From the IMG/VR virus record IMGVR_UViG_3300029305_006500: a stretch of DNA of 64,000 bases, one strand, 5' to 3'. This stretch comes from a virus. Lineage: Duplodnaviria; Caudoviricetes. Below the pieces are notes generated by a model. The model saw only the letters and a list, made by a program, of their open reading frames with translations. It searched no databases and had not been told where the DNA came from. Shown here in pieces: positions 1-64,000 of this stretch. Every line of letters begins with the position of its first letter. Positions within the stretch are counted from its first letter, which is position 1. The translations under genes and the position numbers were made by a program.

Positions 1-1
1 C

Positions 2-343
2 AGATCTACTATAGTTATTTGTCCAGAAGGCTATGATAGAGATGATTGCTTTTGTGTGCATAGTTTTGAAGATTTAATCAAGCTAATTACAGAGTTATCT
101 AAAACTCAAAATGTGTTTATAATTGGTGGTGGAATGCTCTATAAATCTATGCTTTCTTATTATGATAAGGTGTATGTGAATAGGGTAGACGCTGACGGTG
201 GAGCAGAAGTATTCTTCCCTAATCTTGATGAACACTCTGATTATGAACCTTATCAGTTTCTTCCTATTATAGAGGATGAGGGCTATAAAACTCAACTTGT
301 AGTATATACTAGAAAAATTCCATTGGAGGAGCTCGAAGGATAA
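2..343 (+). CDS. folA: Dihydrofolate reductase, 5' end outside window
   Basis: Frame open from nt 2 (RSTIVIC...); DHFR motifs VFIIGGGMLY and EVFFP. Confidence 0.85.
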   Translation, partial: RSTIVICPEGYDRDDCFCVHSFEDLIKLITELSKTQNVFIIGGGMLYKSMLSYYDKVYVNRVDADGGAEVFFPNLDEHSDYEPYQFLPIIEDEGYKTQLVVYTRKIPLEELEG

Positions 344-1047
344 TGAATACACTTATTAATTATATAAAAGATCTTACTGAGCGAGTTAAGGCTAACATAC
401 AAATTAAAAAAGGAAACTTATATCTAGATGTTTATCTAATTGATGAATTTTTTAAATTGGTAAACAAGAACTGGAGGTATCTTTGTTATCCAGAAGTTTT
501 GCCTACCTATATGACTTTACAAAAAATTATAGTTGATGATATTCTTTTAAACATTATAGTAGACGGAAAAAGTGGCGATTTATATAACAGTATGATGACT
601 TATAATGCTACTTGTACTGAAGAAGATTTACATGAATTTTATGATATCCCTTATGGGGGTGAGGGAGAGCTTGAACATTTAAATATTCATACTGGACGGG
701 GAAATGGAACAAGTGACTTAGCTACCAAAGAACCTATTAAAATTTCAGCAGTAGAGCCTGATGGCTGGCCTATTACTCTAACAGTCGGTACAAAATTTGA
801 AGTTAAGGATTATTTAAATTTAAGTTCCGCACGAACTTGGTTTGAGCAGGATGCAGAAACTTCTACATATCATGATGCTAATTATGTCTTTATTCATATC
901 ATAGAGGGAGATACGTTTTACTTAGCTGAAAATAAAAAGACTGCTACCTGGTATTCACTTCCAGCTACTAAAGATATAGTGCACCATCGTCGCCAGGTAA
1001 TTTTATGGCTTAAAGATGATGGTATTTTAGGTGTAAAGTTTAGCTAA
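343..1047 (+). CDS. Hypothetical protein
   Basis: 234-aa ORF, TAATG-coupled to DHFR. Confidence 0.6.
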   Translation: MNTLINYIKDLTERVKANIQIKKGNLYLDVYLIDEFFKLVNKNWRYLCYPEVLPTYMTLQKIIVDDILLNIIVDGKSGDLYNSMMTYNATCTEEDLHEFYDIPYGGEGELEHLNIHTGRGNGTSDLATKEPIKISAVEPDGWPITLTVGTKFEVKDYLNLSSARTWFEQDAETSTYHDANYVFIHIIEGDTFYLAENKKTATWYSLPATKDIVHHRRQVILWLKDDGILGVKFS

Positions 1048-1064
1048 TACTTTGTGGAGATTTT

Positions 1065-1250
1065 ATGAACTTTCAAATACGGATTCCTAAGTCAAAATGT
1101 GATTTCTGTTCCTACAAAGTAGGTAATGAGTGCACAGCCGCAAAAGCAAACGGTCAGGTTAATTCATATTATTGTAAGCAGGCACAGTATGAGTATAATC
1201 AATGGCTGTGGCAGCAGAAGCAAAAACAAAAGCCAAAGTCTTGGTGCTAA
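1065..1250 (+). CDS. Small Cys-rich hypothetical protein
   Basis: GGAG RBS; CxxC...C...C; 61 aa. Confidence 0.55.
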   Translation: MNFQIRIPKSKCDFCSYKVGNECTAAKANGQVNSYYCKQAQYEYNQWLWQQKQKQKPKSWC

Positions 1251-1258
1251 AATAGATA

Positions 1259-1307
1259 AAGCTTTCGTTTATATGCTAAATTATATAAGCGGAGGCTTAT
1301 TTTATTT
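1259..1307 (+). terminator. Intrinsic terminator with late-promoter motif in its loop
   Basis: Stem 1259-1274/1283-1298 (three G.U pairs), loop GCTAAATT, followed by a T-rich tract. Confidence 0.7.
1274..1283 (+). promoter_or_regulatory. Putative late promoter TGCTAAATTA
   Basis: One of 9 intergenic copies of the motif. Confidence 0.65.
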
Positions 1308-1321
1308 AGGAGATGAAGATT

Positions 1322-2041
1322 ATGGATTATAAAAGATTAAATTTTGAAGACTATTTTACAATTTGTTCTGGGAACTGGAATAAATTAGATACAGAGCTTA
1401 ATATTGCACAATATGAAAGTATTCCTTATAAGTACAAGAATAAAGAATATCTTGTAGAATACCAAGTACGTTTTGATTCTGAAAGACATTGCTTACAGGT
1501 AATTTTACAGCAAACTAATACTAAATCTGACTGGTATGTAAATTTTGATTTTCCTTCTAAAATTTATGATAAATTTACTTTTGATAATAAGCTAATTCAG
1601 CTTAAAGTACATAGAGGTTGGGGAAATATGTGGTTAGTTTGTCAATCACCTATAAGACAAAAAATTAAAGCTCTACTAGATGAGCACCCAAATTGTTTTA
1701 TTGAAGTAATTGGTTGGTCATTAGGTAGTGGTTTAGCGCAGCTTGCAGCTGAGGATATTTATTTTAAATTTGGTATTAAGCCTTATCTTTATACTTATGG
1801 CAGTGTTAAGCCTTTTTATGGAAAGGATACTTATAATTTTGTAAAATCTTGCTGTCAAGCAGCTTTTAATTTCTATGATCACTGTGATATTGTAGGTTAT
1901 ATGGTTCCATTTTTTGGTTGGAAAGCTATTAATCATTGCAAAGTAAAGCTAGAAAAGTTTGGCATTACTAAGCTTTTTAAGCCTATGAATTATCATACTA
2001 GATACGATGTACCTGGACAATATATTCAGTATAATACTTAA
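1322..2041 (+). CDS. Class 3 lipase-like alpha/beta hydrolase
   Basis: VHRGW, GWSLG (GxSxG), YTYGS, DIV and C-terminal H; start chosen by AGGAG spacing. Confidence 0.8.
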   Translation: MDYKRLNFEDYFTICSGNWNKLDTELNIAQYESIPYKYKNKEYLVEYQVRFDSERHCLQVILQQTNTKSDWYVNFDFPSKIYDKFTFDNKLIQLKVHRGWGNMWLVCQSPIRQKIKALLDEHPNCFIEVIGWSLGSGLAQLAAEDIYFKFGIKPYLYTYGSVKPFYGKDTYNFVKSCCQAAFNFYDHCDIVGYMVPFFGWKAINHCKVKLEKFGITKLFKPMNYHTRYDVPGQYIQYNT

Positions 2042-2069
2042 ATATTTATGAGTAACCGCCTATATTATT

Positions 2070-2079
2070 TGCTAAATTT
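2070..2079 (+). promoter_or_regulatory. Putative late promoter (TGCTAAATTT) in the loop of a 13-bp hairpin (2055-2091)
   Basis: Motif match; arms ACCGCCTATATTA / TAATGTAGGCGGT. Confidence 0.6.
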
Positions 2080-2084
2080 AATGT

Positions 2085-2228
2085 AGGCGGTAAGCCGACG
2101 ATACAGAAAAGATACCAGAACGATAGTGAATTTACGATACATAATTTTAAGATACCTTACAAGATACCTTAATAATTAAATATGTAAAATAGCTGTCGTC
2201 TGATAAATTTCAGGCGACTTTTCTTTTT
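2085..2228 (+). ncRNA. Candidate small RNA (or iteron array) with six A(A/C)GATAC repeats
   Basis: No ORF; lies between a promoter motif and a terminator; repeats at 2098, 2109, 2120, 2134, 2149, 2161. Confidence 0.45.
2195..2228 (+). terminator. Intrinsic terminator
   Basis: GTCGTCTGA/TCAGGCGAC stem followed by TTTTCTTTTT. Confidence 0.8.
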
Positions 2229-2292
2229 GTTCAAAATTTAAGTTTTTGATCATTGTATATTAAAATGAATATTATTTTAAGGAGTTTCTATA

Positions 2293-2814
2293 ATGATTAA
2301 ATTTTTTATTGAACCTGGTTATGAGGTAAAGCATCCTGTAAGAGACTTTGGAAATGCTGGAGTGGATGTATTTATTCCTTATGCTACTAAGGATTTTATT
2401 GAAGCTTTCAATGCAAAGAATGATGCTAAAAATGCGTATCTTACCTATGCACAGGATGCAATTATAATTGAGCCTCATGGCCGAGTAAATATTCCATCTG
2501 GCCTTAGGGCTAGAATTAGTCCTAATGTAGCGTTGGAAGCTCATAATAAGAGCGGAGTAGCTACTAAGTATGGCCTTGTATTTGGTGCATCTACTGTTGA
2601 TGCTAATTATCAAGGGATTATTCATGTTTCGTTGATTAATACCACAGCAGAAGCAGTAACTTTGCCTTTGGGAATGAAAGCAGTTCAGTTTATTCCTAGG
2701 CTTATTGATATGTCTTCTATTGAAGTAGACACTTCTGGAAATGTAGAAGACTTTTACAAAAATTTTGAATTTTCTAACCGCGGTGATGGAGCATTTGGTA
2801 GCACCGGAGTTTAA
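2293..2814 (+). CDS. dut: Trimeric dUTPase
   Basis: AGVD, KSG, VDANYQG and RGDGAFGSTG motifs. Confidence 0.92.
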   Translation: MIKFFIEPGYEVKHPVRDFGNAGVDVFIPYATKDFIEAFNAKNDAKNAYLTYAQDAIIIEPHGRVNIPSGLRARISPNVALEAHNKSGVATKYGLVFGASTVDANYQGIIHVSLINTTAEAVTLPLGMKAVQFIPRLIDMSSIEVDTSGNVEDFYKNFEFSNRGDGAFGSTGV

Positions 2815-2846
2815 GTGAAATACAAACAAAAGGAAGAGGTATAGCT

Positions 2847-3533
2847 ATGATTGAAAATTGCAGATACCGTGAAAAGTGTAATGGACGAGACTGCAATAAA
2901 GATTTTTGCATGAAAAAGTGTCGTTTAGATTGTTTGTATGATAACTCACTTTTATCAGAGACACAACGTCAGCATAAAGTTTTGTATTGTGATGCAGATG
3001 GTACTGATAGAATAGAATTTACAAAATTATCTCAAATCGAAGGAGCTATTCTTAAGTTTGTAGATGAGGGACATAATCTTTACCTGCATTCATACACTCC
3101 AGGTAATGGCAAAACAACTTTTGCCATTAGATTGCTTATGGCTTATTTTAATAAAATTTGGTCCAAATCCAATTTGACTTGTCAGGGCTTATTTGTGAGT
3201 GTACCTAGGTATTTGTTAGCTTTAAAAGAAAATATAGCTGGGCACAGTGAATATGCAGATTTTGTAAATAAAAATATTATGACTGCTGATTTAGTTGTAT
3301 TTGATGATATAGCCGCAAAAATTGGGTCTGATTTTGAATTAAATCATCTTCTCAATATTATTAATACTAGAATGGATTTAGGAAAAAGTAATATTTTTAC
3401 TTCTAATTTGGGTAAAAAAGAACTTACTACTGCGTTAGGTGAACGACTAGCAAGTAGAATTGGAAATAAGTCTATTGATATTGAGCTTCATGGTGCAGAT
3501 AAAAGAGCTTTAAGTTTGACAGGAGGTAATTAA
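2847..3533 (+). CDS. DnaC/IstB-like helicase loader ATPase
   Basis: N-terminal Cys cluster, PGNGKT Walker A, VFDD Walker B, TSN, SRI. Confidence 0.85.
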   Translation: MIENCRYREKCNGRDCNKDFCMKKCRLDCLYDNSLLSETQRQHKVLYCDADGTDRIEFTKLSQIEGAILKFVDEGHNLYLHSYTPGNGKTTFAIRLLMAYFNKIWSKSNLTCQGLFVSVPRYLLALKENIAGHSEYADFVNKNIMTADLVVFDDIAAKIGSDFELNHLLNIINTRMDLGKSNIFTSNLGKKELTTALGERLASRIGNKSIDIELHGADKRALSLTGGN

Positions 3534-4861
3534 TGACTACACAGTTTCAAATTTTAAATAAAATCTTGCAAACTGGTGATTATTCTTTAGTTTTGCTTAA
3601 TAACTTAAATGAAGAATATTTTCCCGGGTATTCTTCAGAATTTAAGTTTATTAAGAACCATTTTGAAAAATTTGGTTCAGTACCAGACCGTCTTACTTTT
3701 CTTAATACTTTTCCTGATTTTGATATTAAGGACGTAAATGAGCCTGATTCTTATTTAATTGAACAAGTTAATAAGGATTATAATGCTCAGTATATTGCTA
3801 AACAATTTAATATCCTTAAAAAATTTATTGAAGAAGATAAAATTGACGATGCAGTAGCATATTTAGTTAATGCTGCAAATAATATTCATCAAAATGCTTC
3901 TATGACCTGCACAGATCTTTTCCAAGATACTAGTCGTTATGATAAGTACGTTGAAAGAGTCAATAGTAGAGATAAATTTTTTATTAAAACTGGTTTTGAT
4001 GAACTTGATGCTATTATTGGTGGTATTGACGTAAAAGAAGAAAATATGGTGATTGCTGCACGTACTGGTAAAGGAAAGTCTTGGACACTTTTGAGAATTG
4101 CGGTAGAAGCTGCTAGACAAGGTTTTACAGTAGGACTTTATTCAGGTGAAATGTCTGCTGATAAGGTAGGTTATCGTGTTGATACTCTTTTAGGTCATAT
4201 TGATAATAAAGCAATTACTCGAGGCTCAGGAAATTATGATCCTTCAGTCGGTCTAGCATACAAGCAATATATAGATAACTTACCTACTGCGCTTCCCGGA
4301 ACTATAAAAGTACTTACTCCAAATGATATTAATGGCCCAGCTACTGTTGGAGCTTTACGTACTTTTGTAGAAAAAGAAAATATTCAAATTTTGCTTATCG
4401 ATCAGTATTCCTTGCTTGAAGACCAACATCATGCAAAAGTTATGCATGAAAAGGTAGCTAATATCTCAAAAGATATTAAAAATCTACAGGTTATGAAACA
4501 GATTCCAATCGTGTCGGTCTCTCAGATGAATAGAACAAAAAATGAGGATGGAGAGCAAGATACTACTCAAATTGGCTTATCTGATAGAATTGGTCAGGAT
4601 GCCACTTGTATTATTATGCTAGACAGAGATGTTACTTACAGCGACCCTGAAAAAAGAGTTGTTTCAGCTGATAAGCTTGTCCTTAATTTAGTAAAGTCTA
4701 GAGACGGTGGTGAGGGTAAATTAGTTTATGATGCTGATTTTAATACTGGTAGATTTACTTTTCTTAATCCTAATCTAACTGAGGCTCAATCTGAAGCAAT
4801 GGAAACTTATTATGAGGAAGATGAAGGCTCTTATGATCCTTCTGTAGCTGCTCCATGGTAA
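3533..4861 (+). CDS. dnaB: DnaB-like replicative helicase
   Basis: ARTGKGKS, SGEM, IDQ, SQMNR, IGQDA, KSRDG. Confidence 0.92.
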   Translation: MTTQFQILNKILQTGDYSLVLLNNLNEEYFPGYSSEFKFIKNHFEKFGSVPDRLTFLNTFPDFDIKDVNEPDSYLIEQVNKDYNAQYIAKQFNILKKFIEEDKIDDAVAYLVNAANNIHQNASMTCTDLFQDTSRYDKYVERVNSRDKFFIKTGFDELDAIIGGIDVKEENMVIAARTGKGKSWTLLRIAVEAARQGFTVGLYSGEMSADKVGYRVDTLLGHIDNKAITRGSGNYDPSVGLAYKQYIDNLPTALPGTIKVLTPNDINGPATVGALRTFVEKENIQILLIDQYSLLEDQHHAKVMHEKVANISKDIKNLQVMKQIPIVSVSQMNRTKNEDGEQDTTQIGLSDRIGQDATCIIMLDRDVTYSDPEKRVVSADKLVLNLVKSRDGGEGKLVYDADFNTGRFTFLNPNLTEAQSEAMETYYEEDEGSYDPSVAAPW

Positions 4862-4867
4862 TATAAA

Positions 4868-5836
4868 ATGAGAAAGTTAAAGATAGATAATTATATTTTA
4901 GAAGTTCCTGTAATTGAAGTTCTACGACGATTACAACTTACATTAACCAATGGTAAATTAAAAGAAGTTAAAGATGGTACAGAAAATATTCTAGTTACTT
5001 GTCCAGACCATAGTGGTGGACGAGAATCTCATCCTGCTTGTAATATTTATGTTGGTGATGATTCAAAAATTGAATATGGTTATTTTAATTGTTTTGTATG
5101 TAATTCTCGTGGGACTTTTTTAACGTTTGTAGCTCATTGTTTTGAGACTTCAGAAGCTTATGCAAAAAGCTGGCTTTTAAAAAATTTTAAAGGTCAGATG
5201 GTTGAGCAATATATTTTCATGGGAGAAGATATACAGCCGGGTAAAAATAAGCGAAAAGCAATCCCAAAACTTGATGAGTCTATATTAGATCAATATCAAA
5301 AATGGACGCCCTACCTTGCACAAAGAAAATTGTCTAGAGAATTATGTGAGTTTTTTAAAGTACGCTATGACCCGAAATATCGGCAAGTGATTTTTCCTGC
5401 TTATGATATTCACGGTAATTTAGTAATGCTTCCTAAAAGGTCGATAGATACTAAGACTTTTTACTTAGATAAGGAACAAGAAAAACCAGTATATTGTCTT
5501 AACTATATAGAGCAATATGGATATAAAACAGCATTAGTTACTGAAGGCCCTTTTGATACTTTGACTGGTTGGCAGTATGGCTTTCCTACTATTGGGATGT
5601 GGGGACAGTTTTCGGATTATCAAATTGAGCAAATAAATAAATCTTGCTTAAATGTCCTATATATCGCTTTTGATAATGATGAAGCAGGTGAAAGATTTCG
5701 ACGAGCTTTAAAGGCAAGATTGAGTAATAGATTTATTTTGGTAGATGTAAAGTTACCAAAAGGGAAAAAAGATATTAATGACTTGACTAAAGAAGAATTT
5801 TTAGCCTGCATTCAAGAAGCTTCAAATTCACTCTAA
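4868..5836 (+). CDS. dnaG: DnaG-type primase
   Basis: CPDH...CFVC zinc finger; TOPRIM TEGPFD and FDNDEAG; KDIND. Confidence 0.9.
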   Translation: MRKLKIDNYILEVPVIEVLRRLQLTLTNGKLKEVKDGTENILVTCPDHSGGRESHPACNIYVGDDSKIEYGYFNCFVCNSRGTFLTFVAHCFETSEAYAKSWLLKNFKGQMVEQYIFMGEDIQPGKNKRKAIPKLDESILDQYQKWTPYLAQRKLSRELCEFFKVRYDPKYRQVIFPAYDIHGNLVMLPKRSIDTKTFYLDKEQEKPVYCLNYIEQYGYKTALVTEGPFDTLTGWQYGFPTIGMWGQFSDYQIEQINKSCLNVLYIAFDNDEAGERFRRALKARLSNRFILVDVKLPKGKKDINDLTKEEFLACIQEASNSL

Positions 5837-5842
5837 ACTAAA

Positions 5843-5851
5843 TTGTATAAT
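5843..5851 (+). promoter_or_regulatory. Early/middle promoter motif TTGTATAAT
   Basis: Same motif at 11812, 14553, 18639, 21155, with variants at 2253 and 42470; followed by a GTGAC-GGAA-GTCAC hairpin. Confidence 0.65.
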
Positions 5852-5927
5852 ATATATATAGAAAACTTTGTGACGGAAGTCACGCGATAAAATTAAAATA
5901 TATTTTTTATTAAGGAGAAAATTAAAA

Positions 5928-6944
5928 ATGTCAAATTTTGATTACAATCAGTACCAAGAAGTTATTGCTAGAGCACAGAACGGATCTAATGGTTCCTCTA
6001 CGAAAATCGGCTTTTTTAAGATGAAAAATGATAAAGACGAGGCTCTTGTTCGATTTAATATCTCGTCACTCGATGAGCTTCAGTTTGCAACAGTTCATCA
6101 GCTTGGCGCAGCACAAAAGTGGATGAAGGTTAGTTGTCTTAATCCTGTAGGTTCATATTATGATACTTGCCCTCTTTGTGCAGCAGTAGCTGGGGGAGCA
6201 AAGGATATTGGAAAAGCTTCTAAGAAGGTTTATGTACAAATGCTTGTAGCATATAAGGATAATACAACAGGGCAGTTTTCTGCAGCTATTCCTGTAATTT
6301 GGGAACGCCCTGCCGGATTTTCAAGAGAAATCGCAAATCTTCTTAAAGATTATGGTGATCTTAAAACTAGAGTATTTAAAGTAACTCGTAATGGTGTAGC
6401 TAATAGCATGCAGACTACTTACAGTATTTCGTATATTCCTCTTTTTGATAAGCCTGAAAGCGTACCAGAAGATTTCAGTGCTTTTGCAAATTTTAATATT
6501 GCAAAGCATAGCTTTTGGGAGAAAACTGCAGGCGAGATTCAAGTATTTCTTAATACTGGTTCTTTTCCAGAAGTAGCTAGAGCTCCTCAAGCGCCTATGC
6601 CTACTGACGCAGATGCTCCTTATCAAGCCCCAGCTACTGTAGTACATACTCCTGCAACAGAAAGTTTCACTACTCCTGCACAGCCTGCTTTTGTACCCCC
6701 TGTAACTACTCCTGAAGTAGCTCCTTGGGAATCTCCTAATACAACACCTGCTTTTGTGCCAGGTATTACTACTACACCTGCAACGATTCCTAATCCCGTA
6801 AATCCTGCAGTAGAGATTCCTGGAACAACAGTACCTAATATTAGTACTGCAGAAAATCCTACACAGACTGAGGTGTCTACTTCAACCGCCGCTGATTTCG
6901 GTAGACCTGGACGTAGCTTTGGTGATGGAAATTGGTCATTTTAA
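5928..6944 (+). CDS. Single-stranded DNA-binding protein (gp32-like) with Pro/Thr-rich tail
   Basis: H..C..CPLC zinc motif, KVTRNG...TTY, position between primase and polymerase. Confidence 0.75.
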   Translation: MSNFDYNQYQEVIARAQNGSNGSSTKIGFFKMKNDKDEALVRFNISSLDELQFATVHQLGAAQKWMKVSCLNPVGSYYDTCPLCAAVAGGAKDIGKASKKVYVQMLVAYKDNTTGQFSAAIPVIWERPAGFSREIANLLKDYGDLKTRVFKVTRNGVANSMQTTYSISYIPLFDKPESVPEDFSAFANFNIAKHSFWEKTAGEIQVFLNTGSFPEVARAPQAPMPTDADAPYQAPATVVHTPATESFTTPAQPAFVPPVTTPEVAPWESPNTTPAFVPGITTTPATIPNPVNPAVEIPGTTVPNISTAENPTQTEVSTSTAADFGRPGRSFGDGNWSF

Positions 6945-6972
6945 TTAAATAATATTATTTAGAGGAAACTTA

Positions 6973-8799
6973 ATGGATATTGGACTTTTCGGAACTGACT
7001 TTGATATTGATATTACAAAAACAAAGTCAGACGTAAAACAGTTACTTAAAAAGCTTAATCCTGAGTTTACAGAACCAGGTGCTCAAAATACTGAAAAGAT
7101 CTTAAAATCAAAAAAGCTTTCCATTCAAGAACGCCTTGAGATAATTAATGATAAAGTCATCAAGATTCTCGGAAAGCAACGACATAATACAGTTGTAATT
7201 CGAAGTCTTGATGACTTCATTGCTTATATAAATAAAGCTATTCAAAATGGCGTTATTGCAGTGGACACCGAGACGAATAATAGTTTGGATCCTGTTACTT
7301 GTAAACTAATGGGTCTCTGCTTATATACTCCAGGCGAAAGACAAGCCTATATTCCTATTAATCATGTAGATTGGCAAACTGAAGAACTACTTGCAAATCA
7401 GCTTACTGAGGAAGATTGTAGACAACAGCTTCAAAGAATTAAAGATAATAATACTTTTGTTATTATGCATAATGGTAAGTTCGATTATGAAGTTATTAAG
7501 ACCACTTGTCATATCGATTTGCCGCCCAATTGGGATACAATGGTAGCTGCAAGACTTTTAGATGAAAATGAATTAGCTGGTTTGAAATATCAGTATACTA
7601 CAAAAATTGACCCGTCTCAGTCTAAATATGATATTGAAAGCTTATTTGAAAATGTGCAGTATGCTTTTGTAAATCCGGAGATCTTTGCTCTTTATGCTGC
7701 TACTGACTCAATGATGACCTATAAGCTTTATTTGTGGCAGCTACCTTTTATGACTTCCCCAGAGCTAGAAAGACTTTATTGGGTATTCTTGAATATTGAA
7801 ATGCCTATTGTAGTTGTAACCGCAGAAATGGAGCTTAAGGGAGTAAGCATTAATACTAAGTTTGGTAAAAAGCTAAAAATAAAATATAAGCAGCAATTAG
7901 CAGAGATAGATACTGAAATAGAAAAAGAGCTTGATAAATTAAAGCCTTTAATTTCTGAATGGCGAGAAGATGAAACTCGTGGTGGGGCATATTCTAAGAT
8001 GTATATGCCAAAGAAATCTAAAAAGTCACAGGAGGAGTTAGAAGCTATTTATACCGCTATTGAACCTGATCAGATTCCTTCAGGAAAAAAAGATAGAACT
8101 GGTAAAGATATTTTAGTGAAAAACCCTAATGCCGGTAGAAGATATAAATTTGGTAAAAAAGCTTCTGAAATGTTGAGTGACCCTATTAATCTTGCATCTC
8201 CTGCACAGCTTGCTATTCTATTCTATGATATTTTGAATTGCCCTGCTGTAAGTAAAAAAGCACCAAGAGGTACAGGTGAAAGCGAATTAGAAGCTATTGC
8301 AGAAAAGCGACCAGATTTACAAATTTGTAAGCTTATTTTGAAACGTAGGGGCATTGTAAAACTTATTACTACTTATATAGATGTCATTCCTGATTTAGTG
8401 AAACATTGGCCAGATGGTAGAATTCGTTTTCATCTCAATGCTCAGGGTACAGATACTGGTAGATATAGTTCCGGAGGAAAACTTAAATTTTTTGAGAATG
8501 GTGAACCAGTAGTAGTTTCTGGTATTAATATTCAAAATATTCCTTCACATAATAAGGAAATTAGAATGCTATTTCAGGGAGATACAAAATATCATGAGGT
8601 GGAGTCTTCTAATCAATGGTTTGATGTCCCTGAAACTGATGAAGTTGAAGTGCTTGATGCTGAAGGTAGATTAGTGTGGAAATTTGTATCAGAACTTGAA
8701 ATTGGTGACGAGGTTAATTTAGAAACTGAAAATGGTATTGGAACTTGGCATATTCAGGCCATTGAAAAACAAGATAAAGTATATCGTATAAGATTTTGA
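6973..8799 (+). CDS. polA: DNA polymerase A, N-terminal part (3'-5' exonuclease, thumb, pre-motif A) with intein-like C-terminal extension
   Basis: VDTET, HNGKFD, YAATD exonuclease motifs; TDTGRYSS, NIQNIP, EIRMLF. Confidence 0.9.
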   Translation: MDIGLFGTDFDIDITKTKSDVKQLLKKLNPEFTEPGAQNTEKILKSKKLSIQERLEIINDKVIKILGKQRHNTVVIRSLDDFIAYINKAIQNGVIAVDTETNNSLDPVTCKLMGLCLYTPGERQAYIPINHVDWQTEELLANQLTEEDCRQQLQRIKDNNTFVIMHNGKFDYEVIKTTCHIDLPPNWDTMVAARLLDENELAGLKYQYTTKIDPSQSKYDIESLFENVQYAFVNPEIFALYAATDSMMTYKLYLWQLPFMTSPELERLYWVFLNIEMPIVVVTAEMELKGVSINTKFGKKLKIKYKQQLAEIDTEIEKELDKLKPLISEWREDETRGGAYSKMYMPKKSKKSQEELEAIYTAIEPDQIPSGKKDRTGKDILVKNPNAGRRYKFGKKASEMLSDPINLASPAQLAILFYDILNCPAVSKKAPRGTGESELEAIAEKRPDLQICKLILKRRGIVKLITTYIDVIPDLVKHWPDGRIRFHLNAQGTDTGRYSSGGKLKFFENGEPVVVSGINIQNIPSHNKEIRMLFQGDTKYHEVESSNQWFDVPETDEVEVLDAEGRLVWKFVSELEIGDEVNLETENGIGTWHIQAIEKQDKVYRIRF

Positions 8800-8811
8800 A
8801 AGAAGGTGATT

Positions 8812-8868
8812 ATGATGAAGTTAAAGACACGAACTAGATATATGCTAGTCGGCTCTGACTTCTCCTAG
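8812..8868 (+). CDS. polA: 18-codon PolA segment carrying the motif A catalytic Asp (MMKLKTRTRYMLVGSDFS*)
   Basis: AAGGTGAT RBS; LVGSDFS is the first half of motif A and continues as AQEPR after 5 extra nt. Confidence 0.8.
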   Translation: MMKLKTRTRYMLVGSDFS

Positions 8869-8870
8869 CT

Positions 8871-17722: not shown

Positions 17723-18646
17723 ATGGGAGATAGATATTCTTACTCAAAAATTGATGTCTATAAATCCTGTCCTTGGCATTTTAAACTTAGGTACATAGAC
17801 GGTAACTTTATAGATACCGGAGGGCTTGCTACCGAACTTGGTACTTTAATACATGAAACCGAAGAAGCTATAGCTAATAATATCAAGGCAGGCTTACATA
17901 TAAATTATGTACAGCTTAAAAATAATATTATTTTAAATATGCTACAGCTAGAACATAAATACACTGATAGTTTTCATACTTTGGATAAGTCCAATCGTAG
18001 TTGTAAAGATAAGATTTTTGGTTACTTAGAATCAGGTATTTATAGACTTGAAAAATTTTTACTTGCTAATAATCATATTGAAGTTTTAGATACTGAAAAA
18101 GAATTTGAATTTACCTTACCTGGCACAGAAACAGTTTTTCATGGTTTTATTGACCGCATTCTTTATAATAAGCGTCAAATGAAATATATCGTTCAGGATA
18201 TAAAAACTTATGCTGTTCCAGTAGAAAAGAAAAATTTAGATGTACCTCTTCAATTTGTAATTTATGCCCATGCAATGAAAGAGCTTTATGGAATTAGCAC
18301 AGAGGAAATAGACTGTGCTTATGATTTACCCTTCTGTGATCTTACGCAGGCTGCAGGAACCACTGATTTTATAGATCGTGGTACTGAAAAAGTTATTGAA
18401 CTTTTAAATAATATTAATAAAAAAGAATTTGCACCAAAACCTTCTCCTCTCTGTCATTGGTGTGAATTTTGCCCTACAAATCCAAATCAGCCTGAGGCTG
18501 GTAAAAACTTATGTCCATATCATTCTTTGTGGACGCGTGAAAATAAGACCCACCAGGTTGCTTCAAGCTGGGCTGGTCTTGATCAGCATGAGCTTGTATT
18601 GTTCGAGTATATCAAATGTCAAAATCCAAGCTCAAATGTTGTATAA
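17723..18646 (+). CDS. PD-(D/E)xK exonuclease (RecB/AddB/Cas4-like, Cys cluster)
   Basis: SYSKI...CP, GTLIH, GFIDR, DIKT, QF..Y, CHWCEFC. Confidence 0.85.
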   Translation: MGDRYSYSKIDVYKSCPWHFKLRYIDGNFIDTGGLATELGTLIHETEEAIANNIKAGLHINYVQLKNNIILNMLQLEHKYTDSFHTLDKSNRSCKDKIFGYLESGIYRLEKFLLANNHIEVLDTEKEFEFTLPGTETVFHGFIDRILYNKRQMKYIVQDIKTYAVPVEKKNLDVPLQFVIYAHAMKELYGISTEEIDCAYDLPFCDLTQAAGTTDFIDRGTEKVIELLNNINKKEFAPKPSPLCHWCEFCPTNPNQPEAGKNLCPYHSLWTRENKTHQVASSWAGLDQHELVLFEYIKCQNPSSNVV

Positions 18647-18665
18647 TAAAATATAAGGAGATATT

Positions 18666-19472
18666 ATGCAGCAAAATAAACTTTATGATGTTATCATTCT
18701 TGGAGCCTCTAGCCATGGATTAGCTTTAGCTGAAATGATAGAAGATAGCTGTTCTACTGCCCTAGTTAGCTCTAATTTTACTCATAAGACTAAAAAACAA
18801 AGTCTTGATTCTACAGATTTAATACAAGGAACTGCAGTCTACCTATCTTATATGCGAGGTTTATTTGTACTAAGCTTAGAAAATCGAGAAAAAGTAGTGG
18901 GTAAAAATTTAGTTATTGCTACAGGCACTAAACCAAAAAAGAGCGCTTTAAGAAATCAAAATATTAGGTACAATATCAGCGAACTAACTGAGAAGAATAA
19001 AATAGCACAGGCAGTAGTTTACGGTCATGATGAATTGGCAGTACAATACTCAATTAGTCTTGCAAAACTCTTTAAATATGTATATTTGTGTAGTGATACT
19101 TTTGAGTTGGATTGTAGCAAAAAAGTTCAGAAGCAGTTTAATGAGCTAGTAAATGTTGTCCACTTGCCTGGGTGTACAGTGCTATCTTGTAAAAATGATG
19201 CTAAAGGACAGCTAGTAGAAATAACATTGGATACCTATGATACTATTAAAACTTCTACTTTAGTTATGTCAATTGGAAGGCTACCCGACTTACCTTCATT
19301 TTTAAATCAATATATTAAGAAAGATCCAGATGGTTATGCTATAACTAAAGAGTACTCAGAAAGTACTAGCATTCCTAAAGTATATGCTATTGGTGGGCTA
19401 CTTAAAAAATCTACTAAAAAAAGTTTAACTACTCTTGCAATTAAGTTAAAGGAGGAGACTGTAAATGCTTGA
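18666..19472 (+). CDS. Degenerate thioredoxin reductase (TrxB)-fold protein
   Basis: YDVIILG, VIATG, SIGRLP, DGY..T, TSIPKVYAIG; GxGxxG motifs eroded and CxxC absent. Confidence 0.7.
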   Translation: MQQNKLYDVIILGASSHGLALAEMIEDSCSTALVSSNFTHKTKKQSLDSTDLIQGTAVYLSYMRGLFVLSLENREKVVGKNLVIATGTKPKKSALRNQNIRYNISELTEKNKIAQAVVYGHDELAVQYSISLAKLFKYVYLCSDTFELDCSKKVQKQFNELVNVVHLPGCTVLSCKNDAKGQLVEITLDTYDTIKTSTLVMSIGRLPDLPSFLNQYIKKDPDGYAITKEYSESTSIPKVYAIGGLLKKSTKKSLTTLAIKLKEETVNA

Positions 19473-20040
19473 CGAAAATCAAATCTATCAAAACAAGATG
19501 AAATTTATGGAGCTTGCTACGAAGCTTAACATAGATTTGACTGACCTTTATAAATATCTAGATAGCGTGGAATACTTTACAAAACCTGCTACTACTCAAT
19601 ATTTTAGAGCTTATTCTGGTGGGCTTTGTCAGTATGCTTTGGATCTTGCTTTTGAATTAGCAAGCATGGTAAATGCATATTGTCCTGGTAAGTATTCAAC
19701 AGAAGATATTCTTAAAGTAGCATTATTTAAAGACCTATATAGAGCTGAACTTTATGAGAGTTATTTTAAAAACGTCAAGAACGACCAGACTGGACAGTGG
19801 GAAATGCAGCCAGCTTTTAGGTACCGTGAGCAACGTCCTACTTTTGGCGATATAGGTTTTAGCTCGTATATGATTGCTAAACGTTTTATTTCATTTACGG
19901 ATGAGCAAATTGAAGCTATTACTCAAGCGTCTGCTAAAAGTGATTATGCTGGAGATATTCATGACATAATGCGTAGGTATCCATTAGTAACACTTACAAA
20001 AATGGCTGATATTGCTACAACGTACTTAGGTGAAGCATAA
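19465..20040 (+). CDS. Degenerate HD-domain protein
   Basis: PA...AYSGGL, ALFKDL (HD becomes KD), NVKN..TGQWE, MAD; His ligands replaced. Confidence 0.7.
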   Translation: MLDENQIYQNKMKFMELATKLNIDLTDLYKYLDSVEYFTKPATTQYFRAYSGGLCQYALDLAFELASMVNAYCPGKYSTEDILKVALFKDLYRAELYESYFKNVKNDQTGQWEMQPAFRYREQRPTFGDIGFSSYMIAKRFISFTDEQIEAITQASAKSDYAGDIHDIMRRYPLVTLTKMADIATTYLGEA

Positions 20041-20048
20041 GTTAACTA

Positions 20049-20085
20049 GAGCGACGGCTATACAAAGTATTCGTCGCTCATTTTT
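20049..20085 (+). terminator. Intrinsic terminator
   Basis: GAGCGACG/CGTCGCTC stem plus T tract. Confidence 0.75.
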
Positions 20086-20105
20086 ATTAGAAAGGAACTT
20101 ATTTT

Positions 20106-21137
20106 ATGCGTATACTTATATTTACAGATAATCATTTTAGTGAGAAATCTTCTATTGTTACTAAGTATGGCACAAATTTTACAATAAGATTAGAAAATCA
20201 AATTCGATCTTTAAATTGGGTAGAGCGCACAGCTCATGATAAAGAATGTGATTTTGTGATATGCTTGGGAGATTTTTTTGATCATGCACATTTGACTGAC
20301 CAAGAATTGACTGCTTTAGATCAGATTCAGTGGAACTCTTTAGATCATTACTTTTTGGTAGGTAATCATGAAAGTGAAGAAAACGACCTACAATATAGCT
20401 CTACAATGGCTTTAGCTGGATTACATAGATATATTGTAAGTGAACCTGTTATTAAACAAATTGATACTAATACAGAGCTTGCCTTTCTTCCTTATATTGT
20501 AGAAAGTAATCGCAGAGCTATCACGGATTACTTTGAGCCGATGAATAAAAAAACTAGAATTTTGCTATCGCATAATGATTTATTAGGAATTCAAATGGGG
20601 CCCATAGTTTCTAGAACTGGTTTTTCAGTTGATGAACTAGAAAGTATTGCTTCTATTGTCTTTAATGGGCATCTTCATAATGGGCAAGCTATTACAGATA
20701 AAATTATTAATCTTGGTAATTTAACAGGAGCTAATTTTAGTGAAGATGCTTTAAGATACTCCCATAGAGTTGTTATCTTAGATACAGAAACTCTTGAATA
20801 TGAGTATATTGAAAATCCTTTTGCATTTAATTTTTATAAGTTAGATATTAATGAGACAGCTGATATTGCAATGTTAACAAATTTAAAACAAAATGCAGTT
20901 GTGTCTATAAAATGTAAAGATTTTTTGCTACAAGAAGTTCGGGAAACCTTAGAAGGACTAGAAAATATTATTGAGTCTAGAGTTATTATTACAAAAGATT
21001 ACGTGGAGAATGCTAATGAAATAGCAGATATTTCTTCCCTGATGGTAGATCAATGTGCGAAGTTTGCAGAATGCTGCCGAGCAAAATTAGATAATAATGC
21101 TATTCTTGAAGCTGAATTGGCTGAAATACTAAAATAG
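20106..21137 (+). CDS. SbcD/Mre11 (gp47-like) nuclease
   Basis: DNH, GDFFD, GNHE, SH, GHLH metallophosphoesterase motifs. Confidence 0.88.
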   Translation: MRILIFTDNHFSEKSSIVTKYGTNFTIRLENQIRSLNWVERTAHDKECDFVICLGDFFDHAHLTDQELTALDQIQWNSLDHYFLVGNHESEENDLQYSSTMALAGLHRYIVSEPVIKQIDTNTELAFLPYIVESNRRAITDYFEPMNKKTRILLSHNDLLGIQMGPIVSRTGFSVDELESIASIVFNGHLHNGQAITDKIINLGNLTGANFSEDALRYSHRVVILDTETLEYEYIENPFAFNFYKLDINETADIAMLTNLKQNAVVSIKCKDFLLQEVRETLEGLENIIESRVIITKDYVENANEIADISSLMVDQCAKFAECCRAKLDNNAILEAELAEILK

Positions 21138-21188
21138 CAATTATATAGGATTTATTGTATAATATAAATAGGAAGAGGATAATTTTTA

Positions 21189-21587
21189 GTGTTAAAATTT
21201 AAGAAAAACTACAAAAAATTGTATAAAAGCTACAAAAAACTACTAAAAGACCTTAACTTCTCAAATATTAATTCTTGGCAAGACCCAACTAAATATTTTA
21301 TTGCTTATTTAAAAATGATACGGGATTATCGTTTACTTGCTACTTCTGATATAACTAAAATTGAAGAAAACGATGCGGGGCTTGCAGCTTTGATAACTGC
21401 AATTTCGGAATATGAGCTAAGTCAATCCTGTTTTTTTAAATATTATAAAGTAGAAAATGGAATAGTTTCTAGAATAGTAGATACAGACGAAGAAACTACC
21501 TTAAAAAAGTATAGCCAAGAAAAATTATTCCATTGGGAAGCTTTTTGGAATATTGTTAAAATGAGTATAGAGGATTGGGTGGTATAA
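21189..21587 (+). CDS. Hypothetical protein inserted between sbcD- and sbcC-like genes
   Basis: GTG start, GAGG RBS, preceded by TTGTATAAT (21155). Confidence 0.6.
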   Translation: MLKFKKNYKKLYKSYKKLLKDLNFSNINSWQDPTKYFIAYLKMIRDYRLLATSDITKIEENDAGLAALITAISEYELSQSCFFKYYKVENGIVSRIVDTDEETTLKKYSQEKLFHWEAFWNIVKMSIEDWVV

Positions 21588-23461
21588 TGCTAAATTTTGA
21601 AAAACTAATTTTACATAATTTTGGAAGCTATGGCCATGCAGAATTAGATTTACGGAATAAAGGTTTCTGTCTAGTCTCTGGAAAAAATGCTTATAAAAAA
21701 GATAACGCTATTTCCAATGGTTCCGGAAAAAGTTTTTTGTGGAATGCTATTTGTTTTGTTTTTACAGGTGAAACTTTAACTGGTTTACACTCAAATCTGA
21801 AAAATATAAATATTACAGATGATAATACTTGTTACGTAGAATTATTTTTTAGCGAAGGTTTAGATTCCTATCATTTAACCAGAATTGCTAATCCTAGATC
21901 AGATTTAAAAGTCATTAAAAATGATATAGATGTTAGTGGCAAGGGAGTACGAGAGTCTGAAAAGAAGCTAACTGAATTACTTCCAACATTAACTAAAAAT
22001 CTTATTACTTCTACTATTATTATCGGACAAGGTATGCCAAATAAATTTTCTTCTTTTAGTCCAAGTGGACGTAAAGAGTTGCTTGAAAAACTTACAAGAG
22101 CTGACTTTATGATTGAAGATATAAAACAACGTGTTTTAGACAGACAGCTAAAGTTAAGTAGTGATATTAGGGCTAATGAAGATACTTTATTAACGAATCA
22201 ATCCCAGCTTTCTATTATCGAATCAGAACTTAAGTCTAAAACTTCGGAATTTGAAAATCTAATTCAACCTAATTTTGAAGTTGAACTTGCTCAAATTAAT
22301 TTAAAGCATAATGAGCTTTCCTTGTTAATTAATCAAAACAATGAAGTTATAGTCTCTCTAGAAACAGAATATCAAAAGGCTACTGAAGCTTTATTAACTT
22401 TAACTGAGGAAAAATCTAAAGTAGTTACAGAAGAGCAAGAAGCTTATACAAAAGCTATTTTAGAAACTCAACAACGTCAATTAACAATTAAAGCTGAATT
22501 AGATACCGTTATCCGAGAAATTAATAAAATGTCTTCTATAAAAGATACTTGCCCAACTTGTGGACAGGCTATTCCAGGCGCAATAAAACCAGATACTTCA
22601 GCTCTTGAACAAAAACAATTGAATTTGAAAGAACAACTTTCTGAAGTGACTGTAAAGCTTAGCTCTCAAAATACTAAACATCAAGAGTATCAAAAAGTTA
22701 TTGCGAAGCAATTTGATGCAGATTTAATAGCTAAAAAGCAGCTTTGCGAAACATTACGCGCTCAATTAGCTGGTTTAAAGAATACTGTCTCTACTGCCTC
22801 TGCGCAGCAAACAGAGCTACAGACTCAAGCAAATAAATTAAAGTATGAGAGCGAGAATTGGGATAAACGAAGACAGGCTTTATTACAAAGAATAGCTGAT
22901 CTTGAAGCTTCTGTACAAAAATTTAAAAATTCTATCACATTAATAGAACAAGATAAATTAGTACTTGAGGAACATTTTAAAGTAGTTAAAAAAATGGATA
23001 CACTTATTAAGCGTGATTTTCGAGGTTATTTGCTTTCTAATATTATTTCATATATTAATGTTAAAGCAAAGGAATATAGTGAGATAGTATTTGGAACTAA
23101 AGACCTTGAAGTTTACCTTGAAGGTAATGATTTAAATATTTCCTATTGTGGAAAAATGTTTGATAATTTATCCGGTGGCGAAAAGCAACGAGTTGATCTT
23201 ATTCTTCAATTTACTATCCGTAATATGCTTACTGCTTACTTAAATTTTAATTCTAATATTCTTGTCCTAGATGAAATTACAGATTTCTTAGATAAAAAAA
23301 GCTGTGGAGCGGTTTTAGATCTTATTGCTAGAGAACTTAATACTATCGAATCTGTTTTTATCGTTTCCCACCATGCTTCAGAGCTCGCGCTGCCTATCGA
23401 CTCGGAAGTTATTATAAAAAAGAATGAGGCAGGAATAAGTGAGATTATTTCAGGAGCTTAA
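21587..23461 (+). CDS. SbcC/Rad50 (gp46-like) ATPase
   Basis: NGSGKS, coiled coils, CPTC hook, LSGGE, LDE, SH. Confidence 0.92.
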   Translation: MLNFEKLILHNFGSYGHAELDLRNKGFCLVSGKNAYKKDNAISNGSGKSFLWNAICFVFTGETLTGLHSNLKNINITDDNTCYVELFFSEGLDSYHLTRIANPRSDLKVIKNDIDVSGKGVRESEKKLTELLPTLTKNLITSTIIIGQGMPNKFSSFSPSGRKELLEKLTRADFMIEDIKQRVLDRQLKLSSDIRANEDTLLTNQSQLSIIESELKSKTSEFENLIQPNFEVELAQINLKHNELSLLINQNNEVIVSLETEYQKATEALLTLTEEKSKVVTEEQEAYTKAILETQQRQLTIKAELDTVIREINKMSSIKDTCPTCGQAIPGAIKPDTSALEQKQLNLKEQLSEVTVKLSSQNTKHQEYQKVIAKQFDADLIAKKQLCETLRAQLAGLKNTVSTASAQQTELQTQANKLKYESENWDKRRQALLQRIADLEASVQKFKNSITLIEQDKLVLEEHFKVVKKMDTLIKRDFRGYLLSNIISYINVKAKEYSEIVFGTKDLEVYLEGNDLNISYCGKMFDNLSGGEKQRVDLILQFTIRNMLTAYLNFNSNILVLDEITDFLDKKSCGAVLDLIARELNTIESVFIVSHHASELALPIDSEVIIKKNEAGISEIISGA

Positions 23462-23469
23462 GATACAAT

Positions 23470-24288
23470 ATGCAATGGAAAAAAGACCCAACAATGAAAT
23501 ATACTGATATGTGTATATACATAGATCAGCATATTATAGATATAGTAAATCCAGGAGAAAATCCTGAGATTGAAGATAAAGTATATAACTATTTGTGGCT
23601 TTTAGTTAAAGCACTAGCTATTAAAAAATGTATGTTCAATAACTTCCAAGATTACGATCCATTTTCTTTTTACGCGGCCACTAGATTATTTTACGCCTTA
23701 CGTAAAAATTATTGGAATCAAGGAAAAACGATTAAGGGTAAAGAAATTAGACCAATTAAATCGTGTTTGAATTATACAAAAGCTCTATTATATCCAATGA
23801 AAATAGAGTACCAAAATGAATCTTTTAAGGAAGTTATTTCAGAAGAATTTGTATCAAAGAAATTTGACGCCTTTACTTTTAGAGAAAATATGAGAGCAGA
23901 TGCTAGAGACTCTCAAGGAGAGACCTCTCAATTTAGAGCATATGTTCAAGATTCTTTTAAAGATATTGGTGTAACACTAAATAAAGTCTTACAACGTTCT
24001 CCTTTTACTCCAAGTACTCCAGAATATAAGCGACTTAGGATTTCGCTAATGCTTAATGCTTTAGCCTCCATAAAAGCTAAAAATAAACTTAATTCTGAAA
24101 TGCCTACTGTAATAGTTTGGAAACTACCACGCTCTATGCAAAGCTATGTAAGAGTATTGCTTAAAGAGTTTTATTCTGAAATAAAACTAGAAATTATGGA
24201 ATGTCATCGATTAACACATATAGATGATGATTTAATAGATAAGTTACTTCAGCCACCTAAGGAGGATTTAGAGCTTCATGAAGACTAG
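23470..24288 (+). CDS. Putative late sigma factor (T4 gp55-like)
   Basis: Position next to gp46/47 homologues; helical sigma-region-2-like pattern; unexplained late motif in genome. Confidence 0.45.
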   Translation: MQWKKDPTMKYTDMCIYIDQHIIDIVNPGENPEIEDKVYNYLWLLVKALAIKKCMFNNFQDYDPFSFYAATRLFYALRKNYWNQGKTIKGKEIRPIKSCLNYTKALLYPMKIEYQNESFKEVISEEFVSKKFDAFTFRENMRADARDSQGETSQFRAYVQDSFKDIGVTLNKVLQRSPFTPSTPEYKRLRISLMLNALASIKAKNKLNSEMPTVIVWKLPRSMQSYVRVLLKEFYSEIKLEIMECHRLTHIDDDLIDKLLQPPKEDLELHED

Positions 24289-24676
24289 TATTAAAGCAAA
24301 TTTAGATACACTACATTTATCAGATATTTACTCATTAATGCTTTTTGTAATGTACAAGTTGCAAGACATTCCAGATTATGCTGCATTGAGTGAGCTTTGT
24401 TACTTATTAGATGGAGCTAATCTTACTAGGCTTTTAACTTATTTCTCAGGAAAAACCTTACAAGTGCCTACTCAGGAAGAATTTTCAAATATGTCTAAAG
24501 CATTACTATTATATCAATATATAAATATTGATGGGTACTCTTTGGTTGAGGCACAAAAGAAATTAGAGAGTGTAACTCCTAAACAAAGAGACCGTATTAC
24601 AGAGCTTTATGTTAAAATTTTACCAATTATTCGACAATATAATATCGATAGAGGTCAAATAGAACATGGAAAATAA
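24278..24676 (+). CDS. Putative Mor-like transcription activator
   Basis: LLTYFSGKTLQVPT resembles the Mor/C family L..fGG..iYiP motif. Confidence 0.4.
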   Translation: MKTSIKANLDTLHLSDIYSLMLFVMYKLQDIPDYAALSELCYLLDGANLTRLLTYFSGKTLQVPTQEEFSNMSKALLLYQYINIDGYSLVEAQKKLESVTPKQRDRITELYVKILPIIRQYNIDRGQIEHGK

Positions 24677-24893
24677 AATAATACCTCTTGAAGAGTCTCG
24701 TACTTTTGAGACTCGCGTAAAATTTATTGATGAAATCTTTTCAAACTTATATACGCGAGATCAAATTATGGCGAGCTGTATTACTTATAAATTAGATAAG
24801 TCTTTTGAGGCTTATATTAAAGATATTCATAAAAGCCTTTGGAAACTTTCAGGTAAAGATCCAATAGCTATATTACGTAAGATTGATAGATGA
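24666..24893 (+). CDS. Hypothetical protein
   Basis: Coupled ORF, 75 aa. Confidence 0.55.
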   Translation: MENKIIPLEESRTFETRVKFIDEIFSNLYTRDQIMASCITYKLDKSFEAYIKDIHKSLWKLSGKDPIAILRKIDR

Positions 24894-24902
24894 GGATTAA
24901 TT

Positions 24903-25232
24903 ATGGCGAATCAACCTAATATTATTACAGATTTAAGTACGCTTACACATATACCAAATAAAACTCTTTTAGAACTATCTAATAAAATAACTTTATGTAT
25001 TGGAAGCATTATTGCAGAAGCAAAAGCAAAAGGTGAAAATGCTGTAATCATTAATATTGGCATTGGTACCTTAAGTATCGATTTGATCAGTATGCAATGT
25101 AAATTTATGCCATCTAGAGACCTTAAGGGTACTATTAAAAGTTGTATAGCTTCTAATGTAGACCCGTTAGACTTAGCACTTGAAGAAGCTTTAATTGAAA
25201 AGCTTGGGCATTTTTTAGATGAGGTACTTTAA
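24903..25232 (+). CDS. HU/IHF-like protein lacking the beta-arm
   Basis: KGENAVIINIGIGTLSI followed directly by KFMPSRDLK. Confidence 0.5.
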   Translation: MANQPNIITDLSTLTHIPNKTLLELSNKITLCIGSIIAEAKAKGENAVIINIGIGTLSIDLISMQCKFMPSRDLKGTIKSCIASNVDPLDLALEEALIEKLGHFLDEVL

Positions 25233-25234
25233 TT

Positions 25235-25777
25235 ATGATTGAGGAAAATAAAGTAGATAGTTCTTTAGTTGATCCTCAATCTAATTTACCAGCAGCTTAT
25301 AATACTGTAGATTTAAATCAGGAGTCTTTAGCATTATTAGGACAAATTATTGCTGAGAATGATGAGACTAAAACTAAAGATTTAACCTATTTATTTAATG
25401 TAAATCAGAATAAAAAAACCATGGTACGCATGGATAAGCTTAGCGGACTGCAAGACGGCTTAGTAGACCAATTTGTAAAACGAATTAAAGAAAGGCCGGA
25501 TGAGATCTCAAATAAAGAGCTTATGGATGGTTTACGTATTGTTCAAGATATTATTGAAAGAGGCCAACGTCAAATTAGTGAAGTAGATCAGCCTCAACCG
25601 CTGATTCAAATTAATCAACAAAATAACTCTGTAAATGTAGGTGAAGGTACTACAGAGCTTAATAGAGAATCAAGAGAACGTGTTAAAAATGCAGTTCTTG
25701 GTTTGTTACAAGGTTTATCACAACCACCAATTCAAGTACCTTTTATAGAAAAAGAAGAGGAGATACCCGACGAATGA
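25235..25777 (+). CDS. Hypothetical protein, possible terminase small subunit
   Basis: Helical pair followed by IQINQQNNSVNVG strand, reminiscent of T4-like gp16. Confidence 0.35.
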   Translation: MIEENKVDSSLVDPQSNLPAAYNTVDLNQESLALLGQIIAENDETKTKDLTYLFNVNQNKKTMVRMDKLSGLQDGLVDQFVKRIKERPDEISNKELMDGLRIVQDIIERGQRQISEVDQPQPLIQINQQNNSVNVGEGTTELNRESRERVKNAVLGLLQGLSQPPIQVPFIEKEEEIPDE

Positions 25778-26076
25778 TTTCAGATATAAAAAATGTATTG
25801 GCCCGATTAGAAATTGATAATACAGGTTCTTATGAAAATCATTTTTATGTAATTCCTTTAGCAGATAGTAATGAGTATGCTAGAGTCTATACTAAGTTAG
25901 ATAAAAATGCTATTAATACTGAATACCCTGAGTTTACTCAAAATACGAATAATACAACTACACGTATCATAAATTATTTTGAAATAGAAGAAGACACTAT
26001 TAGTTATAATATATTCTTATTTGCCGATTTTGATAATGAAAAATATTACATAAAGATAGGAGAAAAAGTAGGATGA
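25774..26076 (+). CDS. Hypothetical protein
   Basis: ATGA-coupled ORF. Confidence 0.6.
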   Translation: MISDIKNVLARLEIDNTGSYENHFYVIPLADSNEYARVYTKLDKNAINTEYPEFTQNTNNTTTRIINYFEIEEDTISYNIFLFADFDNEKYYIKIGEKVG

Positions 26077-26432
26077 TTTTTGAATATGATCAGCAGCCGG
26101 TCTTTATGAAAAATATTCAGATAGAAGATATAGGAAATTTTGCTCTTAGATGTAGCAATAGCGCTGGAAAAGAATATTACATTGTAGTAAAAACATATTT
26201 GGGTAAAACAGCTTTAATGAAGTGGGGGCCGGTATACCCAGATATAACTGTATTAATAGATAATATGGATTTATCATTTAAAAAATTTGATTTTAAAGAA
26301 TATACTATAGAGCGCGAGACGGAAAAATTTATTAATGATGGGCGTGCTGGCATTAATGAGGTAGTATTGATTTCTGAGTCAGAAGCCTTATGTTCTATGC
26401 CTACTTCAGCTTCTTACTTAAATAGTCTATAA
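26073..26432 (+). CDS. Hypothetical protein
   Basis: ATGA-coupled ORF. Confidence 0.6.
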   Translation: MIFEYDQQPVFMKNIQIEDIGNFALRCSNSAGKEYYIVVKTYLGKTALMKWGPVYPDITVLIDNMDLSFKKFDFKEYTIERETEKFINDGRAGINEVVLISESEALCSMPTSASYLNSL

Positions 26433-26447
26433 TGAGGTAAATTATTT

Positions 26448-26813
26448 ATGGCGATTAAAGATGTAAAAAATTATTATTATCAAATGCAAGCACAGTATTT
26501 AGAAATGAAAGCAGATTTAGCAGATTTTGAGCAAGCTCTTCAAGATGGTTTTATTACTGAGGATCAATTAGAAGCTGCACGAGAGGAAGTACTTAAAATT
26601 GAAAATAACTATGATAGACTTTCTTATATAATGTATCTTTTAGAAATGCCTAATCGTAGTACTAAAAAATTAGGTTATGCTAAAACTAATAAAGCTGTGT
26701 TAAATTTTTTAACCAGTCATGAAGCTACTGAAACTGAGGTAATTTTAGAAAATAAAAGTGCGCTCGAGCAGCTTCGTAAAGAACTTAATAAACTAAAAAA
26801 AGCGGATGTTTAA
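26448..26813 (+). CDS. Hypothetical coiled-coil protein
   Basis: GAGG RBS; followed by hairpin 26800-26823. Confidence 0.6.
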   Translation: MAIKDVKNYYYQMQAQYLEMKADLADFEQALQDGFITEDQLEAAREEVLKIENNYDRLSYIMYLLEMPNRSTKKLGYAKTNKAVLNFLTSHEATETEVILENKSALEQLRKELNKLKKADV

Positions 26814-26838
26814 GCATCCGCTTAACTCAAATAGAAAG

Positions 26839-26893
26839 TTATTAAATTATAATTTATTAAATTATTAATTTATTAACTTATTAAATTATTAAT
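26839..26893. repeat. AT-rich tandem TTATTAA-type repeats
   Basis: About 7 units of ~8 bp, with one C in 55 nt. Confidence 0.7.
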
Positions 26894-26908
26894 CTACTAG
26901 GAGAACTT

Positions 26909-27688
26909 ATGATTGAAATTATTACTGACCTTGAAAAGCTAACTAACCCAGCAGCTCCTCTAGAATTTCTAACTGAAAAGGGACCAGATGGAACAGAAGG
27001 TAATGAAATTATTACAAAGCTTCTTGATGTTTTAAATGAGCATCCAGATATTGTAGCATTATCAGCACCTCAAATTGGAATAGATCGAAGAATTTTTTGT
27101 ATTAGATTTGATGATCAAATTAAAGTATTTATTGACCCTATTATTACAAAAAAAAGCAATTTTATTATCGCACCTGAAACCTGTGCTTCTATGCCAGGAA
27201 AGGAAATTTTAATTAGCCGGCCAGAAGAACTTACAGTAGTTTATTATACCTCTGCTTATAAATATGAGGAAAATAAGCTTTTAGGGGGTGCCGCTAGAAT
27301 TTTTGATCAGCAATGTCAGTTACTAGATGGTATTACCCCGGCGGAGCTTGGTTTAGTTTCAGATGTGGCAACTGATGGTTCTTTGGCTGACCTTACAGAA
27401 AAGGAAATTATTGAGCTAACTGATTTTTATAAACAGTATGTAAAGGTTAAGCTAGAAGGTCTTACTAAACAGATTGAGGCAGATCCAGAATTAGCTGAAC
27501 GATATAAAAATCTTAGTTTTTCTGAGAAGGTAATTAATGGAAAAGCAGCTTTTGTTGTAGAAGATGGTACAAAACGTAAAGCCGCTGTTAATAAAACTGT
27601 TGCATTATCAATGAAGGGCTTAGCTGATTCAGAAAAAGCTACTAGACAGGCAAATTTAAAACAATTTTTAAACAGGAAGGGAAAATAA
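26909..27688 (+). CDS. Peptide deformylase-like protein with degenerate active site
   Basis: LSAPQIG, ETCAS (for EGCLS), QQCQL (for HExxH). Confidence 0.8.
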   Translation: MIEIITDLEKLTNPAAPLEFLTEKGPDGTEGNEIITKLLDVLNEHPDIVALSAPQIGIDRRIFCIRFDDQIKVFIDPIITKKSNFIIAPETCASMPGKEILISRPEELTVVYYTSAYKYEENKLLGGAARIFDQQCQLLDGITPAELGLVSDVATDGSLADLTEKEIIELTDFYKQYVKVKLEGLTKQIEADPELAERYKNLSFSEKVINGKAAFVVEDGTKRKAAVNKTVALSMKGLADSEKATRQANLKQFLNRKGK

Positions 27689-27689
27689 T

Positions 27690-27923
27690 ATGCCACGTCA
27701 AGAAGAATATATCAGAGATTTTCAATCTCGTAGAATTATAGGCATACTTCGTACACAGAAAAACGGAGACATAGCTGCGATAGAATTTGATTCCCGTAGA
27801 GTTCTTGGCTATTATAGACAGAAGACAGATATAACTACTGATTTTTATGGGCATATGATAGCAAAGGGTAATTGTGTAGTAGCTTTTATTTATGATGCAT
27901 ATAATAAAAAGAAAGGAAAATAA
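27690..27923 (+). CDS. Hypothetical beta-rich small protein
   Basis: 77 aa, internal DFxxRRxxG-like repeats. Confidence 0.6.
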   Translation: MPRQEEYIRDFQSRRIIGILRTQKNGDIAAIEFDSRRVLGYYRQKTDITTDFYGHMIAKGNCVVAFIYDAYNKKKGK

Positions 27924-27926
27924 GTT

Positions 27927-28091
27927 ATGTGCAAGAAAATAGTAAGCTTCGAATCCTCCGAAGAGCTAAAAGAGGCTCTTCGAGTAGCAGCTTTCCGAAA
28001 AAATGTATCAGTATCTGCTCTTATTCGTGAAATTTTGGAGAAAGAAGTTTTACATAAATCATTTGGAGGGATAAATAATGACTCCAATTAA
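27927..28091 (+). CDS. Ribbon-helix-helix (CopG/Arc-like) DNA-binding protein (not in ORF track)
   Basis: GAAAGGA RBS; KIVSFESSEELKEALRVAAFRKNVSVSALIREILE. Confidence 0.75.
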   Translation: MCKKIVSFESSEELKEALRVAAFRKNVSVSALIREILEKEVLHKSFGGINNDSN

Positions 28092-29919
28092 TAAGAGTCT
28101 TAAAATTTTAGTAATTGTAGAATCTCCTTCTAAAGTACATACTGTTTCAGAAATTCTCCAAGATTTAGGATATCTTAAGGCTACCGTAATGGCAAGTGTG
28201 GGTCATACCACTAAAATAAAAGATATGCATGATAGCTATAAAAATACCGGTATTTATCCAGCAGATAACTTTAGGGCAGAATGGGAAGTAGACCCTGATA
28301 AGTATAAAGTTGTTGAAAATCTTAAAAAACAGGCAAGAATATCAGACTTAGTTTTAATTGCATCTGACCCTGACCGTGAAGGGGAAAGTTTAGGTAATCA
28401 TATTAAAAATCTTCTACAGTTAGCAGATAATCAATATTATAGAATAAAATATCAGAGTATTACACGTGCAGATATTCAGAAAGCTTTAGAGAATCCTGAA
28501 AAAATGAATATGGCACTTTGTGAAGCAGCGGAAAGCCGACAACTAGTAGACAAAATGATAGGCTATGCCTTAAGCCCAGTAGCAAAGGCTTATGTCGGAG
28601 CTAGAAGTGTAGGACGTTGTCAATCTGCTGGCCTTAAGTTAGTTGCGGACCGAGAGCGTGAAATTCAAAATTTTATACCAGAATACTACTATGATTTATT
28701 TTTGCATTTTAAAAAAAATGGTACTGACTTTGAGGCTAAGTATATAGGAGAAGCTGATAAAAAGGTAGAAAAAATCAGTTCAACAGAAGAATTAAATGAT
28801 ATTAAATTTAAGTGCACTGGTCCTTATATTGTTTCTGAGGTAAAAGAGACTATAAAAAAAGAAAGCCCAAAGCCTCCTTTTTGTACGGCAACCTTTCAAC
28901 AAGAAGCTGCTAATAGGCTTAATTTAAAGATTAAAGAGGCAATGAGCTTAGCTCAAAAGCTTTTTGAAGCTGGTTATATTACATATATGCGTACTGATTC
29001 TACTGATCTTGCTAAAGACTTTTTAGTGAGTCTAAAAAGTACTATTACACAGTTATACGGAGAGGGTTTTTATCATAAGCCTCTTACAGGCCCAAAAGCA
29101 AAAAATATCCAAGAAGGACATGAAGCTTTGCGTATCACAGACCCTGCTCTTACACCAGAGTTATTAGCTGCACAAGAGAAGAATGAGTTATTAGTTAAAG
29201 TTTATAGGCTAGTATGGCAAAGAACTATTGCTGCTGCCTTGCCTCCAGCAGAGTTTACTGAAACAATTTATACTATTTCAAACAATAATCAGCTTTTTAG
29301 ATTGGTCTCTAAGGAGTTGAAAGAACCTGGCTATAAGCTTATTTATAATACCAATAACTCAGAGACACCTAAACTAAGGGAGTCCTTTAAAGAAGGAGAG
29401 CAGTTAACTAATACTAAGTTACAAGAACAGTCTAAATCAACTCAGCCTCCCGCGCGCTATAGAGAAGCTACTTTGGTCAAAGAATTACAAAAAAGAGGTA
29501 TTGGTAGACCAGCAACTTTTGCGACAATAGTAGAAACAATTTTAAGTCCAACGCGTGGTTACTGCGAAATAGTAAATAAAGAAATTTTACCTACAGATCG
29601 AGGCATGCAACTATCTGGTTTTCTAGATAGAGCTTTTTCAAATGTAATCAATTTAGAATACACTAAACAACTTGAGGATTCTCTAGATGCCATTGCTAAT
29701 AAAGAATGTAATAAATTAGACTTTTTAAAAGATTTTCATAGAGACTTAGAAAACTCAATCTCTAATAATAAAGAAAATGCCGGAGAAATAATGCAATTTG
29801 GAGGACAAACTTGCCCCAAGTGCGGAAAAGAAATGGTAATCCGTAGAAGTCGTTATGGCAAACTTTTTTATGGTTGTAGCCAATATCCAAAGTGCACTGG
29901 AATACTCGGAATTGATTAA
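28078..29919 (+). CDS. topA: Type IA DNA topoisomerase
   Basis: IVESPSK, SVGH, DPDREGE, GRCQS, ITYMRTDS, HEALR, GIGRPAT, C-terminal Zn ribbon. Confidence 0.95.
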   Translation: MTPINKSLKILVIVESPSKVHTVSEILQDLGYLKATVMASVGHTTKIKDMHDSYKNTGIYPADNFRAEWEVDPDKYKVVENLKKQARISDLVLIASDPDREGESLGNHIKNLLQLADNQYYRIKYQSITRADIQKALENPEKMNMALCEAAESRQLVDKMIGYALSPVAKAYVGARSVGRCQSAGLKLVADREREIQNFIPEYYYDLFLHFKKNGTDFEAKYIGEADKKVEKISSTEELNDIKFKCTGPYIVSEVKETIKKESPKPPFCTATFQQEAANRLNLKIKEAMSLAQKLFEAGYITYMRTDSTDLAKDFLVSLKSTITQLYGEGFYHKPLTGPKAKNIQEGHEALRITDPALTPELLAAQEKNELLVKVYRLVWQRTIAAALPPAEFTETIYTISNNNQLFRLVSKELKEPGYKLIYNTNNSETPKLRESFKEGEQLTNTKLQEQSKSTQPPARYREATLVKELQKRGIGRPATFATIVETILSPTRGYCEIVNKEILPTDRGMQLSGFLDRAFSNVINLEYTKQLEDSLDAIANKECNKLDFLKDFHRDLENSISNNKENAGEIMQFGGQTCPKCGKEMVIRRSRYGKLFYGCSQYPKCTGILGID

Positions 29920-29953
29920 ATTTAGGCAAATCAAAAAGAAATAACTATTTAAT

Positions 29954-29963
29954 TGCTAAATTA
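29954..29963 (+). promoter_or_regulatory. Putative late promoter TGCTAAATTA
   Basis: Motif heads the cargo-gene block. Confidence 0.7.
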
Positions 29964-30002
29964 ATTGATTTGAATAAGAAAATTTATTAAAGGAGATTTA
30001 TA

Positions 30003-31073
30003 ATGGCAAGATTACCTGCAAGAGAGAAAGAAACGGCCAAAGGTTTCTTACTTGATTTGTTTTATTGCGGCGGTCTCATTGATGCTAATGACCTAGCACT
30101 TGGATCTAAAGTATCAGATCGTCGTGGTGGCATGGATGCTCACGGCAAAGAAGCACAAACTATTTGTAATGAAATTCAATATAGATTATTTGACTTTTTT
30201 GAAGTAGATAAAGCACTACAAGCTTTAGATGGCTGCAAGTTTATTGCAGACCCTAAATTGACAGGCCACTGGAAATACCGTGAAGGTTCAGTTAGACAAA
30301 TTTCTCGTACCCCAGATAAATTAGCTGCAATGATTGCAGATTTCTGTGCAGATAATAAAATTTATTGGGATGACATTAATACTAATAAAACTGTAAATGA
30401 GCTTGAACAGTATAAGCAGACCATGTTTGGTCAAGCACTTGTGAGAGAGGGTTGCTTTTTATCTCAAGCTTCTTCAACTAAGGCATCTAGTGCTTCTACA
30501 ACTGTTAGACAGCCTAGAACACCCAAAGCGTCAAATCAAGGCCCAATGAATAACTATAAGCAATCAGGTCCCCAGTCTGGAAATGCTCGTGGACTAATTG
30601 GTCAGCCTGGAGCTAAAATTACTGCTTCAAATATACGAGTTTATGCTGTAGTAGGTGATAATACTAAATCTACAAAAGGAGCTTCCGCTTATGCGTTAGT
30701 TAACCCACTAGAAGCAAAGGGTAAGAGCGCCAATGATGCAAATGTAAACCGTGTATTTGTTAATAGCTCACATGGTTATACAGACTGTGTATGTTACTTT
30801 GAAACACCTCAAGAAGCAGATGCTTTCTTACAAAAATGCCAAGGAATTTGTCCTTCATTCGTAGCTAACTTAAGAGTTGCAAAGAAAAGCGCAGATAGAA
30901 ATGGATACTTCAGAGTTGAAACTGATTTTGGCCCAGCTTTAATTTTAGCACAAAAGCTTAATGAGCTTATGGAGCAAAAAGCTGAGGAAGTTGCTGCAAA
31001 AAAAGCTAGCGAACCAAAATACCAGATTACTGATATAGAAGCTTTTGATGAAGCTTTACGTAAATATGAATAA
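30003..31073 (+). CDS. Hypothetical late protein
   Basis: 356 aa; KLNE motif near C-terminus. Confidence 0.65.
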   Translation: MARLPAREKETAKGFLLDLFYCGGLIDANDLALGSKVSDRRGGMDAHGKEAQTICNEIQYRLFDFFEVDKALQALDGCKFIADPKLTGHWKYREGSVRQISRTPDKLAAMIADFCADNKIYWDDINTNKTVNELEQYKQTMFGQALVREGCFLSQASSTKASSASTTVRQPRTPKASNQGPMNNYKQSGPQSGNARGLIGQPGAKITASNIRVYAVVGDNTKSTKGASAYALVNPLEAKGKSANDANVNRVFVNSSHGYTDCVCYFETPQEADAFLQKCQGICPSFVANLRVAKKSADRNGYFRVETDFGPALILAQKLNELMEQKAEEVAAKKASEPKYQITDIEAFDEALRKYE

Positions 31074-31092
31074 TGGAGGAAAATAACAAATT

Positions 31093-32487
31093 ATGAAAAT
31101 CAATAAGATTTTAACAGAAGATGTTGAAAAAGTAGATGATATGGTTATTGACCCTAATGAAAATGCTTCTGAAATTGCTGATGATGTTCAGGATCAGGTG
31201 GAGGCAGGGTCAGAAGGAGCTGAGACTGTCTCAGATTCAAAAGCTGATGCTATTGCACAAGAAATTGTACAGGCAGGGGATGACATTGGAGCTGGATCTG
31301 CTTTTGTAGTTCCGAAGTCAATTAATACTGATAATAAAATCACTCGTCTTCTTGAAAAAGCTTTTAAGCTTTCTATTCGTAATAGAAAAATGGGTATGAA
31401 GGAGAACTGCAACATTCTTCTTATTGGTTTACCTGGATCCGCAAAAACTGCTTCTGTTTATGACTGGGCAGCAGCTAAAGGGAACGATGTAAACTTAGTA
31501 TATGTAAATGCTAAAAATAATGACCTTGAATCTTATATTAATGGTTATACTGTAAGAGATGATGATGATAGATCTTATGTTCGTCAGGCGTACTCTAGAA
31601 ACCTTAGTGATCTCGAAAATAAAAATTCGGTTCTTTTCCTTGATGAGTATAACCGTCAAGTAAAGCCACATATTAGAGCATCTCTTTTAACTCTAATTAA
31701 TGAACATTACATTGTGGGCAATGATAAAGACGAAAACGGAAAGAGCACTGGTAAACACTACTTCCCTAATTTGCTTTTCACTATCGCATGTATTAACCCT
31801 GCGGTTCCTACTGATAAAGGAGCAGCACCTCTTAATGATGCAGAGCTCTCTCGTTTTGCAGCTATCCTAGATAATTTGGATTCAGACCCAGCTTCTGCTG
31901 CAGATTACTTAAATAAGAGATTTGACTTGCTTATTGCTGGCTTAAATCCTAAAGATGCTGAATATGCAGAATTTTTAGAAATTTATTTAAGAATTCAAGA
32001 TCTTGGTTTATTTATTGTACAACATGAAGACTTCTCTTATGATACTAAGGCAGATTTAGATGACCTTAGTATGGAGCAGAAAAAAATGCTTAACCAGAGA
32101 TCTTTGGGCGAGATTCTAGTACATTCTGGCGGTGACGTAAATGACTTCAAAGATTGGATAGAAATGTTCTCCCACTTCCTTCAGAAAGATAAAGATATGC
32201 TTCTTGGTATTGCAGACGAATATATAGTACCAAGTTTTGAAGAACTCTGTCGTAAAAAAGGTATTGATCCTACAAATATTTCTAATGCAGGTAATGCAAT
32301 TACAGATGCTGCAAAAGCAAAAGCTGCACAGGAAATTCTTGGAAAAGAAGCAGGAGATACTGGTGCAGAGGATATCGAGGATGATGAAGACTTCTTCTCA
32401 ACCGCTCCCAATGGGCCTACAGGTGCAAAAGTAAAATCAGCTGTTGAAGTAGTAGACGCAATTAAGAAAGCTGCTGCAAATTGGTAA
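31093..32487 (+). CDS. MoxR-type AAA+ ATPase with putative capsid-targeting leader
   Basis: GLPGSAKT, LFLDEYNR, CINP, LNDAELSRF; N-terminus MKINKILTE. Confidence 0.85.
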   Translation: MKINKILTEDVEKVDDMVIDPNENASEIADDVQDQVEAGSEGAETVSDSKADAIAQEIVQAGDDIGAGSAFVVPKSINTDNKITRLLEKAFKLSIRNRKMGMKENCNILLIGLPGSAKTASVYDWAAAKGNDVNLVYVNAKNNDLESYINGYTVRDDDDRSYVRQAYSRNLSDLENKNSVLFLDEYNRQVKPHIRASLLTLINEHYIVGNDKDENGKSTGKHYFPNLLFTIACINPAVPTDKGAAPLNDAELSRFAAILDNLDSDPASAADYLNKRFDLLIAGLNPKDAEYAEFLEIYLRIQDLGLFIVQHEDFSYDTKADLDDLSMEQKKMLNQRSLGEILVHSGGDVNDFKDWIEMFSHFLQKDKDMLLGIADEYIVPSFEELCRKKGIDPTNISNAGNAITDAAKAKAAQEILGKEAGDTGAEDIEDDEDFFSTAPNGPTGAKVKSAVEVVDAIKKAAANW

Positions 32488-32502
32488 TTTAGGAGGTGCT
32501 TT

Positions 32503-33594
32503 ATGCAAACACAATACCTAAATGAAGCTCGTAGATGGATGAGTGCGAAAGAGCGCAGTTTAAAAAAATTTTTAGAAAAACAACTACGTGATGATGGCCA
32601 TGGCCATCATCACGCTAAATATGCAGAGCGTTTGATGGACTTTGATATAAATATCATTCCCTTAGACCCTAATAATCCAGATAATATTGTAACTGCTTCT
32701 ATTTCTTTTGAAACAGGAGTAATTAATATTGGAGAAGGATTAATCAATAACCCTGCTACCGCTTATCAGCTTAGTACGGTTCTTCGCCACGAGCTTGCTC
32801 ATAATCTTATGATGCATCAAATTCGTATGATGAATTATCTTGGGGATGATGGCTGGAAAATCTGGGGTAGAAGTCCTAGCTTACATAATATTTTAAATAT
32901 AGTTATGGATGATGAAATTTCAAACAAACGTTACAATGACTATGATAAAAATATTATGAGAAAGCTTATAATTAATGGCCAAATAATTACTTGTTTGGTT
33001 ACAGAAGACCACAGAGCAGACTGGATAGATCTTTCTTTAGAAGAAATGTATGAGCGTATTACTGCAGAACTTAATGATATTCATACCAGACTTGCTAATC
33101 AAATACAGTTAAAACGACATCCAAAAGATGATTTTATTACGGGAGACCTTTTAAAAACCATGCCTTATCGTGAAACTTTTGGCGGGTCCATGATTCCTGG
33201 TAATTTGGATGACTTTGTAGCTAATGGTTGTAAAATTAATACGCCAACTGGAAAAATGGAACTAGATGATGTTTTTAAACAGATTGTTACTAGTATTCAT
33301 AAAGGCTTTTTAGCAACGCCTCCCACTCCAGAAATGATAGAAAAATTATTAACTGAAATCTCAGAATCAAAGCCTACAGAAGCTTTTAATTTTGTGCATC
33401 CGCAAACAGCGGAGGTTTTAGTAAAATTATACTCACCTGAAGAAAAAGTTATTGCAGTAGAAACCCTTAAAAAGTATAGATCTGATTTTTCTAAGTGGTA
33501 TAATAGAGTAATGTTAGTATTATTGCGTTCAGGATATACTGATAAGCAAATTCAAAAAATATTCAATAGAATTAATGGTAAAGGAGAAGACTAA
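32503..33594 (+). CDS. HExxH metallopeptidase-like protein (DUF2201-N type)
   Basis: VLRHELAHNLMMHQIR...NIVMDDEISN. Confidence 0.7.
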   Translation: MQTQYLNEARRWMSAKERSLKKFLEKQLRDDGHGHHHAKYAERLMDFDINIIPLDPNNPDNIVTASISFETGVINIGEGLINNPATAYQLSTVLRHELAHNLMMHQIRMMNYLGDDGWKIWGRSPSLHNILNIVMDDEISNKRYNDYDKNIMRKLIINGQIITCLVTEDHRADWIDLSLEEMYERITAELNDIHTRLANQIQLKRHPKDDFITGDLLKTMPYRETFGGSMIPGNLDDFVANGCKINTPTGKMELDDVFKQIVTSIHKGFLATPPTPEMIEKLLTEISESKPTEAFNFVHPQTAEVLVKLYSPEEKVIAVETLKKYRSDFSKWYNRVMLVLLRSGYTDKQIQKIFNRINGKGED

Positions 33595-34547
33595 TGCAGA
33601 AACGAAATACCATTAATATTTCTGAAGCGGCCTCTGATTTCTTTAAGCAAAATCTAGACCCCGCAAAGCTTTCTGACCGTATTAATCAAGTAAAACGTAC
33701 TAGAGACCTTGCTAGGGAAGCTGCAGATTCTGCTGAAGCAAACGGAAATGCAGAGGCAGCCGCGAAACTTAGAGCTGATGCAGATATGTTGCAACAACTT
33801 TTAGATGATACGGCCGAGGGAGGTAATATTACTTCTAATAATGATGAGGCTAGCAGCACTAACGGCTCAAATGATGCAGAGTCGGAGGGCAGTTCTTCCG
33901 ACCGTGATCTAGATTCTAATGACTCAGATCAAACTGGAAATTCTTCGGGTAATAATAAATCCTCAGATGATGAAGACGATGAAGAGGACGATGAAGAAGA
34001 TTTTGATGATGAAGCGGATGAGGACTTTGAGGACGATGATGAAGGCTTAGATTCTGATGACTCCGAAGAGGACGAAGATGGCTCAGAAACATCAGGTGAA
34101 GACGATTCAGATGAAGACTCGGATGAAGACTCGGATAATGAAACAGATGCTTCTGGAAATTCCGAAGATGAAGATGAAGACAATGATGAAGACGAGGATG
34201 AAAAGGAAACTTCTGGAACAAGTACCGGTGATGGAGAAGATTCTGGATCTGAAGATGAGAAAGAAGCTGAGGATGAAGAGGAAGATGATAGCTATGGTCG
34301 TCCAAAAGTAAAAGATAAGAAAATTCTACAAAATCCTTTCAAAAGCGCCCAAATTCCTACTAAATTACCTAAAGATCTACAAGCGTCTCTCGATGCAGGT
34401 GAACTAGAAATTGAATCAGAAGTTGATGCAATAGTTCGTATCTTGTCAAAGTTAACTGGGGAAGCCCGTAGGGGTGCAGAACAAGCTTTAAGAGATGCTT
34501 TTAAAAATAAAAATAGCTGGGGAGAAGAAATCGATGACAGTAATTAA
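33594..34547 (+). CDS. Highly acidic low-complexity protein
   Basis: ~130-aa D/E/S tract; N-terminus MQKRNTINISE. Confidence 0.7.
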   Translation: MQKRNTINISEAASDFFKQNLDPAKLSDRINQVKRTRDLAREAADSAEANGNAEAAAKLRADADMLQQLLDDTAEGGNITSNNDEASSTNGSNDAESEGSSSDRDLDSNDSDQTGNSSGNNKSSDDEDDEEDDEEDFDDEADEDFEDDDEGLDSDDSEEDEDGSETSGEDDSDEDSDEDSDNETDASGNSEDEDEDNDEDEDEKETSGTSTGDGEDSGSEDEKEAEDEEEDDSYGRPKVKDKKILQNPFKSAQIPTKLPKDLQASLDAGELEIESEVDAIVRILSKLTGEARRGAEQALRDAFKNKNSWGEEIDDSN

Positions 34548-35406
34548 AGTAAAAGGTCAAAGACTAACAGAAGCTGTTAAACGTCTGGACACCATGAGTG
34601 ATTCTGAATTCGATAGTATTCTGGACGGTGTTTTAGATCGAATAGACTCAGTTAAAAAAGTAAAATATAGTACAGATTTAGATAGTCGTGTCCAAAAAAT
34701 TCAAAATGATATGAATGACCCCTTTAAAAATAAAGACCTTGAGCAAGAAGATAGGGCTAATAGAGGAGTAGACAGACGAATTGCTAAAACACGTGAGCGT
34801 GAAAAAGAAAAATATGCTCCTAAAACATTTAAAGGCTTAGCAGAACTTACTCAAATCATTTATCGTTCTATTGCAGACCAGGTAGATGCTGTAGAGGATG
34901 ATGAAGAAACTTATGCTGTTCTTAATAAGAGAGCTGATGAGGACCCAAGTGTCGTAAAACGCGGAGAACGTATTGATGATGTCTTTGATACTGTTCCTAC
35001 AGTAGATATTTATTTCGATCAGTCTGGGTCTTGGGGAGAATCAGATCTTGAAATGGGTGCTAAAGCTATTAGTCATCTACGATATTTTGAGGAGCGCGGC
35101 GAGATTATATTAAATATTTTCTATTTTGCTGACAATGTAACATCTATAAAAGATGATGTTAGAGGTGCAACCGGTGCTTGGCCAAGGATTTTAGAGAAAA
35201 TAAAAGAAACTGGTGCAAATAACGTTTTAGTTATGTCTGATGATGACATAGAAAGCCAGAGTAATCCACAAAAGCCTGTTTGGGTAGACGGCTGCGTCTG
35301 GTTCTTATGGCGTAATGGATGCACTTCACCGAGGTGTGTAAAGGAACTCATTGGAAAACGTAATAGAAATAGTATGAATCAATTTTCATTTTCACCTGAG
35401 GAGTAA
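34534..35406 (+). CDS. VWA-domain protein
   Basis: MIDAS DQSGS, GAT, VMSDD; follows MoxR and peptidase. Confidence 0.8.
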   Translation: MTVIKVKGQRLTEAVKRLDTMSDSEFDSILDGVLDRIDSVKKVKYSTDLDSRVQKIQNDMNDPFKNKDLEQEDRANRGVDRRIAKTREREKEKYAPKTFKGLAELTQIIYRSIADQVDAVEDDEETYAVLNKRADEDPSVVKRGERIDDVFDTVPTVDIYFDQSGSWGESDLEMGAKAISHLRYFEERGEIILNIFYFADNVTSIKDDVRGATGAWPRILEKIKETGANNVLVMSDDDIESQSNPQKPVWVDGCVWFLWRNGCTSPRCVKELIGKRNRNSMNQFSFSPEE

Positions 35407-35412
35407 GAACAT

Positions 35413-35985
35413 ATGAGAATTTTAAAAGAAGATACTAATATAAAAGAAGCTATTCCGGTATCCTTCCTCACAGATATGATGAGTAAGGGCTGGGAAGAAG
35501 TTGGTTACTTAAAAGAGGCAAGTGCCGCAATAAAAGAAACATATACTGATACTGCAAAAGTCGAAGATCTTATGCAAGATCTTATGGATGCCTATTTAGT
35601 TTTTATTGGTCAAATTGAGCTATATCTTAATAATGAAAAAGATATAGCACCAGAACTTGAAGCAGAGGTAGACGAAAAAACTGAGACAAAAGCTACTCTA
35701 GAAGAGCCTACTGAAGAAAATGTACCAAAACCAGAGCTACCAGAGGCAGAATTGGAAATTAAGCCTATGGCTGAACCTACTCAAGGACATATTGCTAGTG
35801 AAGGTGATTTTGAAGAGCTTGCTATCTCGGACGCTGAGTTAGCAAATAAAAAACTTGAGGAACCTTTTGATTTCTTTGTAGACTTTGATGAGCCAGATAT
35901 GTCAGAGCCAAAATTAACTGATGATGATCTCTATGGGCACGAAGACTCTGAGCTTGAGCAAAATAAATTAAAAGCTCAACTATAA
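35413..35985 (+). CDS. Acidic hypothetical head-internal protein
   Basis: MRILKE leader; acidic C-terminal half. Confidence 0.6.
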   Translation: MRILKEDTNIKEAIPVSFLTDMMSKGWEEVGYLKEASAAIKETYTDTAKVEDLMQDLMDAYLVFIGQIELYLNNEKDIAPELEAEVDEKTETKATLEEPTEENVPKPELPEAELEIKPMAEPTQGHIASEGDFEELAISDAELANKKLEEPFDFFVDFDEPDMSEPKLTDDDLYGHEDSELEQNKLKAQL

Positions 35986-36001
35986 ATTAAGACCTAAATT
36001 C

Positions 36002-36039
36002 AAAGCAGAGCAATGCTTTTGGCAAAGCTCTGCTTTTTA
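36002..36039 (+). terminator. Intrinsic terminator
   Basis: AAAGCAGAGC/GCTCTGCTTT plus T tract. Confidence 0.75.
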
Positions 36040-36043
36040 TATT

Positions 36044-36053
36044 TGCTAAATTA
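36044..36053 (+). promoter_or_regulatory. Putative late promoter TGCTAAATTA
   Basis: Motif directly after the terminator. Confidence 0.7.
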
Positions 36054-36056
36054 TAC

Positions 36057-36124
36057 GATGTTTGGAGACATTGCGGGCTTATCCTTTCACCGTATGTCTC
36101 TAGGCATCCATCTCTGAAAAGGAG
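36057..36124 (+). promoter_or_regulatory. Structured 5' UTR with anti-SD-like loop
   Basis: Stem 36057-36071/36094-36108; loop TCCTTTCA complementary to TGAAAAGGA RBS region. Confidence 0.5.
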
Positions 36125-36132
36125 TATCAAGT

Positions 36133-37224
36133 ATGAAAAAATTTATTATGAATGACAACTGGGAAATGGAAGCTTATGATGATCATTCCGATTTATTTCT
36201 ACTAGTTGTCGAGCGCAGTCTTCCAGATTGTAGTTATGTTTATAAGTATGATACCGATCCAGACGCGCTTAGACCTGAATATACTCAGCTTACAAATCAA
36301 TATAAAGAGACAGATGTAGACGGGCCTCTTAATATTTGTATTGTAAGAGTACCTAATACAGAACAAGTAAACTCTCAAATCTGTTGTGCAGATAGTGAAA
36401 ATGTAGGTACTACCGAAGAGGCTATTGAAGCAATTAATGCTGTGTTAAATAGAGCAGATTGTGAATTTTTAGAAAGTTGGCACAAAGAGCCTTTAACCGA
36501 GAAGAGACACAAAAGACGTACTAAACAACCCTATGATTCTATTACTTATACTACGGGTTATCCAGAGCTAAATATGAATTTCTTTAATAATAAATTCGGC
36601 ACTAATGATCTAGGAGTTATGGACTCAGCAAGTAACGAAAGCTGTGGTGAGGGAGATGTAAGTTGTAGTGAGAGTCTTACAGAAGCAAAACGTGAAATTA
36701 AACGTTATTATGTAAGACCTTTTAATATCTTTGCAGCCAATAAAGCTGAAATCTTAAAAATTCTTGCTGATAATAAAGAATCTAACTGCTCAGTATATTC
36801 TCTAAAGGCATTAGATGACCATGATGATGTACATCTCCTTCAGCCTAGCGATATTATTTATTATTATGATGAGGGAGTCCTCTATGATAAAAATCATGTT
36901 CAAGTTCTAGACTATGATCTACGAGCAAAAGCTGAAGAAGAACGTAAAAAATTTGCTACCATAGATGATAATTCTGATTCATTTAAGGCTGAATATGAAG
37001 ATCGTATGACTAGTGCTACCGATCTTGATGAGTATAATGAGTCTTTAAATGAAAATTTGAGAGAAGATATAAATACTTGCATTATTTGCGGAGAGGAATT
37101 TAAAGATTATGGTCACAATCCTTGGCCTGTTGCGGAAGAAGGCCGTTGCTGTTCTGCTTGTAATGCAAAGTTTGTAATTCCAGCCAGAATCGAGGCAAGT
37201 AAAAAAGCTTATGAAGAGGATTAA
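36133..37224 (+). CDS. Multi-segment hypothetical protein with C-terminal Zn finger
   Basis: CIICG...GHNPWP...CCSACN; several LTE/LNE sites. Confidence 0.65.
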   Translation: MKKFIMNDNWEMEAYDDHSDLFLLVVERSLPDCSYVYKYDTDPDALRPEYTQLTNQYKETDVDGPLNICIVRVPNTEQVNSQICCADSENVGTTEEAIEAINAVLNRADCEFLESWHKEPLTEKRHKRRTKQPYDSITYTTGYPELNMNFFNNKFGTNDLGVMDSASNESCGEGDVSCSESLTEAKREIKRYYVRPFNIFAANKAEILKILADNKESNCSVYSLKALDDHDDVHLLQPSDIIYYYDEGVLYDKNHVQVLDYDLRAKAEEERKKFATIDDNSDSFKAEYEDRMTSATDLDEYNESLNENLREDINTCIICGEEFKDYGHNPWPVAEEGRCCSACNAKFVIPARIEASKKAYEED

Positions 37225-38350
37225 ACTTAAAGAAGGTGCACCTAGTAGTGAGCTTTTCTTTAATTGGCCCGCTACGGTACAGGATAATAGACTAAATCAT
37301 CCGTCTGAAATAGAAGCTTTTTTAGAAGAGAATCTTACCGAAAATGAGGAATTATTAGGCTATTATACTAATATGCTTACAACAATGCCAGAGCATAAAG
37401 AATTTTTCGACTATGAGCTTAGAAGCCGTAATTTAGATATTTATATAGCTCCTGATAGTCATGAGTTAGATTATTACTCGAATCCTCAAAAAATTACAAG
37501 AGATTTAGTAGTAGAAGTAGCGAAAGCAAAAGATTTTGAGAAATTATTTAGAACGTTACGCTCTTTTTACGGTGTAGCTTTAAATGCACGACTTTGTGCA
37601 GCATTATTGGTCGCAATTTGCCTAGATAGAAAAGACTTAATAACAGCTATTAAAGGCCACATCAACAAAATAAATACTTTTAAAGCTCAAGCTAAAGCTT
37701 TTATTGAAAAAAATGCCACAGAAGCTATGGCCGAGAGAGTTATAGAGCTATATACCGAGTATGTAAATCTCTTACAAGCAAGAAAACAGCGTAAGCAAGC
37801 TAATGAGAGTAATCAATCTGGTATTAAAACAATCTCTTTATTAGAAGCTAGCACTTTAACTGCTTATGAAAAAATGGATCTTTTTAATAGAGGTCAACGC
37901 AGAGAAAATCTAAAAGCATGCTCTACCTTAAAATTAACTACTTATTATAAACTTTGCTTAAATAATAAATTTAAGAGAGCCGAGCGCTTAATCGCTACAG
38001 AACTTTTAAATAGAGGTGGTGGCGCTTATGTTAGGCCAGACCCAGTTGATATAGATGAAACCCAATTTACACCTTATGAGGCGCAGTTTGTTTTACAGAA
38101 TAAGAATTCTGTTGATACTATCATAGAGGGGGCGGCGCAATTCCCGTTTACTGGGCTAACCAGCTCAGATACTTTAACTATATATTTGATTTTTGCTATA
38201 GCTTTAGGAGAGACTACTGTAGTTAATGAAATCAAAAAACAAATGCGATTATATAACACCTATTATGAGATTATGCCTGAAATTCTAAATGAAATTTTAG
38301 CTAGGCCTGGGGTAACGGATAAGGTAACTGATATTATTAATAATCTTTAA
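37211..38350 (+). CDS. Protein with two copies of an unknown ~165-aa domain
   Basis: C-terminal half aligns by eye with 41900 ORF (EAST, GQRR.N, AQFV, RPGV). Confidence 0.7.
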   Translation: MKRIKLKEGAPSSELFFNWPATVQDNRLNHPSEIEAFLEENLTENEELLGYYTNMLTTMPEHKEFFDYELRSRNLDIYIAPDSHELDYYSNPQKITRDLVVEVAKAKDFEKLFRTLRSFYGVALNARLCAALLVAICLDRKDLITAIKGHINKINTFKAQAKAFIEKNATEAMAERVIELYTEYVNLLQARKQRKQANESNQSGIKTISLLEASTLTAYEKMDLFNRGQRRENLKACSTLKLTTYYKLCLNNKFKRAERLIATELLNRGGGAYVRPDPVDIDETQFTPYEAQFVLQNKNSVDTIIEGAAQFPFTGLTSSDTLTIYLIFAIALGETTVVNEIKKQMRLYNTYYEIMPEILNEILARPGVTDKVTDIINNL

Positions 38351-38362
38351 GGAGGCTGCCAT

Positions 38363-38881
38363 ATGAAAAAAAGAATAATAATAGAATCTGTGGCAGAGGA
38401 CAGAAAAAAATTCGTAAAGGCTTGTACTGCTACAGAACTAACTAAGCAGTATAGACAAGCATTAAATATTGGAGATTTTGATACATTAAAAATTCTTGAT
38501 GCTGAGTTATATGATCGTGGCTATACTTTTCATATCGCGCCTTTAGATACTATTCTACGACCCTCGGCTGAACTTTTTGGCGATGAGCTAGTTTGCTTAG
38601 TTATTGATGCAAAAGGCGATACAGATAAAATTTTTGAAAGAGCTGAAGACATACATAATAAAACAGGAACTCTGCCAGCTTCAACTGTATTACTTTGTTA
38701 TACTATTGCAACTGTTATTGGAGAGACAACACTAGCTCAAAAGCTGGCTAATTTTATGAAGCGCTGCCATACCTATGACCAGTTAATCAAAGGTTATTTA
38801 CAGCTTTGTAGTACGACAGCAGATATTTACAAAAGACTCGCAGAATTAACAGAGACAGCGGAGGCCTATAGATCATGGTAA
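38363..38881 (+). CDS. Single-copy member of the same unknown domain family
   Basis: KAC, AEL.DRG, IGETT, M...TY shared motifs. Confidence 0.65.
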   Translation: MKKRIIIESVAEDRKKFVKACTATELTKQYRQALNIGDFDTLKILDAELYDRGYTFHIAPLDTILRPSAELFGDELVCLVIDAKGDTDKIFERAEDIHNKTGTLPASTVLLCYTIATVIGETTLAQKLANFMKRCHTYDQLIKGYLQLCSTTADIYKRLAELTETAEAYRSW

Positions 38882-40404
38882 AAATAAATAAGAATTTTCA
38901 CCCTCGTAGTGTTGAGCTAGTAAAAGCATTTGATGAGGGGCGAATCAAGTTAGAGCTAGACGAATATCCCTTCGGCTCCTTAATAATGTATTATGAAATT
39001 GCGTTAGCTAATAATTTCAAAACTGCTGCAAGCAAGTTTGAAAAGGAGTTTGAGATTCAAGGCAAGCCAGAATGTATAGTGCCACGTCAGCTGTTCACTC
39101 AATTTAATCCTTCTATGATTAGCTTACCTTTTGCAGAAGAAGTTTGGAAAGCATCTTTACGATATTGTACTGACCTTGGTGCTGCTTGTTATAACTATTT
39201 TCCACCTAGTTATGGTTATATGATTGGCTACTTATTAGCAGTCAGTTTTGGCAAGCAAGATGTAGCTGCTTTTCTTAAAAATTTAATAAAATCTTATCCA
39301 CCAGTAGCTGATAGCATGCCTCATTTTTTAGAACTTGCTCAACAGCCTGCAATAGTTGAACGTATAGCTGAACTTCATAAAATATTAGAATCCCGAACTA
39401 ATTCTAGTATTTCGGAAGAACTAGAGCCAGTTGAAGAAGATATAGAAAAGCATGAGGAGTTAAATCCACTACTATTTGAAAATAACAAGCTTAAAAAAGA
39501 AGTAGCAGAGCGTGCTTTAGCTGTGGCAGATGAACTAGTAAAAATGTTGGATGAGAATAATGTTCAATTTAAATTAAAAGACTTAATTCTTACTGGTTCT
39601 AATGCTAGCTATAACTATACAAAAGATAGTGATATTGACCTTCATTTAGTTGCAGACCTTTCTGAGTTTGAAGACCCCGATGGCTTATATCCAATTATCT
39701 ATCAAGCTTATAAGAGTGCTTTTAATAAAAAATATGAAATAGATTTTTATGGAATTCCTGTTGAAGTTTATATAGAATGTGAAGATACTCCATTAGTAAG
39801 TAATGGTATCTACTCTATATTAAATGATGAATGGATAAAAGAACCAGAACAAGTTAGTATCCCAGATGTAGATATGGACGCTATTAAAAAAGCAGTAGAA
39901 CCTTGGGAAGAACGTTATAATAAACTAGTTAATGATATTGAATCTGGTAATCTCGAGGATGAGACTAAGATAGATACCTTTGTAAATGATTTATATGAGA
40001 TTAGAGCAGAAGGACTTAAAGAAGGTGAATATGCTGAGGGTAATCTTATCTTTAAAGAAATGCGTAATAAAGGTTATTTAGATAAACTTAAAGACTTACG
40101 TGATAAAGTAATTGGAGATAAATTAACTCTTGAAAGCTTAACTGAAAGGCTTTCTAACAGAGATATTGATCATTATCGAACCGAGATTCAACGGCTTACT
40201 TTTGAGCAACCTATTATACAACCAAATGGTATATTTGAGATTTATAATGTAAAAGAAAAAGATACTCAAGGTATTCTTGATATATTACGCAGACAAGATT
40301 TTATTGATTTTGTACAAGTATCTGCTTCTAGGTATGACTTTAGTACTTTTGCCCGAAGTGGCATTCCGACTCAATTATATAGGATATACGGACAAATAAA
40401 ATAA
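38875..40404 (+). CDS. Unknown domain fused to a Pol-beta-family nucleotidyltransferase
   Basis: LTGSNASYNYTKDSDIDLH (GS...DxD), PVEVY. Confidence 0.8.
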   Translation: MVKINKNFHPRSVELVKAFDEGRIKLELDEYPFGSLIMYYEIALANNFKTAASKFEKEFEIQGKPECIVPRQLFTQFNPSMISLPFAEEVWKASLRYCTDLGAACYNYFPPSYGYMIGYLLAVSFGKQDVAAFLKNLIKSYPPVADSMPHFLELAQQPAIVERIAELHKILESRTNSSISEELEPVEEDIEKHEELNPLLFENNKLKKEVAERALAVADELVKMLDENNVQFKLKDLILTGSNASYNYTKDSDIDLHLVADLSEFEDPDGLYPIIYQAYKSAFNKKYEIDFYGIPVEVYIECEDTPLVSNGIYSILNDEWIKEPEQVSIPDVDMDAIKKAVEPWEERYNKLVNDIESGNLEDETKIDTFVNDLYEIRAEGLKEGEYAEGNLIFKEMRNKGYLDKLKDLRDKVIGDKLTLESLTERLSNRDIDHYRTEIQRLTFEQPIIQPNGIFEIYNVKEKDTQGILDILRRQDFIDFVQVSASRYDFSTFARSGIPTQLYRIYGQIK

Positions 40405-40431
40405 GGGGAATAAAAATCCCCTTATTTTTTT
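40398..40431 (+). terminator. Intrinsic terminator
   Basis: AAATAAGGGGA/TCCCCTTATTT plus T tract. Confidence 0.8.
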
Positions 40432-40458
40432 ATTTTCTTGTATAAAGATTCTTTAATT

Positions 40459-40468
40459 TGCTAAATTA
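40459..40468 (+). promoter_or_regulatory. Putative late promoter TGCTAAATTA
   Basis: Motif match. Confidence 0.7.
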
Positions 40469-40505
40469 TACGATAAGCAGCTTTTACAGAAAGGAAATAA
40501 GTATA

Positions 40506-41903
40506 ATGCAAGAAACAATGAAAACTTTGTATTTTCTAAGTAAAGAGCCTGTTGAGCTTTTAATACCTAAAGAAAGTAATGCAGATAATGCAGCTCCTTT
40601 TGTAAGGCTTAGCGGTTCGATTCCTGGTTATTTATATATGCTTCAAGAAAACGTAAGTAATGAACAATTTTATGTTTATTCTATTACTACTGATGAGTAT
40701 TTTATTCCTACGCTAGCAGAAGCTCCTAATAAGCATTTAACTGAAGAATTAAGAGTAAACTTTGCTTTTACTCCTGATTATCTATATACTATTAAAGTTA
40801 AAGAACAAAGTACTCCAATTATGGAAAACTTTAATGGACAGATGTCATTACTTCCACAGTGGGATATAGAAATTATAGAAGATAAAAAGCTTACTGAGGA
40901 CACACGCGTTGTTTTAGTAAATAAGTCTAAAGGTGCTGGTCCTTATAAAAATCAAATGAGAGGAAAAAATCGTTTTGAGCGTAAAAAGCACTCTCAAATA
41001 GCTAAGACTGTAAAGCAATATAATAAAATAGATATGAATAAAGTCTTTAAGGAAGATATTCTTGAAGTTTCTATTCCAGTTATAGGTGAAACTGATAGCT
41101 ATACTGTTAACATTCGTTTAGAAGGTGTAGTAAAAGAAATAGCTAAAAATATTAAGAATAATCAAAACAAACTTGAGTACAAAACTATTGTGCAATCTTT
41201 AACCAAAATTTTTAACTCTGGCAATGTATGGGTAAAATGCTCGTGTCCAGACTATAAATATCGTTTTGCTCATTGGAATATTGTAAATCGGGTTTCGGTA
41301 GATGATACCTCTAAAGACCCTGGACCTGGAAAAGGTATTGCAAATCCAAATGACGATAAAGGTAGAGGCTGTAAGCATGTACTACTATGCTTGGCTAATG
41401 GTGACTGGGTAATGAAAGTATCCAGTGTAATAAACAATTATATTCATTACGCCGAAGAAAAACTTCAAAAGCCTTTCTTAAAACTTATATTTCCTAAGCT
41501 CTATGGAGTACCTTATGATGAAGCTGTAGAAAATAATTTACTACCTGATGATTTCGAGCTAGACAGCTCTGAAAGTATTATAGATGCTATTAATGATTGG
41601 GGTAAAAATAGAGGCAAGATGAAAAAAGGCTCTAATATTAATCCAGTATATGCTAATAAGCTTTCTGCAGAACAGAAAAAGAAATCAGCTAATGAGGTTA
41701 AGCCTGAGGAGCCTAAGAATAAGTCTAAGAGCCCAGAAAAGCAAAAAGAAGCTACAACGCCTATGGAAAAAGAAAAGGCCTCAGAAGCTGAAAAAACTAA
41801 GCCTGAGCAAACTTCTAAACCTGTAGAAGATAAAGCAAATGTAACAGGCAAAACACCTAACAAACCAGACAATGAGGATAAAACAGATAAGGAAAAGAAA
41901 TGA
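40506..41903 (+). CDS. SWIM zinc-finger protein with charged tail
   Basis: VKCSCPDY...GCKH; start chosen by AAAGGA RBS. Confidence 0.75.
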   Translation: MQETMKTLYFLSKEPVELLIPKESNADNAAPFVRLSGSIPGYLYMLQENVSNEQFYVYSITTDEYFIPTLAEAPNKHLTEELRVNFAFTPDYLYTIKVKEQSTPIMENFNGQMSLLPQWDIEIIEDKKLTEDTRVVLVNKSKGAGPYKNQMRGKNRFERKKHSQIAKTVKQYNKIDMNKVFKEDILEVSIPVIGETDSYTVNIRLEGVVKEIAKNIKNNQNKLEYKTIVQSLTKIFNSGNVWVKCSCPDYKYRFAHWNIVNRVSVDDTSKDPGPGKGIANPNDDKGRGCKHVLLCLANGDWVMKVSSVINNYIHYAEEKLQKPFLKLIFPKLYGVPYDEAVENNLLPDDFELDSSESIIDAINDWGKNRGKMKKGSNINPVYANKLSAEQKKKSANEVKPEEPKNKSKSPEKQKEATTPMEKEKASEAEKTKPEQTSKPVEDKANVTGKTPNKPDNEDKTDKEKK

Positions 41904-42457
41904 AAAAAACTATAATTACTGAAGCATCTACAATGAGTCAGCTTGATAAAATGTACCAATGTGAGCACGGTCAGCGTCGGCAAAACTGGCGCTCCTGTAG
42001 TCTTGATAAGCTCAAAGAGAACTATAGAATCTGCTTATATCAAAACTTTACGAAGGCCGGTGGAGAGGCAGAAGCAGAAATTATTCACCGTGAAATGTGG
42101 GGGCTACTAGCACCAAGACCTTTTAATATCGATAATTTTTCTACAAATCATGCTCAATTTGTTTGGGATAATAGAAAAACTTATCATAGGATAATGCAAG
42201 CTGCTTCTGAATGTCCTATAACTTGTGGAGACACTTTAAGACCTTCTGAGTATCTTACTAGAGCTTTTATATTAGCTTTGGCTATGGATAATCCTGAACT
42301 AGATGCTTTTATAAATGCAGTAAAAGCAACAATGCGAGCACAGGAAACTTATTCAGGCTTAATGCCAAAATATTTAAACGATATTGCTAATCGGCCAGGA
42401 GTTGCAGACGCCGTTGCTGTTGCAGTTGCTGGGGTGGATTACCTAAAAACTGTATAA
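41900..42457 (+). CDS. Member of the unknown repeated domain family
   Basis: MKKTIITE|AST; paralogous to the C-terminal half of the 37211 ORF. Confidence 0.7.
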   Translation: MKKTIITEASTMSQLDKMYQCEHGQRRQNWRSCSLDKLKENYRICLYQNFTKAGGEAEAEIIHREMWGLLAPRPFNIDNFSTNHAQFVWDNRKTYHRIMQAASECPITCGDTLRPSEYLTRAFILALAMDNPELDAFINAVKATMRAQETYSGLMPKYLNDIANRPGVADAVAVAVAGVDYLKTV

Positions 42458-42518
42458 AAATCACAAATATTGTATTATATAAATATAAGGCATTTATGAA
42501 AGGAGAAATTTCAAGTAG

Positions 42519-44597
42519 ATGATTTCTAATGAAAATCCATTATTAGATATTAGTGCCTTAGATGGTTTAAATGAAGAGGAACGAAAATTAGCTCTTGAGA
42601 TCTTAAAGGAATTTTCACAAGAAGGAGTTTCTACTCTTCTAGATACTCTTCAGTATGGAGACTTTGAAGAAATTCCAGTTGATATAGATACCTTCTTAGA
42701 TGATGATAGATACTTAGGTAAGGGCTTATGGGAAGTAGATGTCTTATCTGGCACTCGACGGTGTACTATATTTCCATATTGGCGAGAGACTTTAAAAAAG
42801 CTATTCCCAGATAATTTAACAACAGCCTACAATACACTAATTTTAACCGGTGCTATCGGTATTGGTAAATCTTTTGTAGGTGTTATTGCTATGTTATATT
42901 TATTATACAGGATGCTTTGTCTAAAAGACCCCTATGGCTATTTTGGAATGCAGCCAATAGATAAGATAACTTTTTCCATGTTAAATATAACATTAGATGC
43001 CGCACAAGGTGTTGCTTGGGACAAAGCTCAGCAAATGATACAAAGCTCTTCTTGGTTTATGGATCATGGAGCAGTTAATGCCAGTCGTTCTAATCCTATG
43101 TGGCAACCCGGAAAACATATTGAGTTAATTTTTGGTTCCCAAAATAGACACGTCGTTGGTCGTGCTTTATTTTGTAATCTAACTGATGAAGTTAACTTTG
43201 GTATAGGTAGTGACGTAGAAAAAAAGAAAGCAAAGCAGAAAAAATTAATTGCTCAAATTGATGCACGTATGCGTTCACGTTTCTTACGTGGAACATACTT
43301 ACCCACTCTTAACATAATTATATCGTCAAAAGATACTGAACAAGCTTTCCTTGATTCTTACATAAATATCAAGAAACAAAATGAAAGTAAAACTACACTT
43401 ATTATTGATGAGGCACAGTGGGTAGTAGACCCAAGAAAAGGATCACCTAATGATCCAGGTGCTTTCTATGTTGCAGTAGGTAATAAATTTCTTGCTCATG
43501 AGCTCTTACCTCCTAGACTACCAGAAGAAGAGGTAGATAAATATCGTGAAAAGGGTTATAGTTTACTAAAAATCCCACCTGGCTATCGAGAAGATTTTGA
43601 AACAAACTTAGATCAAGCTTTAATGGATATTGCAGGTATTTCTACTTCTAGTAACACTAAATATATATCAGGTGTTAGACTTAACCAAGCTAAGGTTGAT
43701 ACATATATAAATCCGTTTATGCGTGATATAATAGAAGTTGGTAATAGTCCAGATGATCATTTGCAGTATGCTAACTTTTTTGATTTATCAAAAATTGATC
43801 CAAAAGATTTATCTAAGCCCTTATTTATTCATTTAGATATGTCGCTTTCAGGAGATAAAACTGGTATTGCTGGTACCTGGATCACTGGAAAATATCCTAC
43901 TCAGGTTGGTGAAAATCAAGATTCTTCAAGAGAGCTTCAATATAAACTTGCTTTCTCAGTATCAGTAAAGGCTCCAAAAGGTTTTCAAGTTAGTTTTGAA
44001 AAAAATAGAAACTTTATTAGATGGCTACGTGATAGAGGCTTTGCCATAAAAGGTGTATCAAGTGATACATATCAAAGCGCCCAAATACAACAAGATTTAA
44101 AGAGTGATGGTTTTAAAACTGAAATAATTTCAGTGGATAGAATTGATGGTACTAGCAGAATGTGTTTACCCTATCACTATTTAAAATCTGCAATTTATGA
44201 GCGTAGAGTTAAAATTTATAAAAAATGTGACTTACTTACAGAGGAGCTAGTAGGTCTTGAACGTCTTTCTGATGGGCATATCGACCATACAGCTGACGGT
44301 ATAAACTCAAAAGACCAAGCAGACGCTTTTTGTGGTTCGCTTTACTTAGCTTCTAAATTTGCAGATGAATATGCGTATAGTTATGGAGAAAATCTCGATG
44401 CAGCACTAGACGTAAGTTTAGAACAAACAGATTCTATGTTAAAATCACAGATGATTGCCGATTTTGAAAACGAATTAACAAAACTTTATTTTGATACTTG
44501 TAAAGAAATGCAGTATGCAGATGCTTTAATATCAAAGCAGCAAAGAGAAGAATATGAACGCTATAGAGATATAGCGGACGGTATAATAATCTTATAA
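42519..44597 (+). CDS. Terminase large subunit
   Basis: TGAIGIGKS Walker A, TDE Walker B, HLDMS..GD nuclease, KDQADA. Confidence 0.88.
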   Translation: MISNENPLLDISALDGLNEEERKLALEILKEFSQEGVSTLLDTLQYGDFEEIPVDIDTFLDDDRYLGKGLWEVDVLSGTRRCTIFPYWRETLKKLFPDNLTTAYNTLILTGAIGIGKSFVGVIAMLYLLYRMLCLKDPYGYFGMQPIDKITFSMLNITLDAAQGVAWDKAQQMIQSSSWFMDHGAVNASRSNPMWQPGKHIELIFGSQNRHVVGRALFCNLTDEVNFGIGSDVEKKKAKQKKLIAQIDARMRSRFLRGTYLPTLNIIISSKDTEQAFLDSYINIKKQNESKTTLIIDEAQWVVDPRKGSPNDPGAFYVAVGNKFLAHELLPPRLPEEEVDKYREKGYSLLKIPPGYREDFETNLDQALMDIAGISTSSNTKYISGVRLNQAKVDTYINPFMRDIIEVGNSPDDHLQYANFFDLSKIDPKDLSKPLFIHLDMSLSGDKTGIAGTWITGKYPTQVGENQDSSRELQYKLAFSVSVKAPKGFQVSFEKNRNFIRWLRDRGFAIKGVSSDTYQSAQIQQDLKSDGFKTEIISVDRIDGTSRMCLPYHYLKSAIYERRVKIYKKCDLLTEELVGLERLSDGHIDHTADGINSKDQADAFCGSLYLASKFADEYAYSYGENLDAALDVSLEQTDSMLKSQMIADFENELTKLYFDTCKEMQYADALISKQQREEYERYRDIADGIIIL

Positions 44598-44614
44598 AGG
44601 AGAACTAATATCTA

Positions 44615-46576
44615 ATGGCAAATGAAGAGACCAAAGATATATTAAAGACTGCAACAAACAGTCCCCTGATTGGTCATCAGGCAAAACCAACAGTGTTGGA
44701 TTCCACTACCAAATTAGATATTGATACTACTAAGTCTTTAGTAGATAATATCATAGAGGCAGGCCTAAGTAATACGCTGGATGCATCCGCACTAGAAAAT
44801 TTTACTACAATTTCAAATGCGCGAGACCAGATTTATCAATTAATTGATACTATGTGTCAAGATTCAGCTGTTTCCTCTATTGTACGTACATATTCCGAAG
44901 ACGTATGTGAAACTGGAGACAATGGACATATTGTATGGTGTGAGTCATCAGACCCTAATACAGCTAAGTTCGTTAATTATTTACTTAATGTTATGAACGT
45001 AGATAAGAAAATTTTTGGCTGGACCTATGCTCTTATAAAGTATGGCGATGTTTATTTAAGACTTTATAGAGAATCCGACTATAAAGACCCTATCTTTAAA
45101 AAGAAAGCTGAAAGAAGTAAGCTAAATGAGTCTGTAGATGACAAAGCTTTAGATGAAGCTGTAAAACTTAGCGTACATACTGCTGGCGATAAATATAGTT
45201 ACTATGTTGAAATGATAGCTGACCCCGGTACGATGTTTGAACTTACTAAATTTGGTCAAACTTATGGTTATATTGAGGTGCCTAATCAAGCAAATGCTAT
45301 TGATTCTGGAAGCTATACCGGTGCTACGACTGGTCTAATAGGTGGCGCATCCGCTAATCCATTCAACTTCAAATATGGTACTAAGGATGTAAATATTTAT
45401 CAAGCAGATGATTTTGTACATGCCTGTCTTGAGGACAATATTTCAAGATTTCCTGAAACTGTCGACCTTTTCTATGAAACACAGAACGCAGAAATAGAAG
45501 GTACTACTGCAGAAACTTATACTTATACAGTAAAACGTGGTAAATCTTTACTTTATGATGCTTACAAAATATGGCGTGAAAAGGCTTTATTAGAATCAGC
45601 CGTGCTCCTTAGCCGTATTACTAGATCAGGTATTGTAAGAAAAGTCGGTGTTGAAGTTGGAGATATGAGCAAGGAACAAGTACAAGCTACCTTACGAAGA
45701 GTTAAAGAGCTCTTTGAACAGAAGGCAGCTTATAATACAGATAAAGCTTTTTCAGAATACAATAATCCAGGTGCAGTAGAAAACTTTATTTATTATGCTA
45801 CTCATAACGGCCAAGGTGCGATTACTGTAGAATCTGTAGGTGGAGATTTTGATCCTAAACAGCTCACAGATTTGGACTGGTGGAACAATAAATTTTATTC
45901 TTCTTTCGGTATTCCAAAGCAATATTTTGGCTGGACTGATGATGGGGCGGGCTTCAATGGTGGATCTGCTCTAACTGTTATTTCTAGTGTTTATTCTAAA
46001 GGTGTAAAAAGAGTACAAAACTGTATCCTTCAAATGATTACTGATGCTATTAATCTATTTTTATTGGATAGAGGCTGTAAAGCATTTTTAAATAATTTTA
46101 CATTAAAGATGCGTGCTCCATTGACACAAGAAGAAATTAGTTATCGTGAAAGCTTTACTAATAAAGTATCAGCTTTAAGTAACGTTAATAGCTTATTTAC
46201 TGATGTAGAAAATAAAGCTAGACGCCTACAAATTCTTAAATCGTTGTTAACAACTATTGAAATCGGTGGAGATGTACTTGAAGCTGTTCAAAAAGAAATT
46301 GAAGCAGCTGAAGAAGAGGCTGCTAAGGCAGCTGAAGAAGCAGAGCTTACAGGTGAAGATAGTTTAGAATCAGATGACCAGACTTTAACAGATGAAATTG
46401 ATACTACAGAGGAAGAAGAGCTTCCAGCTATGCCAGACTCTGAGCTAGCTGCTGAGGGCTTTACCTCACATGGTGGAGCGGAAACTCTAGTGGAAGACCA
46501 ATTTATTTTTGAAAGTGATGACCTGCCTACACCAGAAGAAGCAGATAATGAAATAGATTTTACAGAGAATAATTAA
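44615..46576 (+). CDS. Portal protein (T4 gp20-like)
   Basis: KYGDVYL, LESAVLLSRITRS, VEVGDM, FGIPK; follows TerL. Confidence 0.85.
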   Translation: MANEETKDILKTATNSPLIGHQAKPTVLDSTTKLDIDTTKSLVDNIIEAGLSNTLDASALENFTTISNARDQIYQLIDTMCQDSAVSSIVRTYSEDVCETGDNGHIVWCESSDPNTAKFVNYLLNVMNVDKKIFGWTYALIKYGDVYLRLYRESDYKDPIFKKKAERSKLNESVDDKALDEAVKLSVHTAGDKYSYYVEMIADPGTMFELTKFGQTYGYIEVPNQANAIDSGSYTGATTGLIGGASANPFNFKYGTKDVNIYQADDFVHACLEDNISRFPETVDLFYETQNAEIEGTTAETYTYTVKRGKSLLYDAYKIWREKALLESAVLLSRITRSGIVRKVGVEVGDMSKEQVQATLRRVKELFEQKAAYNTDKAFSEYNNPGAVENFIYYATHNGQGAITVESVGGDFDPKQLTDLDWWNNKFYSSFGIPKQYFGWTDDGAGFNGGSALTVISSVYSKGVKRVQNCILQMITDAINLFLLDRGCKAFLNNFTLKMRAPLTQEEISYRESFTNKVSALSNVNSLFTDVENKARRLQILKSLLTTIEIGGDVLEAVQKEIEAAEEEAAKAAEEAELTGEDSLESDDQTLTDEIDTTEEEELPAMPDSELAAEGFTSHGGAETLVEDQFIFESDDLPTPEEADNEIDFTENN

Positions 46577-46604
46577 GTAAATATAAATTGTAAAGGAAAA
46601 CTAT

Positions 46605-47075
46605 ATGATTACTAAAAATGATTGTTTATCTATTCTCGTAAAACTTGAGGATAGCGGAATTTCTGAAGCTAACATTTATATTAAAAAAATGTTTTTAGCA
46701 AAAGAACCACCAATAGAGGTGCTACGATTTATCGCCCAAAACAGGGGCTTTGAAATTAGTCATTTTTATGAAGTACTACGTAAAAGCCATAACAAAAATA
46801 AATCTCCTCTATATACTAATATCGTAAGAGAAATTTCAGATCCAAAAGAAATTACTACTACGCTTTCAAGTTTACTTACCCAAATTCTTTTATATGGAAA
46901 TAAATTAGCTCATCCGCTAGCTTTTTATAAAGAAGCCAGAGCGGAAGAAATTTCAAGAGTACTAAATACATATTTTAAAACGGGTGACTTAGATTCTTGT
47001 ATTGCTTTATTAAGAATAATCAAATCAGACTTATTGGTAATGGAATATATCTCAGGACGAAGAGATTTAATTTAA
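46605..47075 (+). CDS. Hypothetical protein
   Basis: 156-aa ORF with RBS. Confidence 0.65.
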   Translation: MITKNDCLSILVKLEDSGISEANIYIKKMFLAKEPPIEVLRFIAQNRGFEISHFYEVLRKSHNKNKSPLYTNIVREISDPKEITTTLSSLLTQILLYGNKLAHPLAFYKEARAEEISRVLNTYFKTGDLDSCIALLRIIKSDLLVMEYISGRRDLI

Positions 47076-47078
47076 AAT

Positions 47079-47109
47079 GAAAAGAAGAGGTTTTGACCTC
47101 TTCTTTTTT
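47079..47109 (+). terminator. Intrinsic terminator
   Basis: AAAAGAAGAGG/CCTCTTCTTTT. Confidence 0.8.
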
Positions 47110-47125
47110 ATTACTAAAATTAATT

Positions 47126-47135
47126 CGCTAAATTA
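47126..47135 (+). promoter_or_regulatory. Putative late promoter CGCTAAATTA followed by 5' hairpin (47143-47165)
   Basis: Motif match; CGGTTGGGC/GCTTAGCCG. Confidence 0.7.
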
Positions 47136-47199
47136 ATTGATTCGGTTGGGCATAACGCTTAGCCGGTAAAAACATATAGAATTATAAGGAGATTTTCTA

Positions 47200-47580
47200 A
47201 TGAAATTTACAAACGGCTATGAACTCATCTATGAAAAAGATGGCAAATTTTTTGGAAGTGAAACTCGTGTGCCTACTGACACTGATACAGAGCTAAGTAT
47301 TACTCGTGAAGAAATTGAGGGTTATAAGCTCGTATATGTAAAAGATGATGCTATTTTAGGATCAACTACAGGCATTCCAGCAGAGGGAGATACAGTTCTA
47401 GTATCTGTTAATGAAACTGAGGAAGAAATTTCTACTGACGGCCCCAAAGATCCTGGAACTCTAGATGCCGGAGACTCAACAGAGGAAACTACTGAGCCCA
47501 CTGAACCTACTGAAACCGACTCAGAACCTGAAGTAACCGAACCTGAGGTGACCGAAGAGCCTACAGAAGTAGAAGAATAA
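47200..47580 (+). CDS. Small acidic protein with duplicated GY.L.Y.KD unit and TEPE tail
   Basis: AGGAG RBS; internal repeat. Confidence 0.65.
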   Translation: MKFTNGYELIYEKDGKFFGSETRVPTDTDTELSITREEIEGYKLVYVKDDAILGSTTGIPAEGDTVLVSVNETEEEISTDGPKDPGTLDAGDSTEETTEPTEPTETDSEPEVTEPEVTEEPTEVEE

Positions 47581-47603
47581 TTAAAAATTAATTATAAATT
47601 ATT

Positions 47604-47613
47604 CGCTAAATTA
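47604..47613 (+). promoter_or_regulatory. Putative late promoter CGCTAAATTA
   Basis: Motif upstream of the protease/capsid operon. Confidence 0.7.
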
Positions 47614-47662
47614 TTTGATAAATAAAGTATTATTTTGAAAAGACTAGATGGGAGACATACAA

Positions 47663-49537
47663 ATGGAGTCTAAAAATACAAAAGTTTTAGAAGCCTTACA
47701 AATGCAACCACTGTCTGAGGAAGAAAAAACTCGTCGTCATATTCTTGGGCGACTTTGGGGACCTATTGCAACATCAAAAGAGAAGACACGTAATGGTAGA
47801 GGTTATAATGCTGAACTGTGGCGTAAAGCCTTAGCTGATGAAATCTTTTGTGAGAAAGTTGCAAATAAAAGTTTATTTCTTGAGCTAGGCCATCCAATAG
47901 ACCGAGAAGAAACTGATATGAGAATGGTCTGTGCATGTATTCCAGAATTACCTAAAGTAATTGATGGTGATTTATATGCATATGTAGATATTTTAGATAC
48001 TAAAGACGGCCGACTCCTAAAAACACTTTGTGATTATGGATTTATCCCAGGTATTAGCTCTCGAGGCTCTGGTGATATTATGGCCAATGATGACGTTGAC
48101 CCTGAAACATTCTTCTTAGAGACCTGGGATATTGTACAGCTTCCAGCTGTTAAAAAGGCTAGACTAGCAGTATGTGAATCTTTAAGTAATAAGAAAACAC
48201 TTTCTACTGCACTTCGTGAATCTCTTGCAGAGATGACAGACGATGATAGAAAAGAGGCTCAGGCAACTTTAGAGCGCCTTGATTTGAATATTGATTTTGA
48301 GGATGATGCTGATATTCCTTGGATTCCAGGAGAAGAGCCTTTAATAGAGGATACCGAGGAAATTGAGCCTGTATTAGATCCTACTGATACAGAAAAAGAG
48401 CCTTCTAAGGAAGAAGAGCCTGAAGAGGAAGGGCTAGAAGAAGCAGCTAAAACTGAAACAGATAGTGAAGAGACTGATATAGAAGAAATAGAAGCTACTG
48501 ATGCGGAGGAAGTTGAAACTGAAGTTGATGAAGACTCAGATCTTACTATTGGCGCTTTAGTTGATAACTTCTCTGAGTTTGATAAAGACCTTGCTGTGGA
48601 ATTTGACCCTATAGAAATTGACAAGAATGTTCTAACTATTACTGAAGTTGTTCTTGACGATGAAGAGGAAGGCAAGGTAAAGATTAGTTTTAATTATAAC
48701 TTGGAAACAAGTGATAATAAAGAAACGGATATAGAATCCGAAGCAAATAAAGAAGAAAGTTCACCAGAAGAAAACCAACCTGAAGCAGACGATGCTTCTG
48801 AAGAGGCCATTGATGATGGAGATGAGGAAGTTATTGAAAGCCTAAAGGAAATGGTACGTCAAAAGGATGCACTTGAAGAAGAAGTCTTGTCCCTTAAAGG
48901 TCGACAGACAGTCAGCGATGCCGAAGTTGAGAGATTAAAAGAGGAACTTCAAAAGTACAAGACTGGTTTTATGAGAGTGAGCGAACTTGCATCTAAATCT
49001 AATAAGCTACAAAAAGAGGTCACAAGCCTTACTGAGCAGCTTAATGCTAAAGATGAAACTATTCGTGGCCTTGAAACAAAGGCAAAAGTTAAGTTAACTG
49101 AAGGTCTTGAAAAGACTAATAAAGAAGTAAAGACGCTTCAGGAACGTTTAATTACTGTGCAAAATGAGGCGGAAGCTACTGAGCAAGAACTTAGGGAGCA
49201 GGTAGAAGTAGCACGTAAAAATACACGTGATGCAACAACTGTGGCCAAAGCATATAAGCAAAAGTATATCGCCGTAGTTGAACACTACATTGCCTCTAAA
49301 GCAACAATGCTCGGAGTGAGCACGCGTGATATAACTAGTAAACTTCATGAGGGTTATACCCTCGAGGATGTTGACCAGGTTTGCGAAACACTCCTCGCTG
49401 CTGGAAGACCAGCATTTGGATTAGGTATCGGAGCACAAGGTACACCTAAAATTAAGCTAAAAGAATCTGTAACTCAACAGTATACTGGAGGCTATGATAT
49501 TGACGATGACTTGCTAGAGCTCGCTGGCCTAAAATAA
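47663..49537 (+). CDS. Prohead protease (gp21-like) fused to acidic/coiled-coil scaffold (gp22-like)
   Basis: NGRGY, ELGHP, GISSRGSG, WDIV..P; long coiled coil; ends LLELAGLK. Confidence 0.85.
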   Translation: MESKNTKVLEALQMQPLSEEEKTRRHILGRLWGPIATSKEKTRNGRGYNAELWRKALADEIFCEKVANKSLFLELGHPIDREETDMRMVCACIPELPKVIDGDLYAYVDILDTKDGRLLKTLCDYGFIPGISSRGSGDIMANDDVDPETFFLETWDIVQLPAVKKARLAVCESLSNKKTLSTALRESLAEMTDDDRKEAQATLERLDLNIDFEDDADIPWIPGEEPLIEDTEEIEPVLDPTDTEKEPSKEEEPEEEGLEEAAKTETDSEETDIEEIEATDAEEVETEVDEDSDLTIGALVDNFSEFDKDLAVEFDPIEIDKNVLTITEVVLDDEEEGKVKISFNYNLETSDNKETDIESEANKEESSPEENQPEADDASEEAIDDGDEEVIESLKEMVRQKDALEEEVLSLKGRQTVSDAEVERLKEELQKYKTGFMRVSELASKSNKLQKEVTSLTEQLNAKDETIRGLETKAKVKLTEGLEKTNKEVKTLQERLITVQNEAEATEQELREQVEVARKNTRDATTVAKAYKQKYIAVVEHYIASKATMLGVSTRDITSKLHEGYTLEDVDQVCETLLAAGRPAFGLGIGAQGTPKIKLKESVTQQYTGGYDIDDDLLELAGLK

Positions 49538-49572
49538 CTTATATAATTTATAATAAAATAGGAGAAATTAAA

Positions 49573-50892
49573 ATGAGACAGAACCTACTTGAAACTTATT
49601 CAAGACAGCTTAAGGTTGCTGAAGCTTATGTCGCTAAGAATTTCGACGGTAAGGCAATCTCTGCTAATACACAGCTTACTACTGCTGTACTTTTAGACAA
49701 TACTAATCGTTGGATGACTGAGAGCATGAATCTAGACAACAGTCTTGCAGCTACTCAGAGATCTGACCTCGGCGCTTGGAAGAAGTTCTGCTTGAACCTC
49801 ACCAATATCGCTGTTCCTTCCCTTATTGCTAACGATCTTGTTATCGTTCATCCTATGACTTCTTACTCTGGATCTGTTGCATATCTAAAATATGTAGCGC
49901 TTACCGATAAGAACGGTATGCAGGGTAGAGAGCTTAGCAGCGTATTCGGCCTTGGAGAGATGGACGAAGCTCGTATGAACTACACCTCTCAGGTTGTAGT
50001 TGAGACTGGCGCTACTCCTGCTCTCACTGTTAAGACTAACGGTATTCAGTATATTGCTGAAAATGGTCTTGACGTTCTTTATGCTGACGTTAAAGCTATT
50101 ATGGCTGACGGCTCCATTCAGTATGTAAAGGTTGACGCTATTCCTACTGATGCTGCTAAAATTGCTTACGTATCTGAAGAGTTCCAGATGACCAATATTC
50201 CTGCAAAAGAGATTCCTACTATCGGTCCTAAGATGGAAAGAATTCCTCTCGTTGCAGAGCCTCGTAGAATTGCTGTAAGATATGACCAGATCACTGCTTT
50301 CCAGGCTAAGACCGATTACGGCTTCTCTCTTGACAAGCAGATCGCTGAGCAGGCTTGCGGTGAGCTTGCATATGAAATTGACACTGAAATCGTTGATATG
50401 CTTTATAAGGCTGCTTTCGATCATGCAGAAATTCTTGAGTGGTCTAAGACCCTCCCTGTTGGCGTTAGCAAGTTCGAGCACTACAATGGCTTCCTTGAAG
50501 TTATTGAAGAGGCTAAGGCTGTTATCTACAACAGAACACGTAAGTTCCATCCTAACTACATGGTAATCGGTTCCAACGTTCTCCCCGTTCTTCGTTTCGT
50601 TAACGGCTTCTCTGCTGTTAAGAACGCTAAGATGAATGGTCCTTACAAAGTTGGTACTCTTGATGGACTTGATGTTTATGTATCTCCTGCTATCGGCCGT
50701 AACGAGTTCTTCCTCGGCTTGAATGGTAGCGACATGATGTCCAGTGCTGGTGTGTATGCACCCTATATGGCAATCGTTCCTACTCAGCTTCTTGGAACTC
50801 CTGATGGAGGAATGGCCCAGGGCTTCAGTACTTGGTATGCTAAAGCTCTTCTTAACAAGAACCTTCTTGTTGCAGGACGTATTGCTGACTAA
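49573..50892 (+). CDS. Major capsid protein (T4 gp23-like)
   Basis: PSLIANDLVIVHPM, EIDTEI, YAPY; strongly biased high-expression codons. Confidence 0.92.
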   Translation: MRQNLLETYSRQLKVAEAYVAKNFDGKAISANTQLTTAVLLDNTNRWMTESMNLDNSLAATQRSDLGAWKKFCLNLTNIAVPSLIANDLVIVHPMTSYSGSVAYLKYVALTDKNGMQGRELSSVFGLGEMDEARMNYTSQVVVETGATPALTVKTNGIQYIAENGLDVLYADVKAIMADGSIQYVKVDAIPTDAAKIAYVSEEFQMTNIPAKEIPTIGPKMERIPLVAEPRRIAVRYDQITAFQAKTDYGFSLDKQIAEQACGELAYEIDTEIVDMLYKAAFDHAEILEWSKTLPVGVSKFEHYNGFLEVIEEAKAVIYNRTRKFHPNYMVIGSNVLPVLRFVNGFSAVKNAKMNGPYKVGTLDGLDVYVSPAIGRNEFFLGLNGSDMMSSAGVYAPYMAIVPTQLLGTPDGGMAQGFSTWYAKALLNKNLLVAGRIAD

Positions 50893-50905
50893 TTAAACTT
50901 AATAC

Positions 50906-50938
50906 ATAAAGGCTTCTTCGGAAGCCTTTATTTTTTTT
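50906..50938 (+). terminator. Intrinsic terminator with UUCG tetraloop
   Basis: ATAAAGGCTTC-TTCG-GAAGCCTTTAT plus T tract. Confidence 0.9.
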
Positions 50939-50978
50939 ATCTATAAAAATATTTTGCTGATAATCTCTTCTTTTTATT

Positions 50979-50988
50979 TGCTAAATTA
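50979..50988 (+). promoter_or_regulatory. Putative late promoter TGCTAAATTA
   Basis: Motif match. Confidence 0.7.
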
Positions 50989-51026
50989 ATTGATAAGTTC
51001 GCCGATAAGGAGGAAAACAACGCTAG

Positions 51027-51740
51027 ATGAAAACAATTGACGTTGTTGAAGAGATTAAACTCGAGCTCACAGGTGGCTTACTAGATCTAGAAATTGAAGA
51101 TGTACAAATAGAGTTAGCAATTAAGAAAGCTTTAAGAGAATTACAACGCTATTGGGATGAATCTTCTTTTGTTACCGTACCTTTTGAATCTTGTATAGAC
51201 CTTAAAAAATACCAACTAGATTCTTGCGCGATAGTTAAGGTATATAGAATGGATGGTATGGGAGAAGGTGGTAATAGTCTTAATGCTATGTCTGACCCAC
51301 TATATGCACAACAATTTATGATTTTTAGTAATGCTGGTACGATGTTTAACCTTCAGGATTATATTATGAATTTTGCTGCTTGGACAACCATGCAACAAAC
51401 AAGAAATACTATTTCTACTGATTTATCATTTAGAGAGGATAAACATAATCATAAACTTTATATTAATAGTATGTCTTCCCCAGGTTATATTACTATTGAA
51501 TTTATTCCAAAACTTGCGTCTGTGGAAGATATTCAAAGTGATTACTGGCAAGATATATTAATAAGATTAAGTACTGCACTTGTTAAAGTTGTTCTCGGGC
51601 GAATTAGAACACGCTTCAGCCAATCTAATGCGCTCTGGACACAAGATGGAGACAAGATGCTTGAAGAAGGAAATACGGAGCTAAAAGAGCTACGTGAATT
51701 ATTAAGAACAAATTCAAATTTGGTATATGGAATTGAGTAA
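51027..51740 (+). CDS. Neck/head-tail adaptor (gp13-like)
   Basis: LEIEDVQI..AI..AL, ALVK..LGRIR..F, DGDKMLEEG. Confidence 0.7.
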   Translation: MKTIDVVEEIKLELTGGLLDLEIEDVQIELAIKKALRELQRYWDESSFVTVPFESCIDLKKYQLDSCAIVKVYRMDGMGEGGNSLNAMSDPLYAQQFMIFSNAGTMFNLQDYIMNFAAWTTMQQTRNTISTDLSFREDKHNHKLYINSMSSPGYITIEFIPKLASVEDIQSDYWQDILIRLSTALVKVVLGRIRTRFSQSNALWTQDGDKMLEEGNTELKELRELLRTNSNLVYGIE

Positions 51741-51752
51741 GGAGAATAAATA

Positions 51753-53402
51753 ATGGAAAAAGAAACTGTTACAATGTTTGACTTGGAAGCAGCTTTTAAA
51801 GCATTAGATGAGATTGATATTCCCAGTGTATCTGGTAAGGGTCGCTGCATAGCAAATCGCATAAATTTATCAGAAAGACTTCAAGCAAAAGCTGCCCATG
51901 AAGTCCTAGTTGAGGATTATTTTGATGTTAATAATCCTGAGGAACTTGACGCTGCCAAAGAGGAGAGAGAAGCAGAAGTAGCAAAAGCAAAACTAGCACG
52001 TATAGAGAAAATTGTGGATCTTGACGCAGAAACAGAAGACGATATTTTACCTTCTTATGTAGGAAAAGTAATTATGCAGTGTCCTCAATGTATGACTCTA
52101 TTTTATAAAAATGAGGAAGATATTGAAACATCTGAAGAAACTCCAGAAGTGGTTAATATTAATGAAGTTTGCCAACATTGTGGTAATACATCTGGCTACA
52201 CCCTTATTGGAAAAGTTGGTGGAATTGAAGCTGATGAAGCTGCAAACTTTGACACCGATGAGGTAGACCTAGATGAAAATGAGCTAGATCTTGATTTTCC
52301 AGAAGAAGGAACCGAAGAAGTAGATGCTGAAGGTACTGGCGATGGTGCAGAAGAAATATCTGACGAAGAATTAGACGATTTAGACCTTGACTTAGATTTT
52401 GAAGAGGAAGAAGAGGAAGAAGTAGAGGAATCTCTACATAATTCAAAGCTTCTTAAAGACATAGAAAATAAGAACGATTTAAAGACAGAAGAAAATTCGG
52501 AGCATCTTACTTTAAATGAAGAGGTTGAAGCCCAGGAAGAACAAAAAGAAGAAGTAGAAGAATCTTTACATAATTCAGAAGCTCTTGAGGATGCTGAAAA
52601 TAAAAGTGATTTAAAATCTGAGATTGAATCAGATAATCTTACACTTAATGAAGAGGTAACGGATAAGCCTGAGGAAGAGCCAGAAGAACCTATTGAAGAA
52701 GGTATTGGAGATTGGTACCGTAAAACTTTTGATAAGCCAGCCTCTATATCTACTCAGCAGTCCTGGGAAGATGAGCTTAATGGTGAATATGGAGAAATAA
52801 GTGACGAGCGTAGAGCAGAGCTAGAAAAAAAATTTGCTCAGCAAAGAGACTGGGAAGCTAGACATACTACAACACCAGAAGCTGCTCCAGAAAAAGAGAA
52901 AGAACTTGCTAGCATTACCCAGGAAGGTTTATCTGAAGAAACTCCTATCACTGAAGATGCTTATGATAAGCTATTTAATGAGTTGTGGTCTGGAAAACAG
53001 CCTACTGATGCAGAAACTCAGGAAATTTTAGATGGTCCTATATTTAGCGAATCTTTTGAAGAGGCAGAAGATTTAGATGAAGAATCCATTAATAAGCATT
53101 TAACTGAGTATCTCACTGCCGTCTATTCCAATGTATCAGGTTTTGAAGCAACTGGTTGCAGTTTGAATAAAAATAACCTCATTTTAGAGGGTAAAATTAA
53201 ATTTAATAGCGGAAAAGAGAAGTCTACTAAATTTATATTTGAATCTACAGATAGAGGCCTTGTAGGTAGTAATAAAGATTTTGCTACACATGAAGCTTTT
53301 AGGCTCTCCACAAAAATTAAAGATAAAGTAATTATGACTGAAAGCCTTAAATATTGTTATAAAGTTGACGGAAATCTAGTAAAAGGAGATACACAGAAAT
53401 AA
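51753..53402 (+). CDS. Acidic protein with Zn ribbon and 44-aa internal duplication
   Basis: CPQC...CQHC; EESLHNS...LTLNEEV twice. Confidence 0.7.
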   Translation: MEKETVTMFDLEAAFKALDEIDIPSVSGKGRCIANRINLSERLQAKAAHEVLVEDYFDVNNPEELDAAKEEREAEVAKAKLARIEKIVDLDAETEDDILPSYVGKVIMQCPQCMTLFYKNEEDIETSEETPEVVNINEVCQHCGNTSGYTLIGKVGGIEADEAANFDTDEVDLDENELDLDFPEEGTEEVDAEGTGDGAEEISDEELDDLDLDLDFEEEEEEEVEESLHNSKLLKDIENKNDLKTEENSEHLTLNEEVEAQEEQKEEVEESLHNSEALEDAENKSDLKSEIESDNLTLNEEVTDKPEEEPEEPIEEGIGDWYRKTFDKPASISTQQSWEDELNGEYGEISDERRAELEKKFAQQRDWEARHTTTPEAAPEKEKELASITQEGLSEETPITEDAYDKLFNELWSGKQPTDAETQEILDGPIFSESFEEAEDLDEESINKHLTEYLTAVYSNVSGFEATGCSLNKNNLILEGKIKFNSGKEKSTKFIFESTDRGLVGSNKDFATHEAFRLSTKIKDKVIMTESLKYCYKVDGNLVKGDTQK

Positions 53403-53403
53403 C

Positions 53404-53427
53404 TGGTGAGCTTAATTAAGCTCACCA
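53404..53427. repeat. Perfect 24-bp palindrome
   Basis: TGGTGAGCTTAATTAAGCTCACCA; no T tract. Confidence 0.8.
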
Positions 53428-53450
53428 CCCTATTTAGAAAGGAGCAAAAT

Positions 53451-53963
53451 ATGTCTAATAGGCTGTCTAATGATTACGGAATGCTCTTAAATAAAGATAT
53501 AAAATTACATAGGCTTTATTTTAAACAAATGGTTAAGCTATTAGGAATTAATTGTCAGTATCAAGCTCCAATGAATAACAAAACCTTTAATAAGCTAGGA
53601 GACCTTGAAACTGATTATTATCCTCCTAACACAGTTGGATGTATATTTCAAGAGCATCCTGACCAAAAAACTCTAAGAAAAATGGGTTGGGTAGCAGAGC
53701 TACAAGAAGGATCTTCTATTATTCATGTACCTTATGACCTACAAGACCTCCAAGTCGGAGCGCTATTTGAGATACCCAGTGGAATAGATAATGCTCCTCC
53801 TAGACTCTTTAGAGTTATTAGTATGCAAAATATTATGATATATCCTGCATCCATTGCTTGTGAAATTGCTCCAGAATATAAAACATCTGACGAGCTTGTA
53901 AGTACACGAGATTTCTCTAAGACAAACTTTAATATGCTAGTTGATTTGGAGGAGGATGACTGA
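53451..53963 (+). CDS. Head closure protein (gp14-like), tentative
   Basis: E/Q-M...G..C.Y pattern, position in the neck cluster. Confidence 0.5.
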   Translation: MSNRLSNDYGMLLNKDIKLHRLYFKQMVKLLGINCQYQAPMNNKTFNKLGDLETDYYPPNTVGCIFQEHPDQKTLRKMGWVAELQEGSSIIHVPYDLQDLQVGALFEIPSGIDNAPPRLFRVISMQNIMIYPASIACEIAPEYKTSDELVSTRDFSKTNFNMLVDLEEDD

Positions 53964-54289
53964 TGTTCTTTCGGGTTCATAGTACAAGTCCTAAAGCAGA
54001 TTTAGCAATTTATCGCACAAAAAGACAAGCATATCTCAAATTAGCTTTGTTTAGATTCGGTATTACAGAAACTTTACTGTCTCGTTACCTGCAAGAAAAT
54101 TATAATATGACGCTAAAAGTAGCTTGTAAAGCTATTTTACAAAATGCCCAATATAATTTAAATCTGGATCAAGATTTAATTATAACAATACCCGATCCAG
54201 AACTGAATAAAATTGCAAAATTAATCACTTATGGTACCGGCAGGCTGGCCGGCAGCCATATACTTAGAGAAGTGTGGAAAATAAATTAG
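53963..54289 (+). CDS. Hypothetical virion-assembly protein
   Basis: TGATG-coupled; LITYGT motif. Confidence 0.55.
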   Translation: MFFRVHSTSPKADLAIYRTKRQAYLKLALFRFGITETLLSRYLQENYNMTLKVACKAILQNAQYNLNLDQDLIITIPDPELNKIAKLITYGTGRLAGSHILREVWKIN

Positions 54290-54298
54290 GAGATTACT

Positions 54299-54964
54299 AT
54301 GGCTATTCATTATTATGATGACTTAGTTACTGAAAAGCTAAGAAAGTGGCTACCTGAGGCTACTACTTTAAGAATATTGCATCCTGATGAGTCAAAACGA
54401 TTTTTTGAACTAACCGCTGATGACAGGAAAGACCAAGCATTCCAGCTTCCTTTAATTGCCTTATCCCGTCGCGATGAGTTAGAGCTTTTAAGCACTGTAA
54501 AAAGTCCAAAATCCTATGATGGCTTAAGATTAATTCCGCTAGATACTCCAGAAAACCTTGAAGACCTAAAGGGTGAAGCTTATACAAAAGCTAAAGGAGC
54601 GATGCCTGCTGGAATTTTTACTTACAATGTGTTACCGATAAGACCAGAGTATCAATTAGATATTTATACTAAAACAGCTGAAGAATGTGAAGAATATGTA
54701 AGAAATTTTTTATTCAAACTCATTAATAATCCAATGATGAGAATAGAAATTCCTTATAATGACTTAAAGATCGAGCATACTACTTATCTTCGCATTTTGC
54801 CAAATATAGCTAATACTAGTGCAGTCGCCGAAAGGCTATTCAGTGGGCAGTTTACAAGATGGACAATACAATTTGAATTACAAGATGCTTTCTTATTTAG
54901 CATACCTTATAAGAAAAACTGGCGAATCACTGACTCTGAAGTTGAAGCTAGCGAGGCACTTTAA
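54299..54964 (+). CDS. Tail terminator/sheath stabiliser (gp15-like), tentative
   Basis: LPLIALSR, P....YQLDIYT; directly upstream of sheath. Confidence 0.55.
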   Translation: MAIHYYDDLVTEKLRKWLPEATTLRILHPDESKRFFELTADDRKDQAFQLPLIALSRRDELELLSTVKSPKSYDGLRLIPLDTPENLEDLKGEAYTKAKGAMPAGIFTYNVLPIRPEYQLDIYTKTAEECEEYVRNFLFKLINNPMMRIEIPYNDLKIEHTTYLRILPNIANTSAVAERLFSGQFTRWTIQFELQDAFLFSIPYKKNWRITDSEVEASEAL

Positions 54965-54993
54965 AAGAAATATTAGAATAATTTTAAAATATA

Positions 54994-55003
54994 TGCTAAA
55001 TTA
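54994..55003 (+). promoter_or_regulatory. Putative late promoter TGCTAAATTA
   Basis: Motif upstream of sheath. Confidence 0.7.
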
Positions 55004-55066
55004 ATTGAGATGTTGAGAAACAACAAATTAAAAATTTATATAAACTATATAAAGGAGATTTAATCA

Positions 55067-57136
55067 ATGCCAAAAATTGTCATTAATGAATATGACTTAT
55101 CTAAAGCCGGCACAGTGCCTTACGAGAATTTCTCAGTCGTAGTACCAGGCTTCCTAGCTGAAGATAAGTATACTCTTGTTGTAGACAAAAAAGCAGAGTA
55201 CGATGGGGAAACACTTACAAGCCCTGCTAAAACTCATTATGAGCTAAGCGCAGAGGCTAAAGCAGTATTTGATGAAAATGGTATTTATGAATGTAGCAGT
55301 CAGCTTGATTTTGAGAATAATGTAGGTAAAAGGTCTGCCACCTTCACATCAATATCTACTGCAACAGAACCAACAGCTCCTGTAATTGATACTGTTCTAA
55401 AATTGAATACAGAGCTTAATACAGAATACAAAGAGTATGCACAGGCAAAAGACGAAAATGGAAATCTTTTGTGGGAAGATGATGAAAAGACTATTCCTAA
55501 ATATGACCTTGATAACCTTATAAATGAGTTTAAAACTGACAAGAATGTTTTAGTTACTGAGACCACAGATGCCGAGGGCAATGTTATTAAAACTACTATA
55601 GAGTATCTTAATCCAGATGATTTTACACAGGCATATAATGCAGCGCTTTATGGCGTTAAGCCTGATAAAGACAATCCTATTCCTGAAATTCCAGAAGCTG
55701 AGTCAGAAGGTGATCCTGATTTTAAGGTATACTATACTAAAAAAGCTTCCAGTCTAAATGTAGGCGAGCTCAAAACAAAAACTCGTAAGTATATTGAGGT
55801 AGTCAAAGCAGAGACTGGCGCAGTTATGTTGCCAGATGCTGATGAAGCAGCAGAAACTGAAACTCTTGAGTTACAGACTCTTGAAATTCCCACAGAAACT
55901 ACATACTATATTATTTCAACAGATAATGTAGGTGCAAATGGAGCATATGTAGGCGATAGAGTTTCCCACTATGGTAACCAGATGGCTTATGAGCTTCTTG
56001 GCCTTGGATATACTGTTCTTTTTAAAGCTATGGTGCCTCTTACTGAAGAAGAGTTAGCTGATAAGGAAAAGAAAGCAAATAAAGCAGACGCTGACGGTGT
56101 TTCTTATTTGAAGGCGGAGGATAGCGCAGTAGCCCAGATTAATGATGGTGACTTCTGGGAATGCCTAAAAGATAAATCTACCTATGATTTCCGTTATCTT
56201 GTAACAGGTCTTCTTACAAATAATGATATGGCGAACAAGTGTATTCTTGAGGTTGCTGACCACTCTGAAGAAGTTCTTTTAGATGATGCTTCTATGCAAG
56301 ACGGACGTGGAGACTGTATTGCACTTATTGATCTAGATAGTGCTACTTATGAAGGTAAAACTCAAGTTAAAGCTATTCCAGATATGGCAAAAGAAGCTGC
56401 TGAATGGGCAAGTGCTTATGCAGCTGTGTTCGCACCTTATGTAACATATCTAATGAGTGATGACCCTGTTTATAATAATAAAACTTTCCCTGCATCCTTC
56501 CATTATCTTGCATGTGCTGCAAACTCTTCTAATAACAACTTTAATGAATGGTACGCAAATGCAGGTTATACAAGAGGTGTAGCTAAGTATACAATCGAAT
56601 CTACCGGTTGCAAGTTTGGTGAGGCTGCAATTCAAGCTCTTGAACCTAGATTTATGATCAAAGTTGGTAAAGAGCTTAATGAAAGAGGAACTGCTTACAA
56701 TGACATTAATACTGTTGTTGCAATCAACCTAATTGCAAAAATTAAGAGTAGCTATTATCTCTGGGGTAATAGAACTGGTAAAAAGCTAGGTACACGTGGC
56801 GCTGCAGACGGTGACCTCAAAGCTCAAGACTTCTTGAACATTCGTCAGCTTTGCTGCACTATTAAAAAGCAAGTATATACAACATGTCGTAGATTGACAT
56901 TTGATCCAAATAGCAATAACCTTTGGATCAATTTCCGCAGTCTCTTGACTCCTATGCTTGAAGAAATGAAAGCAGATCAGGGAATTAAGGATTACAAGTT
57001 TGTTAAGAATGATACTGATCGTAAGGCTCTACTTTCTGCTAAGATTCGTATCGTACCGATTGAAGCAGTTGAAGACTTCGACATTGGTATTTACCTCGAA
57101 GACACTCTTGATGAAGTTGCTTTAACTGAAGCTTAA
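55067..57136 (+). CDS. Contractile tail sheath protein
   Basis: MPKIVINEYDLS, RGDCIALID, WYANAGYTRG, WGNRT, LNIRQL, FDPN. Confidence 0.9.
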   Translation: MPKIVINEYDLSKAGTVPYENFSVVVPGFLAEDKYTLVVDKKAEYDGETLTSPAKTHYELSAEAKAVFDENGIYECSSQLDFENNVGKRSATFTSISTATEPTAPVIDTVLKLNTELNTEYKEYAQAKDENGNLLWEDDEKTIPKYDLDNLINEFKTDKNVLVTETTDAEGNVIKTTIEYLNPDDFTQAYNAALYGVKPDKDNPIPEIPEAESEGDPDFKVYYTKKASSLNVGELKTKTRKYIEVVKAETGAVMLPDADEAAETETLELQTLEIPTETTYYIISTDNVGANGAYVGDRVSHYGNQMAYELLGLGYTVLFKAMVPLTEEELADKEKKANKADADGVSYLKAEDSAVAQINDGDFWECLKDKSTYDFRYLVTGLLTNNDMANKCILEVADHSEEVLLDDASMQDGRGDCIALIDLDSATYEGKTQVKAIPDMAKEAAEWASAYAAVFAPYVTYLMSDDPVYNNKTFPASFHYLACAANSSNNNFNEWYANAGYTRGVAKYTIESTGCKFGEAAIQALEPRFMIKVGKELNERGTAYNDINTVVAINLIAKIKSSYYLWGNRTGKKLGTRGAADGDLKAQDFLNIRQLCCTIKKQVYTTCRRLTFDPNSNNLWINFRSLLTPMLEEMKADQGIKDYKFVKNDTDRKALLSAKIRIVPIEAVEDFDIGIYLEDTLDEVALTEA

Positions 57137-57159
57137 TTTTAGAAAGGAGAACCTAACAT

Positions 57160-64000: not shown

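Follow-up and report, generated by a model that had tools for sequence, protein, structure and literature searches.

A run of short repeats upstream of the replication genes of a phage, between a late-type promoter and an intrinsic terminator, is, judged by comparison with relatives, part of a real, conserved and uncatalogued regulatory RNA of gut and rumen jumbo phages. The folds modelled for this RNA make it probable that the element is a transcription attenuator gated by a protein, with TRAP-like logic, at the head of the replisome operon. Given an attenuator, the gp32-type single-stranded DNA binding protein (SSB) of the phage is the favoured candidate for its ligand, and the conjunction of the two, an attenuator with this SSB as ligand, has rather less than an even chance. 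The argument is built on the sequence, its conservation, its position, the alternative pairings, the shared repeat word and the gp32 fold, all of which are shown.

The window is the whole stretch of 64,000 nucleotides that was analysed; it begins a virus record of 67 kb that is about 30% complete and covers its leading 64 kb. The phage is classified as a jumbo phage because a relative with an 89% identical SSB is carried by a 221-kb, 95% complete contig. The relatives come mostly from gut and rumen samples, as given by the sample titles and, for the remainder, deduced from accessions. The element is flanked by a lipase-family gene (1313-2041) and by a run of genes for dUTPase, DnaC-like loader, helicase, primase, SSB, PolA, clamp and RecU (Table 1).

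Table 1. Coordinates of the element, the genes that follow it and the SSB leader (positions in the window)
Feature	Position	Strand	Basis or remark
13-bp hairpin, late promoter in loop	2055-2067 pairs with 2079-2091	+	folding
Phage late-type promoter word GCTAAATT(T)	2071-2079	+	motif
Small 5' hairpin, 3 bp in the window	2086-2096	+	folding
Six A(A/C)GATA(C/G) units, putative protein-binding sites	2098-2167	+	motif positions
Antiterminator 5' strand including unit 3	2116-2127	+	pairs with 2192-2202, 11 bp, one bulged A
Long A/U-rich irregular stem with units 4-6, continuous with antiterminator	2127-2194	+	folding
Intrinsic terminator	stem 2195-2218, U-tract 2219-2228	+	folding
Early-type -10 word GTATA(A/T)T, 3' of terminator	2253-2261	+	kept in relatives
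dUTPase	2293-2814	+	first gene of proposed gated operon
DnaC-like loader	2847-3533	+	operon gene
DnaB-like helicase	3533-4861	+	operon gene
Primase	4868-5836	+	operon gene
SSB mRNA leader: hairpin 5870-5883, GATAA (5886), AATAT (5897), Shine-Dalgarno 5913-5917	5870-5917	+	motif
gp32-fold SSB, His/Cys3 zinc site; proposed ligand	5928-6944	+	structure model

Several features of the neighbourhood may be recorded here in their own right. The PolA gene of the window is interrupted by a TGA stop and a short gap (8799-8898). In-frame TGA codons aligned with Trp of relatives occur in the lipase gene of L002, L005, L019 and L170 (3, 5, 1 and 3 cases, respectively); part of the phage group therefore reads TGA as Trp, whereas the window uses code 11, and this reading of TGA suggests that some members infect code-4 hosts. 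The dUTPase type is swapped at the same position (about 136-139 aa versus about 173-189 aa) in L003, L005, L019, L031, L033 and L035. Genes for FTHFS, FolD, a formate/nitrite transporter, DHFR and thymidylate synthase lie upstream of the dUTPase in L029, L030, L031 and L035, L036 encodes a pyruvate-formate-lyase-like glycyl radical enzyme, and a gene that adjoins the replication cluster of L031 (19393-19641) matches the anti-defence family Tad8 (PF25189).

The original prediction had described six repeat units in this region, and all were recovered at their exact positions: ACGATAC (2098), AAGATAC (2109), ACGATAG (2120), ACGATAC (2134), AAGATAC (2149) and AAGATAC (2161), spaced by 11, 11, 14, 15 and 12 nt. 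When the 251-nt intergenic region is shuffled, at least three units arise in 1 of 20,000 shuffles (5e-5), compared with the six observed, and the cluster is the only dense one of GATAC in the whole 67-kb record. The region is also free of reading frames, as had been claimed, in the sense that no ORF of at least 40 aa overlaps positions 2042-2271. The proposed late-promoter motif holds as well, at 2071: GCTAAATT(A/T) has 12 copies on the + strand and 0 on the − strand across the record (control 1 and 2), its copies precede head and tail (virion) genes, and because of this strand bias and location the promoter is taken to be late. By analogy with T4 late promoters, transcription presumably starts at about 2083-2086. 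The hairpin that has the promoter in its loop can form only in transcripts that read through from upstream, and it is kept with compensatory changes within the clade of the window. Upstream of the lipase-family gene (1259-1298), the loop of a second hairpin likewise contains the late promoter word; with the U-rich tail that follows it, this hairpin may be a terminator and a late promoter overlaid.

Relatives were gathered by loader and SSB searches, and homologues of the element were identified by visual inspection and by a covariance-model search. Conservation of the repeats, which had been named as a test of their significance, is found in about 26 distinct relatives with SSBs that are 50-97% identical, in one copy per genome. 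The common layout is a promoter, a 5' hairpin of free sequence (5-11 bp in relatives, with unrelated sequences), three to six GATA(C/A/G/T) units spaced by 10-16 nt within and between genomes, a long A/U stem, a terminator and an early-type promoter, and the length of the RNA is 136-165 nt in 21 homologues. Repeat word and stems are conserved, while the flanks have diverged (56% column identity). In 20 of 23 mapped cases the element lies immediately before the dUTPase and loader genes, even when the dUTPase type is swapped; in two of the others a nuclease-like insert separates them, and in L029 the element is displaced to a site before other genes, while the dUTPase is preceded by a terminator-like hairpin. 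L005, L019 and L166 lack a late promoter of their own and the 5' hairpin, L004 has an insert of about 110 nt after the promoter, and all four keep units, stem and terminator, from which it follows that the 3' part, and not a defined 5' end, is the conserved portion. The Rfam search that the original prediction had recommended gave chance terminator-like matches only, in gathering as well as E-value mode. A search for tRNA and tmRNA found none, blastn against GenBank phages gave no match, and a looser repeat pattern scanned over the sequence collection returned mostly unrelated contigs. Apart from the element, a long GATAC-containing hairpin is found upstream of homing-nuclease-like ORFs and 3' of a late promoter in L003 (1098-1160) and L005 (903-960); these hairpins look like the T4-type hairpins that sequester ribosome-binding sites.

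To see the alternative pairings, consider a nascent RNA that has been folded up to the terminator loop only. For all of the 21 homologues treated in this way, the nascent fold captures 5-9 bases of the terminator 5' arm; in the window, 8 of the 9 arm bases are taken up by pairing with unit 3 and its flank. The strong terminator that had been proposed at 2195-2228 is thus present as regards stem and U-tract, but the upstream antiterminator is predicted to sequester its 5' arm. In 9 of 22 control terminators, half of the arm is likewise paired before the 3' arm has been made, and because such chance pairing is frequent, covariation was sought. Within a clade of 15 members, pairing amounts to 95% in the antiterminator helix and to 100% in the terminator, and in L005 a three-way change, C to T in the upstream unit, G to A in the terminator 5' arm and C to T in the 3' arm, preserves both pairings. 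In a comparison of six clades, the antiterminators differ in their distal bases, and these bases fit their cognate arms better than permuted ones (p 0.006 and 0.03), where the p-values overstate independence since the leaders are homologous, and where the large clade B adds little distal pairing. Pairing of the arm only, evaluated per sequence, did not differ significantly from shuffles.

The binding of a ligand was mimicked in silico by forcing units to be unpaired. At equilibrium, the terminator of the window is formed with probability 0.13 in the free RNA, a value that blocking of unit 3 raises to 0.99. The probability is 0.42 when unit 2 is blocked and does not change when units 1, 4, 5 or 6 are blocked singly, and the two folds of the window differ by at most 0.5 kcal/mol. 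In 16 of 26 homologues the terminator probability of the free RNA is at most 0.64, and with the units blocked it is at least 0.84 in all; ordinary control terminators have a probability of at least 0.91 in 15 of 18 cases. The main weakness of the switch reading is that the terminator is dominant even in the free RNA of ten homologues, with probabilities of 0.8-0.97 in clades L036, L184, L029 and L186 and in L005/L019. Since the terminator wins at equilibrium in those clades, a switch there would have to be kinetic. As expected for an attenuator, the computations thus give a conserved antiterminator that is mutually exclusive with an intrinsic terminator, more weakly so in some clades, and the promoter is followed by a co-oriented operon without further terminator in the window and in 20 of 23 homologues, with L029 as an exception. 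Between the dUTPase, loader, helicase and primase genes (2293-5836), no terminator-like hairpin was found. What counts against an attenuator is the early-type promoter after the terminator, by which the operon may have an ungated route, independent of read-through.

The identity of the ligand is suggested by the SSB gene. The sequence of its protein gave no match in the PDB, and the identification is by fold search only, in which the model matched T4/RB69 gp32 (Foldseek: 1gpc, E 1.5e-4; 2a1k, E 1.6e-4; prob 1.0). The most enriched pentamer of SSB leaders is GATAC, with 25 occurrences versus 0.7 in shuffles. It is present in 19 of 30 SSB leaders versus 5 of 220 other leaders, and GATA(C/A) in 27 of 30 versus 15 of 220. 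Most relatives have one or two GATAC/GATAA units in this leader, L002 having two perfect ones and the window degenerate ones only; paired units are 12-15 nt apart, and SSB is the sole place in two long records at which the tandem word is accompanied by a Shine-Dalgarno sequence. The distance from the last unit to the Shine-Dalgarno sequence is 5-16 nt in 29 of 30 leaders, while the distance from the -10 word to the Shine-Dalgarno sequence ranges over 32-69. A unit that is anchored to the Shine-Dalgarno sequence while the promoter moves indicates an RNA operator. The 5' structure of the leader is a simple hairpin in most cases and missing in some, and no pseudoknot was seen. Four closer loci, L030, L031, L035 and L182, have the word in the SSB leader and no element within 10 kb, and two distant phages (SSB 32-37%) are without the word in the leader, the complete one of them also without the element.

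From a regulon that consists of a single gene, and that the gene for gp32, autogenous control follows as the simplest reading. In T4 and RB69, gp32 represses its own translation via a structure and A/U repeats and is released from this task by ssDNA (PMC535899, PMC3014915). Another phage or host protein is a possible ligand. One that was considered is a conserved Cys-rich protein of 57-63 aa, encoded near the element in many relatives, the position of which relative to the element varies; the copy of the window (1065-1250, 61 aa) could be assigned to no family. RegA (PF01818) had no match in five records, and its control was likewise without a match anywhere. The unit spacing of 10-16 nt counts against SSB, as it exceeds the T4 gp32 site of about 7 nt.

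To exemplify how the element might work with SSB as ligand, consider the course of an infection. Early, the operon would be driven from the promoter 3' of the terminator, and late its supply would rely on read-through from GCTAAATT promoters. The late RNA would fold the A/U-rich stem first, the base of which (unit 3 and flank) would take the terminator 5' arm, and the polymerase would then continue into dUTPase, loader, helicase, primase, SSB and PolA. When SSB is occupied on ssDNA, the antiterminator would form, the replisome genes would be transcribed and SSB would be translated. When protein is bound to the GAUA(C) units, it would cover or melt the antiterminator strand, the terminator would form and an RNA of about 143 nt would be released, and the same protein on the one or two units beside the SSB Shine-Dalgarno sequence would block translation of SSB. 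Since free SSB rises once the ssDNA is saturated, the late supply of the replisome would follow the ssDNA load. Transcription, switching, binding and the identity of the ligand are what we infer here. That a gp32-family SSB reads GAUA(C), as an autorepressor and as the attenuation protein by which free ssDNA gates late replisome transcription, with the released 143-nt RNA as its buffer, is offered as a tentative proposal. A literature search, which covered few subscription papers, returned nothing relevant on SSB-dependent attenuation or on phage SSB decoy RNAs.

If the released RNA buffers the ligand, a sponge survives as part of the attenuator, and the two roles are compatible. A sponge may also be thought of as the primary function: the terminated RNA of about 143 nt would act in trans and titrate, CsrB-style, a repressor of SSB translation (SSB or another protein), so that SSB is derepressed late, and the extra pairing would merely reflect the resemblance of the terminator arms to the repeat word. 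This would account for an element of constant length that comes with a 5' hairpin, a terminator and a promoter of its own, with four to six units compared to one or two in the SSB leader, as well as for the promoter of the downstream genes, the displaced element of L029 and the dominant terminator of several clades. It does not account for half of the units being buried in a stem instead of displayed in loops, for the persistence of the promoter-less or 5'-extended variants (L004, L005, L019, L166) or for the near-fixed site upstream of the operon (20 of 23), and the three-way covariation and clade-matched distal pairing would be purposeless; such a sponge is rated as unlikely, but as the main rival of the attenuator. 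The decoy RNA of the original prediction was right in so far as the RNA is conserved and structured, with repeats that resemble multivalent protein sites, but a free-standing decoy is not the best reading. A free-standing decoy for a host protein or a defence RNase is disfavoured because the repeats make up the 5' strand of an antiterminator in competition with the terminator, because repeats, stem and terminator stay in place in variants that are devoid of promoter or 5' hairpin, and because the word is conserved at just one further site, the ribosome-binding region of the phage SSB.

The repeats could, alternatively, function as DNA, either as origin iterons, which had been the alternative suggested from the start, or an unwinding element, in an origin that might be primed by an R-loop from the late promoter, or as the operator array of a DNA repressor. 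An A/T-rich, single-copy region upstream of loader, helicase and primase in which direct repeats follow each other at intervals near 11-12 bp is what one would look for, but identical repeats in fixed helical phase were not found, the spacing varying from 10 to 16. Further, the stems covary with G-U pairs, the second site, in the SSB leader, tracks the Shine-Dalgarno sequence and not the promoter, and the proposed check of GC skew gave no inflection near 2.1 kb (the record being 30% complete, this test is weak), which leaves a DNA-level site improbable. A mimic of an antitoxin or defence RNA (pseudo-ToxI of phage phiTE, type III TA, VIPR guide), the other idea raised at the outset, has in its favour only that a phage RNA bears repeats. 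ToxI consists of repeated pseudoknot units of about 36 nt, whereas the present repeats measure 5-7 nt and recur every 10-16 nt, with no tandem pseudoknots of that kind and no Rfam match, and neither the long-range conservation in the replication operon nor the mirror in the SSB leader is needed for a host-defence decoy. The five-base GGY/NN period of a VIPR guide is absent from the element (bioRxiv 10.64898/2026.04.26.720920), and a mimic is very improbable. Just as improbable is an ordinary terminator with A/U repeats that are non-functional or enhance ribosome binding: control arms do often pair upstream by chance, but word and stems are kept where the flanks diverge, and the word is specific to one gene leader. 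Least credible of all is an antisense sRNA that would base-pair with the SSB leader through the 3' strand of the stem, as the duplex beats shuffles in the window, L023 and L036 (p 0.01-0.03) but not in 15 of 18 cognate pairs, and this pairing is largely refuted since it is not conserved.

The proposed attenuator has parallels among known systems. Like the B. subtilis trp leader regulated by TRAP (PMC4347634), it has a 5' hairpin and then repeats over an antiterminator that is exclusive with a terminator, and in both systems the repeat word is found also beside a ribosome-binding site, where it leads to translational repression in the case of TRAP. Unlike the 9-11 (G/U)AG (NAG) triplets of TRAP with spacers of about 2 nt, the element has four to six copies of GAUA(C), one every 10-16 nt, and its operon serves phage replication and not tryptophan. 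Membership in the TRAP/trp leader family was rejected: the triplets and the TRAP protein were not found, the word is unfit for host TRAP, and a TRAP gene is absent in five phage records including one that is 95% complete. With the T4/RB69 gene 32 operator (PMC535899, PMC3014915) the system shares a gp32-fold SSB, a 5' structure and A/U-rich repeats up to the Shine-Dalgarno sequence. It differs by a hairpin, often absent, instead of the T4 pseudoknot, by GAUA(C) instead of UUAAA, and by a second, multimeric copy that would gate transcription of an operon, which is not described for T4 (PMC535899, PMC3014915). The proposed mode of action is that of the autogenous B. subtilis rplJL attenuator (PMC4538822), to the family of which the element does not belong; in rplJL, an rRNA-mimicking anti-antiterminator is stabilised by the protein, whereas here linear repeats lie in the antiterminator strand. 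As in CsrB/CsrC (PMC4347634), a word that is present several times in the RNA recurs at the ribosome-binding site of a target, but CsrB has its GGA sites in loops and no alternative terminator fold, while the present sites are in the antiterminator stem. A CsrB-type RNA was rejected, since GGA loop sites and a match to the CsrB/Rsm families of Rfam were not found.

If SSB is the ligand, the autoregulation of SSB would be extended from translation to transcription attenuation of the replication operon. How gp32-type SSBs recognise their own mRNA among other nucleic acids has been stated as an open question (PMC535899, PMC3014915). To this question the comparative data supply a candidate recognition word, monomeric in the leader and multimeric in the attenuator, together with a simple read-out, termination versus read-through. 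Even with another ligand, the element represents an uncatalogued family of regulatory RNA in abundant jumbo phages of gut and rumen.

Follow-up and report, generated by a model that had tools for sequence, protein, structure and literature searches.

A pseudo-thioredoxin reductase and a pseudo-HD protein kept in the replication cluster of large gut and rumen phages

The locus and its transcription signals

The DNA analyzed here (the window) is a 64-kb stretch of a 67 kb virus record. It carries a replication set comprising DnaB, primase, PolA, clamp, RecU, RecA, the DnaX/HolB/HolA clamp loader, SbcCD and topoisomerase I. Head and tail genes of T4-like type come next (structural genes were named by inspection). 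The PolA gene at 6973-10172 (+) is split into two ORFs of 608 and 424 aa. Between the clamp-loader/PD-(D/E)XK nuclease genes and SbcCD lie the two genes studied here, ORF1 and ORF2, whose reading frames overlap by 8 nt; they and their catalytically dead homologs are referred to as TrxB* and HD*, respectively. The main features are as follows, with the names of the upstream RecA, DnaX and resolvase taken from relatives and from sequence likeness.

12814-18646, plus strand: RecA, a Holliday-junction-resolvase-like ORF, a conserved 122-aa ORF, DnaX/HolB/HolA and a PD-(D/E)XK nuclease (upstream context)
18640-18649, plus strand: promoter-like motif TGTATAATAA of the -10 type that lacks a clear -35 and overlaps the PD-(D/E)XK nuclease stop codon
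18656-18660, plus strand: Shine-Dalgarno sequence AGGAG of ORF1
18666-19472, plus strand: ORF1, pseudo-thioredoxin reductase, 268 aa, basic; TrxB fold with no CxxC, eroded FAD/NAD(P)H motifs and a deletion of about 27 aa
19465-20040, plus strand: ORF2, pseudo-HD protein, 191 aa; YhaM-like HD domain without the OB fold, with a conserved beta-hairpin (residues 97-120)
20049-20085, plus strand: intrinsic-terminator-like hairpin and T-run (hairpin itself 20049-20079, z -2.73)
20106-23461, plus strand: SbcD and SbcC (downstream context)
26909-27688, plus strand: peptide deformylase fold (Pfam 6e-18) with HExxH changed to DQQCQL, a third pseudoenzyme, 7 kb downstream of ORF1/ORF2

The original prediction placed a promoter (18639) and a terminator (20049) around the two genes, and both signals were found to recur in relatives far above controls. 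The TGTATAATAA motif has 11 copies in the window versus 2.8 expected, and was present 5' of the TrxB/HD slot in 22 of 30 relatives versus 17 of 1482 coding controls. Similarly, a terminator-like hairpin was identified 3' of the HD gene in 30 of 51 relatives versus none of 240 controls. An AGGAG-like ribosome site precedes the TrxB slot in many relatives, and an internal promoter motif between TrxB and HD could be observed in only 1 of 50 loci. It should be noted that a sigma-70 scan of the window did not list the motif at 18640, nor did a terminator scan of the window list the hairpin at 20049; judged by conservation, both signals are real. Because the same motif also sits before five other same-strand genes, TrxB*/HD* is an ordinary member of the cluster's set of transcription units. 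The description 'self-contained operon' therefore holds for transcription in the window only, the unit being one of several with the same promoter in the replication cluster. TGTAT(A/T)ATA repeats, located at 5844, 11813, 14554, 18640, 21156 and 42471 (+) before replication genes and a terminase-like gene, likely represent a phage promoter class without a -35 box.

Relatives of the window reside on contigs of up to 200-273 kb. Their sample source, where given (few records), was gut, and their bins name Lachnospiraceae, Bacteroidales and Bacilli as possible hosts. The source clade comprises large phages (200-270 kb) of the gut and rumen; no cultured close relative was found among GenBank phages.

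Catalytic losses and purifying selection

ORF1 matched Pyr_redox_2 in Pfam (E 1.2e-15), and comparison of its predicted model (pLDDT 93.7) with TrxR gave a Z of 25.2 and an rmsd of 2.7 over 259 residues, with the two-domain FAD/NAD(P)H Rossmann fold present. It had been claimed earlier that ORF1 follows thioredoxin reductase colinearly with loss of CxxC, both dinucleotide motifs and GD, and every one of these changes could be observed: compared with an intact ortholog, GAGPAG reads GASSHG, CATCD reads NISEL, GSGNTG reads GHDELA and GD reads GG. An additional change, absent from the original prediction, is a deletion following residue 37, in which about 27 residues covering the GG-x-I...ENxPG flavin segment are lost. 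With regard to NADPH binding, GHDELA occupies the place of GxGxxA/G, and HRRxxxR is absent, as it also is in intact phage orthologs.

CxxC is missing from all 97 full-length dead TrxB sequences. The second Gly of the FAD motif GxGxxG is replaced by S or T, the terminal GD is variable and S35 takes the place of the ribose-binding Asp; no dead TrxB retains the phosphate-binding glycines or this Asp. Pocket positions 120-125 and 244 vary across the clade, structural glycines are kept and new conserved residues (S15, S35, K135, Y138 and Y191) have appeared. Net charge per 100 aa was +3.6 for dead TrxB, 0 for intact phage TrxB and -2.7 for the outgroup, a comparison that counts related sequences as independent. 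As divergence is even over the domains (pN 0.24-0.25), no functional surface stands out. Two further ideas were rejected: that the NADPH domain alone is important, which was raised by a truncated relative (L057) and received no support from domain-wise pN, and that a new Cys/His metal site (C142, C150, H166 and C170) is present in ORF1, of whose residues C142 alone is shared throughout the dead clade. When automatic annotation labels dead TrxB genes 'thioredoxin reductase', they end up miscounted as auxiliary metabolic genes.

ORF2 matched the profile of phrog_28876, the phage Dp-1 gp21 family (8e-19), while single-sequence searches of PDB and Pfam gave no match for it. The closest solved structure to its predicted model (pLDDT 88.7) was YhaM (PDB 9H3F), with a Z of 11.5, an rmsd of 3.7 and 162 aligned residues; the next match scored 6.4. 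Identity was 9% in the structural alignment, the profile E was 4.6e-4 and Foldseek alone gave a weak match (E 0.14). Only YhaM residues 103-284 are aligned, the N-terminal OB fold being absent from ORF2. The two-metal ligands of YhaM are H163, H193, D194, H250, H251 and D274 (PMC12107432), and their ORF2 counterparts are Y57, K89, D90, Q154, A155 and D182, with Q154-A155 and D182 placed via the phage family alignment. In that alignment, the conserved His positions of the phage HD family are occupied in ORF2 by F47, Y57, K89, I130 and A155, and D90 and D182 are retained, which bears out the claim that every metal-binding His of the phage-family HD domain is substituted.

Among 150 distant representatives, His was the commonest residue at positions 47 (90), 57 (117), 89 (114) and 130 (73); at position 89, it was found in none of 120 close ORF2 homologs. 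Some HD* members of the clade retain His57, and pocket positions 43, 44, 47, 57, 130 and 155 vary. A recoded His codon was considered and rejected: the replaced codons all differ, so the loss is not a recoding artifact, and neighboring enzymes keep their His. Hairpin residues N103, K105, G110 and W112 are common to dead, eroded and intact HD groups, which suggests that a function needing the hairpin, and not the metal site, predates the loss. ORF2 is acidic overall (net charge about -7), with about +1 in the hairpin.

The original prediction proposed a dN/dS check across homologs. Purifying selection was observed on both ORFs, with values far below 1 in every pair (pairwise Nei-Gojobori): 0.07-0.19 for dead TrxB, with one pair at 0.31, and 0.02-0.16 for dead HD in closer pairs, with two distant pairs, both saturated, at 0.18 and 0.29. 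Most dS values in these pairs are close to saturation; in the least saturated pair, dN/dS was 0.070 for TrxB* and 0.047 for HD*, and most neighboring replication genes were at 0.02-0.09. TrxB* and HD* are working genes kept by purifying selection. It had been suggested that both proteins have a non-catalytic role, and this appears likely because both are catalytically stripped yet under purifying selection. Retention of catalytic residues in close homologs together with relaxed selection here had been named as evidence against that role; for ORF1, syntenic orthologs do keep every catalytic motif, but relaxed selection was not seen.

A similar pattern was found in the peptide deformylase homolog, in which motifs 1 and 2 are eroded. 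The HExxH His is missing from all 25 distinct copies, and dN/dS values of 0.055-0.17 indicate purifying selection. This protein is a third core pseudoenzyme of the clade.

Histories of the two losses

The gene order PD-(D/E)XK, TrxB, HD, SbcD is fixed in 23 of 23 viral loci (L010-L032; 14 distinct), and TrxB and HD are adjacent in nearly all loci, often overlapping or 2-15 nt apart. Several arrangements are informative about the order of events. A dead HD gene lies next to a fully intact TrxB in L020, L023, L072, L086, L087 and L089, with the motifs GAGxAG, CxxC, GSGNTG and GD read in L020, L023 and L072. HD* occurs without any TrxB in L084 and L033, beside a 115-aa TrxB remnant in L057, and separated from TrxB by an inserted gene in L073; L088 has an intact TrxB with no HD* after it. 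Since HD* adjoins intact TrxB, no TrxB or a remnant, the TrxB and HD losses were separate events.

A search with an intact copy revealed a phage-type group of 57 intact TrxB sequences, 7 of which were read in their loci. The dead TrxBs form a single long-stemmed clade (SH-aLRT 100) nested within these intact phage TrxBs (96, 95). This tree suggests that TrxB catalysis was lost once, later than that of HD, from the intact phage group, with which the shared deletion agrees, although the long branches call for caution. The intact group (L020 9083-9988 and 56 related proteins) lacks HRRxxxR and reads VYLCD; because this NADPH motif is missing, these enzymes may use NADH or another donor. In addition, a bS21 gene is located between the PD-(D/E)XK nuclease gene and the TrxB slot in L017, L020, L057, L072, L084, L086, L087 and L089 and is absent from the window. 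L084 has bS21 and an unrelated ORF in place of TrxB, and its frames at 2093-4150 are open only with TGA read as Trp (code 4).

In the HD tree, intact members lead to a wide, partly eroded grade and then to the source clade (support 1.0), in which the HD histidine is never present. The HD protein eroded stepwise and had already died in the common ancestor of the phage clade. In more distant phages, its gene keeps company with RecA, DnaX, HolB, HolA and SbcCD, TrxB being absent from the neighborhood; L097 carries an intact copy, L096 a partly eroded one and L033 a dead one, and in phage Dp-1 an intact HD gene directly follows the clamp loader. The conserved 122-aa ORF of the window (14580-14948, +) directly follows the HD gene in L033, L096 and L097 and is a candidate partner of the HD protein; that it might be a split-off OB fold was also considered, and it gave no Atlas match. 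An intact HD paralog is present elsewhere in 3 of 5 near-complete relatives, and the 2 without it keep the dead copy. In the 3 relatives, this paralog lies directly 3' of a Thg1-like gene (named by inspection) and has a metallophosphoesterase-like gene close by (L090 640-2849, L092 703-2073). A fast concatenated tree had weak basal support, and hence no claim is made on allele swapping.

We also found a possible lead to why TrxB became dispensable. Class III ribonucleotide reductase (RNR) was present in 5 of 5 near-complete genomes, with no class I/II match in any. NrdD types were defined according to a previous study, in which the SCCR type was reported to use thioredoxin (PMC4493059). The intact-TrxB near-complete genome (n=1) has an SCCR-type NrdD adjoining a CxxC redoxin, and MGCR-type NrdD was found in 4 of 5 dead-TrxB genomes read, the CCR type being kept in 1. 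No redoxin match could be identified in three near-complete MGCR-type dead-TrxB genomes, and no PF00085 thioredoxin in five relatives. Two class III RNR types were also seen within the clade (L099 and L100 versus L101-L103 and L105): CCR with an adjacent small redoxin-like ORF, and MGCR. The active TrxB may have fed a thioredoxin-type anaerobic RNR and become dispensable after a switch to the formate type or to host TrxB. An NrdD switch as the trigger of TrxB loss, resting on one intact genome, is a lead only, and additional viral scans found no further intact-TrxB genomes for this comparison.

Possible roles and comparison with known systems

That ORF1 and ORF2 are dead, selected and independent is, in our view, highly probable. 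On this basis, the reading we prefer, with a probability of roughly 0.5, is that they are two separately exapted pseudoenzymes that share one transcript and are now non-catalytic binding proteins. Different loss times and the working forms in related phages make separately repurposed binding proteins probable over one anti-immunity module. The HD protein descends from a YhaM-like phage enzyme that lies beside clamp-loader genes in distant phages. The ancestor of TrxB* was an active phage TrxB, a form that still occupies this slot in some relatives, and a flavin-domain deletion accompanied the loss of catalysis before the dead form spread. Each pseudoenzyme would now bind a macromolecule. HD* would most likely be a non-cutting accessory of the replication/recombination machinery that binds its partner via the beta-hairpin (N103-x-K105, G110-x-W112), whereas the TrxB shell is probably flavin-free and would bind nucleic acid or an acidic protein through its newly basic surface. 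YhaM degrades ssDNA from the 3' end, and mutation of its HD motif strengthens ssDNA binding (PMC12107432). However, YhaM binds ssDNA via the OB fold, which is absent here, and HD* is acidic, so a protein partner would be at least as likely as DNA for HD*. The gene neighborhood suggests a role in replication/recombination, at the level of pathway only, and a binding role of this kind falls just short of an even chance. A broader proposal, which is doubtful at present, is that dead HD, TrxB and peptide deformylase are core subunits or regulators of the phage replication and expression machinery, with dead TrxB docking on dead HD or on the replisome in a role gained while it was still active. The survival of active, half-eroded and dead alleles at a single slot would make the enzyme-to-pseudoenzyme switch directly testable.

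Other explanations were also considered. The original prediction favored a paired module binding dinucleotides or immune nucleotides, which the separate losses, the varying pockets and the core rather than patchy distribution of the genes speak against. A related possibility is that one or both proteins act as a nucleotide sponge sequestering NAD(P), FAD, cyclic oligonucleotides or gcADPR. Nucleotide binders are the ancestors of both folds; in ORF1, G13, G18, A85-T86-G87 and G243 are retained and S15 and S35 are newly conserved, and K89-D90 and D182 of ORF2 are kept in close homologs. However, the former ligand pockets vary across the clade (HD positions 47, 57, 130 and 155; TrxB positions 120-125 and 244), which argues against a sponge, as do the phosphate-binding glycines and ribose-binding Asp lost from all dead TrxBs and the fixed, core character of the genes, which is unlike an accessory cassette. 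A sponge is therefore very unlikely. A changed rather than dead function, with ORF1 as a flavoenzyme that dispenses with CxxC, as the TrxR-like FNRs do, and ORF2 performing metal-free or one-metal chemistry, appears equally improbable. TrxR-like FNRs are active without CxxC (PMC8564101), these phages carry class III RNR, Cys142 is present in 97% of dead TrxBs and His57 persists in some HD* members. Unlike the FNRs, however, ORF1 has lost the FAD and NAD(P)H motifs, the flavin segment and GD, and no His ligand is left in the ORF2 of the window.

An unlikely alternative of a different kind is a decoy, in which dead TrxB binds thioredoxin/NrdH or poisons host TrxB, and dead HD poisons YhaM or the active phage HD paralog. 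It would fit the paralog in 3 of 5 near-complete relatives and the fact that YhaM acts on 3' ssDNA as a hexamer (PMC12107432), an activity whose blocking might benefit a phage that depends on recombination. Nevertheless, the 2 genomes without the paralog still keep dead HD, ORF2 and YhaM share only 9% identity in structural alignment, and the TrxB* deletion takes away a segment at the usual dimer interface. The TrxB helix that carries CxxC is near the place where thioredoxin docks, and this helix is not conserved in TrxB*. The adjacency of the two genes in nearly all loci, with one promoter and an internal motif in a single locus of 50, could also reflect an obligate two-protein module, that is, one complex in which HD binding kept TrxB after the loss of catalysis. 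Such a module is rather improbable, considering that HD* persists without TrxB (L084 and L033), beside a remnant (L057) or separated from it (L073), and that intact TrxB occurs without HD* after it (L088). Finally, a reading as decaying pseudogenes could draw on the faster divergence of TrxB* relative to HD*, on its loss or truncation in two relatives and on a dN/dS of 0.31 in one pair. This reading is hardly credible and is refuted by the selection data: every pair has a dN/dS well under 1. In addition, full-length dead TrxBs number 97 and HD homologs 417, and the promoter, ribosome site and terminator are all conserved.

No paper on a pseudo-TrxB or pseudo-YhaM family in phages was found in the open-access literature, and the TrxB* and HD* families are apparently undescribed. 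Several known systems nevertheless resemble them in part. ORF1 shares its two-domain fold over the whole chain with low-Mr TrxB (PDB 5MH4 and 7JYP) and with intact phage TrxB; it occupies the same genomic slot as the latter group, from which it is directly descended. It differs from low-Mr TrxB in the absence of CxxC, GxGxxG, GxGxxA/G, the ribose Asp and GD, in the deletion of about 27 aa, and in being basic, not acidic. TrxR-like FNRs likewise lack CxxC on a TrxR fold, but they are enzymes in which the FAD motif GxGxxG and the NAD(P)H motif GxGxxA/G are intact (PMC8564101), whereas ORF1 lacks these motifs and is derived from TrxB proper.

With YhaM/Cbf1 (PDB 9H3F), ORF2 shares the HD helical fold, the P-x-x-T...GL segment and the HD helix; it differs in having no OB fold and no H...HD...HH...D site, and its long beta-hairpin is a feature of the phage HD family. 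ORF2 is homologous over its full length to phrog_28876/Dp-1 gp21, including the N-x-K...G-x-W hairpin, and is a member of this family by descent that has been catalytically stripped. A position near clamp-loader genes is also common to ORF2 and the stand-alone HD proteins of phages.

Acb2, Tad1 and Tad2 are phage nucleotide sponges, non-catalytic proteins, as ORF1 and ORF2 are proposed to be, and no sequence or fold match to them was obtained in any ORF1/ORF2 search. Described phage sponges are small, patchily distributed accessory proteins, whereas TrxB* and HD* are core genes in which the old pockets are not conserved. A precedent in kind is that of the orthopoxviruses, large DNA viruses that have exapted inactivated enzymes, such as the processivity factor A20 from an NAD-dependent ligase (bioRxiv 10.1101/2022.11.22.517515), and likewise keep dead enzymes for non-enzymatic roles, replication included. 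The present case differs in concerning a bacteriophage and other folds, and in that active and half-eroded forms persist in the same slot. With active, intermediate and dead forms coexisting at one locus, these phages offer an unusually clean natural series from enzyme to binding protein.

Follow-up and report, generated by a model that had tools for sequence, protein, structure and literature searches.

Late genes of an uncultured jumbo phage carry head-protease-type sites at N-termini and domain borders

Twelve plus-strand open reading frames (ORFs) at 30003-42457 of a 64,000-nucleotide stretch (the whole of the DNA analysed, henceforth the window) from an uncultured gut/rumen jumbo phage raise the question of what this block of late genes is for. 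The most likely answer, on our analysis, is that the products of these 12 genes, or the pieces of their fused proteins, are tagged with a T4-type head-protease site and would be loaded into the capsid and trimmed there during assembly. Loading and trimming inside the capsid are proposed because a head-protease cutting site tags the block proteins; that the proteins are then delivered to the host we only infer. The relatives used for comparison are metagenomic, none being both cultured and close, and the best cultured match of the capsid protein is 31% identical. All features described below lie on the plus strand, and a slash marks a putative cut.

The window encodes a T4 gp21-type (S77) protease together with a capsid protein of the gp23 type and a portal of the gp20 type. 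The protease (47663..49537; phrog_207 1.6e-27, Pfam Peptidase_S77 1e-6) is fused to an acidic/coiled-coil scaffold-like part, aligns to T4 gp21 (5JBL) and retains ELGHP and GISSRGSG; we presume it to be the enzyme that processes the block. In its scaffold part, [LI]xE is not above the level expected from composition (18 vs 15). A previous reading of this DNA from its letters alone (the sequence-only reading) had ascribed the same motif to the capsid protein and the protease. The capsid protein (49573..50892; Pfam Gp23 2e-32) indeed bears NLLE7/T, and the protease has a hydrophobic-x-E site (KVLE/A), but with Val at P3 rather than a strict [LI]xE. The capsid protein also contains WMTE50/S (ending at nt 49722), and [LM]TE followed by [SA] was found near residue 50 in 6 of 7 distinct capsid N-termini, the seventh (L029) having SMRE/S. 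The T4 gp23 cut, E65/A66, projects to about residue 44, and the conserved [LM]TE/[SA] is thus the predicted capsid maturation site, at the position of the T4 cut. The published specificity of gp21 is L/I-x-E, with removable propeptides of 7-65 residues and a targeting sequence of 10 residues (PMC9026906). As the sequence-only reading had supposed, the leaders and inter-domain sites of the block agree with this specificity, and they agree with the capsid protein's own site as well.

The block is headed by the same late promoter motif as the head and tail genes, in line with the earlier claim. The motif GCTAAATTAWWHGA has seven exact sites in the window (nine when up to one mismatch is allowed, vs 1.35 expected), three of which (29955, 36045 and 40460) head the block; others lie upstream of the protease/scaffold gene (47605), the adaptor (50980), the sheath (54995) and ORF 47200. 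The first block site (GCTAAATTAATTGA, 29955..29968, exact) heads transcription unit 1 (30003-35985) and is conserved at the same place in the relatives L004 and L026. The second (36045..36058) heads unit 2 (36133-40404) and was found upstream of the homologous gene in 9 of 10 relatives examined. The third (40460..40473) heads unit 3 (40506-42457); in each of the 10 relatives examined, its core GCTAAATTA precedes the SWIM-like gene, as the full 14-mer in 6. Because this site occupies 40460-40473, the true start of ORF 40458 is the ATG at 40506.

Eight of the 12 block ORFs begin with a basic leader of 6-13 residues ending in [LI]-x-E; all eight leaders quoted in the sequence-only reading are present in the sequence, at starts backed by Shine-Dalgarno evidence. 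The leader grammar is M-K-hydrophobic-x-K ... [LI]-x-E, and in the window the other four ORFs (30003, 36133, 38875, 40506) start without the motif. When [LI]xE ending at residue 5-16 was counted in the window, it was found in 8/12 block genes, 6/35 early genes and 3/17 genes from terminase onwards; the excess over early genes, the check proposed earlier, is significant (Fisher p=0.0026), and when residues 2-40 of the 12 block proteins were shuffled 5000 times, the count averaged 1.9 and never exceeded 7, against the observed 8. Overall [LI]xE density is alike inside and outside the block (1.6% and 1.5%), so only the position of the motif is special. Among relatives, whose ORFs were re-called with TGA=Trp where needed, 47/83 block proteins and 5/30 early proteins had the N-terminal motif (p=1.2e-4, for related genomes that are not phylogenetically independent). 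More than 45 metagenomic relatives keep the pattern despite drift in the leader sequences themselves.

Unit 1 opens with a 356-aa protein (30003..31073) that matches no family and lacks the leader motif, as do its homologues in L004 and L026. It is followed by a MoxR-type AAA+ ATPase (31093..32487; Pfam AAA_5 1.6e-7, AAA_3 4.7e-5) with the leader MKINKILTE/D (31093-31119); among its homologues (38-99% identity), [LI]xE ends at residue 5-16 in 104 of 117 distinct N-termini, mostly after MKIxK. The next protein is HExxH metallopeptidase-like (32503..33594; leader MQTQYLNE/A, 32503-32526), with a marginal Peptidase_M48 match (2.6e-4; 21.3 bits, cut-off 20.3) and homologues beginning MKSSLRLTE/A, MHKLNNLRE/S or MKTIKE/A. 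A highly acidic 317-aa protein (33594..34547; leader MQKRNTINISE/A, 33594-33626) has its sole [LI]xE at the leader site, where composition predicts 4.1 in the protein. Then comes a VWA-like protein (34534..35406; leader MTVIKVKGQRLTE/A, 34534-34572), assigned by fold and by the invariant D162, S164 and S166 (DxSxS): its AF2 model has a pLDDT of 70-80 at residues 156-275 and below 50 at residues 1-21, and the model's VIA matches are nearly all VWA domains (Z 7-8.8). In L020, L035 and L028 a single 618-692-aa protein stands at the position of the acidic protein, with the VWA domain as its C-terminal part, and the VWA leader aligns with an internal SLTE/A of L014, L020 and L035. The last protein of the unit (190 aa, 35413..35985; leader MRILKE/D...NIKE/A, 35413-35448) combines an acidic tail with a conserved core, LPVSFLTD; hydrophobic-x-E lies 3-8 residues ahead of LP[VI]SFLT in 12 of 12 distinct homologues, with Leu at P3 in 11 and Val in one.

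In unit 2, a three-part protein (36133..37224) begins IMND/NW where relatives have IINE/NW, and has internal sites at PLTE123/K (ending at nt 36501) and SLTE184/A (ending at nt 36684). At the border of its KRYY domain, P1 is Glu in 11 and P3 is Leu in 10 of 12 distinct contexts, and relatives carry 200-700 residues of other domains inserted between the same borders. The following two-domain protein (37211..38350; leader MKRIKLKE/G, 37211-37234) has the junction IKTISLLE212/AST (ending at nt 37846), homologous codon for codon to the start of a separate gene, L004:7608 (MKTIKLHE/ASS), with ATT replacing ATG. Its C-terminal domain and ORF 41900 are paralogous (BLAST 1e-28), bearing out the earlier observation of two related domains starting E/AST, one N-terminal and one internal. 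A single helical domain of the same paralogue family (38363..38881; leader MKKRIIIE/S, 38363-38386; hhalign against the family profile 95% probability, E=1.7e-8) precedes a protein (38875..40404) in which another such domain (hhalign 95%), a Pol-beta nucleotidyltransferase (Pfam NTP_transf_2 4.3e-4; phrog_36119 2e-32) and a C-terminal domain are separated at PVEE188/D and SLTE424/R. The nucleotidyltransferase border has Glu at P1 in 22 of 22 contexts (P3: M8, L7, V3, I3, F1); cyanophage S-CRM01 and Maribacter phage Molly encode homologues of it that lack a clear leader, in both cases among non-structural genes.

Unit 3 comprises two genes. The first (40506..41903) encodes an N-terminal domain and a possibly SWIM-like domain joined at KKLTE131/DTR (ending at nt 40898); the SWIM-like assignment draws on PF04434 (E=0.0037 in the distant relative L040) and 10% of one Atlas cluster. 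The domain calls of the sequence-only reading thus fared unevenly: the AAA (MoxR-type) and nucleotidyltransferase calls stood in Pfam, the peptidase call is marginal, VWA was recovered by fold and DxSxS only, and SWIM is weak. L-x-E followed by D precedes the SWIM-like domain in 37/37 and 74/74 distinct contexts, with P3 and P1 fixed and nine residues at P2; the site is N-terminal in 74 proteins (9-28 aa, mostly 13) and internal, behind 130-990 residues, in 44. A conserved L-x-E ahead of a domain might also belong to its fold. The cultured phages HSE3, LIS04 and SP-15 have SWIM-like homologues a few kb 3' of the capsid gene, flanked in HSE3 by neck and tail-sheath genes. In L040 the domain is fused with an ART-PolyVal ADP-ribosyltransferase, the class of T4 Alt, which is packaged and injected (PMC5512222). 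The second gene (41900..42457; leader MKKTIITE/AST, 41900-41923) encodes a single helical domain, modelled by AF2 with nine helices at pLDDT 89.9; residues 1-8, exactly the leader, fall below 50 and are disordered and outside the fold in this model. A fold search with it returned no relative.

Across relatives, gene fusion and fission fall exactly on L-x-E sites, and leaders and internal linkers swap roles, which makes the polyprotein organisation put forward in the earlier reading well supported at the sequence level. Considering this together with the leaders, we think it probable that the block encodes proteins and polyproteins that are directed to the prohead and trimmed by its protease. 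Specifically, the three late promoters would co-express the block with the head genes, and the short basic-hydrophobic leader on each separately translated product would act like the T4 capsid-targeting sequence and bring the product into the scaffold core as this assembles. After prohead closure, the gp21-type serine protease would cleave behind the Glu of [LI]-x-E, stripping the 50-residue propeptide of the capsid protein, removing cargo leaders and cutting exposed inter-domain linkers, so that fused and split gene versions would yield the same mature pieces. These would include the MoxR ATPase, HExxH peptidase, acidic protein, VWA protein, nucleotidyltransferase, SWIM-like domain and others, together with a new helical domain present four or five times, and would end up within the head and probably exit together with the DNA. 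The sequence-only reading went further, supposing injection and an action that precedes phage gene expression; these steps, like retention in the mature head, draw no support from the sequence evidence.

An unlikely alternative is that the same targeting and trimming serve assembly factors that reside in the prohead and are degraded or expelled, either ahead of DNA packaging or in its course. A chaperone/co-chaperone machine for head or virion assembly, and not an injected tool, may then be formed by the MoxR ATPase, metallopeptidase, acidic and VWA proteins, with the helical paralogues as core or scaffold. MoxR, metallopeptidase and VWA are all found in the block; a virion-assembly role has been proposed for a MoxR-vWA pair (metallopeptidase fused to vWA) in the likewise T4-like group 2.2 jumbo phages (Iyer et al. 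2021, PMC7824862), tail development of Acidianus two-tailed virus needs a MoxR-vWA pair (cited in PMC7824862), and T4 core proteins are mostly cleaved and then exit the head. That proposal involves no targeting or cleavage signal, whereas here the peptidase, acidic linker protein and VWA protein come from three genes, and all three products, like the ATPase, have an [LI]xE leader. Assembly factors would also leave enzymes such as the nucleotidyltransferase, and the L040 fusion with an Alt-like ADP-ribosyltransferase, unexplained, and large folded domains would probably not get out through the pores of the capsid. Whether the proteins are injected or act in assembly, a closed prohead lacks an obvious fuel for the ATPase.

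It is less likely still that nothing is cleaved, the N-terminal pattern reflecting start codon bias (Lys/Ile-rich A/T codons) and a helix start, and L-x-E before domains being structural. AT-rich phages commonly have MK-rich starts, [LI]xK is also frequent in block-type leaders, and the motif occurs by chance in 17% of early genes; however, early genes of the same genome, with equal codon usage, show no enrichment. Glu at P1 is specific, since control motifs in which P1 was D, K or Q/N, or which ran backwards, were not enriched at the N-termini in relatives. Similarly, block proteins contain L[TND]E[AD] 66 times (10.4 in shuffles) and the downstream virion module 37 times (9.0), but early genes twice (1.5), and neither its reversed form nor forms having D or K as the P1 residue showed an excess. 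At least six unrelated domains, moreover, are bordered by the motif, N-terminally and internally, and the ORF 41900 leader is disordered in a confident model. Least likely is processing in the cytoplasm, unrelated to the capsid, by the block's own HExxH metallopeptidase (32503): its gene does lie within the block and polyvalent proteins often bear a zincin-like metallopeptidase with predicted autoprocessing (PMC5512222), but the site is the textbook gp21 motif, recurs at the capsid protein's predicted maturation site and the protease N-terminus, is enriched in the downstream virion module and tags the peptidase itself.

The proposed prohead targeting and trimming would have parallels in several known systems. 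Phage P1 Dar antirestriction proteins (cited in PMC5512222, PMC9024508) are, as proposed for the block, large enzymes loaded into the head after proteolytic processing, but with other head-protein families, protease and signals, and no homology to the block was detected. Polyvalent proteins of phages and conjugative elements (Iyer et al. 2017, PMC5512222) resemble the relatives' 600-1,300-residue multi-domain proteins, encoded near packaging genes with domains shuffled among phages, and share the ART-PolyVal domain of L040 and an associated zincin-like peptidase. In the window, by contrast, the domains, most of them of unknown type, are for the most part encoded by separate genes with leaders, and the MuF domain, a hallmark of polyvalent proteins, was not detected; a prohead-protease motif at junctions is not described for polyvalent proteins in PMC5512222. 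The ejection and inner-body proteins of the giant phages SPN3US, phiKZ and 201phi2-1 (processed by gp245/gp175; PMC10052503, PMC5694885) likewise come from jumbo phages in which a T4-related prohead protease cuts many head proteins after Glu, and form paralogous internal-protein families whose propeptides can hold several sites. The SPN3US motif is A-x-E, whereas P3 in the block is Leu or Ile; giant-phage propeptides mostly span 111-254 residues and those of the block mostly 6-13; and Pfam and PHROGs searches of the block matched only the AAA and nucleotidyltransferase domains, not giant-phage cargo proteins. In site and gene set the block resembles T4 IPI, IPII, IPIII and Alt (gp21-processed; PMC9026906), with the same gp20/gp21/gp23-type head genes, short N-terminal propeptides ending in L/I-x-E, a tag common to unrelated proteins and a capsid site identical in form. 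Beyond the general pattern, the block leaders are dissimilar in sequence to the T4 targeting sequence MKTYQEFIAE, and many block sites are internal, between the domains of fused proteins. T4 cargo consists of three small basic proteins and Alt, whereas the block, known from sequence alone, amounts to about 4,050 residues in 12 genes, including large enzymes.

The twelve ORFs between 30003 and 42457 all lie on the + strand with starts backed by Shine-Dalgarno sites, and the eight leaders quoted in the sequence-only reading were confirmed: 8/12 begin with a stretch of 6-13 residues ending in [LI]-x-E, while the other four have no N-terminal leader of this form. The enrichment which that reading implies was also borne out within the window. 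Counting [LI]xE ending at residue 5-16, we found the motif in 8/12 block ORFs, 6/35 early genes and 3/17 genes from the terminase onwards (Fisher p=0.0026 for block versus early genes). When residues 2-40 of the twelve block proteins were shuffled 5,000 times, a mean of 1.9 leaders was obtained and eight were never reached. Since the total density of [LI]xE is equal within and outside the block, what is unusual is the position of the motif; a depletion of the motif within the mature cargo was looked for and not seen. We also found that the extended motif L[TND]E[AD] occurs 66 times in the block proteins versus 10.4 in shuffles (maximum 23), a 6.3-fold excess, compared with a 4.1-fold excess over shuffles in the downstream virion module and no enrichment in early proteins; the longer form SL[TND]E[AD] occurs 19 times versus 0.5 expected. 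In the scaffold portion of the protease-scaffold protein, where an independent sign of specificity was sought, [LI]xE was not enriched (18 versus 15 expected). A signal peptide or lipoprotein identity of the leaders was considered and set aside, as they have neither a hydrophobic core nor a Cys. The Asp/Glu-rich ORF 33594 (33594-34547; 317 residues) has the lowest observed/expected [LI]xE ratio of the twelve proteins: its composition would give about four, and the leader supplies the only one.

A scan of IMG/VR returned three related loci, and a metagenome scan with the SWIM-like protein (ORF 40506) returned 45, on contigs of up to 230 kb. In most of these relatives (L001, L003, L005-L037 and L042; the code is standard in the window and in L004) TGA encodes Trp, with 160 of ~220 in-frame TGA codons in terminase, portal and block genes falling opposite Trp of the window proteins, and their late genes are consequently fragmented in table-11 ORF calls. 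This fragmentation, together with four distant loci that have tail-fibre genes upstream, made a pooled N-terminal statistic on table-11 calls (E at residue <=20) uninformative (39% vs 35% vs 28%), and the count was redone. With ORFs re-called under TGA=Trp, the relatives' proteins at the block position proved fewer and larger (600-1,180 residues). Among re-called ORFs with good ribosome-binding sites, leaders were present in 47/83 block proteins versus 5/30 early proteins (p=1.2e-4), and leaders with a small or acidic P1' residue in 37/83 versus 2/30 (p=7e-5), counts that take in homologues and are therefore not independent events. Control motifs (Asp, Lys or Gln/Asn at P1; the reversed motif) were flat.

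Leaders persisted while their sequences drifted. The ATPase (ORF 31093) begins with MKINKILTE|D, MKINKLHE|N or MKIKKTKIIE|N across relatives (the bar marks the presumed cut), and the peptidase (ORF 32503) with MQTQYLNE|A, MKSSLRLTE|A, MHKLNNLRE|S or MKTIKE|A. Among the 120 best ATPase homologues (38-99% identity), the motif was found in 104/117 distinct N-termini, most of which start MKIxK and many of which have a second site a few residues on; the 13 homologues lacking it are mostly truncated or over-extended gene calls. In the family of ORF 35413, hydrophobic-x-E lies 3-8 residues ahead of a conserved LPVSFLTD in 12/12 distinct homologues (P3 is L in 11 and V in one). The case for a general leader gained nothing from the nucleotidyltransferase homologues of cultured T4-like cyanophages and Maribacter phages, and the contig of a distant lineage (L002) has no capsid gene and hence offered no comparison of protease and motif covariation.

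The same motif marks the borders between fused domains. We located borders by six-frame anchor searches, which are independent of start calls, and counted distinct sequence contexts only; a junction test based on BLAST HSP starts was weak and redundant (163/489 versus 112 expected) and was set aside in favour of these counts. At the SWIM-like border, P1 was E in all 37 contexts and P3 was L in 36, with nine different residues at P2 and D (28) or A (5) prevailing at P1'. The border of the KRYY domain of ORF 36133 had E at P1 in 11 and L at P3 in 10 of 12 contexts, and that of the nucleotidyltransferase had E at P1 in all 22, with a hydrophobic P3 (M8, L7, V3, I3, F1). The leaders have L or I at P3, as do 36/37 and 72/74 distinct contexts in two counts of the SWIM-domain border. 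The SWIM-like site lies 9-28 residues from the N-terminus in 74/118 database homologues, mostly as a 13-residue leader MYIKxKKxxLLE|DTR, and is preceded by 47-211 residues in the remaining 44; in the metagenome loci it lies up to 991 residues in (L040).

Gene fusion and fission take place at these sites. In three relatives (L020, L035 and L028) a single protein of 618-692 residues ends in the VWA domain and fills the slot of the window's separate acidic and VWA genes, and in L020 and L035 the internal SLTE|A coincides exactly with RLTE|A of the window's VWA leader. In L005, L014, L015 and L035 the homologue of ORF 36133 is 870-1,180 residues long, and additional domains occupy the stretch between the same two borders, GLTE|A and xLDE|AKR. 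Specifically, the internal junction of ORF 37211, IKTISLLE|AS, can be aligned codon by codon to the beginning of a separate gene in L004 (L004:7608, MKTIKLHE|AS), with ATT in place of ATG, meaning that leader and linker are the same element. A small domain, GTYDTKxEAExRLxQVxYFK, was seen in L023, L031, L003, L035 and L038, its copy in L038 matching DUF2188 weakly. Depending on the phage, it precedes either the SWIM-like domain or the nucleotidyltransferase in the fused protein.

The head module 3' of the block is of T4 type. It comprises a terminase (42519-44597), a portal (44615-46576; Pfam Portal_T4, 4e-32), a 624-residue protease-scaffold protein (47663-49537; phrog_207, 1.6e-27; Peptidase_S77, PF03420, 1e-6) and a gp23-type capsid protein (49573-50892; Pfam Gp23, 2e-32), whose closest cultured counterpart, at 31% identity, is that of Bacillus phage vB_BceM-HSE3. 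Aligned to T4 gp21 (5JBL), the protease retains ELGHP and GISSRGSG, and the catalytic His and Ser of S77 are present. T4 gp21 cuts after L/I-x-E and removes propeptides of 7-65 residues, the first ten residues of IPIII suffice for targeting into the T4 head, and Asp at the last position stops cutting and leaves targeting (PMC9026906). The seven distinct capsid N-termini compared all carry L[LM]E at residues 4-7, and six have [WFC][LM]TE|[SA] near residue 50 (the seventh, from L029, has SMRE|S). By alignment, E65|A66 of T4 gp23, where that protein is cut, corresponds to about residue 44 here, at most 7 residues from the conserved [LM]TE|[SA] at residue 50; the site at which the capsid protein is probably matured would then share the L-T-E|A/S form of the cargo junctions. 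The protease itself begins with hydrophobic-x-E|A, where P3 is V, I or M. ORF 36133 begins with IMND|NW in the window versus IINE|NW in relatives, and by T4 precedent we speculate that the former may be an uncut yet still targeted form. Titles and abstracts searched for the cultured relatives HSE3, LIS04 and SP-15 yielded no virion proteomics.

The late motif that the sequence-only reading placed over the block holds up as a sequence pattern. Seven exact copies of GCTAAATTAWWHGA occur in the window, and 9 sites at <=1 mismatch versus 1.35 expected; three head the block (29955, 36045 and 40460) and others are found ahead of ORF 47200 and of the genes for the protease-scaffold protein, the head-tail adaptor and the sheath. 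The motif also precedes the homologous genes in most of ten relatives examined. Early and middle genes have promoter-like motifs of the TTGTATAATAT type instead, an extended -10 element distinct from the late motif, which precedes replication genes and the terminase (5837-5927, 11797-11866, 14528-14579, 21138-21188 and 42458-42518). As the late-promoter motif occupies 40460-40473, ORF 40458, called from a TTG, is over-extended and its gene starts at the Shine-Dalgarno-backed ATG 40506.

An identical copy of one block protein is encoded on a 226,673-bp contig; the phage is therefore a jumbo phage, and the 67,382-bp IMG/VR record containing the window is a fragment of it. Neither a near-DNA search with the block nor tblastn with the ATPase (ORF 31093) found a match among 50,697 phage records, and 8/12 block proteins had no match in PHROGs, Pfam or NCBIfam. 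ORF 31093 is a MoxR-class AAA+ ATPase (PF07728, 1.6e-7; PF07726, 4.7e-5), a homologue of which one source labels 'MoxR-like ATPase', ORF 32503 contains HExxH and matches M48 marginally, and ORF 38875 contains a Pol-beta nucleotidyltransferase domain (Pfam; phrog_36119). We called ORF 34534 a VWA protein from its invariant DxSxS, a model of moderate quality (pLDDT 55 overall, 70-80 in the domain) and fold matches dominated by VWA domains (Z 7-8.8); Pfam and a PDB profile search gave no match. A helical domain occurs in four secure copies, namely ORF 41900, the C-terminal half of ORF 37211, ORF 38363 and the N-terminus of ORF 38875 (BLAST 1e-28; hhalign 95%), with a marginal fifth in the N-terminal half of ORF 37211 (52%). 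The AlphaFold model of ORF 41900, built with 13 family members, has nine helices and a pLDDT of 89.9, and the only stretch below 50 is residues 1-8, exactly the leader. Fold searches with this domain found no clear relative (Foldseek against PDB and BFVD, E>0.7; best VIA match, Z 5.8 over 54 residues), which does not in itself establish a novel fold; the ESM Atlas held no usable match.

The SWIM-like domain has >1,000 homologues, nearly all viral, and in the cultured phages HSE3, LIS04 and SP-15 these lie a few kb downstream of the capsid gene (between neck and tail-sheath genes in HSE3, the one inspected). In the distant relative L040 (7061-10957), next to tail-fibre-like and small membrane-protein genes, a 1,298-residue protein joins an ART-PolyVal ADP-ribosyltransferase (PF18760, 6e-14) to a C-terminal SWIM-like domain via KLDE|ATR, a fusion that places the family beside T4 Alt and the 'polyvalent proteins', which each carry two to fifteen effector-type domains, lie beside packaging or late genes and are predicted to be packaged and injected (Iyer 2017; PMC5512222). 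Relatives have multi-domain proteins of 600-1,298 residues directly upstream of the terminase, whereas the window genes mostly have one to three domains each. Of the polyvalent hallmarks, MuF, ART, DarB-type helicase/methylase and MPTase-PolyVal had no Pfam match in the window, which has only the weak M48-like HExxH protein and the nucleotidyltransferase. The phiKZ-like giants also process head proteins extensively, at A-x-E in SPN3US (PMC10052503); that type is defined by Ala or another small residue at P3, where ours have L or I.

The most economical reading of these sequence features, from which we infer targeting, cutting, retention and ejection, is a scheme of four steps. The block would be expressed late, along with the head genes; each product would be drawn into the scaffold core by a leader-dependent step; the gp21-type protease would then cut exposed [LI]xE sites; and the domain-sized products would be kept in the head. 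With respect to function, the main rival is an assembly machine confined to the producing cell, the role favoured in the literature for the MoxR-vWA part: Iyer et al. 2021 described a MoxR and metallopeptidase-vWA pair in T4-like jumbo phages and proposed that it acts in virion assembly (PMC7824862). The window's ATPase, HExxH, acidic and VWA proteins correspond to this pair, but the published metallopeptidase is fused N-terminally to the vWA domain, whereas ORFs 32503, 33594 and 34534 are separate, separately leadered genes, and the fusion in L020 and L035 joins only the acidic part to the VWA domain. Given a head-protease tag on every component, the assembly idea would, if cleavage by the head protease is real, become a concrete claim. 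A lesser rival, to be weighed against the form shared by capsid site and cargo junctions, assigns cleavage to the block's own metallopeptidase, ORF 32503 with its HExxH motif. That there is no cleavage whatever is likewise a lesser explanation, under which the [LI]xE sites at starts and borders would go uncut.

Capsid targeting and gp21 processing are textbook for T4. What appears particular here is that linkers and leaders are demonstrably interchangeable at the sequence level, suggesting a polyprotein-like cargo set that is freely fused and split, that the entire MoxR-peptidase-VWA set is tagged, and that a new helical domain recurs in four or five copies. We tentatively extend trimming by the head protease to the whole gut/rumen jumbo-phage lineage, at somewhat less than an even chance: its members would carry a packaged proteome of interchangeable domains on L-x-E linkers, in which fusion or splitting at a linker would leave the mature products unchanged, because a former leader would work as a linker and vice versa. 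If so, a head-internal and possibly injected proteome could be read from sequence, and a complete MoxR-peptidase-VWA machine would reside within the capsid. If the protease does cut at leaders and linkers, sequence alone would suffice to predict the internal proteins of this uncultured lineage of jumbo phages, which is large: one block protein has >1,000 homologues, on contigs reaching 290 kb. Cleavage would also join T4-style capsid targeting with the polyvalent-protein model of injected multi-domain effectors, hitherto separate, and the short leaders could be used to tag foreign proteins for packaging into T4-type heads.

Two further occurrences of the motif lie in structural proteins. The tail sheath protein (55067-57136) ends in EVALTE|A, with the motif one residue short of the C-terminus, probably by chance. 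In the portal, a loop of variable length at about residues 165-185 includes L-[NDQ]-E once or twice in every relative (the window has KLNE|S...ALDE|A); this could be a protease site within the portal or only a structural feature.
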